A DNA stretch of 64,000 bases from Macrostomum lignano. Taxonomy: Eukaryota. How positions within the stretch are numbered: position 1 is the stretch's first letter; every line of letters starts with the position of its first letter. The notes below the pieces were generated by a model, which did no database searches, had not been told where the DNA came from, and saw only the letters and a program-made list of their open reading frames with translations. Where the stretch lies: NCBI GenBank assembly GCA_002269645.1, contig NIVC01002796.1, forward strand, positions 31 to 64,030. The letters are read 5' to 3'. The position numbers and the translations under genes are program-made. Positions 1 to 64,000 of the stretch are shown here, piece by piece.

Positions 1-478
1 CCTCATTCTATTGATATCAACTGGCGCCTCATTCTATTGATATCAACTGGCGCCTCATTCTATTGATATCAACTGGCGCCTCATTCTATTGATATCAACT
101 GGCCCTCATTCTATTGATATCAACTGGCGCCTCATTCTATTGATATCAACTGGCGCCTCATTCTATTGATATCAACTGGCGCCTCATTCTATTGATATCA
201 ACTGGCGCCTCATTCTATTGATATCAACTGGCGCCTCATTCTACTCAGAAGCGCCTCATTCTACCAACCTGCACCTATTCTATCACACTGCCACCTATTC
301 TACCAACGCACCTATTCTACAACCTGCACCTATTCTACCAACCTGCACCTATTCTACCAACTGCACCTATTCTACCAACTTACGCCTTATTATACCAATT
401 GGCGCCTCATTCTACCAATTGGTGCCTCATTCTACCAATTGGCGCCTCATTCTACCAATTGGCGCCTCACCATTATTA
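1..478. repeat. 26-bp minisatellite (GGCGCCTCATTCTATTGATATCAACT) grading into ~20-bp derivative units
   Basis: About 9 near-identical 26-bp units to ~235, then degenerate CCTCATTCTACCAA / CACCTATTCTACCAA units up to the splice acceptor at 496. Confidence 0.95.
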
Positions 479-496
479 GCGCCCCACTGTCCCCAG

Positions 497-3400
497 GCCT
501 CATGATACGCGCCGCCCTCTCAAAATCCCAGTGGTCTGCTGCGGCCAGAAGACGGTCTGGTCCTACCGCACCCACGGCCTCAGCCGGCTGGGCCAGACGG
601 ACCTGCTGCTCCTCCTTGAGCACATCGCCATCGACAACGCCGCCCCAGCCGATCCGGTCGCTCTATTCGCTGGCGTCCTCAAGAAGGCCAAGGAGGGCAG
701 CACGGTGGGCGACATGGACCACACGGTATTCCAGGCCAGCGAGCGCGGATTCCTCGGAAGCCAGTACACCGGCGGGGTGCTGTACTTCTTGGAGAGCGGC
801 CAGTGCTTTCACGGCCTCGTACACCCGGCCGACTTTGGCAGCCTGCTGGCCTGCCGGCTGGTGCACAGGCGGGAGCTGCCCTACCTGCTGCACTCGCCAA
901 CACGGCTGCTGCTGAGGCTGGGCGCCGAGGACGGCGTGTATCCGTGCGGCCTCATCAGCAACCGCTACCGGCCGCCAGTGTTCTACGAACCGGCCCGATC
1001 GGTCATGTCCATGTTCAGGGTAAGGAGATTCGCTAGTCTTAGACAGCTAAACTCGCATATCCCCATCTGCACAATGTCTCCCTTTCTGCACTTGAAAATG
1101 CGCTAGACTCCCCTATTGGCGCTAGACTCCCCTATTGGCGCTAGACTCCCCTATTGGCGCTAGACTCCCCTATTGGCGCTAGACTCCCCTATTGGCGCTA
1201 GACTCCCCTATTGGCGCTAGACTCCCCTATTGGCGCTAGACTCCCCTATTGGCGCTAGACTCCCCTATTGGCGCTAGACTCCCCTATTGGCGCTAGACTC
1301 CCCTATTGGCGCTAGACTCCCCTATTGGCGCTAGACTCCCCTATTGGCGCTAGACTCCCCTATTGGCGCTAGACTCCCCTATTGGCGCTAGACTCCCCTA
1401 TTGGCGCTAGACTCCCCTATTGGCGCTAGACTCCCCTATTGGCGCTAGACTCCCCTATTGGCGCTAGACTCCCCTATTGGCGCTAGACTCCCCTATTGGC
1501 GCTAGACTCCCCTATTGGCGCTAGACTCCCCTATTGGCGCTAGACTCCCCTATTGGCGCTAGACTCCCCTATTGGCGCTAGACTCCCCTATTGGCGCTAG
1601 ACTCCCCTATTGGCGCTAGACTCCCCTATTGGCGCTAGACTCCCCTATTGGCGCTAGACTCCCCTATTGGCGCTAGACTCCCCTATTGGCGCTAGACTCC
1701 CCTATTGGCGCTAGACTCCCCTATTGGCGCTAGACTCCCCTATTGGCGCTAGACTCCATCTTATTAGCGCTAGACTTCCCTATTAGCGCTAGACTTCCCT
1801 ATTAGCGCTAGACTTCCCTATTAGCGCTAGACTCCATCTTATTAGCGCTAGACTCTCCTATTAGCGCTGGTTCTGCGCGAACCTTCAGGAGGCCGTCCCG
1901 CACCTGAGCGAAGGCCTGGTGCCGCGGCTGCGCGACTGCAACCTGACGCTGGAAAGCAACGGCATCGTCGTGGTGTCGATCTCTGGCCGGCGCCAGGCCG
2001 ACCTGGCCAGCCTGCTCAGCGTGTACGCTCCGGACACCGATGGAGTGCTGGCGCTGGCTGGCGAGCTCTGCCAGTCAGCCGATGCGCACCTGGTTGCCAG
2101 GGAGTCGCCTGGAGGCGAATTTGAAACCGTCCTGTTCTCCGCTGCAGGACGACCGCAGATCTGGCCGGCTGGGGGACTGCCGGCCACGGCTGGGGTGTCT
2201 GTTGGGGTGAGTGCTGTCCGGATGGAGGACAGAGGCTGGGGTTGATGCTGAGGGTGAGTGCTGTCCGAATAGAGGACTGAGGCTGGGGTGTCTGCAGGGG
2301 GTGAGTGCTGTCCGGATGGAGGACTGAGGCTGGGGTGTCTGCAGGGGATGAGTGCTGTCCGGATAGAGGACTGAGGCTAGGGTGTCTGCAGGGGGTGAGT
2401 GCTGTCCGGGTGGGTGTTATTGCAAGAAAAGTACATTTATTCGTGATGTCTCCCCACCAAAAAATGTAGCGCCTGCAGTCACTGGCCTCGGCTTTATAGC
2501 ACTGTCCACTCGACTGGGGCAGCGGATCAACAGGGCTGCTTGGCGGCCATCGTGGAAGACGGTCTTGGCGTTATCTGCAGCCGGCAGGACATGTGGAGCC
2601 TACTGCAGGTGAGAACTTGCAAGTCCTGCAGCATCATCACTCCTGCATCATCATCACTCCTGCACCATCATCACTCCTGCAGCATCATAACTCCTGCAGC
2701 ATCATCACTCCTGCAGCATCATCACTCCTGCACCATCATCACTCCTGCACCATCATCACTCCTGCACCATCATCACTCCTGCACCTGTATCCTGCATCGC
2801 TCGATCATCAAACCAAAAATCTCGCAGAGCCTGAACGAAGCCGAAGACTTTGTGCTGCCACTCGACTGGCTGTTCTTGCACGACCGACGCGAACCAATGC
2901 GAAGTTCCAGTATCCGGTTTGTATGGCGCCACCTGCCTGGGGAGTGAACGGCGTCCTGGCTCCAACATTGTAGTGCTAATTGGGAACTATAACTGCATCT
3001 AAATTATTTTGACTACCACCTGTCACCTTACCAATTGTTAGCTCTGCCTTGTCAAATCGTTACAAAAGACGTTTGATCTACTCGTCTACTCGTCTACTCA
3101 ATTTCTAACCCTCTACTGTCAGTAGTAGATCATGCTTAAAACGACTCCTTATATTTTATGTCTGGTGTTGGCAAATTTACAAGAATATGTAACAGCAGAC
3201 GGACAGAGATAGTTTTTAACCAACCAGCCAGTCATAATAATCATGCGCTTCAGTGTGTAAAATCTAGAAAGCTTACCGTTTTCTGGACGCTTTGCCTCGG
3301 ACCTGCTAATTTTCTGGTAGCTTATAATTGGCTTTAAAAATTTGCCTCATCTTCAAATTTCATTTTCAAGTCAGGTATAAGGAGAAGGTTGAAATGAGTA

Positions 3401-3714
3401 ACGACGCGAACATTTGCACTTTAACAGGGAAGAAAAACCCCTCGCGTCTTTAGTCTCACAACTGCCTAAGCCAAGCTACCCCATTGCATTGCCAACTCAA
3501 CCAAGCAGGCGAGAGGCTGCGGGTGACCCAGTCAGAACTATTGAAAGAGATCGGCTACGGTTCTGGCATTACAGATGCTACGGCAACCACCGGGTGGAAG
3601 TCAACAACTAGTGCGGCACTGGGGTTGTGGGTTGATGGAAGCATGTCGTGCCTGAGAAGCTGGGGGCTGAGGTGTCTTCCATCCCTACCAAGAAATTCTC
3701 AGAGAAATTGTTAG
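497..3714 (+). CDS. ZFYVE9: SARA/endofin (ZFYVE9/ZFYVE16)-like protein, C-terminal DUF3480 region; 5' part lies outside the window
   Basis: Exons: 497-1019; 1889-~2200 (donor unclear); ~2470-2610; 2828-2943; probably 3428-3714. RLLLRLGAEDGVYPCGLISNRYRPPVF matches SARA [37 protein letters not shown] matches FNEKADSHLV, VTGLGF...IVEDG matches VTGASF...IVEDG, and SLNEAEDF matches ALREMKDF. Two apparent frameshifts (~2517, ~3480). The last exon is less certain. Confidence 0.8.
1099..1870. repeat. 19-bp minisatellite (GGCGCTAGACTCCCCTATT)n in SARA intron
   Basis: More than 30 perfect units, then degenerate units up to the acceptor. Confidence 0.97.
2187..2410. repeat. ~47-bp tandem repeat (GGCTGGGGTGTCTGCAGGGGGTGAGTGCTGTCCGGATGGAGGACTGA)
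   Basis: 4-5 imperfect units, each containing GTGAGT. Confidence 0.85.
2622..2790. repeat. ~17-bp tandem repeat (CTCCTGCAGCATCATCA)
   Basis: About 9 variant units directly after the donor at 2611. Confidence 0.9.
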
Positions 3715-3905
3715 GGTTGAAGAGGCTATATGAAAGATAGCCTAGCAGAGAGCCAGCTTGAGTTTTGCTCTCTCAAAGCTGAATTGTGCTCAAGAGCCAA
3801 AAAAACAATACGTATATAGCTCGTGGAAAACTGACAGGCCAGAAGTCAAGAAGCCAAGCCTTGTATTCATATAACTTTTGCCCTCTAGCTCAAACTCAGT
3901 CTGAA

Positions 3906-6063
3906 ATGCTCCAACGAAGCCAGCTTACTGAGCTGGCAGCCCTGTGGACTGTGTGCGCCATCATCCTGTCGGCAGGCAGGCTGACAGACGGGCAGGTTCT
4001 CAACTCCGCGGTGCTGTGCAAGGCGGACCGATGCTACAACATCAGCATTCTTGGAAACGGTGACTACTTGAGTAGCTATTGCGCCAGCTTCGGGATGCAG
4101 AAGCTCGACCAGATATCGTTTGAACTGTTCACTGCTAACATAGCAGCACTGACTAGGTGAGCCCTACTGAATCTGTTCACTGCTAACATAGCAGCTCTGA
4201 CTAGGTGAGCCCTACTGAATCTGTTCACTGCTAACATAGCAGCTCTGACTAGGTGAGCCCTACTGAATCTGTTCACTGCTAACATAGCAGCACTGACTAG
4301 GTGAGCCCTACTGAATCTGTTCACTGCTAACATAGCAGCACTGACTAGGTGAGCCCTACTGAATCTGTTCACTGCTAACATAGCAGCTCTGACTAGGTGA
4401 GCCCTACTGAATCTGTTCACTGCTAACATAGCAGCTCTGACTAGGTGAGCCCTACTGAATCTGTTCACTGCTAACATAGCAGCACTGACTAGGTGAGCCC
4501 TACTGAATCTGTTCACTGCTAACATAGCAGCTCTGACTAGGTGAGCCCTACTGAATCTGTAGCACTGACTAGACGACCCCAACCAGCCTTAACCTGCAGA
4601 ATAGAGGGACTGGCGTGAAGCATTGCGGACCGTAGCTTGTAGGCCTAGTCCATCTCATAATTCACTGGAATGCTAAACTGGAATGCCTCGGATGACGGAT
4701 GACGGGCAGCCAGAAAGCTCATAGTTGGAAATAGAAAATCAATAATTATCGTGAGTTTTCTGTTGACGATTCGTCCCTACGAGAAACGACGATCGTAAAA
4801 AGAGCTCGTACGAGCTACATCCTTACCTGACTTTCCAGTGGCGTCAGTGAGACGACGTACTGGACTGGCGTCCACAGGGCCGCTCGCACCAGCCCGGCAG
4901 ACAGGGTGTTCGCCTGGCGCAGCCAGACCAGCCAGCTGTACGTCTCCAGCACCGACGTGAGCCCGTCTAGCGAAGTCTTCACCAGCACGGAGGAAGACCC
5001 AACAGTGGGTGTGATCACGGACACCACAATCAACGTGACTAATTGGAACTCGATAAAAGTAGATAACAGCGGCTACGCCATCTGCATGTGCGTGTGTCCG
5101 ATATCCAACCTGACCTGCTGCCCAGCACCGGCTTCTGGCTACACCTGCGCCAACTCGAGCGACGGTCGCTCCTTTTGCTTTCGACGTGGCGACTCCAAAA
5201 AGAAGTACTGGGAGGCGCCGACCATGTGCAGCCTGGCCAGCGGAGAGACGCTGATTGATCTGACTGAGACCGCTGCTCGAGTGGCCTTTCATGCGTACGT
5301 TTCACTGTACACAGTCTCTGGTTCTTTTTCCCTTTATGGATAATAATAATTAGAAAAACCCCTTTCCAGTGTTTTCAACACCTTCAAGGCCGGTTGTCAT
5401 GACACCTGCCTGATGGCTTTCGAGGAGCTGCCGTACAGGTTCAACGATAGCTATGGGCCGAAACTGCTTGCGGAAGGTTTCCCTTTGAAGGAGGGATACT
5501 TGAAGCAGAAAACAGACGATGCCAGGTACGGAATTACCATTGAAAAAGACTCTGGCACAGGAGGAATCAGGTACCTGGAAGAGAGGGACACCAGCGGGGG
5601 TTCTGGCCAGTTTGTATGCACTGCCACACCTGTAGAAACGACTACAACTACTACAACTACTACGCCGACTACCACAACTACATCAACTACCACAACAACT
5701 ACGCCGACTACCACAACAACTGCATCGACTACCACAACAACTGCATCGACTACCACAACAACTACTACGCCGACTACCACAACAACTACACCGACTACCA
5801 CAACTACTACGCCGACTACCACTACAATTGCGCCGAGTACTACAACCACACCTACTATCCCCACCCCGATAGCATCGACTGCTACCAAGCAGGCTTCAGC
5901 TGTCACTCCGCTGTCAGAGGAGCAAGTCGTGGCCATTAACATTCAAAACTACGAGAATTCAAAAGAGAAGGCGACATTCTATTTGGTCCCTGTTGTGTTT
6001 CTGGTTCTGGCAGTGCTGATTACTTATTACTTTGGGCGACTTGCTTATCAAATGGGCGTCTAA
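3906..6063 (+). CDS. Type I membrane protein, copy 1: signal peptide, two C-type-lectin-like domains, Thr-rich mucin stalk, TM helix, ~8-aa tail (466 aa)
   Basis: Exons 3906-4156, 4839-5294, 5370-6063, joined by phase-2 GT-AG introns with the frame continuous. CTLD-like hallmarks: CY...YC..GM..L, YWTG..R...FAW, YAIC; CP..GY.C...CF...KKYWEA..MC...G..L, QFVC. TM segment FYLVPVVFLVLAVLITYYF. Confidence 0.8.
4125..4572 (+). repeat. 48-bp tandem array made of the exon-1 end plus the splice donor of CTLD-mucin copy 1
   Basis: Unit CTGTTCACTGCTAACATAGCAGC(A/T)CTGACTAG|GTGAGCCCTACTGAAT; 9 AG|GTGAG sites at 48-bp spacing from 4157 to 4541. Confidence 0.97.
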
Positions 6064-7087
6064 CGTTTCCGAGCAAAAAAATAACACAAAAGCTGTTTCT
6101 TATGAAGAAGCGTTTTAGATATGTATTGTCTGTCATTGAATGAATCATTGGTAGTGAATGTTGTGCGCAAATTTCTCACATCTTGACGCTCGTACGCGAT
6201 ATGTTTACTAAGATAACATCATGCAAAGTTGATGGAGGGATGCTGGAAGTTCCGAAGTTCTGAAATCGAAAATGCTTTTGAGTTTTTACTCAATCTAGTG
6301 AACTCTTTTTCTAGTTTAGTTTTTCAAGCCTTTTTTCCCGTTTTACAGTTAAAAAATTCAGAACAATATTCTTGTATCAAGATTCGAGTTTTGAAAAACA
6401 TTATTGAAATAATAAACATTAATACACATTTATTACAATATACGGGAGCATGATCCCAAATTCTGACAGAGCTATGATCCCCTGTGCAGATAATCAAAAG
6501 GAGTTACTTCTGAGGTTTTTTTAAGCTATCTCATACTGATTCTGTGAAGGCGATGAGCTGACTAAAAATTTCCACTCATAGCACACTACTGAAAGTATAC
6601 AGACGCCAGTAAAATATAAAAACAACACATAGAGCAGGCAAAAAAACTGGTAAAATTGTGCTTCAACAACACTGGACCACGTGAAGGGAGACACAAAAGT
6701 GCAACTGCTTAGCAGATTGCATCACCTGACTGCAGCAACCCGTGCTCAGAATATTTTAGTAACCATTGCCACATAGGTGAGTTCCTGTAACACGGTCAGG
6801 TCTGGCTTTCCAGCTTACAGAAGGCTGAGCTGAAGGGGTGCCGGCAACAAACAATAAGCGAGACATGGCAAGCAAGACTTTTGAGAAAGACACCAAGGAT
6901 CGATAATTGGTCTCTGAGGGAGACACCAGCAGTAGGGCGAAAACAGACAAGAAAAGCTCTCAGCTGCCTTCTGAGTTGAGGGCTGCAGATGACTTTTAAA
7001 GTCAACCAACTCCCTGCTGAGGAGGTTAAAACAATTCAGAAACTCTTGGCGCTGCTCACAGCTGCCTCTGAGACGGAGTAGTCTGAA

Positions 7088-9039
7088 ATGCTCCAACGAA
7101 GCCAGCTTACTGAGCTGGCAGCCCTGTGGACTGTGTGCGCCATCATCCTGTCGGCAGGCAGGCTGACAGACGGGCAGGTCCTCAGCTCCGCGGTGCTGTG
7201 CAAGGCGGACCGATGCTACAACATCAGCATTCTGGGAGACGCAGACTTCGTGGGCACCTACTGTTCTAGTTATGGAATGCAGAATTTGGACCAACCATCG
7301 TTTGAACTCTTCTTCGAAAATACCGCAACTCTGACCAGGTGAGCAGGACTGGAACTTGTAAATAGTTAGCTAATTAGCGCAGCTGACAGCAACTCGTTTG
7401 GGCTGAAATCAAGAGCCATCAGTGAGCTGTCAGTGAGCTAACTTTCTCCGAAACTTTCCGCGCCGCAGCGGCGTCAGCGCGTCAAGATACTGGACTGGCG
7501 CCCGCATGGCCGCCCGCACAAGCCCGGCAGACAGGGTGTTCGCCTGGCGCAGCCAGACCAGTCAGCTGTACGTCTCCAGCACCGACGTGAGCCCGTCTAG
7601 CGAAGTCTTCACCAGCACGGAGGAAGACCCAACAGTCGGTGTCATCACGGACACCACAGTTGACGTGACTAATTGGAACTCTAGAGAAATAAATGACGAT
7701 GGCTACGCCATCTGCATGTGCGTGTGTCCGATATCCAACCTGACCTGCTGCCCAGCACCGGCTTCTGGCTACACCTGCACCAACTCGAGCGACGGCCGCT
7801 CCTTCTGCTTTCGACGTGGCGACTCCAAAAAGGATTTCTGGGAGGCGCCGACCATGTGCAGCCTGGCCAGCGGAGAGACGCTGATTGATCTGACTGAGAC
7901 CGCTGCTCGGGTGGCCTTTCAAAGGTGAGCTGTGTCGCTTATTTGACTGCTCGAACTGCTTGATATTTATATACATACGAGGCGCATGTAGGTGTATGCT
8001 ACTCTCGTATTCCAGCGTGTTCAACTCCTTCAAGACCCGCTGTCAGTACGATTTCTGCCTTATGGCATACGAGGTAATGCAGTACAGGTTCAATGACAGC
8101 TATGGCGCCAACCTGAGAGCTGACGGATTCGCTTTGAATGACGGATATCTAAGAGAGAAAACAACCGATTTCCAGAGAGTGATTGTCGTTGAAAAAGGTA
8201 GTCCTCAGTATCTAAAAGAGCAGGGCAGTTCCAGTTCATCTCAGTTTGTGTGCACTCTTCTGGTCAACATTACTGACACAACTGCGCCGACCACCACAAC
8301 TGCGCCGACCACCACAACTGCGCCGACCACCACAACTGCGCCGACCACCACAACTGCGCCGACCACCACAACTGCGCCGACCACCACAACTGCGCCGACC
8401 ACCACAACTGCGCCGACCACCACAACAACTGAGCCGACCACCACAACTGCGCCGACCACCACAACAACTGAGCCGACCACCACAACTGCGCCGACCACCA
8501 CAACAACTGAGCCGACCACCACAACTGCGCCGACCACCACAACTGCGCCGACCACCACAACTGCGCCGACCACCACAACTGCGCCGACCACCACAACTGC
8601 GCCGACCACCACAACTGCGCCGACCACCACAACTGCGCCGACCACCACAACTGCGCCGACCACCACAACAACTGAGCCGACCACCACAACTGCGCCGACC
8701 ACCACAACTGCGCCGACCACAACAACTGCGCCGACCACCACAACTGCGCCGACCACAACAACTGCGCCGACCACCACAACTATGCCAACCACCACAACCA
8801 CACCCCCCAAAACAATGTCGCCCACCACCACGTCGCCTGCAGCAGCCTCTGAAACGAGCCAGGCGCCCATCACCGCAGTTTCTCCCCTATCTGAGGAGCA
8901 ACTCATCGCCATCAACACGCAGAACTATGAGAATTCTAAGAAGCAGGCCATTTTCTATTTAGTTCCCTTGGCCTTCGTGGTCCTGGCTGCTCTGATAACT
9001 TACTACTTTGGCAGACTGGCGTTCCGAATGGGACTTTGA
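7088..9039 (+). CDS. CTLD-CTLD-mucin-TM protein, copy 2 (576 aa)
   Basis: Exons 7088-7338, 7469-7924, 8016-9039. Exons 1 and 2 have the same lengths (251, 456) and intron phases as copy 1. The stalk is an 18-bp (PTTTTA)n array. Confidence 0.82.
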
Positions 9040-10756
9040 TTGCTTTGAGAGTCGGCTGCACCCACAATTTGGCCGGAAGATTTGGAAATTTCTGTTTAAT
9101 GCATCGGCACCCGAGTCAAACTGAAACTGGAATTCTGAACTGGGAAGAAAAGAACTGTTTGTTTTTCGTCTAAATAATGTTAGAATTGAAACTATAGACC
9201 TCGATTTCTTTGAACTACTGATTAAAAAAGTTTCTTTCCAACTGTTTGACACGGAAACTAAAAGTAAAACATCGGGTCTTTGGAATTTGTCTCTTTAATG
9301 CATCGTTAAAAGACTTCTTTGTCTCGTCTTTGCCTTTTTAAAACCTGTTTTAAAACTGAAGAGATGTCAGGCTGCGAAAAATTCTATCGGAGTCAATTAT
9401 CTGCTCATAGTAGTATGAATTGCTTTTTTCTGAGTGATTATTGTCATTGTCAAACAGCAGAATCAGCTAATACTTCTATCTTTTACTATCTTTCTTGACG
9501 AGGGAGAGAGAGACTATAATTCAAGAACTCAATAGAAATCAACTGATCAGTAACGGCCGGCAATGACTCACCTCTCGATAATAAAATAACAAAGACTTCA
9601 ACAAAGGCTTACTGATTCGTATACACTTCTCTCGGAGATGTAGTCTCGTTTTGATTCTAGTTCTGGATAAATCTCAAGTTCTCATGAGGCTGCTCCGAGT
9701 CGGACCTCGAGCCGACCTTGGGCTCAACAGGTTTTTTATGAGGTTACAAAAGGAATTTTATAGTTTAATTGAGGATGGGCTTTTTTAATAGAAAGGTTGA
9801 GATTTGGGTCAATTTCAGGTTAACATTTACCATACCATATTTGGAAGCTCTAAAATTAGATGTTGAGAGCCGGTCTTTCGCACAATAGGATGGTCATTCA
9901 CTGTTTTCGTGATGATACTAGTAAAAGTGAAGCTTTACGAGTTCTTCTTCTAGTTCTTTACAAGTTCTTCTTTCAAGAAGATTTTTCATAAATTAAAGTG
10001 TTCAATATTCTCTTTCTAGCAGCGGTCTTTCTCTCTTCTCGGCTTTTTACAGACAGCTCAGGCTGGCCTACATGTGTCAGTTTGCACACAACAGACAGCA
10101 GAGTTTTGCGCCAGCTTTTGCTAAAGTTATCATAAGTTCGGTTTGGTTGAAACGATTTTCACAAATTTGCTTTTCAATCTAAAGCTGAACAAAGTTTTGC
10201 AGTATCTGAGCAACGATTCACAGCATCCTGAGTTGTTAGATATTGTTGACAAAAGTGTTAACATTTTCGATTTAGACATAAAAACTTTCAAAGAATCGCA
10301 AATTTGATGTAAGATGCATGCCAACAAAGCTGCTTATGATTACGAACTAGAAACCACTTGGTAGCTGATGCGTTAGTTGTATCATATTTAAGAACTGCGT
10401 GGGTGGAACTCTTGAAAGTTCCAGCAAATTTTGCTTGTCACCCCATACAGTGGAAGGCAAAACGTAGGCGGCCCGTGGCGTCACGGTTGGAGGGGGGGGG
10501 GGAGGTGGAACGGCTGCGGCACTGGGAACTGCAAAGAAGATTAAGAATCTAGAATTTTGTGGAATTTTCCCTGAGCGATGCAGGAGGGGGCGAGGCAAGA
10601 AAAGTGCGGACTGCGCATCCAACGACAATGGAACGCGAATACAATGGGTTGGCTTGGCGCTAGAGTTGGCTTTAAATTCGTGAAATTCCCAACCAAGGAA
10701 CAATACAGAAACTTTAGACGCTGCTCACAACTGCCTCTGTGTCAGAGTAGTCTGAA

Positions 10757-12975
10757 ATGCTACAACGAAGCCAGCTTACTGAGCTGGCAGCCCTGTGGGC
10801 TGTGTGCGCCATCATCCTGTCGGCAGGCAGGCTGACAGACGGGCAGGTCCTCAGCTCCGCGGTGCTGTGCAAGGCGGACCGATGCTACAACATCAGCATT
10901 CTGGGTGACGATGCCTATGTGGGCACCTACTGCTCGAGCTTCGGGATGCAGAATTTGGATCAGCCATCGTTTGAACTGTTCTACGATAATTTTACAACAT
11001 TGACCAGGTGAGTACAAACGACGCTGGGAAACGAAAAGTCACGAAGTCAGTTTAGAGCAGAGAAGTTGGGAAAGTCCACCAGAGAAGAGTGTCTCGCCCT
11101 AAAGGACTACGAAAATATTTGTTGCTTGCACCATGCTCAAACAATATACACAACACATAGACAAGTGAAAATTATTGCTAAAAACACCATATTAAATTAA
11201 TCGATTTGGTCGACTAACTCAAGAAATGATTTCCCTTCGATTGCTGCTCGAGTTGTTCGTGCGTTTACGACGCAATTTGGTTTCGAACTGCATCTTAAAT
11301 AAAAAACTCACCTTTTGCCTTGGACTCTGATCGATGTTCGATATCAGACATCACTTGCCCACTTACCGTTACACTAAATTTCTAAGATCTATCTGCTTGT
11401 TTGTAGATATTTAACGTTTGCCCAATTTTGATTGCGTTTTTGCCAAAACATTTGTCTCCTACGAGCTAATTAACTGTCTGGAAAGACGTTAGTTAAATTA
11501 ACCCATGCTGCACACTCACACACAAAAGTTTAAAAAATAACTTCTCAGCTCATCGACATAGTTTTTATTACTCCATCCGCAGCGGCATCAGCGCGTCAAG
11601 GTACTGGATCGGAGCCAGTATGGCCGCCCGCACCAGCCCGGCAGACAGGGTGTTCGCCTGGCGCAGCCAGACCAGCCAGCTGTACGTCTCCAGCACCGAC
11701 GTGAGCCCGTCGAGCGAAGTCTTCACCAGCACAGAGGCCAACCCAACAGTGGGTGTGATCACGGACACCACAGTCAACGTGACTAATTGGAACTCTAGAG
11801 AAATAAATGACGATGGCTACGCCATCTGCATGTGCGTGTGTCCGATATCCAACCTGACCTGCTGCCCAGCACCGGCTTCTGGCTACACCTGCGCCAACTC
11901 GAGCGACGGCCGCTCCTTTTGCTTTCGACGTGGCGGCTATTCTATGAAGTTCTGGGAGGCGCCGACCATGTGCAGCCTGGCCAGCGGAGAGACGCTGATT
12001 GATCTGACTGAGACCGCTGCTCGATCAGCTTTCAGTTCGTGAGTTGTCCTGACTGTCTGAATCTGATTTAACACTCGGATAAGTGCCGATATTGAATATT
12101 TCCTCATTTATTGATATTCCAGCGTGTTCAACTCCATCAAAAGCGGATGTTCTGACGGTTGCCTGATGGCATACGAAGAACCACCGTACAGGTTGAACAA
12201 CACCCATGGACCGAAGTTACGCGCGACAGGATTGCCTCTATATGACAAATATTTCAAGCAGAAAGTAACATAGTCAAACTACGGAATCGTCATTGAGCAC
12301 AGCACCAGAGAGTTGAAGGAGCAAGTCTTCTCTCCTCATTCGGCACAGTTTATCTGTTGCATTCCCCTAAGATATCTCGCGACTAGCACAACTACACCCA
12401 CCACCACAACTACACCCACCAGCACAACTACACCCACCAGCACAACTACAACTACCAGCACAACTACACCCACCACCACAACTACACCCACCACCACAAC
12501 TACACCCACCACCACAACTACACCCACCACCACAACTACACCCACCACCACAACTACACCCACCACCACGACTACACCCACCACCACAACTACTTTAACT
12601 ACCACAGCTACTTCAACTACTACAGCTACTCCAACTACTACAGCTACTCCAACTACTACAGCTACTCCAACTACCACAGCTACTCCAACTACCACAGCTA
12701 CTCCAACTACCACAGCTACTCCAACTACCACAACTACTCCAACTACCACAAGTACGCCGACCACCACGTCGCCAGCAGCAGCCTCTGAAACGACCCAGGC
12801 GCCCATCACCGCAGTTTCTCCCCTATCTGAGGAGCAACTCATCGCCATCAACACGCAGAACTATGAGAATTCTAAGAAGCAGGCCATTTTCTATTTAGTT
12901 CCCTTGGCCTTCGTGGTCCTGGCTGCTCTGATAACTTACTACTTTGGCAGACTGGCGTTCCGAATGGGACTTTGA
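10757..12975 (+). pseudogene. CTLD-CTLD-mucin-TM protein, copy 3, with an in-frame premature TAG
   Basis: Exons 10757-11007, 11583-12038, 12123-12975. TAG at 12271-12273 (YFKQKVT*SNYGI vs YLKQKTDDARYGI in copy 1). The frame stays open and homologous downstream to TGA at 12975. Confidence 0.72.
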
Positions 12976-13554
12976 TTGCTTTGAGAGTCGGCTGCACTCA
13001 CAATTTGGCCGGAAGATTTGGAAATTTCTGTTTAATGCATCGGCACCCAAGTCAAAATATTTGTGAAGGGGAAAGGAACAAAGTTGTTTTCATCCTAATT
13101 GATATAACAACTATAACGTCTGGATAATAAACAAATTAAACAAAAGTCTCTCAACGTCTAAATTATTCACTTTCTAGAAGAGAATAATTCGCACGCGCAA
13201 AAAATCTTAATGACAGCAAGTAGTCCACTAGAAGTAGTATAACGTGCGTTTTACAAAGTACAACTTTTTGTCACTAAAAAACTTTGGTTACTCCGATTAT
13301 AACTTTTTACTGCATATCAACAAAGTAAAAAAGGCTGCTTGGCTACCTGACCAGAGAATATCCGTGACTGCCGATGCACGACTTCTGATTTACGAGCTAC
13401 TTTCATCGTTTCTTGCATAAATTTGACAAGATTTTCATTATTTTCTACTGGAATTGCACATGCGTGTACTATGACCCAACGAAATCGGAATTGCTGCTCC
13501 ATAAGAGATCCATATAGCCTAGAGCGGATTGTAAGTCGCTTTGCTCCGTCATTC

Positions 13555-15177
13555 AATCCAAGGACTACTCAAGGACTACTCAATGACTACTCAAGGACTG
13601 ACTACTCAAGGACTGACTACTCAAGGACTGACTACTCAAGGACTGACTACTCAAGGACTGACTACTCAAGGACTGACTACTCAAGGACTACTCAAGGACT
13701 ACTCAAGGACTGACTACTCAAGGACTGACTACTCAAGGACTACTCAAGGACTACTCAAGGACTACTCAATGACTACTCAAGGACTACTCAAGGACTACTC
13801 AAGGACTACTCAATGACTACTCAAGGACTACTCAAGGACTACTCAATGACTACTCAAGGACTACTCAATGACTACTCAAGGACTGACTACTCAAGGACTG
13901 ACTACTCAAGGACTACTCAAGGACTACTCAAGGACTACTCAAGGACTACTCAATGACTACTCAAGAACTACTCAAGGACTACTCAATGACTACTCAAGGA
14001 CTACTCAATGAATACTCAAGGACTACTCAAGGACTACTCAATGACTACTCAAGGACTACTCAATGACTACTCAGGGACTGACTACTCAAGGACTGACTAC
14101 TCAAGGACTGACTACTCAAGGAATACTCAAGGACTACTCAAGGACTACTCCTCAAGAACTACTCAAGGACTACTCAATGACTACTCAAGGACTACTCAAT
14201 GAATACTCAAGGACTACTCAAGGACTACTCAATGACTACTCAAGGACTACTCAAGGACTACTCAAGGACTGACTACTCAAGGACTGACTACTCAAGGACT
14301 ACTCAAGGACTACTCAATGACTACTCAATGACTACTCAAGGACTACTCAAGGACTGACTACTCAAGGACTGACTACTCAAGGACTGACTACTCAAGGACT
14401 GACTACTCAAGGACTACTCAAGGACTGACTACTCAAGGACTGACTACTCAAGGACTACTCAAGGACTACTCAAGGACTACTCAAGGACTACTCAAGGACT
14501 ACTCAAGGACTACTCAAGGACTACTCAATGACTACTCAATGACTACTCAATGACTACTCAATGACTACTCAAGGACTGACTACTCAAGGACTACTCAAGG
14601 ACTACTCAAGGACTACTCAAGGACTACTCAATGACTACTCAATGACTACTCAATGACTACTCAAGGACTGACTACTCAAGGACTACTCAAGGACTACTCA
14701 AGGACTACTCAAGGACTACTCAAGGACTACTCAAGGACTACTCAAGGACTACTCAAGGACTACTCAAGGACTACTCAAGGACTACTCAAGGACTACTCAA
14801 GGACTACTCAAGGACTACTCAAGGACTACTCAAGGACTACTCAAGGACTACTCAAGGACTACTCAATGACTACTCAATGACTACTCAAGGACTGACTACT
14901 CAAGGACTACTCAAGGACTACTCAAGGACTACTCAAGGACTACTCAATGACTACTCAATGACTACTCAAGGACTGACTACTCAAGGACTACTCAAGGACT
15001 ACTCAAGGACTACTCAAGGACTACTCAAGGACTACTCAAGGACTACTCAAGGACTACTCAAGGACTACTCAAGGACTACTCAATGACTACTCAATGACTA
15101 CTCAAGGACTGACTACTCAAGGACTACTCAAGGACTACTCAAGGACTACTCAAGGAATACTCAAGGACTACTCGAGT
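13555..15177. repeat. 1.6-kb satellite of interspersed 11-bp (GACTACTCAAG / GACTACTCAAT) and 15-bp (GACTGACTACTCAAG) units
   Basis: Seen directly. Confidence 0.98.
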
Positions 15178-15678
15178 AGATGGACGGGAAACACGTTTTT
15201 GGGAAATTTTAAAAGGCAGGTTTTACTGAAGTAGTACATTGCGTAGATGGGAGGTTTTCATTTTTTCAGCATAATTGGGTCTTTTAACGGCTAGGAAGAC
15301 CCAATGTTCACATTTTGATGTGTCTTTATGTTCATGCTATATCCTACGTACATGTCCTGTATCTAACAATCATAAAAAATGACACGGCTCCGTTGGTTTT
15401 AAAAATATCGATTTTTTCATCATGTTAAAAACTTTGTTGCTCAGTCATTCAGCTAAGAATGATAAAATACTCGTAGATTCATAAAGCCAATGAGTCGATT
15501 TGTGCCATTTTTAAATGATTTTTTAGGCGCAGTGCATATAATATTGTACGGAGAATATAAAATTTACATAGAATTATAATTTTTGAACAAAAATCTTTAT
15601 GAGTATCAACAGAGCTATAAGAACTAAAATTTTCCAAGAAACGAAGTTTCCTGTCCTTCTACTTGAGTAGTCCTTGAC

Positions 15679-18600
15679 TTAATCGTCCCTGCCGCCGGTG
15701 CCTCGCAGCTCCTCAATCCTGGCGCCCTCCAGTGCAGCGCGCAGCTCCTCCAGTCGGGTGAGCAGTGCGAAGCCCTCCTGGCTGAACTCATCCTCCTCCA
15801 GCTGCCAGCGGGTGCAGCTCAGCCGGTTGCGCAGTTTTCTCAGTGTGACCGACTGGTAGTACAGGTAGAACAGGTGCACAAAGTTCCTGGTATTCTGCGC
15901 CAGCACGTCTAGCATTGTGCGGCGTCGAGGCGCCAGACCGATGAGGCGCCGTAGCAGAGAGACCAGCAGCCAGGCCGCCAGGTTGCGGCCCTCCAACAGC
16001 AGGTTGAGCGGTGCCGGCAGCGGGGAGCGCTTGGTGAACTCCCGGCTGAGGTCGTAGCGCTCAAATAGCCAGAGCGACTTGGACTCGGAGTCGACCATAT
16101 CGACGGTCTTGCTGAACATGGCCACGATGACGTTCAGGAGCAGCACCTGCACGATCACGATGTACGCTGCCATGAGACCGTACGGCACCAGCACATTGCC
16201 AGGGAAGCCGACGCACTTCTCTGCAATCATTGACTCCGTTGCCAGCTGGGTGGACACGTTGGCGCTTGTTGGAGCGTCGCACTCTTTCTTCAGGTCGTCC
16301 AGGCCGTACTCGCCTGCTCAGTAGCAATAAGTTCGAGACAGTAGCGATAGGTTGAGCATCATAAATTCATAAGAGATAGCCCACTGAGGGGGGGGGGGTA
16401 GTGCGTCGGCTAAAGTACATTGGTTCGATTCAGCGCGTGACCGCATTAATTTGGGGCTCAATGTACGTACACTTGGTGAGTCACGATGAGAAATTCAAGT
16501 GCCGCTGTGCTCCCTGTGTGAGCGTGTGTATGAGTTTATGAGTCTGCTTTTAGTTATTCATGCTTATATACTTGTAAATTGTCTCTTGACGTGCTAGGGG
16601 GCTGTAGCCTAGTGGTCAGAGCGTCGGACTCACGACTTGAAGGTCGGGGGTTCGATTCTCAACTCACTCGGAATAATTTATATCCATGAGCAAGACACTT
16701 AACTCTGCATTGCTTCAGTTCACCCAGCTGTAAAATGGGTGCCAGCATTAGCTGGGGTAATTGAGGGTGTGTGTGGCGACCCCCCAGTCCTTGGACTGAA
16801 CAGCCGTACGCAGCCTTCAGATGCGCCGCGCAATAGCTGCGGCTGAGCTGTCGGTTGCGCATCTCTTTCATCTGATTTACTCACCAACAATAGTATAAAA
16901 GGTCCTGTGAAACATTTCCACAAGAATCTCCGCTGTTGGAATCTCGTTGATGCGGCCCTGGCTGTAGAACTTTGCATTTGGCCACAGGAGGGCGTGGAAA
17001 GTGGTTCCGAATCCCACCATGATCACCACAAGGATGTACAGAAACGGGATGAAGTCCTTTCTGACGATGAGAGACAGCATCTTCAGCTTGACGCCGACAG
17101 ACTCGAGCACCACTGAGATGTAGAGGATGCGAATCCAGAAGATCAGCGTGGTGATGACTATCAGTACGTAGCTGACGTCGCCCCAGCCTTTGCCGTGCTC
17201 GCTGAGCATGCCGCCGAGCACCAGCAGATGTTGCGAATCCATCTGTCTGGCTGCAAAGGCCAGGAAGCCGCAGAGGATTGCAACCAGGTCCATGGCATTC
17301 CAGCCGTCAGTCAGGTAGACCGCCAGTGTCTCCTGGCGCCAAGCGGAGACCACCTCGCGCAGCTCCTCGACTAGAACGCCAAGCAGGGTCAGGTAGCAGA
17401 ACACCTCTGTGGGGCTGGCGTCTCCCTGAAAATGAAAAAGGGCACTCCGCGTTGTAAGGGTTGGGAGACTGCCGATTAGCGCCAGTGATCTTTAATCTCT
17501 TCCTGTTTAAACTTTAGATCCTCCAAATTAATTAGTAAATATTTTGTATCCTTCGATTGACTGCATTTTTTGGACAGGGGTCTAAAGTCGGAGCTGGAGC
17601 TGAATTAACCTCGTATTTCAAAGCACAGCTTTGGCCACTTGCTCCGCCCTCCATTGTGTCCTCTCGCACTTTTTTATATTTTCTCCTCTCTGCTCTCCTC
17701 TCTCTTCTCTCTCCCCCATCTCCTCTCTGCTCTCTCTTCTCTCTCCCCCCATCTCCTCTCTGCTCTCTCTTCTCTCTCTCCCCCATCTCCTCTCTGCTCT
17801 CTCTTCTCTCTCCCCCATCTCCTCTCTGCTCTCTCTTCTCTCTCTCCCCCATCTCCTCTCTGCTCTCTCTTCTCTCTCTCTCCCATCTCCTCTCTGCTCT
17901 TCTCTCTCTCCCCGATCTTCTCTCTGCTCTCTCTTCTCTCTCTCCCCCATCTCCTCTCTGCTCTCTCTTCTCTCTCCCCCATCTCCTCTCTGCTCTCTCT
18001 TCTCTCTCCCCCATCTCCTCTCTGCTCTCTCTTCTCTCTCTCCCCCATCTCCTCTCTGCTCTCTCTTCTCTCTCTCCCCCATCTTCTCTCTGCTCTCTCT
18101 TCTCTCTCTCCCCCATCTCCTCTCTGCTCTCTCTTCTCTCTCCCCCATCTCCTCTCTGCTCTCTCTTCTCTCTCCCCCCTTCTTCTCTCTGCTCTCTCTT
18201 CTCTCTCCCCCATCTCCTCTCTGCTCTCTCTTCTCTCTCTCCCCCATCTCCTCTCTGCTCTCTCTTCTCTCTCTCCCCCATCTCCTCTCTGCTCTTCTCT
18301 CTCCCCCATCTCCTCTCTGCTCTCTCTTCTCTCTCTCCCCCATCTCCTCTCTGAACTTCTCTCTCTCCCCCATCTCCTCTCTGCTCTTCTCTCTCCCCCA
18401 TCTCCTCTCTGAACTTCTCTCTCTCCCCCATCTCCTCTCTGCTCTTCTCTCTCCCCCATCTCCTCTCTGCTCTCTCTTCTCTCTCCCCCCATCTCCTCTC
18501 TGCTCTCTCTTCTCTCTCTCTCCCATCTCCTCTCTGCTCTTCTCTCTCTCCCCGATCTTCTCTCTGCTCTCTCTTCTCTCTCTCCCCCATCTCCTCTCTG

Positions 18601-21600
18601 CTCTCTCTTCTCTCTCTCCCCCATCTCCTCTCTGCTCTTCTCTCTCTCCCCCATCTCCTCTCTGCTCTCTCTTCTCTCCCCCCATCTCCTCTCTGCTCTC
18701 TCTTCTCTCTCTCTCCCATCTCCTCTCTGCTCTTCTCTCTCCCCCCATCTCCTCTCTGCTCTCTCTTCTCTCTCTCCCCCATCTCCTCTCTGCTCTTCTC
18801 TCTCTCCCCGATCTTCTCTCTGCTCTCTCTTCTCTCTCTCCCCCATCTCCTCTCTGCTCTTCTCTCTCTCCCCCATCTTCTCTCTGCTCTTCTCTCTCTC
18901 CCCCATCTTCTCTCTGCTCTCTCTTCTCTCTCTCCCCATCTCCTCTCTGCTCTTCTCTCTCTCCCCCATCTTCTCTCTGCTCTCTCTTCTCTCTCTCTCC
19001 CATCTCCTCTCTGCTCTTCTCTCTCTCCCCCATCTCCTCTCTGCTCTTCTCTCTCTCCCCCATCTCCTCTCTGCTCTTCTCTCTCTTCTCTCTCTCCCCC
19101 ATCTCCTCTCTGCTCTGCTCTCTCTTCTCTCTCCCCCCACCTCTTCACTAATATTTTATCATCTCTCCTCGCTCCTCCCTTTCCCATCTCCTTTTTTCTG
19201 TCTCCTTCCTCTTATCTTTTGTTCGTCTTCCTTTCTTCCCTCCTCGTCTGCAGTACCAAATCTATAGAATTAACCATTTTTTATTAGAGGCAGGGTAGCT
19301 GTGTACTGGCGCACCCTGGCGCACTTTAAGTGGCATTGTCACACAACCGGCGAGAGGCATTGCTGTGTAGCAGTTCTTTGTAGCAGCTTGGTTATCCATT
19401 TATCGTTGTACTTTTTCTCTTCGTTGTTTACCCCTTCTGTGGACCTCAACCACAGACAATGAAAGTTAAACAATACTGTACGCTGCGTATTAAGTTACAC
19501 CTCTAAGATTTATCAAGACAAAAAGTATACTCGCCCCTGAGCACAGTGAGCAGGCACACAAGCGCGCGGATACGTACGCAGTCATACGCACAGGCACACA
19601 CTCACACAGGAGTGTACAGCGCTCCCAGCGTTATTTATCGTTAGGCATGTACACTTTACTGTGCATTGGGGGTCGGCCCTCAAGACAGGCCGAGATTCCA
19701 ATTTAGCCCCCAAATGAATATGACTGCACTTGGAATCGAGCCTGGGCCGCTGGAACATGGGAGCGCCGCGCTAGACTGCTGGACTGCGGCCCCTCCAATT
19801 AAATCAATTAAAATGTCCTGCAGCAATGAACTGGATATCCATCTGGCCCTGAAGGTATAAAAGATTGCCGATCCATGATTCTGGACGAGAAACAGTGCTG
19901 ATTTCCCACTTCCCAGTTTCATTCCTCATCGATTGCTCCCTTCCCAGAGCCGCTGGTCACCTGAAAGTCGTGCAGTATCACGTAGGACAGCAGGCCGATG
20001 AACACAAACGAGGCCGCCGCGTGCAAGCGAAACTTGACGCACGGCGTGTTGTAAAACAGCGCCAGCTCGCTGCCGAACTCGCTCGCTCGCTGCCACAGGC
20101 GGCGACTGCGCGCTTCCAGTTCAGAGTCCTGTCGTCGGCGTCGGCGTCTGGCCACCTGGAAATCCGAGGCGAGCAGACGGAACGTCTCCGGACAGTTGCC
20201 CGGATGTTCGGTTGGTCCGGAATCGTTGAGCACCGAGTCGAGGAAGGCGCGCGTGCCAGGACCGCGGAACCGGCGCAGCAGGCCGGGCAGGAAGAGCAGC
20301 AGCGGTGGAACGAACCCGGCCGCAATCACCAGCTCGCGCAGGGCAGGCTTGCGGAAGTTGAAAAAGTCCCCATACCAGTTCTTCTCCGTTGCCAGTTCAA
20401 CAATGTCCAGCTTGATGAAACTGCCCGCCCCGCCTCGAGCAGACAGGTCAAGAATCGTGTAGTTAGCGTAGTTGGGCAGAGGCATACTCACGTAGCTGAT
20501 GGTGAGGCAGTTGCCGGGTGAATCGTCAACCTCCTTCACCTGCTTGATCACTTTGACGGCCATCGCCTCGCAGATGTCGGCGATGCGACCGGCCCGGTCA
20601 GCGAACACGTCCTCGATGTCGCGTCGACGTGCCAGTGAGCGGAGCAGCGTTGCGGCGAGCAAGGCTAGCGGCACCAGGTCGAACTCCTCCTGCTGCAGCA
20701 AGATCGGCACCAGGCCCGGCCGGCCGCTCAGGATCGCCCACAGCACCAGCGACTGGGCGGGGTCTCGGAGCGGCCGCTTCTGGCACCAGTCGTCGCCGCC
20801 GCGTCGCTCTCCAAAGTCGAACACCATCTGGCGGCTGGCGAACTGCCAGTAAGTGGTGAGCTCGGCCAGCAGCTTGTTGAGCCTTGCAAACGAGATCGAA
20901 GTGCCGCCGTCGATGCAGCACCGCTGCTGGAGCAGCTCGCGCACGCCTGCCTTCTGCTTGCGCAACGTCTTGGCATACAATTTGTCGATGGCAACCTCCA
21001 GTTGGCGGGAGAGCGCTCTCCAGAGGTGCCGATGTTCAACCAGCCGCTTCAGCAGGCGCGTGTTCTCGGCAAACAGCACCAGCTGGCACAGCTGCCAGGT
21101 GATCCGACTCAGCAGGCCGCTGGACTCGAGGCTGCAGCTCAATCCGGCCTGGAAGGCGGCGATCAGAGCATCAATGAGCTGCTTGGCGTCCACGGTGCGA
21201 CGGGAGGCAGCCAGCTCAAGCCTGGACAGCTGCCATTGCCGCTGCTTCACCGCCTCTTCATCTTCTTCGGCTTCCAAGCCCTCCGGGTCCAAGTCCTTTG
21301 CTTCAGCTCTCTTTGACTGTCCATCAATGTCGCTGTCAATGAGCAGCAACTGGCGCACGAACTCGCGACCTTCAAAAGAGGCGAACACCCCGATTATGTC
21401 CTGGCCGTTATTGAACTGTCGAAGGCGGCGCATCAGGTGCCTGCCGAGGCAGTCGATGCCGGATGTGTCCGGGCCCTGCAGCAGCAAATCGACCGGCGTC
21501 TGGCCGCGACTATCAGCCAGAGAGAAGTCGGCACCGTGACAGAGCAGCTGGCCAAGCAGCTCATGATTCTCACACGAGGCGGCAATATGCAGGCCAGTGC

Positions 21601-22108
21601 TGCCGCTGCTATTCCGACTGTTGACAATGGAAGGCTTTGCCCGCAACAGGAGGTCGGCGATGCGGCCACACTCGGCGTAGCAGGCCACGTGCAGCGCGTT
21701 GTCGCCGATGGCGTCGAGCTGAGTCGGATCGGCGCCGCACCGGAGCAGCTCGCGGGCGACGCCTTTGCTGCGCTCGCCCGCCGCTGCAGCCAGGTGGAGC
21801 GGCCGGTCGCCTGCCGAGTTTGGCCGGTCCGCATTGGCGCCGAACGTCAGCAGCAGCTCGGCGCACTCGGTCAGACCGGCAGCGGCGCACGCGTGCAGCG
21901 CCGAGTCTCCGCGGTCATCTGGCGCTTCAATGGCGCCAGCGCCGGCAATGTCAACCAACTGCAGCAGCACTTGGCGCAGCTTGTCGGGCTGGTTGTCTCG
22001 CACAGCGTCGTGCAGCTGCGCCGCCAGCTCGCCGCTGGGGTCGCTCGCGGCGGCCTCTTGGGAGCCGGCGGCGTTACTGGAGTCTCCAGACGGTGGCGAC
22101 TCAGACAT
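15679..22108 (-). CDS. TRPM-family-like cation channel with N-terminal ankyrin repeats (~1107 aa)
   Basis: Coding exons 22108-19961, 17425-16885, 16313-15679, with consistent phases 0 and 1. Ankyrin repeats: GDSALH, GDRPLH, GDNALH, GSTGLH. TRPM MHR4-like LVLWAILSGR...LVPLALLAATLLRSLA; pre-S1 FYNTPCVKF; S1-S6; pore TFYTIVGEYG; TRP helix LLNVIVAMFSKT...WLFERY...PLPAPLNLL. An acceptor at 22153 implies an upstream exon, probably UTR. Confidence 0.88.
16597..16865 (+). mobile_element. tRNA-derived SINE with CORE-like central domain, copy 1
   Basis: A box TAGCCTAGTGG and B box GGTTCGATTC. GAGCAAGACACTTAACTCTGC...CAGTTCACCCAGCTGTAAAATGGG resembles the MIR/CORE block. Near-identical to the copies at 57456 and 62526; the 3' end is shorter. 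Confidence 0.82.
17684..19145. repeat. CT-rich polypyrimidine minisatellite (~28-32-bp variable unit CTCTCTTCTCTCTCCCCCATCTCCTCTCTG)
   Basis: Seen directly; source of the spurious 250-550-aa ORFs. Confidence 0.97.
19533..19623 (-). mobile_element. Short dispersed element (GCTGTACAC..CTGTGTGAG.GTGTG...GCGCTTG...TGCTCAGG family)
   Basis: The reverse complement aligns by eye with 59706-59789, 42867-42945, 61735-61813 and 16504-16547. Confidence 0.6.
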
Positions 22109-22467
22109 TGCAGGCCTAGCTGAGGCGGGCAGCAGTGCGCCAACGGCTTTCGCTTGCAAAATAGAGAGAGAGAGAGAGACCAGGTAATCTTGAGTGTCAG
22201 TCTGCTGTCTGCCTGTATGCAGCGGAGAATTCAACCGGATCCGACGGCCGCTAATGCTGGTCCTCCCCCGAGGCCCTGCGAATCAAAAGCCAGGCTTCGT
22301 TAGGCACCGAAAAATCTCCCAGCTAAAAAATACCTGCACAAGTCCCTCTCTCACCTTTCCCTTGGTTGCTAACCTGGACCAGGTGGCACAAATGAACCTA
22401 TTGAACCTGCAAACTTTGGGATTGCCTTCCTCTGACTGAGCAGACATAGAAAGTTGAGTTATTCCTG

Positions 22468-22540
22468 CTACTTCCGGTGCAATACCACTTCCGGGGTTGC
22501 AATGAGCTCTCAAGTTCTCTTTGAGACAAACGGAAGTCTG
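22468..22540. promoter_or_regulatory. Candidate promoter with three ETS/GABP cores (CGGAAGT; two as ACTTCCGG)
   Basis: ACTTCCGG at ~22470 and ~22487 and CGGAAGT at ~22531, just upstream of a putative 5'-UTR donor (~22334, minus strand) of the ANK-TRPM gene. Confidence 0.4.
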
Positions 22541-23354
22541 AGCGGCAACTGAAGTTTTCCTATTTTAACAGCGTTTTTTCCTGAATACAGGTCCGCTTTG
22601 TGGCAGAATTGGGGTCGAATATTTGTTTTTTTCATTCTTTTCACTCCGATTTCGTTACTAACTGCGTTTAGTCTCGCAAAATCAGTTTAACAAACGAGAC
22701 AGAAAATTAGGGAAAATTTCCACTTGATAAGAATCAAGGCAAGAATCAAATTGATTGTCCCTTGCAAAATCTTTCAACTTCATGTTTTACTACCCTACTT
22801 ACAACGGGGAAATCCGATGAGTAGTAAAAATAGCGTTTTTCGTTATTATAGAATCTTGGAATTCCTTTTTATCACTCTGCTTTTCTGTGATTTATATTTC
22901 CGCGTTCTTTGCCAAATGCTTACTGTTAGTAGAAATATATGGCTCTTTCGTATGAATTATGCGATAAAAATTAGAAGGAAGCAAAATCGGCTGACTCAGC
23001 ACGCACAAGACAGGAATTCTCTGCTGAGCCAGCGCATTGTACGGAGATGACGACACTCGCATAAATCACTGGGCCAATCAGTCACTGCTGCACTGGCTCT
23101 CGACAAGAAGTGAGGTCATGCCCAGGCACCCTGGCCAGCAGCAGTCATCGCCTTGACGAATCCCCTCTCGATCGTGATTCATACCTTGAGTCATGGTATG
23201 TCTTATAGATATTCTGTACGCTATGTTGGATATGTTTAAGTTGTCCACAAGTATATGCAGAGCGTTTGAAAATTAAAGTTTACAGATACTACAAAGGCAT
23301 GTATATCTATAAATCTGAAATATACATACATCCATACATACATAAATAGATCGA

Positions 23355-23923
<569 letters not shown>

Positions 23924-26312
23924 GCCTCACCGGGTATAATTAAGCATGGCAGCAGGCCCCACAGCACAACGGTCAGAGAGCAGGCAGGAAGAATTGACGG
24001 AAATGTCACTGGGTGGCACCCGGGCGCCGCCCACCTCAGGCATTCTCTGCATAATCAGCTGCTGCACTTTCCCACGCGAAGAGCTTGCTGTGGGGGGGCT
24101 TCTCTCTGCAGCAGACTCGCACACCTGGGCTTTCCTGCTTTCTACCACACTTTACGAGCGGGTATTGCCAGGTGCTGAACTCTCGCTACCCGCCCGTGCA
24201 CCGGCGCGCCATTGCTTTAGCGGAAAGCCTAACAGTCTTCTTGATTTCCGCTCCCTACCGCACAGGCGGCACAGGCTATTGCGTGGGCGGGCATGCAGGT
24301 TCGAATCGCTCGCATTTCCGACCCCTTCGGGGGTTTTCTCTTCGTCTGTCTTTAAATGACTTTTGATCGCAAGGTATTGAGGCCTGCTGACTGATAAGGA
24401 ATTAATTGCGAGCGTACATAAGCCAACCAGCGAATTAGTTGATTATATTTAGTATAGCACAGGCATCCGTGGACGCTCATTGAGCAGGAGGTCAGAAAAC
24501 CACTGTAGCAACAACTATTTGTTTAGCTTTACTATTGGTTTTGCTACTACAGTGGTCCTTGTCACTCCATCCGGCCCTCGGGCCCTTTGAAACTTCGTAA
24601 TAGAATTTCCCCAGCTCTCTTCTCTTCTCTTTCTTATCCTCTCATCTCTCATCTCCTCTGACCTCTGGTACAGAGACGGTGAGGCCATGTCATCTCCTTG
24701 AGTTTGTATTTTACTGTATCCCGTATTGATGTAAAGGTTATAATTAAATATGCACTACGTATATTCGCCTAGTTTTATGTCACTTACGTACAGCTCTCAA
24801 AATGTTTATAAAAGTTTTATTTTGTTTAATCTTCACTTGACATACAGGAAATCCTCAATGTTAGTGCTTAAAAAATGGGCGTATACCGTACATAATTTAA
24901 TCATTTGTGCTTTGCATATCTGCTTTACTGCCCTGCGGATTCATTTGTGCCGCGGGTAAATAAGGCTAAGACGCAATTCTGCTTTATTAGGCAGCATAGG
25001 TTTTGCTTTTCCAGTGCAAAAGCAGTTCAGCGTGGCTGAATAAGCGAGAGAGTAAGGGGCCAGAGGCCGTACCGCATGACCAATTGGTGACGCCTTATCT
25101 GTAGAATGTTCGCGAAAGACCAAAATAGGCCACCACCCCATAGTGAGTCACGCAGTAAAACGGGGGGGGGTGATCGCACTGGGGTTGACCTCAAGGCTAT
25201 TGCAGATCTATTTTTAGCAACAGCACACGCACACGCAGTAATCCCCTCATAGCTTAGTATGGTAACCGACGGGGGCATTTGAAGTGCAAATCCAGTTCAG
25301 ACTTCCGACTTCCGAGCCAATCGCTCCCAATCCCGATGAGCAAAAACGGCGGTGAGTCACGCGGAATGAGCGCCGCACCCGCTACGGAAAGTGAAAGTCT
25401 TATTAATATATAGCTTTGCATATCAGAATTTATTACAGTTTTAGTTTATATTTAACAATTAATAACGCAGTATATAAACATATCCAACTATTTAATAAAA
25501 CATTACTGCAAGCCGCCAAGAGTAACCAACTGACACGAGCGTAGACGATGGCGCGGATGACAGTTTACTGAATAAAATGGATATACAAAAATGAAACCTG
25601 CAGATAAAGCTCTGATAAAGAATTCGGGTTAATAATAACAATAATATAATTTTATAAGGCTTATATAATAAACAAAAATGATGCGCTCTTCTCTGTATTT
25701 TTAAACAAAATAACATTTAGATGCGAAAAACAGCAGATCAAACTTAACTGTGTACAGAGCAAGGCAAAAGACCTATATTTATAAAACCTGTTCTCTGGTA
25801 AAAATTGTTTTTTTATTTTTTTGATTACTTTCTTACGCTGGCTAGAAAAGAGACAGATTATGCATTGAAAATGCTTCAAAGGCCTTTATCAGCTAGATAA
25901 AAATATAAGGAGCAAAAATAACAGGCAGAGAAGAGCGGGGGCGGTTGTATCATAGAGTAAAAATAAGCAGTGAACTATTAGCAATTTATATAAATATAAA
26001 ATTGGTGCTTGGGGTGAAGGCGCAAAAATCAATTATCAAATCTTAACTACAATAGCACACAGTTATTAGCAAGTGCTAAGCAGTGCTCCTACATTTAATC
26101 GAAAAGATGAAATACTTAGTTGCTAATATGATTAAATTGGCTATCAGGCATCTAGAATTATAAGTGACATATACAGCCAAAACAATCAGCATATTTAGTC
26201 AACCTAAGGTTTATAACCAAAACGCAGTTCCAGTATTAATCGCAATAGTTTGTATAATTGTTGAAATGAATACGCGAACAAGGGTGAAGCGGTCAGAGAG
26301 TTAACACTGAAT

Positions 26313-28325
26313 TCACATCCAGCCAGAGAAGGCGGCTGAGTTCGGTGCTGGCGACTCGCCAAGTTGCTCGTTGCTTCTGACCTTCTTCAGCGAGGCCAGC
26401 TGCTCGGCTGTTGGCCAGTCAGCGGTCGCGCCGGCGGCTCCGGCGGGGGTGATGGGGCTGACGGGCGTGTCGGCGGAGTAGCGGCGCTGCTCGGCGAGGC
26501 CGCCGAAGAAAAGGGCGCTGTTCCACAGGCGCTTCGGCCGCTCCTGCTCCGGCCAGAGCCGGCGGGCGTCCTTCAGGGTCTGCTGCTGCTGGGGCTCGTT
26601 TAGCAGTGACATCTGGGCGATCCCAATGCAGGCGTCAGCTCCGACATCGTCGCTGCTAGCAGCGGCGGCGGGTCCGGCAGCCGGGGTGACGCTGACAGTC
26701 GGGGCGGCCGACTCAGCTTTGGTCTGGCGCACCTGATGAAAATCGGCCACCAGTTTGAGGGCCTCGACGGAGCGGGGCAAGCTGGGCTCGAGCCACAGGC
26801 CTGGGCAGCGCATGGCAACGTACTCGGAGATGAGCTGCTTGGCAAACTGGACCCGTTCCTTGGTGCCGCAGATGGTGAAGCAGGTGCGCAGGCCGGGCTG
26901 CTTCTCCTGCTTGCGCGGCGTGGCGATGTGCGTGTCTGAGAGCTGCTGCACCCAGCGGATGGTCTGGCCAGAGGCGCCCACAATGAGGCCGACCTTGTCC
27001 TGCTCAACATACAGTCGCTCCTCCACTCTAGTGGGTTCAGTGCGAGTCTGACGTTCCTGCTGCACCCGGGTAAAGTGCTCACTCATCTGCTGCAGAATTC
27101 GGATCGCCTGCAAACAATTGATTGTGGGCTATTTGTTGAATGACTTAAGCACAATTTAGTGGTTCTTGTATTTTTGGCAATGTGCCAAGTTTTATATGCT
27201 CAATATGCATTAGTTGGAAAATTAAAAATTAAGCAACAGTGACTCACCTCAGCAACTTTATCTGGCACTCCAGTGACTTCAAAGATAGGCAGCTCATCTC
27301 TTGTTGGTGTCTTGACCCAAACCTTCAAGTGTTCACGGATCTGCTTGATGCGGAGGCCTGGAATAAGTAAAAAATAAGTTAAAATTAGCTAAATAAAAAA
27401 ATAAATGAACCAGTAATTAGAAAGAAAATAAGTTTTAAATATTAAAATTCAAAATAGGCCTATTCTAATCTAAAAAAACTTATATAAAATATACTTAAAT
27501 AAAAGAAGCTTATTTTAAATTTAAAGATTACAAATCAAGACAATATGCTAAATAAATTACTAAATAAGAAATTTTCAAACTAAAATATTTGGAAGCAACA
27601 ATTAATTCTCAAAGAGGAATTTTTTACACTTTACCTACATTAATTGAAAATTAATAAAAAACAAAATTATTTAGATTAGATGATATGCCATTTCTCATGA
27701 TGATTGATGTTAAGAAAAATATACAAACACACTTACCATTCTTGCCAACAATTTCAGCCACATGATCAGATGATGGAACTTGAATGCGCTCAGTAATTGT
27801 TATCTGTCGCTTGCCCTGAGCAATCGAAGCTTGCATTATTAGTCTTTGGAACAAATCGCGGGACCTATTCTCAAAGGTGGCCTGTCGCAGGTGGTTGTCA
27901 AAATCGGCACTGGCTGTCATTTGTTCAATGGCAGAAGTTCCAGCAGCTGATGAAGTCGCTGACTGGGTAGCAGAACTTGACAAATGATCCAAACTTTGAA
28001 GACTAAAATTTGCATCACCAAATGCTTCTGTACCTTCTGTTCTTGTCGCAAGTCCACAGCCAAGAATCGGCCTCCATGACGCACTGTCGCTCAATTCCGA
28101 TCCACGAATACCGCTAGCTTGAGTAGTCTTCTGGTTTGCAAGCAAATTTAGCAGGGACTCTGGGTCCAACTCTCCCATCTTCGGTAGTTCGACGTGTTCG
28201 AGAGTGGGAAGAACACGAGAAAGAAAATCAGACAGAGAGCTTTCTTCCGTTTTCGGGTTTCTATCCACAACAGAGTCGCTTTTAAAGTCACGACGTGATG
28301 AGTACTCGACGTCAACGTTCGACAT
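26313..28325 (-). CDS. mex3: MEX-3 family RNA-binding protein (2 KH domains, no RING; 497 aa)
   Basis: Exons 28325-27737, 27357-27248, 27107-26313 with consistent phases. IQVPSSDHVAEIVGKNGLRIKQIREHLKVWVKTPTRDELPIFEVTG matches MEX3 [46 protein letters not shown]. KH2 reads VGLIVGASGQTIRWVQQLSDTHIATP. Confidence 0.92.
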
Positions 28326-30160
28326 GCTAGAATTAGAAGTTCAATAGCAGGCAAAGCCTCTGATTCCACTATTTGGGTTGCTGATGAAAACACGTGGACA
28401 GGGCTCGTATATATACGCGAAATTCCAGCGACTGATGTCATTAAAAGATTATAACAAAAAGTATGTAGCGAAAAGCTAAATTCAAGAAAAAAAACAATAA
28501 ATTATACTACTTCAAATTTTATACGTTTTATTAACTACAAAATTCTTTTCGATAATGTTATCTTTGTTTTTCAGTTTCCTTTTGGAGCTAAATATAGATA
28601 TCTTAAAATAGACTTGGTTTTCTTCAAGGCCTTTTTTGGGTTTCCCAGTTGAAGAAGAATTGGGAAAGGTGCATACAGACGAACGAATGACTACTAAGTA
28701 AAAAGGACGCGACACTCCCCATCTATGGAAAAGTTTTGGGGAGTTTGTTTGCATTGTCGCATTGAACCTAAAATTTAAATGCTCATAACTCCGGGTTAGC
28801 TGCACCTAAAATGGTAACTTTTTGCCTGCTTTTTCAAAACTGTTCTCTTTAACATGATGTAAAGTTTGGAGCTATATCTACATGTGGGAATGGCAGACGT
28901 ACATACAGTAGAGTGACGACAACATCAAATATTTCATTGCAGTAAAAATGAATAAAGTTGCAGTCATTTCAGCGCTATTATTACTTAGTCTCGACAAAGT
29001 AGCAAATCAAAAGTAGCCAGCAGTTTAGCATCTTTAAAAGCGCATACCGTACAGCGTTGAACAGGCGGCAAAGAAAGCTATATACATTTCTTCATTATCA
29101 AAACGGTATTATCTTTACAAACTTCAGTCTGGTAAATTTTGCATTGTTGAATTAGTTAGCAGTATGTCTGCTAAAAAGCATTGCAAGTTTTAAATGAGTT
29201 GTAAGGTTGCATCACAGATACTACCTGTTTTATTATCTGTGGGTTGTATGTAGTAACATAAATTCAAATGCCAATATAACAATCTTAAAAAATTGTGCAT
29301 ACACCTATTTTGGGGTTTCTGTCGCACAAAGCTTTCTTTAAAACAGTCGAATAGAATTCTTTGTTGAAGGCAAAGCATCGCCTTCTTTCTTCACTAGCAA
29401 ACAAACACGTATAAATGCATTCCAATTACATGTACTCGTAGGTAGCTATACTTCTGTATACATTTTCATTATCTGTTCAAGGGTTGTACAGTTTAAGCGC
29501 GGGCGTGGATTATTCTCCAGCCGTCCAGCAAAAACTGAAGATTCATTCCTTGAGGGTCAAAGTTTAGATTGTATATTTTCATATTTTAGTTCAATATTTT
29601 TTAGCTTCCTGAGCACCCGAATTCCAATTCTGTTTTTTTTTAATCCGATCTCCATCTCAGGACGGCCGTTGATCAGAGGAATTGATTTGTTGAAACAATC
29701 AGGGGCTTTTTCTTTCGATAAACTGTCAAGAGTTTTAGTCAAGGTAAAGTCTCTATTATTAAGTTGCTATGCATAATTTTTAGCGTACTTGCCAACGTGA
29801 AATTGAAACGTGGCTAAAATTAGTATAGCCTAAAATAGGCGTGCATTTCCACCCTTAAGACTGAATTATGCGAGAATTTCCCGAAAGAACCTAAAATAGA
29901 TTATAACTCAATGTGAAACAGCATGGCATAAGTAGAGCTGGCAGTTGGCTAGATTAGTTACAAAAATTACGAGCTCCTTACGAGCCTCCTATACTACTTT
30001 ACGATATGTATCGAAAAGAAAGTAAAGTTCAATTTGAATTTTTATGCGGGAGTTACGTACTGTAGTTATTTTTTTAATTTAACGTCATTTAAGTTTCTCT
30101 ATCAAACAATTTTATGCACATTTAACTAATCGAAGCTTCCCTTTATGCGAGGAAAAATTC

Positions 30161-30233
30161 TGTCCAAGATGGGATTCGAACCCATAACCTTCAGCTCCGA
30201 AAACCGACGCCTTATCCATTAGAACACTTGGAA
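30161..30233 (-). tRNA. tRNA-Arg(TCG), degenerate; possible pseudogene
   Basis: 73 nt. D loop AATGGATA, anticodon loop TTTCGGA, perfect T arm ATGGG-TTCGAAT-CCCAT. There is a U1:C72 mismatch and a D-stem mismatch. Confidence 0.7.
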
Positions 30234-30644
30234 CACAGCTAATAGGGGCGCCCTTAACGTGACAATTTTAACTTGTGGCAGGCTTAATAATATGTTTACG
30301 CGAGGCTCACAGTGCGCGCTACGATTTTTCTGTCTGATTATGTAAATTAACTGTTTAACAATTCGTAAACAATTCAGCTCATTTATCGACCTGGCCTTGT
30401 TTCCTTACCTCGTTTTCAATGTAGCGAACTATTTATTTACCATGCAAGCTTTGTGTCCCCCGTGTGTTTTAATCATCATCAATATTTATACGACGTGGAA
30501 AAACTTGTTGATTACATATGCTAGCTGACTCAAAATCATTAAAGTCATTTTCGATAGGCCGGTAACTTTATTTTAGTCTTTAAAAACCACACTGACAGAG
30601 GCAACTTATGGAGAATGATAAGACTACAAGATTCAAACTGAACA

Positions 30645-31120
30645 GGTCAGTGTGGAAACAGGGTTCAGCCCATAGACAGGTCAGTGTGGATACAGGGTTC
30701 AGCCCATAGACAGGTCAGTGGATACAGGGTTCAGCCCATAGACAGGTCAGTGGATACAGGGTTCAGACAGCGAGCACCCAAGGACAGCGAGCACCCAAGG
30801 ACAACAATTGCACCCAAGGACAGCGAGCACCCAAGGACAACAATTGCATCCAAGGACAGCGAGCACCCAAGGACAACAATTGCACCCAAGGACAGCGAGC
30901 ACCCAAGGACAACAATTGCATCCAAGGACAGCGAGCACCCAAGGACAACAATTGCACCCAAGGACAGCGAGCACCCAAGGACAACAATTGCACCCAAGGA
31001 CAGCGAGCACCCAAGGACAACAATTGCACCCAAGGACAGCGAACACCCAAGGACAACATCTGCACCCAAGGACAGCGAGCACCCAAGGACAACGATTGCA
31101 CCCAAGGACAGGGAGCACCC
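30645..31120. repeat. Two adjacent minisatellites: ~31-33 bp (AGCCCATAGACAGGTCAGTGGATACAGGGTTC) and 36 bp (GCACCCAAGGACAGCGAGCACCCAAGGACAACAATT)
   Basis: Seen directly; the 36-bp unit is an internal dimer of GCACCCAAGGACA. Confidence 0.95.
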
Positions 31121-31681
31121 AATACAGTTTGGGGCCGCATTCAAAGTTTAGACTAAAGACAGGGACCACTAATACATTTAGAAAACTTTCATTTTCGGAA
31201 CTTGCAATTTACCATCGAATGGAAGAGGTAAGAATTTCGTAAAATTTGACGATTGCAACGAATGAAGTGAAATGCGAGCGTAAACAAAGTTTTATTATTT
31301 CCGCTCCAGCTGCGAGGTATACAAAAGCTGCAATCATAACTTAATAATTTACACTAAAAGTTCACTGCATGTATATAATGGCTGGGAATACCTAAACGTA
31401 TTCGCATATAAGGCGCTTAGCCAGTGCACATTCAAGCAAAAATTTCTATTCTTGGCCAAACCCCCAGTTGCCGGAATTCTTGCCACCCTAAGCACACAAG
31501 CAGCCAGTCAGAGCCTACGCTTGCTTTTAGCCTATGGCCTTCTATCTATAGCCTGTGTCACACAGCTCTTTTATTCGGCCAAAATAGCAAGAAAAGCCTG
31601 TCGAGCATGCATTAAATTTTGACGCTCTCTCATTCTCTAAATCCTCGTCAGGCATTTCAATCATCGCAAATAATCGACAGG

Positions 31682-38867
<7,186 letters not shown>

Positions 38868-38889
38868 ATCTGCTGGGATCGCTGAATCT

Positions 38890-39540
38890 CATCCTTGAGT
38901 TCTCAATCCTGAATTCTCATTCCTGAATTCTCATCCCTGAATTCTCATCCCTGAATTCTCATCCCTGAATTCTCATCCCTGAATTCTCATCCCTGAATTC
39001 TCATCCCTGAATTCTCATCCCTGAATTCTCATCCCTGAATTCTCATCCCTGAATTCTCATCCCTGAATTCTCATCCCTGAATTCTCATTCCTGAATCTCA
39101 ACCCTTATTCTTATCCCTTAATCTTATCTCTGAGTTTCATCCTTGAACCTCATCCTTGAATCTTATCCCTGAATCTCATCCCTGAATCTAAACTCTGAAT
39201 CTTATCCCTGAGTTTCATCCTTGAACCTCATCCTGAATCTTTTGCCTGAATCTCATGCGTGAATCTTATTCCTGAGTTTCATCCCTGAGTCTCACCTCTG
39301 AATTCTCATCCCTGACTCTCACCCCTGAATTCTCATCTCTGAGTCTCACCCTGAATTCTCATCCCTGAATTCTCATCCCTAAACCTTATCCCTGAATTCT
39401 CATCCCTAAATCCCATCCCTTAATCTCATCCCTGAATCTTATCCCTGATTCTCGACCCGAATCTCATCCCTGCATTCTCATCCCTGAATTCTCATCTCTG
39501 AGTCTCATCTCTGAATCTCACTCCTGAATCTCACTCCTGA
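38890..39540. repeat. 14-bp minisatellite (CCCTGAATTCTCAT)n immediately after the NLK stop codon
   Basis: Homogeneous core at ~38930-39090 with degenerate flanks. Confidence 0.95.
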
Positions 39541-40143
39541 ATCACACTTCCATCTGCTACTGGATCCCAGCCCTGAACCTCACTGTAACTGGCAGTGAAT
39601 GGCACCCCAGACAATGCACGCCATCTTCAGCGAACCTCCCCTGCAATTCCTCAATCTCACAGATCTTCGACAGTCAAAGTGGTTCAGCAGCAGCAGCCGC
39701 CACCGCCGCAGTCCTGGATGTCCTCATCGTCAGCTTCAGAGAGCGCCAGCAGCGATGTTGACGCAAACATAAGTGACACTGATGAGGCTGGCATGGTTGC
39801 TGGACTGATGGAGTCCGGAGTCTGAGGCGAATCCGCCCGCACAATGAAACTTTACTGTGTTGCTTTTTAAGCAACAGCAAAATGGCTTTTCACTCAGCTG
39901 TAGCTTTTACACATTTTACGGCGTCATCATTTCTGCTTGAACCACGTGTAACAATTTCAACTACTGCTTGAAATACTACTGATATATTACTGTTAGTATT
40001 AAACTAAGCCCTTCCTTTGCAAAGAAATAACAGCAAGAAAAGTAGTTTTGCACGATCGATTGAATCGATTTAATATATTAGTCTTTTGATACTTTATTTT
40101 GGGGATATCATAAAGAAGAAAAAAAAATATAAGCATAATGTAA

Positions 40144-41400
40144 TTCCGCTACCGCTTCCGCTACCGCTTCCGCTACCGCTTCCGCTACCGCTTCCGCTAC
40201 CGCTTCCGCTACCGCTTCCGCTACCGCTTCCGCTACCGCTTCCGCTACCGCTTCCGCTACCGCTTCCGCTACCGCTTCCGCTACCGCTTCCGCTACCGCT
40301 TCCGCTACCGCTTCCGCTACCGCTTCCGCTACCGCTTCCGCTACCGCTTCCGCTACCGCTTCCGCTACCGCTTCCGCTACCGCTTCCGCTACCGCTTCCG
40401 CTACCGCTTCCGCTACCGCTTCCGCTACCGCTTCCGCTACCGCTTCCGCTACCGCTTCCGCTACCGCTTCCGCTACCGCTTCCGCTACCGCTTCCGCTAC
40501 CGCTTCCGCTACCGCTTCCGCTACCGCTTCCGCTACCGCTTCCGCTACCGCTTCCGCTACCGCTTCCGCTACCGCTTCCGCTACCGCTTCCGCTACCGCT
40601 TCCGCTACCGCTTCCGCTACCGCTTCCGCTACCGCTTCCGCTACCGCTTCCGCTACCGCTTCCGCTACCGCTTCCGCTACCGCTTCCGCTACCGCTTCCG
40701 CTACCGCTTCCGCTACCGCTTCCGCTACCGCTTCCGCTACCGCTTCCGCTACCGCTTCCGCTACCGCTTCCGCTACCGCTTCCGCTACCGCTTCCGCTAC
40801 CGCTTCCGCTACCGCTTCCGCTACCGCTTCCGCTACCGCTTCCGCTACCGCTTCCGCTACCGCTTCCGCTACCGCTTCCGCTACCGCTTCCGCTACCGCT
40901 TCCGCTACCGCTTCCGCTACCGCTTCCGCTACCGCTTCCGCTACCGCTTCCGCTACCGCTTCCGCTACCGCTTCCGCTACCGCTTCCGCTACCGCTTCCG
41001 CTACCGCTTCCGCTACCGCTTCCGCTACCGCTTCCGCTACCGCTTCCGCTACCGCTTCCGCTACCGCTTCCGCTACCGCTTCCGCTACCGCTTCCGCTAC
41101 CGCTTCCGCTACCGCTTCCGCTACCGCTTCCGCTACCGCTTCCGCTACCGCTTCCGCTACCGCTTCCGCTACCGCTTCCGCTACCGCTTCCGCTACCGCT
41201 TCCGCTACCGCTTCCGCTACCGCTTCCGCTACCGCTTCCGCTACCGCTTCCGCTACCGCTTCCGCTACCGCTTCCGCTACCGCTTCCGCTACCGCTTCCG
41301 CTACCGCTTCCGCTACCGCTTCCGCTACCGCTTCCGCTACCGCTTCCGCTACCGCTTCCGCTACCGCTTCCGCTACCGCTTCCGCTACCGCTCCGCTACG
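40144..41400. repeat. Perfect 12-bp repeat (CCGCTACCGCTT)n, ~104 units
   Basis: Seen directly; gives the spurious poly-(PL) ORF. Confidence 0.99.
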
Positions 41401-41904
41401 CTAATGGCATGGGAATATAGAAAATAAAACACGCAATTTTATTTGTGATTTTCATTAGAGCTCATTAAAGGTTCAACTATAACAAAATAAAAGCTTAAAG
41501 CGGAGTGTAGTGAACTAAAAGCTACGATTCACGAAACAGCTGAAGCTAATAATGCAGAGTAAAAATTCGACGCTATCAATAACTCGACGTGCTGGTTAAT
41601 TTCTAAAGTCTCACCTATTTGAGAAAAGCATAATTACGAGAATAGGAAACAGTATTGTGGCGGCTAGCCTAATGACTTTCACTTTAGTCTATGACACCAC
41701 TTTTTCTTTTACGCACCGCGCTACTCTATTTAGCCCACGGGCATAATCAAATATAAAACCAACCGTGTTCCTTTAATTTTCGCCTTGCTCAGCAAGCCGC
41801 CAAAGTATACAATATTATGAGAGATATGGAAATCTTATAGTAACAGTAGGACAAATAACTCGAACACTTGACAACTTGCTGCAGCTCCACAGCAGAGAGT
41901 CTAA

Positions 41905-42397
<493 letters not shown>

Positions 42398-42866
42398 AAG
42401 TAACAAAATGTTATTTTTTAATCTGTGAATCATTTGATTTTTTCATCTCGAGTCAAGCAGGCTTTGCCAGCCGGTCGAACGCAGAACTCGGTGGGGTTTG
42501 TGGCGCTCAGGTGGCGCTCAGGTGGCGCTCAGGTGGCGCTCAGGTCCTGGCGCCTCTGTCGATCGGCGGCGGCTGTGCCGGGTGGCGCGGCTCGCCGTCC
42601 TCGTCGTAGGCGTCCAGAAAGCCAAGATGCTGCTCAGCCGCGGCCGCTTCAACCACGGCGGGAGCGACGGCGGCGGCGGGGGCGATGCCCAGCTGCGGGA
42701 GTTCCGGGACAGCAGCGGTAAACACATCTGGTTGTCGCGCCAGAGTCCCTGGTTCGACTCTGTGCGCGAACATATTAACTTGGGACTTGTGCACGGATCT
42801 GAGGTGCGAATCTCACTCGTGAGGGCAGGGAGATTGTACATGCCCGATGATAGGAAGGTCCGGACC

Positions 42867-42945
42867 GCTGCACACCCTGTGTGAGCGTGTGCCTGCGTGC
42901 GTATCCGCGCTTACGTACTGCGTGTGCGTGCTCAGAGATTAGCGG
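42867..42945 (+). mobile_element. Short dispersed element, family copy
   Basis: GCTGCACACCCTGTGTGAGCGTGTGCCTGCG...TGCTCAG. Confidence 0.6.
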
Positions 42946-43003
42946 AGTGGACGGAATTGGATTGAAGGAACCCAAATCCTAAACACCCTAACCCTAACCC
43001 CAA

Positions 43004-43190
43004 ACACACAAACCCTCATCTAAACACGCAAACCCTCATCTAAACACACAAACCCTCATCTAAACACACAAACCCTCATCTAAACACACAAACCCTCATC
43101 TAAACACACAAACCCTCATCTAAACACACAAACCCTCATCTAAACACACAAACCCTCATCTAAACACACAAACCCTCATCTAAACACACA
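43004..43190. repeat. 20-bp minisatellite (TAAACACACAAACCCTCATC)n
   Basis: About 9 units. Confidence 0.95.
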
Positions 43191-43278
43191 AAAATACACT
43201 AAACCCCTTCATAGCAACCCAAACCCAGTCATCTGGACAGCACCCAGACACACAGAGCTCCCATCCCGGGCAGCCTAC

Positions 43279-46200
43279 CTCGGGATGCGACACGGTCAGC
43301 CGGTACTCGTCCTCGCTATTATTCGGGCTGGCCTCTCGGTTCTGAGCTTCCAGGTTCAACTGCCGGAACGAGGCCACCCTGGGCACGGACAGGAAGTCGT
43401 CCGCCTCGGACACGCTGTCCCTGTGACCGCCGCCTCCGCCGCCTCCGCCGCCGCCTCCCAGAACCCGGCGCTGCCATTTCCTCTGGCGGTTGAGCTCAGC
43501 CCATCGCTTCCGCTCCGCCTCCTGCAAGCCAGAAAGAGAGACGGTTTAAGGAAAAAACAGACTTTATGTTCGAACTTCCCCAATTCAGCTTTTCTGCACC
43601 AATCTGCACTTTGACCATTGTTGGTGAGGATGCGAGTCTCAATCTAGTCTTCACTGATCTGCACTTTGACCATTGTTGGTGAGGATGCGAGTCTCAATCT
43701 AGTCTTCACTGATCTGCACTTTGACCATTGTTAGTGAGGATGCGAGTCTCAATCTAGTCTTCACTGATCTGCACTTTGACCATTGTTGGTGAGGATGCGA
43801 GTCTCAATCTAGTCTTCACTGATCTGCACTTTGACCATTGTTGGTGAGGATGCGAGTCTCAATCTAGTCTTCACTGATCTGCACTTTGACCATTGTTGGT
43901 GAGGATGCGAGTCTCAATCTAGTCTTCACTGATCTGCACTTTGACCATTGTTGGTGAGGATGCGAGTCTCAATCTAGTCTTCACTGATCTGCACTTTGAC
44001 CATTGTTGGTGAGGATGCGAGTCTCAATCTAGTCTTCACTGATCTGCACTTTGACCATTGTTGGTGAGGATGCGAGTCTCAATCTAGCCTTCACTGATCT
44101 GCACTTTGACCATTGTTGATGAGGATGCGAGTCTCAATCTAGTCTTCACTGATCTGCACTTTGACCATTGTTGGTGAGGATGCGAGTCTCAATCTAGTCT
44201 TCACTGATCTGCACTTTGACCATTGTTGGTGAGGATGCGAGTCTCAATCTGGCCTTCACTGATCTGCACTTTGACCATTGTTGGTGAGGATGCGAGTCTC
44301 AATCTAGTCTTCACTGATCTGCACTTTGACCATTGTTGGTGAGGATGCGAGTCTCAATCTAGTCTTCACTGATCTGCACTTTGACCATTGTTGGTGAGGA
44401 TGCGAGTCTCAATCTATTCTTCACTGATCTGCTCTTTAATCATTGTATAAACTTTCAACCGGGCACAATATCAATTCCACAGCTGATGCTCTGTCCTGAT
44501 TTTTGATTGGCTCGCCTCGTCCCTTCGTGTACAAACTTCATCACGTGACTGCCTTCCCTTTATCTTATATATGTTGCACTCCATGGTGCCACTTCTCCTA
44601 AAACTCCTTAACCTAGGATAACCTACTAATTTGTCATATGCTTTGCCTGTCAACATTGTAAGCCAGATCTGACCTCCTCTTTCTGATGCTGCACCAGGTT
44701 CTTCACGTGCTGCAACAGCTCGTCAATCTTCGATTCGGTGGAGTCCTCGTCCTTAGCGGACAGGCAGAGAGCCCGGTTCATTGGGAAAAAGTCGTATTTT
44801 TCCTCTATGAGCTGCGGGTGGGTTTAGTGAGGCAGTCATTTACAGGACGTACATGGATACGTTTATGTACACAGGCACACAGATTGTGCATGTACACAGG
44901 CACACAGATTGTGCATGTACACAGGCACACGGATTGTGCATGTACACAGGCACACGGATTGTGCATGTACACAGGCACACGGATTGTGCATGTACACAGG
45001 CACACGGATTGTGCATGTACACAGGCACACGGATTGTGCATGTACACAGGCACACGGATTGTGCATGTACACAGGCACACGGATTGTGCATGTACACAGG
45101 CACACGGATTGTGCATGTACACAGGCACACGGATTGTGCATGTACACAGGCACACGGATTGTGCATGTACACAGGCACACGGATTGTGCATGTACACAGG
45201 CACACGGATTGTGCATGTACACAGGCACACGGATTGTGCATGTACACAGGCACACGGATTGTGCATGTACACAGGCACACGGATGCGTACATGTACACAG
45301 GCACACGGAAGCGTAAATGTACACAGGCACACGGATTGTGCATGTACACGTACAGGCACACGCTCACACAGGGTGCTTAGCGGCTTCGACTTTCTTTTTT
45401 GTCAGACACCGAGGAATACGAGTATGAGCGCGCAAGGACTCAAACCGGGGACCTGGACTTTGGGGCCACCCAAAAGGGAGCGCCATAGGAAATTGTTTTT
45501 GCCATTTTTTGAGGCTGCAGATGAAAAGTTTTGAACTACTTGAAACGCCTCTTGAAGCCAACACAGAGGCTAAAAATTTAAGCAACGCATCTGATTAGTA
45601 AAAATGGCGGCCCCGGACACCGAAAATGGCGCTCTCGCTGACACCCAAAGTGGCACCCGTACAACCCAAAGCGGCGCTTCGACACCTAAAACGGCGCTCC
45701 GACACCAAAAACGGCGCCCCGACACCCTAAATGGCGCCCTCTCCGACACCCAAAATGGCGCCCTCTACGACACCCAAAATGGCGCCCTCTACGACACCCA
45801 AAATGGCGCCCTCTCCGACACCCAAAATGGCGCCCTCTCCGACACCCAAAATGGCGCCCTCTCCGACACCCGAAATGGCGCCCTCTCCGACACCCAAAGT
45901 GGCGCCCTCTACGACACCCAAAATGGCGCCCTCTACGACACTCAAAATGGCGCCCTCTCCGACACCCAAAATGGCGCCCTCTCCGACACCCGAAATGGCG
46001 CCCTCTCCGACACCCAAAGTGGCGCCCTCTCCGACACCCAAAATGGCGCCCTCTCCGACACCCGAAATGGCGCCCTCTCCGACACCCAAAGTGGCGCCCT
46101 CTCCGACACCCAAAGTGGCGCCCTCTCCGACACCGAAATGGCGCCCTCTCCGACACCCAAAGTGGCGCCCTCTCCGACACCCAAAGTGGCGCCCTCTCCG

Positions 46201-49200
46201 ACACCGAAAGTGGCGCCCTCTCCGACACCGAAAGTGGTGCCCTCTCCGACACCCAAAGTGGCGCCCTCTCCGACACCCAAAGTGGCGCCCTCTCCGACAC
46301 CCAAAGTGGCGCCCTCTCCGACACCCAAAGTGGCGCCCTCTCCGACACCAAAAGTGGCGCCCTCTCCGACACCCAAAGTGGCGCCCTCTCCGACACCAAA
46401 AGTGGCGCCCTCTCCGACACCCAAATTGCATTCTCTCGAAGCAAAAAGAATCACAACGACGAAAAAAGTAAAAGTACAAAGCGAACCCACCAGTTTGTAC
46501 ACGTGCAGCTCCAACGAGGTGTAGTCATTCTTGGCCGTGTCCTGCAGGTGAATGAAGAAGAATATGTAGGCCCACATGTTGTGCTCGTTGCGCACGTGAT
46601 AGTCGAAGCCCTGGCCGTGGTGCTCGAAATCGTAGTTGCTGCGCGAGCAGATGAAGCAGTTGTCGCGCATGTCCACCTCGGCTGTCCATTTCATGTTGCG
46701 CAGCTCGCTGAACGTGTCAACAATGATGCCGAAGATGATGTTGAGGCCGACCGTGGTGATCAGGATGAAGAACACGATGTGAAATATGGCCATCCAGAAG
46801 AATGAGTCGAAGGTTGGCGAGTCCTCGCGAGGCACCATGTTCTGCGGGAGTTGAGGTGGGATTTGGGATTCTTGAGACAGCCAAGTGTCAGCGGAAACAG
46901 TAGAGTGACAGAGGAGACAGTAGAGTGACAGAGGAGACAGTAGAGTGACAGAGAAGAGAGTAGAGTGACAATGCAGACATCTGAGTGACAGAGAAAACAG
47001 TAGAGTGACAGAGAAGAGAGTAGAGTGACAGAGGAGACAGTAGAGTGACAGAGGAGACAGTAGAGTGACAGAGAAGAGAGTAGAGTGACAGAGGAGACAG
47101 TAGAGTAACAGAGGAGAGAGTAGAGTGACAGTGCAGACATCAGAGTGACAAAGAAAACAGTAGAGTGACAAAGGAGACAGTAGAGTGACAGAGGAGACAG
47201 TAGAGTGACAGAGGAGACAGTAGAGTGACAGAGGAGACAGTAGAGTGACAGAGGAGACAGTAGAGTGACAGAGGAGACAGTAGAGTGACAGAGGAGACAG
47301 TAGAGTGACAGAGGAGACAGTAGAGTGACAGAGGAGACAGTAGAGTGACAGAGGAGACAGTAGAGTGACAGAGGAGACATCAGAGTGACAGAGGAGACAG
47401 TAGAGTGACAGAGGAGACAGTAGAGGGAAAAATGACAGGCAGCGAAGCATCGGGAGCGACAGTAGGGTGATACATAAAGTAGTGAACTGCCTCAGAAGCC
47501 AGACTCAGGGCACTGCTGCGGTCCTCACCTCGAACAGATCCCCAATGAGTCCAAAGCGCAACACGGTCACAAAGCATTGGCTGAGGTCCGAGCAGAACAT
47601 GAGGCCGCCGAAACCTCGGCGAAGCCTTGCGAAAGCCAGCACGGAGAACAGGTACATGATGGCGATGCCCAGCACAGACACCCAGATCAGGGAGAGGCCT
47701 GAGCAGGTTCGGTGGGGAATTTGTTATATTTTGACTGCCTCCACGTTTGAGACAAGGCTCAAACGACAACTGCTAGAGACAACTGGTTAGAGACAACTGG
47801 CTAGAGACAACTGACAAGAGACAACTGGCTAGAGACAACTGGCTAGAGACAACTGGCTAGAGACAACTGGCTAGAGACAACTGGCTAGAGACAACTGACT
47901 AGAAACAACTGACTAGAGACAACTAACTAGAGACAACTGACTAGAGACAACTGACTAGAGACAACTGACTAGAGACAACTGACTAGAGACAACTGACTAG
48001 AGACAACTGACTAGAGACAACTGACTAGAGACAACTGACTAGAGACAACTGACTAGAGACAACTGGCTAGAGACAACTGACTAGAGACAACTGACTAGAG
48101 ACAACTGACTAGAGACAACTGACTAGAAACAACTGACTAGAGACAACTGACTAGAGACAACTGGCTAGAGACAACTGACTAGAGACAACTGACTAGAGAC
48201 AACTGACTAGAGACAACTGACTAGAGACAACTGACTAGAAACAACTGACTAGAGACAACTGACTAGAAACAACTGACTAGAAACAACTGACTAGAAACAA
48301 CTGACTAGAGACAGCCGACTGTCTCACCATTCATGGTGACAGCCTGAATGACTCCCTGCAGCAGCTGGTTATTGTTGACCATGTTCAGCAGGTGGAAGGC
48401 GAAGAAGTACGGACAGTAAAAAGTGCCAGCAAAGGCGCAGGCGGCGAAGGACAAGTAGTACAGCGTGGCTATGCTGAACAGGTTGACAGCCAGTTTGTTG
48501 CCGCCCTCGCTGCCGCGGTCCCTGCAGTCGGCCGGGTCGTCCTCTTCGTCGGCTTTGGCGCGGCGCAGGCGGCGCAGCCGATCCCGGATGCGGCGCACGT
48601 TCGGCGGCTCCGGATGGTTGGCAACGAAGAAGGCCAACAGGATGACTATGGCCAGGATGTCCATGGTGTACGCGAATGCATCCTTCCACATCTCCAGGTG
48701 CTCGAACTGCGACTTCCAGCGGGCAGATTCGCTGATCAGAATTGGAGTTGGGAACAGATTGCTCAGCCTGAGGCTGGGATTCTGGTTGGCTCATTTCCAC
48801 ATGGATTTGATTGGCTCACAACCACTCGAATCTGATTGGATCACTCAAATCTGATTGGCTCACACTCACTAGAATCTGATTGGCTGTGACTCACTCGAAT
48901 CTGATTGGCTAAGAGTCGCTTAAATCTGATTGGCTCACACTCACTGGAATCTGATTGGCTGTGACTCACTCGAATCTGATTGGCTAAGAGTCGCTTGAAT
49001 CTGATTGGCTTACACTCACTGGAATCTGATTGGCTGTGGCTCATTCGAATCTGATTGGCTAAGAGTCGCTTGAATCTGATTGGCTTACACTCACTGGTAT
49101 CTGATTGGCTGTGGCTCATTCGAGTCTAATTGTCTCAGACTCACTCGAATCCGATTGGCTTACACTCAGTCGACTCGAATCTGATCTTGGCTCACACTCA

Positions 49201-52200
49201 CTCGCATCTGAATGGCTCGGACTCACTGGAATTTGATTGGCTCTCACTCCCTCGAATCTGATTGGCTCACACAAACTTTTATTGGAAATGAGTAAACATG
49301 TACAAAAAAATAGACTTCATTTTTAAAAAAGGAGCAATAAAAAGGCTAATCAAATTGCGCTCACTTGGCCGGAATGGTAAACATGCCAGTGTCCGCCAGC
49401 ATTGTGGGCGTGTCAGTAGCTTCCAGGCCAATCAGCATGATTAGGTTGATAATAACGGCAGTCAAGGTTGCGGCGTGGTTCCAGATGAGCCACAGTCGAG
49501 TCAGCAATATAGTAAACGGGTTTGACAGCACTTTCTTCTGATAGTGAATGTCCTTCAGTATAGCCTTAGTCCAGTCCATGAAGTCGCGGATCTTCGTGCT
49601 GGGCGAGGACCTGTCCACGTTCCATTTCAGCTTCTCTTTGAGTTCTTCGCGGAGAACATTCTGAATTATGAGATTTACAGTAGTGGATTTTTTATGTTTG
49701 ATAGCACTATTTATACTACTTACTAACTAATAAGTAGCATTTGACAGAACTTGCCTTGTTTCTCACTCGAAAGTGAACCTTCTGCAGGTTGTCATTTTTC
49801 AGAATCTCAATTGTCATTGCGTTCTTTTTGAAGAATTTGAATGCCTTCTGCTGAATGTCGCTAATCTGCAGCTCTGTAAATTAACGAATGGATTGTAAGA
49901 ATAATAATAAGAGGATGCAGAGAAAGGGTGGGGAGAGGAGGGTGAAGAGAGAAGGGTGGGGAAAAGAGGGTGGGGAGAAGAGGGTGGGGAGAAGAGGGTT
50001 GGGAGAAGAGGATGGGGAGAAGAGGGTGGGGAGAAGAGGGTGGGGAAAAGAGGGTGGGGAGAAGAGGGTGGGGAGAAGAGGGTGGGGAGAAGAGGGTGGG
50101 GAGAAGGAGGGTGGGGAGAAGAGGGTGGGAAGAAGAGGGTGGGAGAAGATGGTGGGGAGAGAAGGGTGGGGAGATGGTGGTATGCAACAGACAAAGAATA
50201 GGATTCAGATCAAGAACTAAAATAGAAAAAATACCACAGAAAAACGATTGCACTGAACAGATTTGATAGACAAAATAGATAAGGACACGATTTGTCAGAA
50301 TAATTTTTAGCAGCAAATAGCAGCAAAGGCAAAGAAGAAAATCAATTTGTTCTGCTTGCTTTAATAAAAGTAAAAAAGCGCCAGTGCGAGCTGTGTAACT
50401 CTTCTGATTTCGATGAAGACATTTCTGCCCCGCTTGTGCCTGTCACTCATGTAATTAAGATTATGTTTGCTACAATTGTTTGCAGTCATTTTATAGTGCT
50501 TCTCTTCACATCTTAAGAAAAAGACCGTGACCAATAAATCAATAATTAAAACGGATTAATATTTAATCGCCGACTTAATACGAGGACAGGCAAAGGTAGG
50601 CATTTTTTCGGGTTTACCTCTTCCATACGGGTCTGAATCTGCAAGCATTGGAGCAGCAAAGAGATCAGTTGAGGATCAATGGTGGCAGGGTTAATGAGAT
50701 TAAAGGAACTCAATTTGTATGCAAGTCAGCAGTGGTTGAGCACAGTAAAGCACAACATCAGCTAGCTTGGGATTCAAAGCGATATGGATTCGGTTGATTG
50801 CTAGCTCAGGTGTTTGCTAAGCTGTTCTACATGACCAACTTCTCAGAGCTGAGTTTGGCGATGGACTCACCTTTCTTGCCCATGGCCGGGTCAATGTCGT
50901 ACAGCCGGGCCAGGATCACGTAGAACGTGAAGCCGACCTCGCACATGGCCTCCTTGAGCTCGCGGTTCTCCTCCTTCTTCTGCAATGGGTTGGCGAAGTG
51001 GGCTGAAATGGGATTCTGGCGATGGAGATCATTATGGGATTCTAGTGATGTAAACCATTATGGGATTATGGTGATGGAGATCATTTTAGGATTCTGGTGA
51101 TGGAGATCATTTTGGGATTCTGGTGATGGAGATCATTTTGGGATTCTGGTGATGGAGATCATTATGGGATTCTGGTGATGGAAATCATTTTGGGATTCTG
51201 GTGATGGAGATCATTATGGGATTCTGGTGATGGAGATCATTATGGGATTCTGGTGATGGAGATCATTTTGGGATTCTGGTGATGGAGATCATTATGGGAT
51301 TCTAGTGATGGAGATCATTATGGGATTCTAGTGATGTAAACCATTATGGGATTATGGTGATGGAGATCATTATGGGATTCTGGTGATGGAGATCATTTTG
51401 GGATTCTGGTGATGGAGATCATTATGGGATTCTGGTGATGGAGATCATTATGGGATTCTGGTGATGGAGATCATTTTGGGATTCTGGTGATGGAGATCAT
51501 TATGGGATTCTAGTGATGGAGATCATTTTGGGATTCTGGTGATGGAGATCATTATGGGATTCTAGTGATGGAGATCATTATGGGATTCTAGTGATGTAAA
51601 CCATTATGGGATTATGGTGATGGAGATCATTTTGGGATTCTGGTGATGGAGATCATTTTGGGATTCTGGTGATGGAGATCATTTTGGGATTCTGGTGATG
51701 GAGATCATTATGGGATTCTGGTGATGGAGATCATTTTGGGATTCTGGTGATGGAGATCATTATGGGATTCTGGTGATGGAGATCATTTTGGGATTCTGGT
51801 GATGGAGATCATTATGGGATTCTGGTGATGGAGATCATTATGGGATTCTGGTGATGGAGATAATTATGGGATTATGGTGATGGAGATAATTATGGGATTC
51901 TGGTGATGGAGATCATTATGGGATTCTGGTGATGGAGATCATTATGGGATTCTGGTGATGGAGATCATTATGGGATTCTGGTGATGGAGATCATTATGGG
52001 ATTATGGTGCTGTAAACCATTATGGGATTCTGGTGATGGAGATCATTATGGGATTATGGTGATGTAGATCATTATGGGATTATGGTGATGGAGATCATTA
52101 TGGGATTATGGTGCTGTAAACCATTATGGGATTCTGCTGATGTAAACCATTATAGGATTCTGGTGATGGAAATCATTATGGGATTCTGACGATCACCAAT

Positions 52201-55200
52201 GGTCCCGTCGAGATCCCTCAGGATCATTCCCCAAACGCAGGGCAAACGGAGCGCCCGCATCTGAGACGTCAGGTCGCTCCAACTCACAAAGAGTCGCACA
52301 AGGAATCCGCCGTCCTTGCCAGTCCGCTGCTGGGCCTCGTAGCACTCGGACATGGCCCGGTAGAGAGCGCCCTTGTCCAGCGTGTCCTTCACCTCCCTAG
52401 CGATTACCAGAGCCTCGGGAGAATTCTCCTCAATCAGCGAGATCACCAGGTTGGCGATGGTCTGGCGCAGTTGCACCACCTGCTGAGGCTCGCAGCTTTC
52501 GAAGTCGGAGCTGCGCAGAATGAAGTTTATATAGTCGATGATTTTGTTGTCGTACACGGTTGCCCGGTTCTCCTGGTTGCCCTGGATCATTGTTTGCGGG
52601 ATTTTTGTAGTCTGTAATATTCTTGAGTAATTGAAGACTCCGGGAGAATAACAAGAAGAGAAATATCAACACAAACATTTAATGTCTACGCGTTTCGCCT
52701 ATCCGACGACTTTCCAGTTGATTTTTTTTAAGTTCCAAAGATCAGGAGAACTTCTTTAAACTCATTAACTACACTCACTTCAACATGAAACTCACGGATG
52801 AGGGAGGTGACAAGAAAACCGCAGGGACATCATGGCGGTGACCATGGCCCTCTCTCGCTCTCTAGGCATCGTTACCTCCAGTGAAACATCCGCAATGAGG
52901 AATGCCCCCTTCTGCCTCTCCGGTGATGAGAATGCGAAGCACTTCATCTGTGAGTGCCCCGCCTTTACTCAGGACAGGCTCACCTACCTCGGCGCAAACC
53001 CGGGCCTTTCCGACGTTGGAAAGCCTCAGAATATCTGCCAGCTCGTCCGCTACCGGGCGAGCGACCATCCACCTCCTGGACTCTCCGGATCTCCCTGCGC
53101 GACACCGCAGCACCAACTGCCCGAGGTTGTCAGAGGTTAGCGCAATGGGCGTCGACGCCTCCCCGCTGTATCCGGATGCCCAGAACCCCCTGTAGCTGAG
53201 TCAAGTCAAGTAAAGAGATGACAAGAAACTCCCATTTTCTTGACACCGAAGTGGAGTGTACTGGAAGCTCTTTTGGTACCAAGGTTTACCGAGAGCCCGG
53301 AGCTGATGCTGAACTAAAATAATTGAAAAATGGCCTGGTAAGATGGTTCATGCACAGAGCCTTATGATGTGTGCAGCTCATGGGACTTGTTTCACCAAGA
53401 AGGGCCTCACCTTGACCAACTTTCTCAGAACTAATAGCTACCACAAGGTCTCATCAATCGCACGGTCTTGCCGCTGAAAAATGACTTCTAGGCTGAACAA
53501 GCCTCCTAACCTGGATCCTGATGATACTTTCTTAATTTTGATTTCATTTTCGGAGCAAATCTCACCCCATTAAAAAGTTTGAGAAAAGTTTCCATCAATG
53601 AAAAAACGAGGCCGTTTTGTGAGTATAGATTCAAATCCATTGCGCTCTTTCCGTCAAGGCTCGTGTTGCAGACTCGATCGGTAGGATGAGACCCCGATCC
53701 AGAAAATCTTGGTCCTATCTGACCTCTCTTACTGTACACCAGGTGCTCACAGCCATCTGAGCAACCCAGCTGACAAAGCAACTCACAGCACAGAACTCAT
53801 TAACCGTGGAGAACAGCTGGATGAGCAAATCGATCGTGTCACCGTTGATATTCGAGTAGGCAACGTTGATGAACTGGGAGACTTCGGCCACGATGTTGAA
53901 CGACTTGATGTTGTCCGGCTGCTCGCGCAGGTAGTTCTGCAGACCAAAGTGCTGCCCGTCGCAGATGCTGGCCAGGACCTTCAGCACCAGGGCGATGTAG
54001 CCGTCGTCTTTCATAGAGATCGTCTCATCTTCATCGTGAGTCTGGCTAGCCAGGTTTTCCTGTCGGGATAGAGCGCTGGCAATTGACTTTCCGCGTGTCT
54101 ATAATGCACCACTTTGCATAGGACGATTGCATTGAAATAATATTTAACCAACAATTGACATTCGACTTCTTTTTCTTTAGTTTTTTGGAGCGGTTTAGCG
54201 TCCTATTCCCAACTACAATACTTTAATTAACTAAAGTAAATAATAACAATAATAATATATATAATAGTAAATAGTAATAGTAAATAATAACAAACAATAA
54301 TATTGCACACAAAAACTAAATTGTGGCACACCTTCTGACGAAAATTTCCCTTTTTGAACTGTTAGCCAGCTGCAATGACAGCCAAATTTACTTTGTACTT
54401 GCATTTGACTGGAAACATTTGAAACACAGAGACTCACCACCTCAGCACCGGAGTCGGAGCTGGCCGATTCTTCCAGCAGGCTCTGCGCCATCGGCTCCTG
54501 ACTCTCGCCTTTCAGCCCGTTGGCGAATGCCACCTTCTTGTTGCCACTGCCGCCGCTCTTCTTGCCACTGCTGTTGCTCGGCGTTTGACTGCCAGACTCT
54601 TTGCGACGTTTGGTCATCATTGACTGCGACTGCATCTTGGTGAGGCTGACTCGGCGCTGCAGTTAACCAAGAATTCTATCATTTGTCTTGCTCTGTTCAT
54701 AGTGACTTCTCTGTGCTAACGAGTGAAAGATACAGCATAAGTTAGGCCTTACCGTGAGATCATTGTTGGCCTGTTCAATCTTCATCTCGATGCGGTACTG
54801 CTTGATTTGCTGCACGATAAATTATGATGGTCGATTTTCAAATTTAAAACGAAACGAGCTTTAAACAGTATGGGCATGAGCGAGCAGGTGTACTCGTAGT
54901 ATCGAAGTCGCCAATGGCGGTTGTGATGCCCTCTCTGGTCCACTAAAGTCACCAATAGCTGGTTGCGATGCCCTCTCTGGTCCACTAAAGTCACCAATAG
55001 CTGGTTGCGATGCCCTCTCTGGTTCACTAAAGTCACCAATAGCTGGTTGCGATGCCCTCTCTGGTCCACTAAAGTCACCAATAGCTGGTTGCGATGCCCT
55101 CTCTGGTCCACTAAAGTCACCAATAGCTGGTTGCGACGCCCTCTCTGGTTCACTAAAGTCACCAATAGCTGGTTGCGATGCCCTCTCTGGTTTACTAAAG

Positions 55201-58200
55201 TCACCAATAGCTGGTTGTGATGCCCTCTCTGGTCCACTAAAGTCACCAATAGCTGGTTGTGATGCCCTCTCTGGTCCACTAAAGTCACCAATAGCTGGTT
55301 GCGATGCCCTCTCTGGTCCACTAAAGTCACCAATAGCTGGTTGCGATGCCCTCTCTGGTTCACTAAAGTCACCAATAGCTGGTTGTGATGCCCTCTCTGG
55401 TTACTAAAGTCACCAATAGCTGGTTGTGATGCCCTCTCTGGTTTACTAAAGTCACCAATAGCTGGTTGTGATGCCCTCTCTGGTTTACTAAAGTCACCAA
55501 TAGCTGGTTGCGATGCCCTCTCTGGTTCACTAAAGTCACCAATAGCTGGTTGTGATGCCCTCTCTGGTTACTAAAGTCACCAATAGCTGGTTGTGATGCC
55601 CTCTCTGGTTACTAAAGTCACCAATAGCTGGTTGCGATGCCCTCTCTGGTTACTAATGTCACCAATAGCTGGTTGCGATGCCCTCTCTGGTTACTAAAGT
55701 CACCAATAACTGGTTGTGATGCCCTCTCTGGTTACTAAAGTCACCAATAACTGGTTGTGATGCCCTCTCTGGTTACTAATGTCACCAACAGCTGTTGCGA
55801 CGCCCTCTCCGGGTCACCTAAAGTCAACTACAGCGGTTGTGGTGCCCTACCAGCTTGTCACTTGGTAAATTTGTCAGACCAAACCGAAATCCATTTCATG
55901 CTATCCATTCACATTAGCTCCGTCTCACCTGCAAAGCCTTGATCCCTAGAGTCATGGTAGCTCTGAGGTTCTCAGCCTGAGATTTGGCTTCTGACTGGCG
56001 CGCCTTTTGTTGCGAGATCAGCAGACGGCGCTCTTTGATGTTGGCCGTGGACATCTGCAGGCGATTTCGCACCGCGTAAAAGAACACTTCTTCCTTCGTG
56101 TGTAGAAAGTAGTTCAGCATGCTCTCCTGTTGGAATAACAAAATTAGGTTAATTGCTTTAAGTAGTAAGGTGTGTGTTTTTTATACTGTTTTACGAAATA
56201 TGCGTGACATACCTGAACCCTCTCATTAGCGTTAAACAGCATCATGCCAAGCAGTGAAAGCACCTCCTTGGCTACTAGGCTGCTGGTGGAAGCCAGATGC
56301 GGCAAAGCGTGCTTCACTAGTTCGAACGAGTTGAGCGTTGTTTGAATGTCCGATATGTTGCGAAGGCCCCTGAAAATCGATTTATTTTGCGTTGTAAAAA
56401 TTCTAACAAAGTTTTTTCTTGAATGATGAATTGTCGTCATCTAGATCTCTAGAGAGATTTATTTAAAAATGAGTAGAAAAAATAAGACAAAAGTTTTGCC
56501 CCGTGTGAGGATCGAACTCACGGCCTTCAGATTATGAGACTGACGCGCTACCTACTGCGCTAACGAGGCAACTGGCACCATATTGCCCGAGAAAGGCATT
56601 TCACTAATACTCCTATATAAGGTCTCTATACTCACTTTTTCACTCGAAACTCCGTGGTTCGAACCTCCCAGTCAGCCGGGAGTTTTCTCTCCTCGTTGTG
56701 CATGAAGGCGCGCAGAATCTGCAGGATGCGAACCGTCAGGCGCTCTTGCTCGCGTCGGAGCTTCGTCTCCGTGCTCGTAGTTGGCACGTGGGTGGTGCCG
56801 CTGGTTGTCGCACAGATTCTTCGGGTTGAATAATTAAATTCCTAGATCAGCTAGGGATTCGTTTAATGAATCTTGTTTAACCGCCCTACCTGAGTCCGTT
56901 GACCAGCAGCGCGCCCAGTTTGTACCGCTGCTCAGGCTTCCGGCTGCCCATGCCGATGAGGCAGCGCACGTGACTCTGAAACTCCTCGTCGAGGGCAGCG
57001 CCTCGTCGCCTCCGATTGTGGTGTACTCTGCGTGCGACAGTCAGACAGTAGTGCAAATGTACGATTAAGCATCCTTACTGTAGTGAGGCATAAAAGTTGT
57101 AAAAGTACTGACTGCACTACCTCTATTGGAGTTGACCTTCAATTGCGCTTTCACCGTGTTGTGACCGCCCCACAGCAGGCTGAGATTAACAGCCAACGAT
57201 TTTAGCTTAGTGTTGAGAATGATCTCCTGTTCATAATACTCTTTGTTTCCCTGAAAGTGTTTAGATTCAAACAAAATAGCTACACTGAGCAATGGCAACG
57301 TGAATTTTTCGTCAAGTACTAAGCGCGCTGTTCGTACCGATTTCATCTGGGACACTGTGTCCTGCAGTTTAGTGCCTTTGCCGATGTTCTCCACCACTGG
57401 CTCCATGATCTGCGTGATTGCAACAATTTGGATAGCGGTTTTGGTGCAAGCTACAGGGGGTGTAGCCTAGTGGTTAGAGCGTCGGACTCACGACTTGAAG
57501 GTCGGGGGTTCGATTCTCGACCCCACTGGAACAATTTGTGTCCTTGAGCAAGACACTTAACTCTGCACTGCTTCAGTTCACCCAGCTGTAAAATGGGTGC
57601 CAGCATTAGCTGGGGGTAATTGAGGCTGTGTGGCGACCCCCCCCCCCCCAAGTCCTTGGACTGAACAGCCGTACGCAGCCTTCAGATGCGCCGCGCAATA
57701 GCTGCGGCTGAGCTGTCGGTTGCAAATCTGACCATTTGGGCAGGTGTAATCAATTATTACTATGAAGGGCAGTCTGTAAGGCCCAGCATCAGGTGTCTAT
57801 AGTACGTGTCTACCCGTATGTCCGTATGTGCCTGCATCAGCATCCACATGCCTGCTCAGGCGAGCTTATGTGCGCGAAGACTTCAATGGTGTGCTCAGTC
57901 ACCCGACTCGTAAAGCCATCATCGAAAGCAAAACAGATTAGAAAACTTACCGAGGGGGATGTGAGCTGCGCTTCACGATGCAGCTGAGGCAGCTGACCAT
58001 CTGCGTCAGCACCTTCGGCTCCACAACAATGGAAGCCAGCTGGCAGCAGAACTCCACCGCGCCTGTAGTCATGCGGTCGAATATCTCGCGCTCGTTTTGA
58101 AAGTCTTTGTCCTCATCGACTACGTAGAACTTCTGCGCGAACGCCTGCAGGAAAGGAAACACCGCGTCGAACACGTAGTGCAGCGACGAGTGCCCGCGGT

Positions 58201-61200
58201 AGTCGTCTTCCCTCATTTTAACCACCGCGCTGAAATCGTAGAGTGAAACTGCGTCATGCTTGCTACTGTAGCTAGTATATTTGGGCTTGAGACTTACTTT
58301 TCAAGGTTGAGTTTTAACGGCTTAGATTCGTCCTCAGAGACTAGGGACGAGCAAAGCGGACAGGTATCGTGAAGTCGCATTCTGCGAATGTGATTGTCAA
58401 TACAAACCGTAGATGCAGCTAAGCTCCTCAATGACTAATTGAAGGCATTTTCAAGGACTACTAAATTACACGCAAAATAGTTTGTACATCTAACGCAACT
58501 GGACAATGCCGGTAGCTTGGCTGATTCAGAGAAGCTCATGCAGTTTAACTTACTTTCAGCCAAACTGAGTCAAGTAAAGGTGATCGAAGGCCTCAAAACA
58601 AAGAAATATTGCGTTATAAAATTATTGATATCAGGCATTTTATACATTTTAAGATAGCTTTGATAAAACAACGCTGCATAAACGAAAATCTCACATCTTA
58701 GGAAATGGCTTTGCAGTCATAAAGTACACCGTGTCCCTGTCTGCATCGTCCCGAATCCAGTAGGCCAGTCCAAGGAGCTCTCGTCCCAGATGATCCAGGT
58801 AGTCCCAGATTTGCCTGGGTATTTTTTAATACAAGGTTTCTTATTGTTATATCAGCGATTCTTTATAGATACAAAATGGATATCAGGATCCTTGTGTGCT
58901 AAGAAGGCCATCTTGCAACGACATAGCAACTAATTTACGCAACAGCGAACTAAAGAAAACAGTTTATTTAATTATTTTTCTAGCGCACATAGAAGGCAAC
59001 CGAAAAAAAACTAAGCAAATAAAAAAGTGACATTGAGGAGTTCTAATGGAAAAAACAGTAAAGAAGCAGAAATCTTCTTACCATGTAACACTGAAAATGG
59101 TAGAAAGTAAAGTTAATTATATATTGGTAAAAATACCAAGAAATTCGTAACCTAAAAGCGAGTACAGCGCACTTACCTATCATGAATGATGTCTAGCGAT
59201 CGATTCTCTCCCGCCGCGGCCGTGGTCTTCATGTAAGCAAAAAACATGTACCGAAGAAATGGCTTCTTCAGGTGGTTTTCCACGTCGGGATCGTTGAGAA
59301 TGCCGAGAATCTCCTGCACGCTGAGGATGGTCTGACAGAGCGATTCGATGTAGCGGTTCTCGCCTCGGCGCAGGTGGCCAACAGGTCGATGAAGCTGACG
59401 AGGTACTGGCAGTGATCGGCCCCTCTGTTGCCATTCAGGACGTCCATTCTGCATGTGGCAAATTTAAACCGATGAAGTTTCGTTGCTACCCTGTTGTTAA
59501 CTAAAAGCTGACGAGGTACTAAATGAAAGTCACGTAATAACCTGAGTTTTATTTGTCGTGCTTCCTCCAAAAGGCAAAGCAGATGGACAATAACCTGCTT
59601 AAGGTACTAACTTATGCTTGGAATTCCTTGGAATTAAGGTGTACATGCCTGACGATTAGAAAGTCAGGTACACTCTGTACACCCTGACTTTATGACTTTA
59701 TACACCCTGTACACCCTGTGTGAGCGTGTGTATGAGTGCGTGCCTGAGTACAGTACTGGCGCGCTTGCATGTGCTCAGGAGTCAGCGGAATGGGCAGAAT
59801 TGCCTCCGCGCTGGTTGTGGGACAATGGTGGCCACATAGTCTTACTCCGAATGCATACTTAATATAGGCGTGTTTTAAAAACTTTAAGACCCACCTGTCC
59901 TTGACGCTGCACTGCTCAAGAATGTAGGCCACGCGGCTGTAGTTCTGCATGATATACTTCATCACGAGAGTTTGATTTCGCTTCAGCGCTAATCCGGTGC
60001 CCTCCACCTTGACGATGGCGACAGCAGTTCGAGAAACTCGGGCGCCCTCTCCTGGTGCTCGGCCACCAAGTACACAATTCGCAGAATCTGCTTGGGCAGA
60101 ACGCGCAGGCAGAGCTCTTGGTTGTTGGCAAACACCTCCTTGAGCGCCAAGGCCAGGTCGGACTCGACGAGACGCACGCGAAGTAAGTCATCCAGGTGAG
60201 CGAATACCTGCTCCTGAACATCCGGATACCGAAGCGTCAGGGCTTTCAACAGGCGGACCGCCTTTCTAAGCACCCCGGCCGTCTCTACGTAGTTTTCGGA
60301 CAGCTGAGCGTCCGTCTCCGTGGCCAAGATGTCGAATATGACGGGTAGAATGTCTGCAACAAAATCAGTGACCCATAGCTGAAAGAAGCTCGAACAGACG
60401 AATCCAAAAGTGTTCTGTAAAGTCACTTCAACAGCGAGATAAACAGGGATATGAAACCGTGGCTTACTATGACTGATCATAAGCCGTTGGTTCATCGGAT
60501 GCGGCTCCTCCTCAGCCTTGGGCAGGTGGCAGAGTTCGTACAGTTCGCCCAGGATGGTCTGCATCTTGCGCGCCTGCTCCGCGTCCATTTGCTCCTGGCT
60601 GTCATGCGCAGCAGAGGCACCTGCTTGCTGACCTCGCGATGAACCCGACAGGAGTCCGGCGTTGTCAGCACCAGCGAGTTGATTGCCCGTTGAAACATTG
60701 AGCTCTTGGATGAGTAGAGCTTGTTGAGCAGCTGCAGCGATAGCTCCACCATGGGGTCGTACTCATAGTTAGCGAGATCCTGCAAGTCAGCAAATTGATG
60801 CTTTCGAATGGCGTATCGAAATTGGTTGAGATTGTTAGTATTAACCCAATCAGTAGCATGAGGGCTGTTCAACGGTAGAATGAGGCTTTCAACGGTAGAA
60901 TGAGGGCTGTTCAACGGTTAGAATGAGGCTTTCAACGGTAGAATGAGGGCTGTTCAACGGTAGAATGAGGGCTGTTCAACGGTAGAATGAGGCTGTTCAA
61001 CGGTAGAATGAAGGCTGTCAACGGTAGAATGAGGGCTTTCAACGGTAGAATGAAGGCTGTTCAACGTAGAATGAGGGCTGTTCAACGGTAGAATGAGGAC
61101 TGTTCAACGGTAGAATGAGGCTGTTCAAGTAGAATGAGGGACTGTTCAACGGTAGAATGAGGACTGTTCAACGGTAGAATGAGGGACTGTTCAACGGTAG

Positions 61201-64000
61201 AATGAGGACTGTTCAACGGTTAGAATGAGGACTGTTCAACGGTAGAATGAGGACTGTTCAACGGTAGAATGAGGACTGTTCAACGGTAGAATGAGGACTG
61301 TTCAACGGTGTAGAATGAGGGCTGTTCAACGGTAGAATGAGGCTGTTCAACGGTTATAGAATGAGGGCTGTTTAATGGTAGAATGAGGACTGTTCAACGG
61401 TAGAATGAGAGACTAAGGACACAAATTTCTCATGCTATCACCATAGCAAGAGGAAAATTGTTTCCAGCTCCTCATAATCTCAGATTATTGAAATCAAAAC
61501 TCACAATGAGAATTGCAGTCAAATTGTCGGTGTCAAGGTAACGCGACGATTCATCAAACATGATTCGCAGCTCCTTGCGGATTGCATTCTGCTTCTTTCT
61601 GGCGCTCCTGAATGTGATGGGAGGGGGAGAGAGAGAAATATGAAAAAAATATTTACAGGAGGGTGGTGGGCACCATGATGCAACGCTGTCAGCGACATCT
61701 TACCACAACTAACGCTGAGGCAATTCTGTCCTTTTCGCTGACTCCTGACACAGCAAGCGCGCCAATACTGTACGCAGGCGCGCACTCATGCACACGCTCA
61801 CACAGGTGTACAGCTGCTCTTTGACTTTCTAATTGTCAAGCATGTGGCTTCTCAAGTCAACTGCTCTGCCCTTGAGAGAGGAGAGTGTTTAAAACAATTT
61901 GAGCAAAACCTTGTCATCATTGTGTTGAGAATGAATTACTTTTTAGTGTCGAAGGAGTCGAACGAACTGTACAGAGCTGGCACCATCGGGTGGCGCGCCT
62001 GCTTCTTCTTCACTTCGCTCATCTCGCAGTCTTTGAACTTGGAAATGAACGACTGAAAGTTTCAATAGAGCAATTATGCTTCAGTATTTTGCAATGAGAT
62101 TGCGACTCGCACAATCGGGAACTCACGGCCAGTCTGGCGTTCTCCTGGAACGTCATCACCAGGTCCAGCACCCGCAGCGCGGCATGCTTGGCGTTGACGA
62201 TGCGAGAGTCTGCGGACTCTTCTTGTAGCGATCGTGCTGCTTAAAACGTTGCACAATTTTCTTGTTGTCCTTCGTGTAGTCGCTGGTGGTCAAACAGAGA
62301 CATCAGAGGGTTGGTGCTTAGATCAAAGCTATCGAAACTGAGTTAAATCGCTGGTTTGTCCAATACATACAGACTGGTTCGATTTTCTTGGACTGGAATT
62401 TCCGAACGCTTATTTCACTTAAGCTACGGTACTAAGCGACAAACAGTGACGGTACGAGCGTATATATTCCATGGTCTACGCTGTTCAAGATTAAGAAGGT
62501 GCTTATCCAACCTGCTTAGCCTAGTGGGGGTTGTAGCCTAGTGGTTAGAGCCGTCGAACTCACGACTGAAAGGTCGAGGGTTCGATTCCCGATCCCACTG
62601 GAACAATTTGTGTCCTTGAGCAAGACACTTAACTCTGCATTGCTTCAGTTCACCCAGCTGTAAAATGGGTGCCAGCATTAGCTGGGGTAATTGAGGGTGT
62701 GTGTGTGTGTGTGGCGACCCCCCAGTCATTGACTGAACAGCCGTACGCAGCCTTCAGATGCGCCGCGCAATAGCTGCGGCTGAGCTGTCGGTTGCACATC
62801 TGGCCACTAGGCAGGTGTAATAATCAATTATATTATATATTATTATTGTCGATCTGGCATTTTTCATCCATATTGACCAAACTTTCAGAGTCAAAAAGTA
62901 CATTTACTAATATGTCTAATACCAATACGTCTCAGTCGCACCTCTTCCCTGGCTGCTTTTGTCAAGGCAGAAACGCGTACGTCGTTTTCGCCGTTCAGCA
63001 GATTCTTCAACGGCCGGCAGCAGCATGGCCAAGTCGTGCACGTCGCCATAGTAGCCAAAACTTTCACCAGGTAGTGCAGTAGTAGCGAAGCACCTGCCGA
63101 TCAGCCATGTTGTTGGGTATCTGGGCAGCGACCATGAAGCGATTCTGGTCGAGAAACTGAGTGACCAGTCGCGATATCACGGGGAACACCGTGATGAGGT
63201 CTTTTGCCGCCTGAGAAATTGTCAAATTAGGTTTAAACACACGCTTAAATGTTCTTCTTGGACAATCGCATCTTGGACAATTTTATACACTAGGTGTCAG
63301 CAAGAAGCAGGTGCTCACATATTGGTCCGGAGCGGTGGCACTGCCGACAGAGTCTTTTGTACCAACGTACTCGTAGATAAAGGACAGCTGCGCGACTCTC
63401 AACACGGAATAGTTGTTGCCGACGTTAACGAAAAGACCTGTCAATGTCATCGAAAATACGAAGGAATGAATCAAGCTGGCACATTCAATACGTTCATTAG
63501 TTGGCACCAGCAGTTTACATCAGACACCCCCCGCTCTAACCGATGACAATCTCGCAATACTTGGCGCCGAAACGCTTGCGCAGACTGTCCGAGGACAGAC
63601 CGAGGTAGGCCTCCTCCCAGGTAAGGTAGGACAGGTCCTTAGTGATCAGCCTGATGCACTCTTCGTTACGACCCTGAAAATAGTCACATGGTAGTGTAGC
63701 TCTGGCAAATGAATATCTTAAGTTGAAAAACTACTCAATAACCATCCTTGCTTATTTCCCTGACATTTTTAACAAAAAACAGCAATTAGTCTATCAGCTT
63801 GCGTCACCCACAAGACCCGCTTACGTGGCACAGAGCAATGAACAGATCCAGCTGAGTCCTCAAAAAGCAGACACCGCTCCACGCTCTCCTGGTCCGACTC
63901 GTCCGGTTGCACGAAAGTCCACTAAACACTACTTCCAGGTCTTCATCTGGGTCGGTGCTGACGTAGGTCTCATTCGGCTTCCGGTCAATATTCTGGCCCC
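43279..64000 (-). CDS. itpr: Divergent inositol 1,4,5-trisphosphate receptor-like Ca2+ release channel (middle and C-terminal part; N-terminus beyond the window end; several frameshifts as assembled)
   Basis: Exons (minus): 64000-63825, 63673-63541, 63437-63319, 63210-62942, 62282-62127, 62052-61940, 61607-61505, 60779-60468, 60353-59895, 59448-59177, 58229-57951, 57409-57121, 57027-56890, 56818-56636, 56369-56213, 56126-55929, 54809-54753, 54656-54438, 54059-53787, 52581-52288, 50979-50871, (50638-50618), 49873-49755, 49660-49365, 48731-48328, 47698-47529, 46841-46491, 44811-44674, 43521-43279, plus an unresolved last exon. RIH-associated domain [22 protein letters not shown]; S6 [17 protein letters not shown]; Zn motif CFIC...[14 protein letters not shown]; tail DFFPMNRAL. 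Confidence 0.92.
43600..44432. repeat. 55-bp minisatellite, ~15 units (GATCTGCACTTTGACCATTGTTGGTGAGGATGCGAGTCTCAATCTAGTCTTCACT)
   Basis: Seen directly; contiguous units with no spacers. Confidence 0.97.
44862..45378. repeat. 25-bp minisatellite (ACAGGCACACGGATTGTGCATGTAC)n ending in the dispersed-element terminus
   Basis: The array is followed by ACAGGCACACGCTCACACAGGGTGC, the reverse complement of the dispersed-element head. Confidence 0.93.
45604..46423. repeat. 24-bp minisatellite (GGCGCCCTCTCCGACACCCAAA(A/G)T)n
   Basis: Seen directly. Confidence 0.96.
46898..47425. repeat. 20-bp minisatellite (TAGAGTGACAGAGGAGACAG)n
   Basis: Seen directly. Confidence 0.96.
47768..48312. repeat. 14-bp minisatellite (GACTAGAGACAACT)n
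   Basis: Seen directly. Confidence 0.96.
48780..49270. repeat. ~25-bp variant units with ~75-bp higher-order structure, most carrying CTGATTGGCT
   Basis: GAATCTGATTGGCT recurs more than a dozen times. Confidence 0.92.
49920..50178. repeat. 15-bp purine-rich repeat (GGGTGGGGAGAAGAG)n
   Basis: Seen directly. Confidence 0.93.
51005..52190. repeat. 26-bp minisatellite (TGGGATTCTGGTGATGGAGATCATT(A/T))n
   Basis: More than 40 units. Confidence 0.97.
52830..53212 (+). mobile_element. 5'-truncated non-LTR retrotransposon (LINE) 3' end
   Basis: [24 protein letters not shown] resembles the C-terminal CCHC zinc knuckle of LINE ORF2 (first Cys lost). It is followed by a stop at 53140, a short 3' UTR and a (GTCAA)n-like tail. 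Antisense within an ITPR intron. Confidence 0.65.
54915..55830. repeat. 42-bp minisatellite (TGGTTGCGATGCCCTCTCTGGTCCACTAAAGTCACCAATAGC)n
   Basis: About 21 units, the later ones 41 bp. Confidence 0.97.
56497..56569 (-). tRNA. tRNA-Met(CAT), elongator type
   Basis: GCCTCGTTAGCGCAGTAGGTAGCGCGTCAGTCTCATAATCTGAAGGCCGTGAGTTCGATCCTCACACGGGGCA forms a full cloverleaf, followed by T-runs (Pol III terminator). Intronic in ITPR, same strand. Confidence 0.97.
57456..57760 (+). mobile_element. tRNA/CORE-like SINE, copy 2 (full length)
   Basis: Same head, core and tail as the copies at 16597 and 62526; ends GCAGGTGTAATCAATTA. Confidence 0.85.
59706..59789 (+). mobile_element. Short dispersed element, family copy
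   Basis: CCTGTACACCCTGTGTGAGCGTGTGTATGAGTGCGTGCCTGAGTACAGTACTGGCGCGCTTGCATGTGCTCAGGAGTCAGCGGA. Confidence 0.65.
60858..61408. repeat. ~22-bp minisatellite (GAATGAGGGCTGTTCAACGGTA)n with many 1-bp indel variants
   Basis: Seen directly. Confidence 0.95.
61735..61813 (-). mobile_element. Short dispersed element, inverted relative to the copy at 59706
   Basis: The reverse complement differs from 59706-59789 at only about 10 positions. Confidence 0.65.
62526..62835 (+). mobile_element. tRNA/CORE-like SINE, copy 3
   Basis: Same structure as the other copies, with a longer internal (GT)n. Confidence 0.85.

Follow-up and report, generated by a model that had tools for sequence, protein, structure and literature searches.

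Tandem genes for putative membrane glycoproteins in Macrostomum lignano show mosaic divergence that we attribute to gene conversion

Three tandem paralogs (g1, g2 and g3) lie on the + strand of a 64,000-nucleotide stretch of Macrostomum lignano DNA (hereafter the window), and they raise the question of why some segments of these genes are almost the same in all copies and others are strongly diverged. The preliminary description saw here a family of receptors with two C-type lectin-like domains (CTLDs), possibly diversified for recognition. The gene models place g1 at 3906-6063 (coding exons 3906-4156, 4839-5294 and 5370-6063), g2 at 7088-9039 (7088-7338, 7469-7924 and 8016-9039) and g3 at 10757-12975 (10757-11007, 11583-12038 and 12123-12975), and a tblastn search found no fourth copy within the window. 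Coding exons 1 and 2 measure 251 and 456 nt in all three copies, both introns are in phase 2 and every splice site is GT-AG, which bears out the equal exon lengths and intron phases described earlier.

Each protein begins with a signal peptide, followed by two Cys-containing domains, a stalk of Thr/Pro repeats, a transmembrane (TM) helix and a 9-residue tail. In g1, the signal peptide and the N-terminal portion of domain 1 come from coding exon 1; coding exon 2 completes domain 1 and adds a Cys-rich linker and the first half of domain 2; the last exons of g1 and g2 encode the diverged C-terminal half of domain 2. The last exon of g1 further holds the stalk array (5647-5846), the TM helix (5977-6033), the tail and a TAA stop, and that of g2 an array of 28 18-nt TTTTAP units (8277-8798), the TM helix (8953-9009), the tail and a TGA stop. 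The last exon of g3 has its stalk array at 12387-12767 and the same TM helix and tail as g2, with an in-frame TAG at 12271-12273 (+ strand) inside domain 2, which makes g3 either a pseudogene or the source of a truncated, unanchored product. The arrays count 9.5 copies of 21 nt in g1, 28.3 of 18 nt in g2 and 21.2 of 18 nt in g3, in accordance with the differences in stalk unit and length noted before. The sequence itself supports the reading of the products as surface proteins that combine a mucin-like stalk with a TM helix and a very short tail, of 9 residues and not about 8. From this layout we infer that the products are type I membrane glycoproteins, the stalk being presumably O-glycosylated.

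The CTLD-CTLD label given to the head domains proved harder to support. Neither domain had a Pfam match, even at E <= 10, sequence and profile searches of the PDB gave no match, CTLDs included, and AlphaFold models of the proteins reached a pLDDT of 39-42, too low for a fold assignment. Against a validated CTLD profile, domain 1 gave a weak full-length collinear alignment over 110 columns (hhalign probability about 1%) that kept the CTLD landmarks CY, C1, W-x-G, F-x-W, WN and the final Cys in register; its score was equalled by 4 of 200 column shuffles (about 2%) and its aligned length by none of 200. For domain 2 only the N-terminal 43 columns aligned, again at about 1%, where the start C-F-x8-W-E-A-x3-C-x5-G-x-L fits the CTLD beta1-alpha1 region; the score was reached in 3 of 200 shuffles. 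One or both heads might instead adopt another Cys-rich extracellular fold, such as PAN/Apple, which one UniRef name suggests, or a novel one. Besides the empty Pfam and PDB searches, the low hhalign probabilities and the early break in the domain 2 alignment, this alternative gains from the missing EPN/QPD motif and conserved C2-C3 disulfide, and from the lack of detectable similarity between domain 1 and domain 2. Automatic public names point both ways, one entry (P0001) being called 'Apple domain-containing' and the other (P0002) 'C-type lectin domain-containing'. The in-register landmarks of domain 1, the shuffle results and the CTLD-like start of domain 2 speak against a non-CTLD fold, which we regard as possible if somewhat unlikely. 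Domain 1 is probably a divergent, non-sugar-binding CTLD-like fold; the fold of domain 2 is uncertain.

To describe the divergence we divided the coding sequence into block A (codons 1-48), block B (codons 49-98), block C (codons 99-233) and block D (codon 234 onward) and compared the three paralog sequences with one another. Block A occupies 3906-4049, 7088-7231 and 10757-10900 in g1, g2 and g3, and block C 4882-5286, 7512-7916 and 11626-12030. The alignment confirms that the signal-peptide region and most of exon 2 are nearly identical, and that exon 1 varies in its 3' half and exon 3 in its 5' part. Synonymous divergence (dS) was 0.03-0.06 in block A and 0.11-0.15 in block C (0.08-0.13 once two small variable patches were removed), against 0.95-1.5 in block B and 1.1-4.3 in block D, a more than 10-fold difference between blocks of the same genes. 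Fourfold sites differed at 8.5-9.8% in A and C versus 39-50% in B and D (Fisher p = 9e-6 to 7e-4). Introns and spacers could not be aligned among the three genes, similarity ending within 3-8 nt of the exon edges, and g2 and g3 share a further 58 nt upstream of coding exon 1 (7030-7087 in g2) with a sharp boundary at 7029/7030.

The grouping of the copies also shifts along the genes. Informative sites unite g2 and g3 in block B, patch 1 and the tail (52:0:0 in the tail), and g1 and g2 in patch 2 and block D, a conflict that is significant for B versus D (chi-square p = 0.0008) and for patch 1 versus patch 2 (Fisher p = 0.00025). At their 3' ends g2 (8824-9120) and g3 (12760-13056), both on the + strand, differ by 4 mismatches in 297 nt; this tract includes a 203-nt perfect stretch and breaks off abruptly in the 3'UTR, about 80 nt from the end of the coding sequence. 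In the coding part of the tract, g1 departs from the other two at 30% of positions. We take the tract to be a recent conversion or exchange. Third-position GC reached 0.73-0.79 in homogenised blocks, compared with 0.54-0.68 in the other parts (p = 0.001-0.015), which fits GC-biased conversion. A Sawyer-type run test on condensed polymorphic sites reached significance only for g2-g3 (p = 0.0015), with 0.09 and 0.14 for the other pairs; joint homogenisation of all three copies leaves this test little power. We read this mosaic as interlocus gene conversion in tandem genes: the dS contrast, the conflicting topologies, the higher GC3 and the unalignable introns agree with the gene conversion or unequal exchange proposed at the outset.

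Strong constraint that extends to synonymous sites, for example through RNA structure or a splicing or regulatory element in the exons, could keep blocks alike with no conversion at all, and the low-dS blocks do have the lowest dN of all (about 0.005). It leaves unexplained, however, the shifting groupings between adjacent segments, the raised GC3 and the g2/g3 tract with its abrupt end in the 3'UTR, and we consider it very improbable. Equally little credence goes to an assembly or consensus-polishing artefact, in which paralogs of a repeat-rich, partly duplicated genome were collapsed or cross-polished. The published M. lignano DV1 assembly is indeed redundant, its duplicated non-repetitive blocks amounting to 180 Mb and its simple or tandem repeats to 15% (PMC5730564), and the window is rich in minisatellites, yet the conserved blocks are not identical and carry scattered private differences in each copy; all three keep their reading frames, splice sites and intron phases (g3 with its in-frame TAG), and a public protein model from a separate annotation is identical to g1 over all aligned residues, about 256.

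The large variable blocks, B (dN/dS 0.12-0.24) and D (0.11-0.33), are under purifying selection. Within block C two patches stand out, patch 1 at codons 156-161 (IKVDNS versus REINDD; 5053-5070, 7683-7700 and 11797-11814 in g1, g2 and g3) and patch 2 at codons 202-207 (DSKKKY, DSKKDF and GYSMKF; 5191-5208, 7821-7838 and 11935-11952). Patch 1, earlier taken for an indel, consists of six substituted codons. Changes in the patches are almost purely non-synonymous (six in codons 156-161 of g1, four in codons 202-205 of g3) and their N:S ratio exceeds that of the remainder of block C (Fisher p = 0.002-0.04). Such clusters in near-identical surroundings would suit a system for immunity, adhesion, gamete recognition or allorecognition in which positive or balancing selection acts on hypervariable patches shuffled by conversion, as would the differing stalk lengths and the position of patch 1 immediately after the WN(D)-like motif of the weak CTLD alignment, a motif that lies at the ligand site in true lectin CTLDs. 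Patch dN/dS, however, was 0.77-0.96, relaxed relative to the flanks and never above 1, so that the non-synonymous excess on which the idea depended is largely absent. Purifying selection on the large blocks and patch values close to 1 thus give no support to a diversifying recognition system. There are moreover only three copies, one with a stop codon, and no further members were found among 5.8 billion proteins. We judge this reading unlikely and have so far seen nothing to indicate an immune-style diversifying system.

Database relatives were limited to two M. lignano entries; an exhaustive HMMER profile search of 1.84 billion representatives recovered one of them and nothing else, and the C-terminal module had zero matches, so that the family has been seen so far only in this species. 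Its layout nevertheless has parallels. Vertebrate group XIV CTLD proteins (thrombomodulin, CD93, CLEC14A and CD248/endosialin) and layilin are type I proteins with an N-terminal CTLD that is not a classical sugar binder, a Ser/Thr-rich mucin-like spacer, a single TM helix and a short tail. The M. lignano proteins share, from sequence, the order of head, stalk, TM helix and short tail, but lack EGF or sushi modules, have two unrelated heads instead of one, a tail of only 9 residues and no detectable homology, and their CTLD membership is unproven. DC-SIGN and L-SIGN (CD209 and CLEC4M) are likewise adjacent lectin-type receptor paralogs with very similar heads and a neck made of a coding tandem repeat of variable copy number; they differ in being type II, with a 69-bp coiled-coil neck repeat in place of a Thr/Pro mucin stalk, and bona fide Ca-dependent lectins with the EPN that the M. 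lignano proteins lack. The closest analogues for a recognition system are sea-urchin suREJ1, the sperm receptor for egg jelly, and the dual-CTLD CLEC proteins of C. elegans. Both have two extracellular CTLDs, and REJ proteins act in gamete recognition. REJ proteins, however, have several TM helices and contain REJ/PKD modules, most nematode CLECs are secreted, and the HMMER profile search detected no similarity of either to the triplet. In its evolution the triplet offers a clear though unexceptional example of concerted evolution with 'escape' segments, in principle no different from human RHD/RHCE, the red/green opsins, gamma-globins and KIR/Ly49 clusters, which also show low-dS blocks beside old diverged ones, conflicting segment topologies and raised GC3 in converted tracts. 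Its peculiarity is that homology is confined to exons, with tracts inside the exons that fade towards unalignable introns.

Taken together our results make it likely that the triplet is a tandem family of membrane glycoproteins with disulfide-rich, globular heads, whose duplications would be old because introns and spacers no longer align. Conversion would continue to homogenise those exon interiors in which enough similarity is left (codons 1-48 and 99-233 and the 3' end of g2 and g3), and segments that border on the diverged introns, like the C-terminal half of domain 2, would have escaped it and evolved separately under purifying selection. The stalk arrays would lengthen and shorten independently. 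The stalk probably keeps the heads above the cell surface, and the tail appears too short for signalling on its own. The paralogs most likely have different binding partners, each conserved individually, or serve as adhesion or glycocalyx components, g3 being at present probably disabled or truncated through its stop codon.

Three features of the locus, among them the TAG of g3, were absent from the preliminary description. Segment 3906-4156, there called exon 1 of g1, is not the first exon: a non-coding exon precedes it at 2828-2921 (+ strand), with an AG acceptor before it and GTATGG after it. Splice signals read from the sequence join this exon to an acceptor at 3899/3900, and public model P0002 has an N-terminal extension with a 100% match to 2828-2920. 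Lastly, one of the many minisatellites across the window, with 9.2 copies of a 48-bp unit (4121-4560, + strand), begins in the last 36 nt of g1 coding exon 1 (4121-4156) and extends into the intron. Read-through into it meets a TGA immediately, and the GTGAGC splice donor of g1 occurs nine times across it.

The three tandem paralogs g1, g2 and g3 lie on the + strand at 3906-6063, 7088-9039 and 10757-12975, and each could be read with canonical GT-AG sites as three coding exons. Reading of the sequence placed those of g1 at 3906-4156, 4839-5294 and 5370-6063 (466 amino acids) and those of g2 at 7088-7338, 7469-7924 and 8016-9039 (576 amino acids), and those of g3 are at 10757-11007, 11583-12038 and 12123-12975 (519 codons). 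Coding exon 1 measures 251 nt and coding exon 2 456 nt in all three genes, whose introns are all in phase 2, confirming the tandem triplet of the preliminary description, and a tblastn search found no fourth copy in the 64-kb window. The translations showed a hydrophobic signal sequence at the N-terminus of each product, a Cys-rich part (14 cysteines in about 290 residues), a conserved juxtamembrane motif (SEEQ..AIN.QNYENSK) and, at the C-terminal end, a hydrophobic helix of 19 residues followed by a 9-residue tail. The Thr/Pro stalk is itself a coding tandem array whose units differ between the genes (21 nt x 9.5 in g1, 18 nt x 28 in g2 and 18 nt x 21 in g3). Signal peptide, Thr/Pro tandem repeats, single C-terminal TM helix and cytoplasmic tail are those of a mucin-like type I membrane glycoprotein with putative O-glycosylation. 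The products would thus be type I, mucin-stalked surface glycoproteins, probably holding their two Cys-containing head domains (domain 1 and domain 2) above the glycocalyx. A tail of 9 residues would be unable to signal alone. The proteins would have a role in adhesion or recognition, or act via a partner.

The third gene carries an in-frame TAG at 12271-12273, in the last exon and inside domain 2. Apart from this stop its start codon, splicing signals, frame, TM helix and tail are intact, and its 3' end is identical to that of g2. This makes g3 a pseudogene of recent origin, an allele with a nonsense mutation, or a gene for a truncated product that lacks its anchor, and it would currently be disabled. 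The 9 nt around the TAG, GTAACATAG, begin with GT and end with AG but are far too short for an intron.

Among 5.8 billion proteins the only relatives were two M. lignano entries, P0001 and P0002, both of them models of g1. The aligned part of P0001 matches g1 with 100% identity, and P0002 shows no difference from g1 across the roughly 256 residues that align. When 1.84 billion cluster representatives were searched exhaustively with a HMMER profile, P0001 was the only entry recovered. The C-terminal module had no match in the protein search, g2 and g3 were not found in public protein sets, and no description of the family was found in the literature searched. At the level of sequence the family is an orphan. 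The public models misrepresent the locus or cover it incompletely: one skips 13 codons, and each of the two is truncated or has a shifted frame.

P0002 begins with an N-terminal extension of 33 residues that matches 2828-2920 perfectly, within a non-coding exon upstream of g1 (2828-2921). An AG acceptor precedes this exon and a GTATGG donor follows it, and the exon is spliced to an acceptor at 3899/3900, directly before TCTGAAATG at 3900. The acceptor sits 6 nt before the ATG of g1, and the similarity of g1 to g2 and g3 begins exactly there. At the upstream exon the start of the public model falls exactly after an AG (tctcgcag/AGC), which could be a spliced-leader trans-splice site given that trans-splicing affects 38.8% of M. 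lignano genes (PMC5730564). At the other end of the first coding exon a 48-bp minisatellite (4121-4560; 9.2 copies, 98% matches) has as its unit the last 36 nt of that exon (4121-4156) and the first intron bases, and intron 1 of g1 contains nine tandem copies of the ACTAG/GTGAGC donor. Read-through of the g1 donor, or of any downstream donor copy, runs at once into an in-frame TGA. An alternative in-phase GT donor (GTTTGA) is present 39 nt upstream of the main donor in all three genes (4118-4119, 7300-7301 and 10969-10970). P0002 uses the GT at 4118-4119 and so skips 13 codons (FELFTANIAALTS); it also lacks 9 residues around codons 156-161 and is frame-shifted after YLKQK. We kept the 251-nt exon for g1 because the similarity between paralogs reaches the GTGAG donor, ending 6 nt past it, and because the last segment of that exon is frame-preserving and conserved as protein.

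Similarity among the copies at the DNA level is limited to the exons and a few bases, and neither the spacers nor the introns (682, 130 and 575 nt for the first; 75, 91 and 84 nt for the second) are alignable between copies. Within the exons divergence is bimodal. Synonymous divergence (dS) is 0.03-0.06 in block A (codons 1-48) and 0.11-0.15 in block C (codons 99-233), where it falls to 0.08-0.13, with dN of about 0.005, when two short patches are left out (patch 1, codons 156-161, and patch 2, codons 202-207). It is 0.95-1.5 in block B (codons 49-98, across the intron-1 junction) and 1.1-4.3 in block D (codon 234 to the stalk). Fourfold-degenerate sites differ at 8.5-9.8% in blocks A and C as against 39-50% in blocks B and D (Fisher p = 9e-6 to 7e-4), and the contrast therefore reflects more than constraint on the protein.

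The informative sites group the copies differently along the gene. Sites in favor of g2 with g3 prevail in block B (28 versus 13 and 13 for the other two groupings), in codons 147-162 (10 versus 0 and 2) and in the last 171 coding nt (52 versus 0 and 0), whereas g1 with g2 is favored in codons 201-208 (7 versus 2 and 1) and in block D (55 versus 36 and 28). This heterogeneity is significant (block B versus D, chi-square p = 0.0008; patch 1 versus patch 2, Fisher p = 0.00025). At the 3' end 8824-9120 of g2 and 12760-13056 of g3 differ by 4 mismatches in 297 nt, with a perfect stretch of 203 nt, and the tract extends about 80 nt into the 3'UTR before ending abruptly; in the 5' part of the same exon, by contrast, synonymous sites are saturated between the two genes. 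GC3 is 0.73-0.79 in blocks A and C against 0.54-0.68 in B and D (Fisher p = 0.001-0.015), and raised GC3 is the expected trace of GC-biased conversion. In a Sawyer-type run test on condensed sites only the g2-g3 pair reached significance. Heterogeneous dS, switching groupings, a sharp-ended tract, the GC3 signature and unalignable introns and spacers together support the earlier suggestion of gene conversion. We thus regard it as probable that the paralogs are old duplicates in which interlocus gene conversion repeatedly homogenises those exon interiors that are still similar, the identical blocks being so because of it. The shared 3' end of g2 and g3 may alternatively have come from exchange within the stalk repeats. 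The second half of domain 2 would have escaped homogenisation, as would the segments adjoining the unalignable introns. Established models of concerted evolution suggest that such an escape should reinforce itself, since conversion requires sequence identity.

Blocks B and D are under purifying selection (dN/dS of 0.12-0.24 and 0.11-0.33 respectively), and the paralogs look like stably differentiated genes and not like a rapidly diversifying set. The two patches within block C concern single copies: patch 1 of g1 carries six consecutive non-synonymous changes (codons 156-161) and patch 2 of g3 carries four (codons 202-205). Their dN/dS of 0.77-0.96, calculated on only about 12 synonymous sites, is not above 1, and it is significantly above that of the rest of block C (Fisher p = 0.002-0.04). 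The values neither demonstrate positive selection nor argue against it. The patches may be loops under relaxed constraint, small remnants that conversion has left untouched, or the result of micro-conversions whose donors were not seen. The diversified recognition system that had been put forward for the triplet is not supported, as dN/dS above 1 is absent from the variable blocks B and D and from both patches. A flatworm-specific version of the idea, with patch 1 (after the WN motif of domain 1) and patch 2 (in domain 2) kept different by selection, conversion shuffling whole cassettes into mosaic receptors and g3 acting as a silent donor, appears very improbable to us. Were it true, the locus would supply this simultaneous hermaphrodite with mosaic surface receptors for recognizing mates, sperm, self or microbes. 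The paralog-specific stalk lengths, along with head-domain halves that are both paralog-specific and conserved, point to distinct fixed specificities.

Both head domains had been described as C-type lectin-like domains (CTLDs). No Pfam family, PF00059 Lectin_C and PAN included, was recovered by hmmscan at E <= 10 from the ectodomain of g1 or g2, and profiles of domain 1 and domain 2 run against all PDB sequences found no CTLD, the best hits being unrelated chance matches at E of about 2. AlphaFold2 models were unusable (mean pLDDT of 42.5 over the entire ectodomain and 39.1 for domain 2 by itself), Foldseek with the poor ectodomain model returned Hsp90-type noise at E > 0.5, and a comparison of domain 1 with domain 2 for internal duplication found no similarity. 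The automatic names in UniRef disagree: P0002 is called "C-type lectin domain-containing" and P0001 "Apple domain-containing", the former name being the one positive sign of CTLD membership at the level of family-profile matches and the latter the sole hint of PAN/Apple membership. For a broad CTLD profile, a database search with a mannose-binding protein CRD yielded 9 close relatives only, and the narrow profile A4 gave short local matches only. Profile A5, an alignment of nine CTLD members, was validated by its detection of 258 PDB CTLD sequences at E <= 1e-10. Domain 1 aligned weakly with A5 over 110 columns (hhalign P = 0.04), and 4 of 200 column shuffles reached the score and 0 of 200 the aligned length. 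All landmarks of this alignment are in register, from CY, C1, YWTG, FAWRS and NWNS to the final Cys. Domain 2 aligned over its first 43 columns only, corresponding to the beta1-alpha1-alpha2 region (P = 0.057; score reached by 3 of 200 shuffles), and global alignment failed.

At the residue level domain 1 contains a C1 candidate (C59), YWTG, FAWRS, NWNS and a terminal Cys (C166/168) at CTLD-like spacing, without the C2-C3 pair. Domain 2 contains C0-C0' (C187-C197), C1 (C214) and a terminal QFVC (C319), without WIGL, WND or the C2-C3 pair. A true C-type lectin is defined by its Ca2+/carbohydrate-binding motif, EPN or QPD plus WND. The EPN/QPD motif is absent from both domains in all copies, and domain 1 has WNS in place of WND. 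If they are CTLDs, the head domains would accordingly be of the non-lectin kind and among the most divergent known. A strongly diverged CTLD of this non-lectin kind is a plausible identity for domain 1; the label is unproven for both head domains, and for domain 2 the case is undecided. Should the CTLD register be correct, we infer that the variable part of domain 1 would be the alpha1-alpha2 scaffold side together with the patch after WN, and that of domain 2 the whole ligand-side half.

The locus belongs to known kinds, namely mucin-like type I receptors and concerted evolution of tandem paralogs, and no long-standing open question is affected by it. Its interest is as a compact natural example of a gene that appears to have been partitioned by interlocus gene conversion and escape, in which converted tracts lie inside exons and fade toward unalignable introns and each divergent module is itself conserved. 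It also puts on record a family of orphan surface glycoproteins from a flatworm that serves as a model in studies of regeneration and sexual selection.

The neighbors of the triplet are ordinary genes. Domain matches identified on the - strand an Ion_trans ORF (16877-17404) and an ankyrin and TRPM2-like ORF (19919-22234), which may be parts of one TRP-channel-like gene (16.9-22.2 kb), as well as KH-domain (26313-27113) and RIH-domain (59989-60588) ORFs, and on the + strand a protein-kinase ORF (36099-36521). The ankyrin ORF lies within the stretch of highest G+C in the window (64% over 20001-22000), and between it and the Ion_trans ORF is a CT-rich array of a 34-nt unit with extreme strand skew (17682-19137, about 45 copies). 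Scanning for tRNAs gave tRNA-Arg(TCG) at 30161-30233 and tRNA-Met(CAT) at 56496-56570, both on the - strand, and the Rfam and tRNA scans returned nothing within the triplet locus itself. About 30 distinct minisatellite arrays are scattered over the window. This crowding agrees with the published description of the M. lignano genome, in which simple or tandem repeats make up 15% and the DV1 assembly is redundant (PMC5730564). Directly 3' of g3 an 11-nt satellite, CAAGGACTACT, is repeated about 137 times (13559-15173), and a 12-nt repeat, TTCCGCTACCGC, at 40144-41399 (about 105 copies, 99% matches) forms an open frame of 444 codons.

Follow-up and report, generated by a model that had tools for sequence, protein, structure and literature searches.

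The analysed window, a 64-kb stretch of Macrostomum lignano DNA, carries on its minus strand a gene for an ankyrin-bearing, TRPM-like protein. The gene model was built from open reading frames and canonical splice sites, and the joined coding sequence is predicted to have 3321 nt plus TAA and to encode 1107 amino acids. The first-pass annotation gave the extent of the gene (15679-22108) and the length of the protein correctly, without naming the strand. The features are as follows.

15679-22108, minus strand: whole gene, with ATG at 22108 and TAA at 15679-15681; three coding exons, 1107 aa
19961-22108, minus strand: exon 1, aa 1-716, an uninterrupted frame with the N-terminus, ankyrin array, linker, MHR4, pre-S1 and S1
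21419-22039, minus strand: ankyrin array, aa 24-230; six helix-pair repeats, four of the six scoring as canonical Pfam Ank
20798-21418, minus strand: helical linker, aa 231-437, all-helical in the AlphaFold2 model
20285-20797, minus strand: MHR4-like block, aa 438-608, including LVLWAILSGR...LALLAATLLRSLA and the NWYGDF segment
19967-20155, minus strand: pre-S1 helix and S1, aa 652-714, with FYNTPCVKF and, in the pocket, H696 and S700
17426-19960, minus strand: intron 1, 2535 nt, placed by splice sites
16885-17425, minus strand: exon 2, aa 717-896 and the first base of codon 897, with S2-S5 and the pore helix (from splice sites, AlphaFold2 helices and TRPM2 alignments)
16314-16884, minus strand: intron 2, 571 nt, placed by splice sites
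15679-16313, minus strand: exon 3, aa 897-1107 and stop, with the filter GEYG, pore loop, S6, TRP helix and C-terminal helices (from sequence, AlphaFold2 helices and TRPM2 alignments)
16114-16200, minus strand: S6, in exon 3
16030-16104, minus strand: TRP helix, in exon 3, with WLFERY at 16054-16071
15724-16005, minus strand: C-terminal helices, in exon 3

Exon 1 is a 2148-nt coding stretch without interruption inside a 771-codon open reading frame, so that the uninterrupted 2.15-kb coding exon described earlier was borne out. It ends at the donor CAG/GTGACC (19961/19960; a slash marks the junction), and amino acids 38-721 of the M. lignano homologue P0002 aligned with 22015-19961 in a single tblastn alignment. 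The acceptor (TTTCAG/GG) and donor (G/GTGAGT) of exon 2 and the acceptor of exon 3 (GAGCAG/GC) are also canonical. Alignment and tblastn showed that the gene is collinear with M. lignano P0001 and P0002, and both junction peptides, HDFQ/GDASPTE and TIVG/EYGLDD, are collinear with M. lignano homologues. The pore motif TIVGEYG straddles the junction of exons 2 and 3.

Introns and flanks of the gene are rich in tandem and dispersed repeats. Most of intron 1 is occupied by a 34-bp TC-rich tandem array (17682-19137, 45 copies with Tandem Repeats Finder), and the long "GEREE" and "SLLS" reading frames in this intron are repeat artefacts. Intron 2 holds one copy of a dispersed tRNA-like repeat (16602-16658), whose second copy at 57460-57516 shows 2 mismatches; neither the tRNA search nor the Rfam search gave a call for the intron 2 copy.

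Pfam and AlphaFold2 gave the order of the protein as six ankyrin repeats, a helical linker, MHR4, S1-S6, the TRP helix and C-terminal helices. Ank_2 (E 1e-21) and Ank matched in four stretches within aa 32-208, and the AlphaFold2 model has six helix-pair repeats at aa 24-230 with pLDDT of about 88-93, which agrees with the four clear and about two partial repeats counted in the first reading. Across 15 flatworm homologues, seven ankyrin positions (H105, H140, A142, T171, L173, H174 and A176) never vary. The same 15 conserve the order of ankyrin repeats, linker and MHR4 residue by residue, with invariant positions in every domain. The fusion of ankyrin repeats to a channel inside a single exon, as first annotated, is thus real and is kept in many homologues.

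The motifs LVLWAILSGR, LALLAATLLRSLA, FYNTPCVKF, TIVGEYG, WLFERY and PLPAP are all present, including each of those quoted when the MHR4-like block was first recognized. The Pfam domain PF25508 (TRPM2-like) matched aa 443-565 with 29.7 bits against a cutoff of 27, covering profile positions 139-255, which are its second half. Alignments to PDB structures of TRPM1/3/4 begin at aa 440-450, and MHR4 aligned at high confidence by hhalign, with only moderate confidence for the MHR3 part. In the profile-profile alignment aa 311-434 were collinear, at moderate confidence, with the first half of the TRPM2-like domain of the flatworm TRPM P0222; the linker as sole query was not significant (E 0.031, probability 1.6%). 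The C-terminal part of the linker (about aa 311-434) is probably a diverged MHR3. Downstream, AlphaFold2 helices at 652-687 and 689-714 form the pre-S1/S1 region, where P689, K692 and F693 are invariant among the flatworm homologues aligned, and Pfam Ion_trans matched aa 703-973.

At the C-terminus AlphaFold2 gave helices at 1030-1054, 1058-1072 and 1075-1093, and Pfam TRPM_tetra had no match in the 1107-aa protein; the short coiled coil proposed at first is represented by these predicted helices (aa 1030-1093). Pfam matches to LSDAT/SLOG, NUDIX and alpha-kinase were zero in the protein even at E<=1, in line with the NUDT9H- and kinase-free C-terminus already described. The N-terminal parts of four flatworm TRPMs, of which three have proven ankyrin repeats plus SLOG, gave no tblastn match anywhere in the 64-kb window, and hhalign found no confident counterpart of the SLOG segment in the protein. 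The earlier proposal that an ankyrin array stands in place of MHR1/2 is upheld by all three methods.

The channel region has its best matches in TRPM, as had been read from its S1-S6 and TRP motifs. With the family profile as query, the first 60 PDB sequence matches were all TRPM (E 5e-86 to 3e-54), and so were the 60 best matches to the TM region of the window gene alone, among which there was no TRPN, TRPA, TRPC or TRPV. Using a query model with pLDDT 76 and pTM 0.72, Foldseek gave TRPM4/2/3/5/7/8 as top matches (E 1e-16 to 8e-15). NOMPC came only at rank 16 structurally, and its sequence match runs through the ankyrin region.

Over aa ~440-1010 both sequence and structure are matched best by canonical TRPMs (TRPM1-8, nvTRPM2 and the choanoflagellate TRPM2 chanzyme). 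The protein has in common with them MHR4, the pre-S1 FYxxPxxKF, the Ca2+-site motifs EELRx of S2 and WNxxD of S3, a GE-type filter like that of srTRPM2, the TRP box WxFxRY with a PxPPP-like PLPAP after it, and C-terminal helices. Unlike them, it lacks the family-defining MHR1/2 SLOG and has canonical ankyrin repeats instead, its MHR3 is at best strongly diverged, and Pfam TRPM_tetra, NUDT9H and kinase are undetected. TRPN/NOMPC, TRPA, TRPC and TRPV likewise have an N-terminal canonical ankyrin array before a six-TM TRP channel, but they lack the MHR4/PF25508 block of the window protein. TRPS (TRP soromelastatin, ced-11-like) is likewise TRPM-like, a sister lineage whose TRP domain is divergent; it is reported with SLOG and Nudix domains and without ankyrin repeats (Himmel et al. 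2020, PMC7306681), and the window protein is its opposite on all three.

The closest relatives are the M. lignano proteins P0001, P0002 and P0003, with the same architecture and 55, 49 and 47% identity over full length. P0050-P0055 and P0058 showed 31-42% identity, all with Ank and PF25508, and with Ion_trans in all but P0058. Members from Opisthorchis, Dicrocoelium, Fasciolopsis and Schistocephalus carry N-terminal ankyrin repeats, and the two trematode/cestode members scanned with Pfam (P0220 and P0067) have Ank and Ion_trans, with SLOG absent. Altogether, roughly a dozen paralogue groups of M. lignano share the SLOG-less design of ankyrin repeats and TRPM-like core with trematodes and cestodes, and the design is present in three flatworm classes or more. 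Every named clade member was a flatworm protein in the best 150 of 883 matches, from 1.84 billion representatives searched. The M. lignano paralogues are many, and some are fragmentary.

Neighbour-joining (NJ) trees of the TM core (161 sequences, 286 columns) and of MHR4 plus TM (90 sequences, 467 columns, 200 replicates) each gave 100% bootstrap to the clade with ankyrin repeats only. The window gene and P0001-3 group at 100%, and one 100% NJ clade holds the window gene together with the proteins of Opisthorchis, Dicrocoelium, Fasciolopsis and Schistocephalus. The sister of the ankyrin-only clade is the flatworm TRPM group at 47-57% bootstrap, in distance-based and unrooted trees whose sequences did not include TRPS, TRPC, TRPN, TRPA or Smp_333650.

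A characterised channel of the same design is TRPM_MCLZ (Smp_333650) of Schistosoma mansoni, the target of meclonazepam (PMC10788528). Three papers (Park et al. 2023/24, PMC10788528; Sprague et al. 2024, PMC11731825; Rohr et al. 2026, PMC12861061) describe Smp_333650 and its trematode/cestode orthologues as TRPM-like, with MHR1/2-SLOG absent and N-terminal ankyrin repeats. In our trematode/cestode subclade the pocket residues follow as H, H(+4), Y(+33), E(+4), R(+75), x(+3), a spacing identical to that of Sm H827, H831, Y864, E868, R943 and H946. P0057 and P0219 show two TM domains, in keeping with the duplication of the channel-domain exon (3a/3b) that is published for Opisthorchis and Clonorchis. 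Databases call the trematode/cestode members "TRPM7-like", matching the earlier classification stated in PMC10788528. By pocket spacing and exon-3 duplication we identified these clade members as TRPM_MCLZ orthologues; the tie to Smp_333650 runs through them and through the published residue numbers (PMC10788528), not through direct alignment.

The window protein has in common with TRPM_MCLZ the N-terminal ankyrin repeats, the absence of MHR1/2-SLOG, NUDT9H and kinase, and the TRPM-type MHR4, S1-S6 and TRP helix. The VSLD residues H827, E868, R943 and Y1117 of TRPM_MCLZ are kept as H696, E737, R815 and Y983 with near-identical spacing, whereas H831, Y864 and H946 are replaced by S700, V733 and Y818. 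The neodermatan members share only 21-22% identity with the window protein over full length, and the ankyrin region of the window protein is shorter than in the parasites, as S1 starts near aa 690 versus about 820-860. Both genes have three coding exons, but intron positions differ and the three exons are therefore not a shared structure: exon 1 of the window gene encodes S1, exon 2 encodes S2 through the pore helix, and exon 3 the part from the filter to the end of the protein, while exon 3 of the trematode gene holds the whole channel domain. The window gene has no duplicated exon 3 of the Opisthorchis/Clonorchis kind. It belongs to a Macrostomum-type expansion with many paralogues, whereas the parasite TRPM_MCLZ is single-copy.

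It is thus very probable that this intact gene belongs to a flatworm-specific, ankyrin-bearing TRPM-like clade whose characterised representative is TRPM_MCLZ. The first-pass annotation had taken the ankyrin/TRPM hybrid for a new domain-shuffled TRP subtype and suggested looking for the same architecture in relatives, where the combination of ankyrin repeats, MHR4 and TM is already catalogued in the flatworm clade. Because it falls in one 100%-supported clade with the orthologues of the published TRPM_MCLZ, the window gene adds one more member to a clade already described and does not represent a new TRP subtype.

Flatworm TRPMs with both ankyrin repeats and SLOG (P0069 and P0222 of M. lignano, P0138 and P0233 of Clonorchis/Opisthorchis) have N-terminal ankyrin repeats upstream of the TRPM core, and they are part of the flatworm TRPM group in which the nearest relatives outside the clade, by score and by tree, are found. 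Pfam confirmed both domains in M. lignano P0069 and P0222 and in Clonorchis/Opisthorchis P0138. Unlike the window protein, they retain the LSDAT_euk SLOG and a TRPM2-like domain of full length (129-176 bits); their ankyrin repeats number only about three, and the proteins measure 1700-1900 aa. Since relatives with ankyrin repeats, SLOG, MHR and TM exist, ankyrin repeats may have been added first and SLOG lost later. Derivation of the SLOG-less architecture within flatworm TRPMs is the most likely origin, with a sister relationship at 47-57% bootstrap in an unrooted tree. The fuller history, in which a flatworm-wide TRP lineage added ankyrin repeats before a complete TRPM, then lost SLOG, and came to have about a dozen paralogue groups in free-living macrostomids and one gene in parasites, we put forward tentatively, as possible but doubtful. 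The strong Macrostomum expansion and the ANK+SLOG TRPMs that resemble intermediates may be new points, as we found neither described in the searchable literature.

Another history would make the clade an old ankyrin lineage that split before the ancestor of TRPM and TRPS gained SLOG, so that it never had MHR1/2 and is a separate TRP family. It would fit the long branch of the clade and its full separation from all other matches (100% bootstrap), the weak attachment to flatworm TRPMs (47-57%) in unrooted trees, and the wording of PMC12861061, which sets the group "next to", not inside, the other flatworm TRPMs and uses the term "TRPM-like". But it needs loss everywhere else, since the named members in the best 150 of 883 matches are all from flatworms. 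The clade also has the TRPM-specific MHR4/PF25508, the Ca2+-site motif EELRx/WNxxD and the TRP box, and its closest outside matches are flatworm TRPMs, some with ankyrin repeats plus SLOG. We regard such a retention as improbable.

That the gene is an uncatalogued shuffle unique to its lineage, which would create a new TRP subtype and a new gating input, is very improbable. General papers on TRP evolution do call TRPM and TRPS ankyrin-free with Platyhelminthes unsampled (PMC7306681, PMC13143021), and public homologues are annotated merely as "hypothetical protein", "ANK_REP_REGION domain-containing" or "TRPM7". However, the identical architecture is published for TRPM_MCLZ and its orthologues, and it occurs in at least three flatworm classes and many M. 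lignano paralogues that form one 100% clade with the window gene. Two neighbouring genes joined by an open frame, or a decaying pseudogene, might be suspected from the repeat-filled introns and flanks and from the many, partly fragmentary M. lignano paralogues, but this is hardly credible with a frame open for 716 codons across the ANK-MHR junction, three intact exons with canonical splice sites, an ANK-linker-MHR4 order conserved in 15 homologues with invariant positions in each domain, a homologue (P0061) encoded as one uninterrupted 1072-codon ORF on an assembled contig, and a functional schistosome orthologue cloned from cDNA.

The rule that TRPM lacks ankyrin repeats owes its validity to the omission of Platyhelminthes from the large surveys. 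The stepwise lineage, if true, would contradict the description of TRPM and TRPS as ankyrin-free and would offer a naturally graded set of channels for studying the function of the SLOG layer, as well as non-parasite homologues of an anthelmintic target. Free-living homologues help to date the swap of SLOG for ankyrin repeats. They are also practically useful, because parasitic flatworms have two validated TRPM drug targets, of which TRPM_MCLZ is one, and they are laboratory-tractable models, as Macrostomum is transgenic-capable.

By analogy with TRPM structures and with the cloned schistosome orthologue, the window protein is most likely a Ca2+-permeable tetrameric cation channel, in which four subunits would form a non-selective pore. 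Sm.TRPM_MCLZ, cloned from cDNA, gave Ca2+ responses and inward current in HEK293 cells (PMC10788528). S1-S4 would be a voltage-sensor-like domain with a cytoplasmic cavity in which a ligand pocket lies together with a conserved Ca2+ site of the TRPM type, and the TRP helix would couple this cavity to the S6 gate. Alignment to TRPM2 placed the putative Ca2+-site residues E737, E740, N759 and D762 and the S4 residues R815 and Y818 in exon 2; with E988 the four acidic and amide positions would complete the site, as conserved residues suggest. E736, E737, W758 and N759 are invariant in the family. The filter VGEYG has an acidic residue, as in divalent-permeable TRPMs. The ankyrin array would sit where the nucleotide-binding SLOG layer is otherwise found, and ADP-ribose or nucleotide gating is for this reason not expected; protein-protein or inter-subunit contacts seem the more likely role.

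In Sm.TRPM_MCLZ, which (S)-meclonazepam activates through the VSLD pocket, the response to the drug was nearly abolished by H831A, R943A and Y1117A and was lowered by H946Y (PMC10788528). As the equivalents of Sm H831 and H946 are S700 and Y818, the window protein is predicted to have probably low or nil sensitivity to the drug. The published orthologues of Fasciola and Echinococcus are also insensitive, so the drug response does not define the clade. For comparative pharmacology, the window protein supplies natural S, V and Y variants at three pocket positions.

The minus strand of the window carries a 771-codon open frame (19919-22234) with its first ATG at 22108, and the gene predicted from there has three coding exons:

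22108-19961, minus strand, exon 1, uninterrupted frame to the consensus donor CAG/GTGACC after base 19961
17425-16885, minus strand, exon 2, pyrimidine-rich TTTCAG acceptor and donor G/GTGAGT after 16885
16313-15679, minus strand, exon 3, GAGCAG acceptor, ending with TAA at 15679-15681

Joined, the exons give a CDS of 3321 nt and a protein of 1107 aa, the very length stated in the first-pass annotation. The predicted three-exon model is judged sound because both junction peptides, …ILHDFQ/GDASPTEVFCY… and …FYTIVG/EYGLDD…, are collinear with M. lignano counterparts (…ILHDFQGTASSTEIFCY… and …FYTIVGEYGLDD…, respectively) and tblastn of the window with P0002, one of the closest M. lignano homologues, recovered the three coding blocks.

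In the Pfam scan, aa 32-208 matched ankyrin repeats (Ank_2, E 1e-21; Ank in four stretches), aa 443-565 the TRPM2-like domain PF25508 (29.7 bits against a cutoff of 27) and aa 703-973 Ion_trans, while SLOG/LSDAT, NUDIX and alpha-kinase had no Pfam match in the protein even at E<=1. The AlphaFold2 model, made from a 15-sequence family alignment (mean pLDDT 76, pTM 0.72), has six ankyrin-type helix pairs at aa 24-230 (pLDDT about 90). Beyond these the chain is all-helical as far as aa about 630; the six TM helices and a pore helix come next, followed by the TRP helix (967-991) and, at the C-terminus, three further helices. Top structural matches in the PDB by Foldseek were TRPM4, TRPM2, TRPM3, TRPM5, TRPM7 and TRPM8 (E 1e-16 to 8e-15), with NOMPC only at rank 16. 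Whether the query was the family profile (E 5e-86 to 3e-54; top nvTRPM2, 6co7) or the TM region of the window protein alone (E 7e-23 to 3e-10), the best 60 PDB sequence matches were all TRPM. These results agree with the first-pass annotation, which had described an ankyrin array, a TRPM-like block and a TRPM-type channel with neither NUDT9H nor kinase domain; the short C-terminal coiled coil it had also described corresponds to the three predicted C-terminal helices, the coiled coil itself being seen as helices only. An ankyrin-consensus query also gave weak matches (E about 1e-3) in the MHR3 region of two canonical TRPMs (P0100 aa 378-453 and P0121 aa 422-476), which is consistent with the diverged ankyrin repeats in MHR3/4 of Burroughs et al. 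2015, as cited in PMC13143021.

The ankyrin array had been proposed to stand where MHR1/2 would be. The N-terminus of the window protein aligns with the N-termini of its M. lignano orthologues, in which the ankyrin repeats start about 30 residues in. No ORF of at least 50 aa with TRPM similarity, as expected of upstream SLOG exons, was found at 22.2-26.3 kb, and simple repeats only, with no relevant ORF, lie between the channel gene and the next upstream minus-strand gene, which encodes a KH-domain protein. No match turned up anywhere in the 64-kb window when the N-terminal 900-1000 residues of four flatworm TRPMs, of which three were shown to have ANK+SLOG, served as tblastn queries. Profile-profile alignment of the N-terminal 700 positions of the family with a profile of 57 TRPM N-termini was significant (99.8% probability) and collinear: ankyrin was paired with ankyrin, aa 311-434 with MHR3, the first half of the TRPM2-like domain, at moderate confidence, and aa 438-608 with MHR4 at high confidence. 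The SLOG segment (aa 348-589 of P0222, an M. lignano TRPM) had no confident counterpart in the family profile, and hhalign with the linker on its own (aa 215-445) gave no significant result. Because of the N-terminus alignment, the ORF scan, the tblastn search and the profile-profile alignment, "ankyrin in place of MHR1/2" is a fair description of this protein.

Word-indexed searching, whether the query was the ANK-free portion of the protein or an 11-sequence family alignment, brought back three Macrostomum proteins only, and neither a named orthologue from Schistosoma nor an outgroup. With the ankyrin-free part as query, HMMER run exhaustively against 1.84 billion representatives gave 883 matches. 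P0001 and P0050-P0055 of M. lignano were the top ones and P0058 followed within a few ranks (31-60% identity). The best M. lignano match to the window protein had 55% identity and the collection contained no identical protein, from which another macrostomid-like flatworm was inferred to be the most likely source of the window. The Opisthorchis protein P0057 ranked among the top M. lignano matches, those of Dicrocoelium (P0062) and Schistocephalus (P0067) came further down, and Fasciolopsis P0237 was found as a cluster member. Ank and PF25508 were present in all seven full-length M. lignano representatives scanned and Ion_trans in six of them (not P0058); both neodermatan (trematode and cestode) members scanned had Ank and Ion_trans, and SLOG was absent by Pfam from these seven and two proteins alike. 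The consensus-ankyrin scan detected N-terminal repeats in all remaining full-length members, and the ankyrin-less clade members are N-terminally truncated models.

Two unrooted neighbour-joining trees were made, one of the TM core (161 sequences, 286 columns, 100 bootstrap replicates) and one of MHR4+TM (90 sequences, 467 columns, 200 replicates), both without TRPS, TRPC, TRPN or TRPA sequences. All ankyrin-bearing SLOG-less members formed one clade with 100% bootstrap in both trees. The Macrostomum subclade and the trematode and cestode subclade each had 100% support, and the window protein joined P0001, P0002 and P0003 at 100%. P0061 (1072 aa, ANK and Ion_trans), which is encoded by one uninterrupted ORF at 1298-4516 of a 6.8-kb Logan contig (DRR639838_5415), groups with the trematode and cestode subclade at 92% bootstrap.

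The same architecture is known from schistosomes. Park et al. (PMC10788528) described Smp_333650 as TRPM_MCLZ, a channel activated by meclonazepam, which "lacks the NH2-terminal MHR1/2 or SLOG domain" and carries ankyrin-like modules in its place (Sprague et al., PMC11731825); Rohr et al. 2026 (PMC12861061) placed the group next to other flatworm TRPMs, and the name "TRPM-like" was proposed there because of the N-terminal ankyrin repeats. The tie to Sm.TRPM_MCLZ is an indirect one, through the residue numbers in print, the duplication of exon 3 and the names given in databases. The Fasciolopsis, Dicrocoelium, Opisthorchis and Schistocephalus proteins have the pocket pattern H, H(+4), Y(+33), E(+4), R(+75), x(+3), spaced exactly as the published Sm residues H827, H831, Y864, E868, R943 and H946. 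According to published TRPM_MCLZ work, exon 3, which holds the entire channel domain, is duplicated in Opisthorchis and Clonorchis, the duplicates 3a and 3b being probably mutually exclusive. This duplication is matched by the Opisthorchis viverrini models P0057 and P0219, which have two tandem channel domains (aa about 850-1150 and 1510-1830) and are read-through fusions of exons 3a and 3b. Two clade members also carry the source name "TRPM7". By these three independent links, namely pocket spacing, exon-3 duplication and "TRPM7" names, the neodermatan subclade is tied to TRPM_MCLZ. P0068 of Schistosoma rodhaini was rejected as an MCLZ orthologue: its C-terminus is NUDT9H-like, its S1 has no HxxxH motif and its place in the tree is outside the clade.

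Because of the TRPM_MCLZ papers and the three links, the new TRP subtype proposed in the first-pass annotation does not hold: the ANK-bearing SLOG-less TRPM-like architecture was already catalogued in all three reports, and the search for it elsewhere found it in M. lignano paralogues, trematodes and cestodes, so it is not unique. The window gene is real and correctly read; it comes from a free-living flatworm and belongs to a clade that is already known and has been characterised functionally.

Outside the clade, other flatworm TRPMs were the nearest relatives, both by HMMER score and by tree (47% and 57% bootstrap). P0069 and P0222 (M. lignano) and P0138 (Clonorchis) carry about three ankyrin repeats before a complete SLOG + TRPM2-like + Ion_trans core by Pfam. 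Since the nearest outside relatives include TRPMs of this kind, a stepwise route is suggested, in which ankyrin was gained first and SLOG was lost later, rather than a one-step swap, and the ANK+SLOG flatworm TRPMs may be an evolutionary intermediate. With the attachment to flatworm TRPMs so weak and the trees unrooted, the clade might instead go back to an old lineage that bore ankyrin repeats and was without SLOG from the start, but named clade members among the best 150 of the 883 HMMER matches are all flatworm, which favours a derived state and makes so old an origin, in our opinion, very unlikely. P0069, P0222, P0138 and P0233 (Clonorchis/Opisthorchis) are ANK+SLOG TRPMs within the weakly supported flatworm TRPM sister group.

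While the trematodes and cestodes show one such gene, sometimes with a duplicated exon, M. lignano has ANK-bearing SLOG-less channels in roughly a dozen paralogue groups that are divergent from one another (<50% identical; members P0001/2, P0050-55, P0058, P0060, P0074, P0077, P0103, P0235 and P0236), and the window gene differs in intron positions from the trematode TRPM_MCLZ gene. In the literature searched we found no mention of TRPM_MCLZ-like genes of free-living flatworms and no description of the M. lignano expansion. Platyhelminthes were not among the taxa sampled in two large TRPM surveys (PMC7306681, PMC13143021), one of which gives TRPM and TRPS without ankyrin repeats. The M. lignano paralogue groups, the differing intron positions and the ANK+SLOG proteins appear to be undescribed, and add modestly to a family already known.

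Judged by its homology to TRPM structures and to the schistosome channel that has been cloned, the window protein would form a tetrameric non-selective cation channel; TRPM_MCLZ in HEK293 cells gave Ca2+ signals and inward currents (PMC10788528). In S2, VEELRE aligns with CEEMRQ and LEELRQ of human and choanoflagellate TRPM2, in S3 WNAMD aligns with WNKLD and WNRLD, and REF of the TRP helix aligns with EEY of TRPM2. In TRPM2 and TRPM4 structures, residues at these positions (human TRPM2 E843, Q846, N869, D872 and E1073) coordinate the activating Ca2+. Ca2+ co-activation is plausible, because four of the five residues of this putative site are identical to human TRPM2 (E737, N759, D762 and E988, with Q changed to E740) and E736, E737, W758 and N759 are invariant in the family alignment. 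The filter VGEYG, aligned with YGELF (choanoflagellate channel) and FGQIP (human TRPM2), carries an acidic residue, which would fit divalent permeability. Nucleotide or ADP-ribose gating would not be expected because there is no SLOG and no NUDT9H, and our default guess for the ankyrin array is scaffolding or inter-subunit contacts. The window protein keeps four conserved residues of the meclonazepam pocket (H696, E737, R815 and Y983), and Sm H831, Y864 and H946 are changed to S700, V733 and Y818. The window channel is predicted to be insensitive to meclonazepam, because S700 and Y818 replace H831 and H946, and in the schistosome channel H831A nearly abolishes the response and H946Y strongly lowers it (PMC10788528).

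Repeats and neighbouring genes in the window were as follows:

17682-19137, 34-bp TC-rich tandem array, about 45 copies, filling most of intron 1
13559-15173, 11-mer (CAAGGACTACT) x137 array, about 500 bp downstream of the stop codon
23334-23923, (ATAG)x147 array, about 1.2 kb upstream of the start codon
16602-16658 (intron 2) and 57460-57516, both minus strand, tRNA-like 57-nt sequence (GAATCGAACCCCCGACC…CTAGGCTACAG), 2 mismatches
26313-28325, minus strand, KH-domain protein exon (KH_1, E 3e-10), upstream neighbour of the channel gene
about 31600-37100, plus strand, multi-exon Ser/Thr kinase gene (Pkinase, E 2e-31)

Large microsatellite or minisatellite arrays lie on both sides of the channel gene. 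Several ORFs of 250-550 codons, on both strands ("GEREEQRGDG…", "SLLSLLSPP…"), are spurious products of the 34-bp array. Neither the Rfam nor the tRNA scan of the channel gene region found anything: ARAGORN called no tRNA at the intron-2 copy of the 57-nt sequence, the copy covered by the scan, and Rfam did not match the sequence. Present in two copies in the window against none expected by chance, it is probably a tRNA-derived SINE fragment. A 26-residue motif of the kinase looks NLK/MAPK-like.

What the first reader, a model, noticed from the sequence alone, without database searches (positions are those of the whole stretch)
47529..47580. IP3R-like channel with a non-canonical selectivity filter (LRFGLIGD instead of LRSGGGVGD)
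Seen: the pore exon (47698-47529, in frame, good splice sites) encodes [16 protein letters not shown], just before the S6 exon. Known: IP3R and RyR filters are GGGVGD and GGGIGD. Here the motif is one residue shorter and has Leu before the I-G-D. The RIH-associated domain also lacks the GLGLLGL insert of canonical ITPRs. Inference: this is a member of a divergent ITPR-like clade with potentially altered conductance or selectivity. The variant may also occur in other invertebrate paralogs.
Basis: partly seen in the sequence, partly recalled or inferred. Interest (0 to 1): 0.7.

Follow-up and report, generated by a model that had tools for sequence, protein, structure and literature searches.

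The report
IP3R-like channel lacking the glycine filter
The exon is the real pore-forming piece of a flatworm calcium-release-channel relative (third, "IP3R-B"-type branch of the IP3 receptor/ryanodine receptor superfamily) whose ion filter reads GLIGDLFE instead of GGGxGD; the unusual filter is conserved in flatworms, molluscs, annelids and a nemertean, but nobody has tested what it conducts.

Summary
Observation confirmed. Minus-strand exon 47698-47529 has AG/GT splice sites and starts in phase 1. It encodes S5, a short turret, the pore helix and [16 protein letters not shown], and joins the S6/zinc-finger exon 46841-46491.

It is not a sequence error. A Macrostomum lignano protein fragment is identical across the exon. 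24 of 188 retrieved relatives carry R[YF]G[LV][IVLM]G[D/A/N]xx[DE]; the named ones span Platyhelminthes, Mollusca, Annelida and Nemertea. A snail orthologue has the same exon with the same intron positions and phases.

In a bootstrapped tree the gene groups with Capsaspora CAOG_04510 and choanoflagellate proteins, apart from ITPR2 and RyR1 (99%). This most likely corresponds to the already described IP3R-B family.

Two alignments and an AlphaFold comparison with a canonical control place the filter loop 2 residues shorter. The terminal E/D of G-D-x-x-[E/D], not the D of IGD, sits at the canonical Asp position.

The S6 gate, the zinc finger and the Ca2+-sensor acidic residues are retained. A conducting cation channel with a carboxylate-lined filter is therefore the best reading, but it is untested.

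The gene carries at least 7 single-base homopolymer frameshifts elsewhere, which look like assembly errors. Moderate interest.

The parts
47529..47698 (-). Pore exon: S5 helix ([23 protein letters not shown], 47696-47628), short luminal turret, pore helix and filter loop. It starts in phase 1 and ends in phase 0.
   Evidence: Sequence and splice sites; joined reading frame; best splice solution; same exon with the same intron positions and phases in the snail Candidula.
47547..47588 (-). Pore helix [14 protein letters not shown], equivalent to CIVTVLNQGL of ITPR2.
   Evidence: HMMER alignment to ITPR2. The AlphaFold model of the snail orthologue has the helix LWQCTVTVIRYGLI.
47529..47552 (-). 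Filter loop GLIGDLFE (GLIGD = 47552-47538), the non-canonical replacement of GGG[IV]GD.
   Evidence: Coordinates. Clade conservation: G 100%, [LV] 100%, [IVLM] 100%, G 100%, D 91%, x, x, [ED] 100% in 22 sequences. Alignments.
46491..46841 (-). Exon with the post-filter loop, S6 ([38 protein letters not shown], 46811-46698, gate F and I kept) and the C-terminal zinc finger CFIC...H..H (46658-46581).
   Evidence: (alignment to ITPR2).
48328..48731 (-). Transmembrane exon upstream of the pore exon (S2-S4 region), ending ...VIQAVTMN+G.
49365..49660 (-). Exon with the pre-S1 region and first transmembrane helix ([13 protein letters not shown]...[12 protein letters not shown]...).
42540..44811 (-). 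Three C-terminal exons: 44811-44674 ([11 protein letters not shown]..., start of the C-terminal helix), 43521-43279, and 42692-42540 including the stop codon.
   Evidence: All junctions are GT..CAG and the reading frame ends ...DRGART*.
52288..54059 (-). Two exons (54059-53787 and 52581-52288) encoding the RIH-associated domain. It holds the Ca2+-sensor equivalents D (53960-53958, aligned to hIP3R3 E1882) and E (53798-53796, aligned to E1946). It lacks the GLGLLGL insert.
   Evidence: Pfam RIH_assoc 1.5e-18; alignment to 6dqj numbering; coordinates.
59894..60779 (-). Exon block encoding the second RIH domain. It has a small in-frame intron (about 60468-60355) and two single-base frameshifts (about 60604 and 60020).
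   Evidence: Pfam RYDR_ITPR 1.5e-07.
42540..63998 (-). Whole in-window part of the gene: about 30 exons and about 2086 codons. The first roughly 600 codons (suppressor and IP3-binding domains) lie beyond the window end at 64000. Approximate exon list (hi-lo): 63998-63825, 63673-63541, 63437-63319, 63210-62981, 62216-62124, 62055-61939, 61603-61505, 60779-60469, 60354-59895, 59448-59177, 58814-58695, 58381-58298, 58229-57951, 57409-57137, 57034-56890, 56818-56636, 56369-56213, 56126-55929, 54809-54756, 54629-54439, 54059-53787, 52581-52288, 50979-50871, 49873-49755, 49660-49365, 48731-48328, 47698-47529, 46841-46491, 44811-44674, 43521-43279, 42692-42540.
   Evidence: tblastn with paralogues and orthologues; splice solver; manual junctions; assembled protein. 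Upstream exon ends are approximate.

Best explanation
The exon is the pore module of a large tetrameric intracellular cation channel of the IP3R/RyR superfamily. The channel belongs to a third branch, the 'IP3R-B' type, and the source is the free-living flatworm Macrostomum lignano or a very close relative. Shown: the gene has the IP3R-type architecture (RIH, RIH-associated, six-helix channel domain, C-terminal zinc finger). Its filter loop is a lineage-conserved derived form, R-[Y/F]-G-[L/V]-[I/V/L/M]-G-D-x-x-[E/D], and the exon is orthologous to the pore exon of a snail gene. Inferred: the glycine triplet was lost by a two-residue shortening. The last two filter glycines became G-D, and the conserved terminal E/D sits where the canonical filter Asp sits. 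Ions would then pass two rings of carboxylate side chains (D and E/D) separated by a hydrophobic turn, not a glycine backbone-carbonyl cage. This resembles the short [L/I]-G-D filters between two pore helices in polycystin-type TRP channels. The S6 gate residues, the DTFSELR extension, the zinc finger and both acidic Ca2+-sensor positions are kept. The most likely function is therefore a Ca2+-regulated, cation-conducting ER channel with conductance and divalent/monovalent selectivity different from IP3R and RyR. The activating ligand is unknown. IP3 cannot be assumed, because the IP3-binding region lies outside the window. The confidence of 0.7 is a composite: identity as the pore exon of an IP3R-B-type channel with a conserved derived filter is about 0.95, and the claim that it conducts cations with altered properties is about 0.55.
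For: Identity: PDB hits ITPR2 7.9e-33 and RyR about 1e-24; Pfam RIH + RIH_assoc + Ion_trans. Full-length orthologue Pomacea P0191 and Capsaspora P0059 have Ins145_P3_rec + MIR + RIH + RIH_assoc + Ion_trans and no SPRY or RyR repeats. The Foldseek top hits of the orthologue model are all IP3R or RyR channel domains (E about 1e-11). Source organism: P0058 (M. lignano A0A1I8I413) is identical across the exon. Conservation: 24 of 188 relatives carry the motif. Within 22 clade members R, [YF], G, [LV], [IVLM] and G are 100%, D is 91% and the terminal acid is 100%, while the following loop is variable. Named taxa: M. lignano paralogues, Candidula, Biomphalaria, Lymnaea, Patella, Pomacea, Octopus, Capitella, Dimorphilus, Tubulanus. 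Orthologous exon in Candidula with identical intron positions and phases. Family placement: the GLIGD core is separated in 92% of NJ bootstraps; the window with Capsaspora CAOG_04510 and choanoflagellates is separated from ITPR2, RyR1 and the chytrid type in 99%. Filter homology: MAFFT auto and L-INS-i both give GLI--GDLFE against GLRNGGGVGD, GVRAGGGIGD and GLLSGGGLGE. AlphaFold: variant ...RYGLI | coil GD | helix LFEI; canonical control ...HRGLL | coil MGGG | helix VGDYLTT. Retained machinery: S6 [16 protein letters not shown] and CFIC...H...H align with ITPR2; D aligns to E1882 and E to E1946 of hIP3R3. Analogy: the PKD2 filter is L641-G642-D643 (PMC11630642).
Against: No functional data exist for any animal member. 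By my recollection of Alzayady et al. 2015 (supported by the citing sentence in PMC9113742), the one IP3R-B tested, from Capsaspora, did not bind IP3 or release Ca2+ in response to it. In mammalian IP3R and RyR, as I recall the literature, mutating the filter glycines or the Asp abolishes or cripples conduction. Conduction through a filter without them is therefore an assumption. The AlphaFold models are monomers from shallow alignments (25-32 sequences). pLDDT is only about 62-79 around the filter, and no pore radius could be derived. This copy carries at least 7 frameshifts in the assembly. The IP3R-B label rests on co-clustering with a Capsaspora protein that is not IP3R-A. I could not read the naming paper or its accession list.
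Confidence: 0.7

Rival explanations
1. The protein is a non-conducting or modulatory subunit, a 'pseudo-channel'. Having lost the GGG filter, it no longer passes ions on its own. It acts as a scaffold or sensor, or co-assembles with canonical IP3R subunits to tune them.
For: The canonical GGG[IV]GD is absent. The Capsaspora IP3R-B gave no IP3-evoked release (Alzayady 2015, as cited, plus my memory of the abstract). Sister lineages carry still more degenerate loops: RYGLLESFHE in Saccoglossus, HHGFVDTPY in oysters and FGLENGLAS in Capsaspora.
Against: A dead pore would not be expected to keep a near-invariant loop motif with two conserved acidic positions across four phyla while the adjacent loop drifts. 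It would also not be expected to keep the S6 gate residues. No evidence for hetero-oligomerisation was obtainable here.
Confidence: 0.15
2. This particular copy is a decaying pseudogene among the many duplicated genes of M. lignano, so its filter sequence has no present function.
For: At least 7 reading-frame breaks in about 2086 codons. M. lignano has several paralogues: P0044/P0190 at 74% identity, P0001/P0046 at 63-67%, and P0110.
Against: Every break is a single-base change, mostly in a run of two to four identical bases: six or seven deletions and one insertion. There are no premature stop codons from substitutions and no larger indels. All checked splice sites are intact. The sequence stays 74-93% identical to the paralogue exon by exon. 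This is the pattern of long-read consensus errors. The public M. lignano models of the paralogues are likewise fragmented (1371-1696 aa). The pore exon itself is unbroken.
Confidence: 0.07
3. One reading: LRFG-LIGD corresponds to LRSGGGVGD. I-G-D is then the direct counterpart of V-G-D and the loop is one residue shorter.
For: The IGD/VGD identity is striking. An alignment with a deletion before IGD also lines up the PxxDxP stretch after the filter (my reading).
Against: It breaks the strong upstream anchor C-x-V-T-V-L-x-x-G-L, which is shared by the window and ITPR2. Neither MAFFT mode produces it. The AlphaFold secondary-structure registers of the variant and the canonical control pair LFE with VGD. 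The 100% conserved terminal acid is explained only by the E-to-D alignment.
Confidence: 0.1
4. The GLIGD reading is an assembly or sequencing artefact of this window.
For: The assembly plainly has single-base errors elsewhere in the gene.
Against: The same motif occurs in an identical M. lignano protein record, in three further M. lignano paralogues and in 20 sequences from other phyla and independent assemblies. These include the snail genomic exon read directly.
Confidence: 0.01

Closest known systems
IP3R-B family (Alzayady et al. 2015, Mol Biol Evol 32:2236; exemplar Capsaspora owczarzaki CO.IP3R-B)
   Same: IP3R-type domain architecture without SPRY or RyR repeats. The window groups with the Capsaspora non-A IP3R-like protein CAOG_04510 and with choanoflagellate proteins, apart from ITPR2 and RyR1, in 99% of bootstraps. 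The family is present in invertebrates and was described as lost from vertebrates (my recollection of the abstract). [quoted passage not shown]
   Different: Choanoflagellate and Corallochytrium members still read GLLSGGGLGE, and Capsaspora reads FGLENGLAS. The spiralian branch to which this gene belongs has its own fixed motif, R[YF]GLIGDxx[DE]. I could not confirm that CAOG_04510 is the cloned CO.IP3R-B, because the paper is not held.
Canonical IP3 receptors (IP3R-A; ITPR1-3)
   Same: Best solved-structure match (ITPR2 7.9e-33). They share the pore-helix sequence C-x-V-T-V-L-x-x-G-L, S6 LN-IFG-I-DTF-LR, the CxxC...H...H zinc finger and the acidic Ca2+-sensor positions.
   Different: No GGGVGD. 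The S5-pore luminal loop is about 50 residues shorter: the ITPR2 alignment splits into two stretches, and the 55 ITPR2 residues between them face about 3 in the window protein. The GLGLLGL insert in RIH_assoc is absent. The gene lies outside the ITPR2 branch in the tree. In orthologues only part of the IP3-contact set is recognisable: KERQKLMRN keeps K508 and R511, SRKN stands for YRKN, and the beta-domain RTTGR is not conserved.
Ryanodine receptors
   Same: Short S5-pore loop: the RyR alignment is one continuous stretch, 89-307. Same S6 and zinc-finger core.
   Different: No GGGIGD. Orthologues are 2500-3000 residues with no SPRY or RyR-repeat domains. They are separated from RyR1 in the tree.
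Polycystin-type TRP pore (PKD2 filter L641-G642-D643)
   Same: Works-like analogy only. Both have a short [L/I]-G-D filter directly after the pore helix, followed by a second short helix (AlphaFold model; PKD2 filter residues from PMC11630642).
   Different: No homology beyond the common six-helix cation-channel fold. The gene is an IP3R/RyR-superfamily member by every domain test.

Membership tests
IP3R/RyR superfamily | RIH and RIH-associated domains upstream of a C-terminal six-helix channel domain | tested here: met
   Pfam RYDR_ITPR 1.5e-07, RIH_assoc 1.5e-18 and Ion_trans 2.6e-06 on the in-window protein.
IP3R/RyR superfamily | S6 with LNxIFGxIxDTF and a C-terminal CxxC...H...H zinc finger | tested here: met
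   [17 protein letters not shown] and [26 protein letters not shown] align column for column with ITPR2 and RyR1.
IP3R/RyR superfamily | GGG[IV]GD selectivity filter | tested here: not met
   GLIGDLFE at 47552-47529. The canonical motifs were verified in ITPR2 and RyR1.
IP3R/RyR superfamily | Acidic Ca2+-sensor pair in the RIH-associated/ARM3 region (hIP3R3 E1882 and E1946) | tested here: met
   D aligns to E1882 and E aligns to E1946 in the HMMER alignment to 6dqj. The first change is conservative (E to D).
Canonical IP3R (IP3R-A) | Full set of IP3-contact residues in the IP3-binding core (R265, T266, T267, G268, R269, R504, K508, R511, Y567, R568, K569 of IP3R1; list from memory) | not testable with these tools
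   The first roughly 600 codons lie beyond the window end. In the orthologues Pomacea, Tubulanus and P0048, K508 and R511 are kept and R568/K569 mostly kept, R504 is K, and T266, T267, G268 and Y567 are changed. The beta-domain alignment is ambiguous.
Canonical IP3R (IP3R-A) | Phylogenetic grouping with ITPR1-3 | tested here: not met
   Separated from ITPR2 in 99% of NJ bootstraps. This is a distance tree on 174 columns, not maximum likelihood.
Ryanodine receptor | About 5000 residues with SPRY domains and RyR repeats | tested here: not met
   Full-length orthologues are 2523-2985 residues without SPRY or RyR Pfam hits. The in-window 2086 residues show none either.
IP3R-B (Alzayady 2015) | Holozoan clade distinct from IP3R-A and RyR that contains the Capsaspora non-A IP3R-like protein and invertebrate but no vertebrate members | tested here: met
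   The window groups with Capsaspora CAOG_04510 (not the IP3R-A accession XP_004347577.1 given) and with choanoflagellates, against ITPR2 and RyR1, at 99%. The named members are all invertebrates or unicellular holozoans. That CAOG_04510 is the published CO.IP3R-B could not be checked.
IP3R-B (Alzayady 2015) | No IP3 binding and no IP3-evoked Ca2+ release | not testable with these tools
   A biochemical property. Only the citing sentence in PMC9113742 was available.

The most novel reading that the evidence does not exclude
The bilaterian IP3R-B channels, of which this gene is the flatworm representative, are a functionally distinct class of ER channel. They replaced the glycine-carbonyl filter of IP3R and RyR by a short, carboxylate-lined, polycystin-like filter (pore helix, G-D, second short helix ending in E/D). 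They would therefore have a different ion selectivity, for example much higher divalent affinity or monovalent preference, and a ligand other than IP3. They have been kept for more than half a billion years in Spiralia and lost in vertebrates, ecdysozoans and apparently parasitic flatworms.
Probability: 0.3. Interest if true: 0.7.

Novelty: new member of a known kind. Interest (0 to 1): 0.45.

Why it matters
GGGxGD is treated as the signature of all IP3R/RyR pores and is used to predict that homologues are high-conductance Ca2+-permeable channels (for example PMC3194816).

Here a whole animal branch of the superfamily has dispensed with it, yet it keeps the new motif, the gate and the Ca2+-sensor residues under evident constraint. 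That gives a natural experiment on how the filter sets conductance and selectivity.

It also points to an uncharacterised ER channel type in molluscs, annelids, nemerteans and free-living flatworms. Macrostomum lignano is a transgenic and RNAi-tractable model, so the question can be tested directly.

The family itself is already named, and the genes are already in the databases under automatic 'ITPR-like' labels. This is a lead for channel biologists, not a new kind of system.

Tried and rejected
I used the snail orthologue P0002 (55% identical, [10 protein letters not shown]) and a canonical control, P0032.

2. The paper that defines IP3R-A and IP3R-B (Alzayady 2015) is not held by DOI or PMC id. 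No held paper gives the CO.IP3R-B accession or mentions GLIGD in this sense. The searches for GGVGD/GGIGD evolution papers were mostly noise.

3. P0158 (4930 aa, metagenomic) was tried as a RyR anchor but matches ITPR2 slightly better than RyR. I used the PDB-verified RyR1 4834-5034 instead.

4. HMMER's ungapped pairing of LIGDLFENMV with LRNGGGVGDV was considered. I rejected it in favour of the two-residue-gap alignment supported by MAFFT and by the secondary-structure registers.

5. Pseudogene and sequencing-error readings are dealt with under the rival explanations.

6. I ran no further search on finding the canonical IP3R and RyR of M. lignano. Whether this species also has GGGxGD channels is inferred only from Schistosoma.

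7. Foldseek gives no residue-level superposition, so pore geometry could not be extracted.
Full report
**1. What is in the sequence**

- On the minus strand, the stretch 47698-47529 is bounded by an AG acceptor (47700-47699) and a GT donor (47528-47527).
- Translating from its first base gives stops, but only because the exon begins in phase 1. The previous exon ends ...ATG AAT G|gtgaga at 48328.
- Once joined, the frame is open. It reads ...[109 protein letters not shown]...[26 protein letters not shown]....
- A homology-guided search over all GT/AG pairs picks exactly these junctions as the best solution.
- [16 protein letters not shown] occupies 47576-47529 and GLIGD occupies 47552-47538.

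**2. What gene it is**

- The assembled channel domain matches solved ITPR2 at 7.9e-33 and ryanodine receptors at about 1e-24.
- About 30 exons of the gene lie in the window, from 63998 down to a stop codon at 42542-42540.
- The roughly 2086 in-window residues carry Pfam RIH, RIH_assoc and Ion_trans.
- The first roughly 600 codons, which include the IP3-binding region, lie beyond position 64000.
- A UniProt fragment from Macrostomum lignano (A0A1I8I413, P0058) is identical across the pore exon and the next exon, apart from a missing S6 stretch. The window is therefore from M. lignano or a very close relative.
- That species has further paralogues at 74% and 63-67% identity with the same motif, RFGLIGDLF[DE].

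**3. The motif is conserved, so it is not an error**

- A search of 5.8 billion proteins and an exhaustive scan of 1.84 billion cluster representatives gave 188 relatives.
- 24 carry R[YF]G[LV][IVLM]G[D/A/N]xx[DE], 10 carry a second non-canonical form (HHG[FL]V[ED]G.Y), and 85 carry GGGx[GA][DE].
- Named carriers of the GLIGD type:
  - gastropods Candidula, Biomphalaria, Lymnaea, Patella and Pomacea;
  - Octopus;
  - annelids Capitella and Dimorphilus;
  - the nemertean Tubulanus.
- In 22 clade members R, [YF], G, [LV], [IVLM] and G are invariant as classes. D is 91% and the terminal acid is 100% (E in 14, D in 8). The ten residues that follow are highly variable.
- In the Candidula genome the orthologous exon reads ...[10 protein letters not shown]. 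It has the same two intron positions and phases: QNG|KSLLW in phase 1 and DLFE|IMKP in phase 0.

**4. Which family**

- A neighbour-joining tree of the S5-to-C-terminus region used 174 columns and 157 sequences. PDB-verified ITPR2 and RyR1 served as anchors. It was bootstrapped 200 times.
- The GLIGD core is separated from everything else in 92% of replicates.
- A bilaterian group is recovered in 79%. It comprises the GLIGD type, the mollusc HHG type, and Saccoglossus (RYGLLESFHE) with Branchiostoma (RYGLMENLHK).
- That group, together with Capsaspora CAOG_04510 (FGLENGLAS) and choanoflagellate and Corallochytrium proteins (GLLSGGGLGE), is separated from ITPR2, RyR1 and chytrid-type GGGVGD proteins in 99% (names).
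- CAOG_04510 is not the Capsaspora IP3R-A accession quoted in PMC9522344.
- It and the full-length Pomacea orthologue have the IP3R-type domain set without SPRY or RyR repeats.
- This matches the IP3R-B family of Alzayady et al. [quoted passage not shown]
- I could not read the original paper or check accessions. The label is therefore likely but not proven.

**5. How the variant filter relates to GGGxGD**

- The strong upstream anchor, C-x-V-T-V-L-x-x-G-L, fixes the GL of RFGL onto the GL of ITPR2.
- MAFFT in two modes gives GLI--GDLFE against GLRNGGGVGD, GVRAGGGIGD and GLLSGGGLGE.
- AlphaFold models, run the same way, agree:
  - Snail orthologue: pore helix ...RYGLI, coil GD, short helix LFEI (pLDDT about 62-77).
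  - Canonical relative...HRGLL, coil MGGG, short helix VGDYLTT.
- The loop is thus two residues shorter and G-D replaces the last two glycines. The invariant terminal E/D is the positional counterpart of the canonical filter Asp.
- This part is inference from alignments and from moderate-confidence monomer models.

**6. What it most likely does**

- Retained features:
  - the S6 gate region and DTFSELR;
  - the zinc finger;
  - both acidic Ca2+-sensor positions, with D aligned to E1882 and E aligned to E1946 of human IP3R3.
- The RIH-associated domain indeed lacks the TTGGLGLLGLY insert.
- The best reading is a Ca2+-regulated ER cation channel. Its filter would be lined by two carboxylate rings and not by glycine carbonyls. 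In layout it is reminiscent of the L-G-D filter of polycystin-2 (PMC11630642).
- Orthologues keep some IP3-contact residues (KERQKLMRN, SRKN) but not the RTTGR loop. The ligand is therefore open.

**7. Gene integrity**

- Outside the pore exon the coding sequence has at least seven single-base frame breaks. They lie at about 63085, 63061, 63014, 60604, 60020, 59362 and 56991, perhaps with one more at the 57409 acceptor.
- Most sit in a run of two to four identical bases. There are no substitution stops, and the splice sites are intact.
- This pattern, together with the fragmentary public models of the paralogues, points to long-read assembly errors and not to decay.

**8. Novelty**

- The family is named, and the genes are in the databases under automatic ITPR-like labels.
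- Schistosoma was reported to have only GGGXGD homologues (PMC3194816).
- I found no description of the GLIGD-type filter.
- Verdict: a new member of a known kind, carrying a conserved but uncharacterised filter variant. Interest is moderate.

Noticed in passing
window 56991-63085 (sites near 63085, 63061, 63014, 60604, 60020, 59362, 56991; possibly 57409): At least seven single-base frameshifts in the IP3R-like coding sequence, mostly in short homopolymer runs: six or seven deletions and one extra G. There are no substitution stops. This looks like long-read consensus error and not pseudogene decay. Gene models built on this assembly will be fragmented.
   Followed up: partly
window 15682-17491, minus strand: A second ion-channel gene. 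Two exons (17491-16880 and 16317-15682) encode the S3-S6 region and the TRP box (WLFERYDL) of a TRPM-like channel. The best solved match is TRPM4 at 2e-16, and Pfam gives Ion_trans.
   Followed up: partly
window 42979-61409 (e.g. 47765-48313, 46884-47425, 45616-46425, 44865-45349, 43602-44446, 51008-52188, 54905-55848, 60853-61409): Most of the gene's longer introns hold their own, different minisatellite array, with periods of 14-55 bp and 10-45 copies at 87-98% identity. The two introns flanking the pore exon are almost entirely such arrays.
   Followed up: no
window 62541-62823, 57454-57796, 16662-17022, minus strand: Three copies of one interspersed element whose translation contains [27 protein letters not shown]. 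It resembles a tRNA-derived SINE. Two copies sit in introns of the IP3R-like gene and one in the TRPM-like gene.
   Followed up: no
window about 3800-13000: A unit of roughly 3.5-4 kb is repeated about three times. Each copy has a similar long ORF ([21 protein letters not shown]...) and a V/G-rich microsatellite ORF. The ORF has no Pfam match.
   Followed up: no
protein P0001 (M. lignano A0A1I8FJM8), not in the window: This public model reads RFGFDWRLVRN where its paralogues read [11 protein letters not shown]. The odd stretch could be a shifted-frame reading of the LIGDLFEN codons. If so, the record would carry a compensated frame error across the filter and not a third filter type. I could not check this, because no DNA was available.
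   Followed up: no
relatives P0053, P0018, P0019, P0011, P0052 (molluscs); P0057 (Saccoglossus); P0054 (Branchiostoma): Sister branches of the same family have other GGG-less loops: HHG[FL]V[ED]G.Y in molluscs and RYGL[LM]E[SN][FL]H[EK] in a hemichordate and a cephalochordate. Choanoflagellate members keep GGGLGE. The loss of the glycine triplet therefore seems to be general to bilaterian members.
   Followed up: partly
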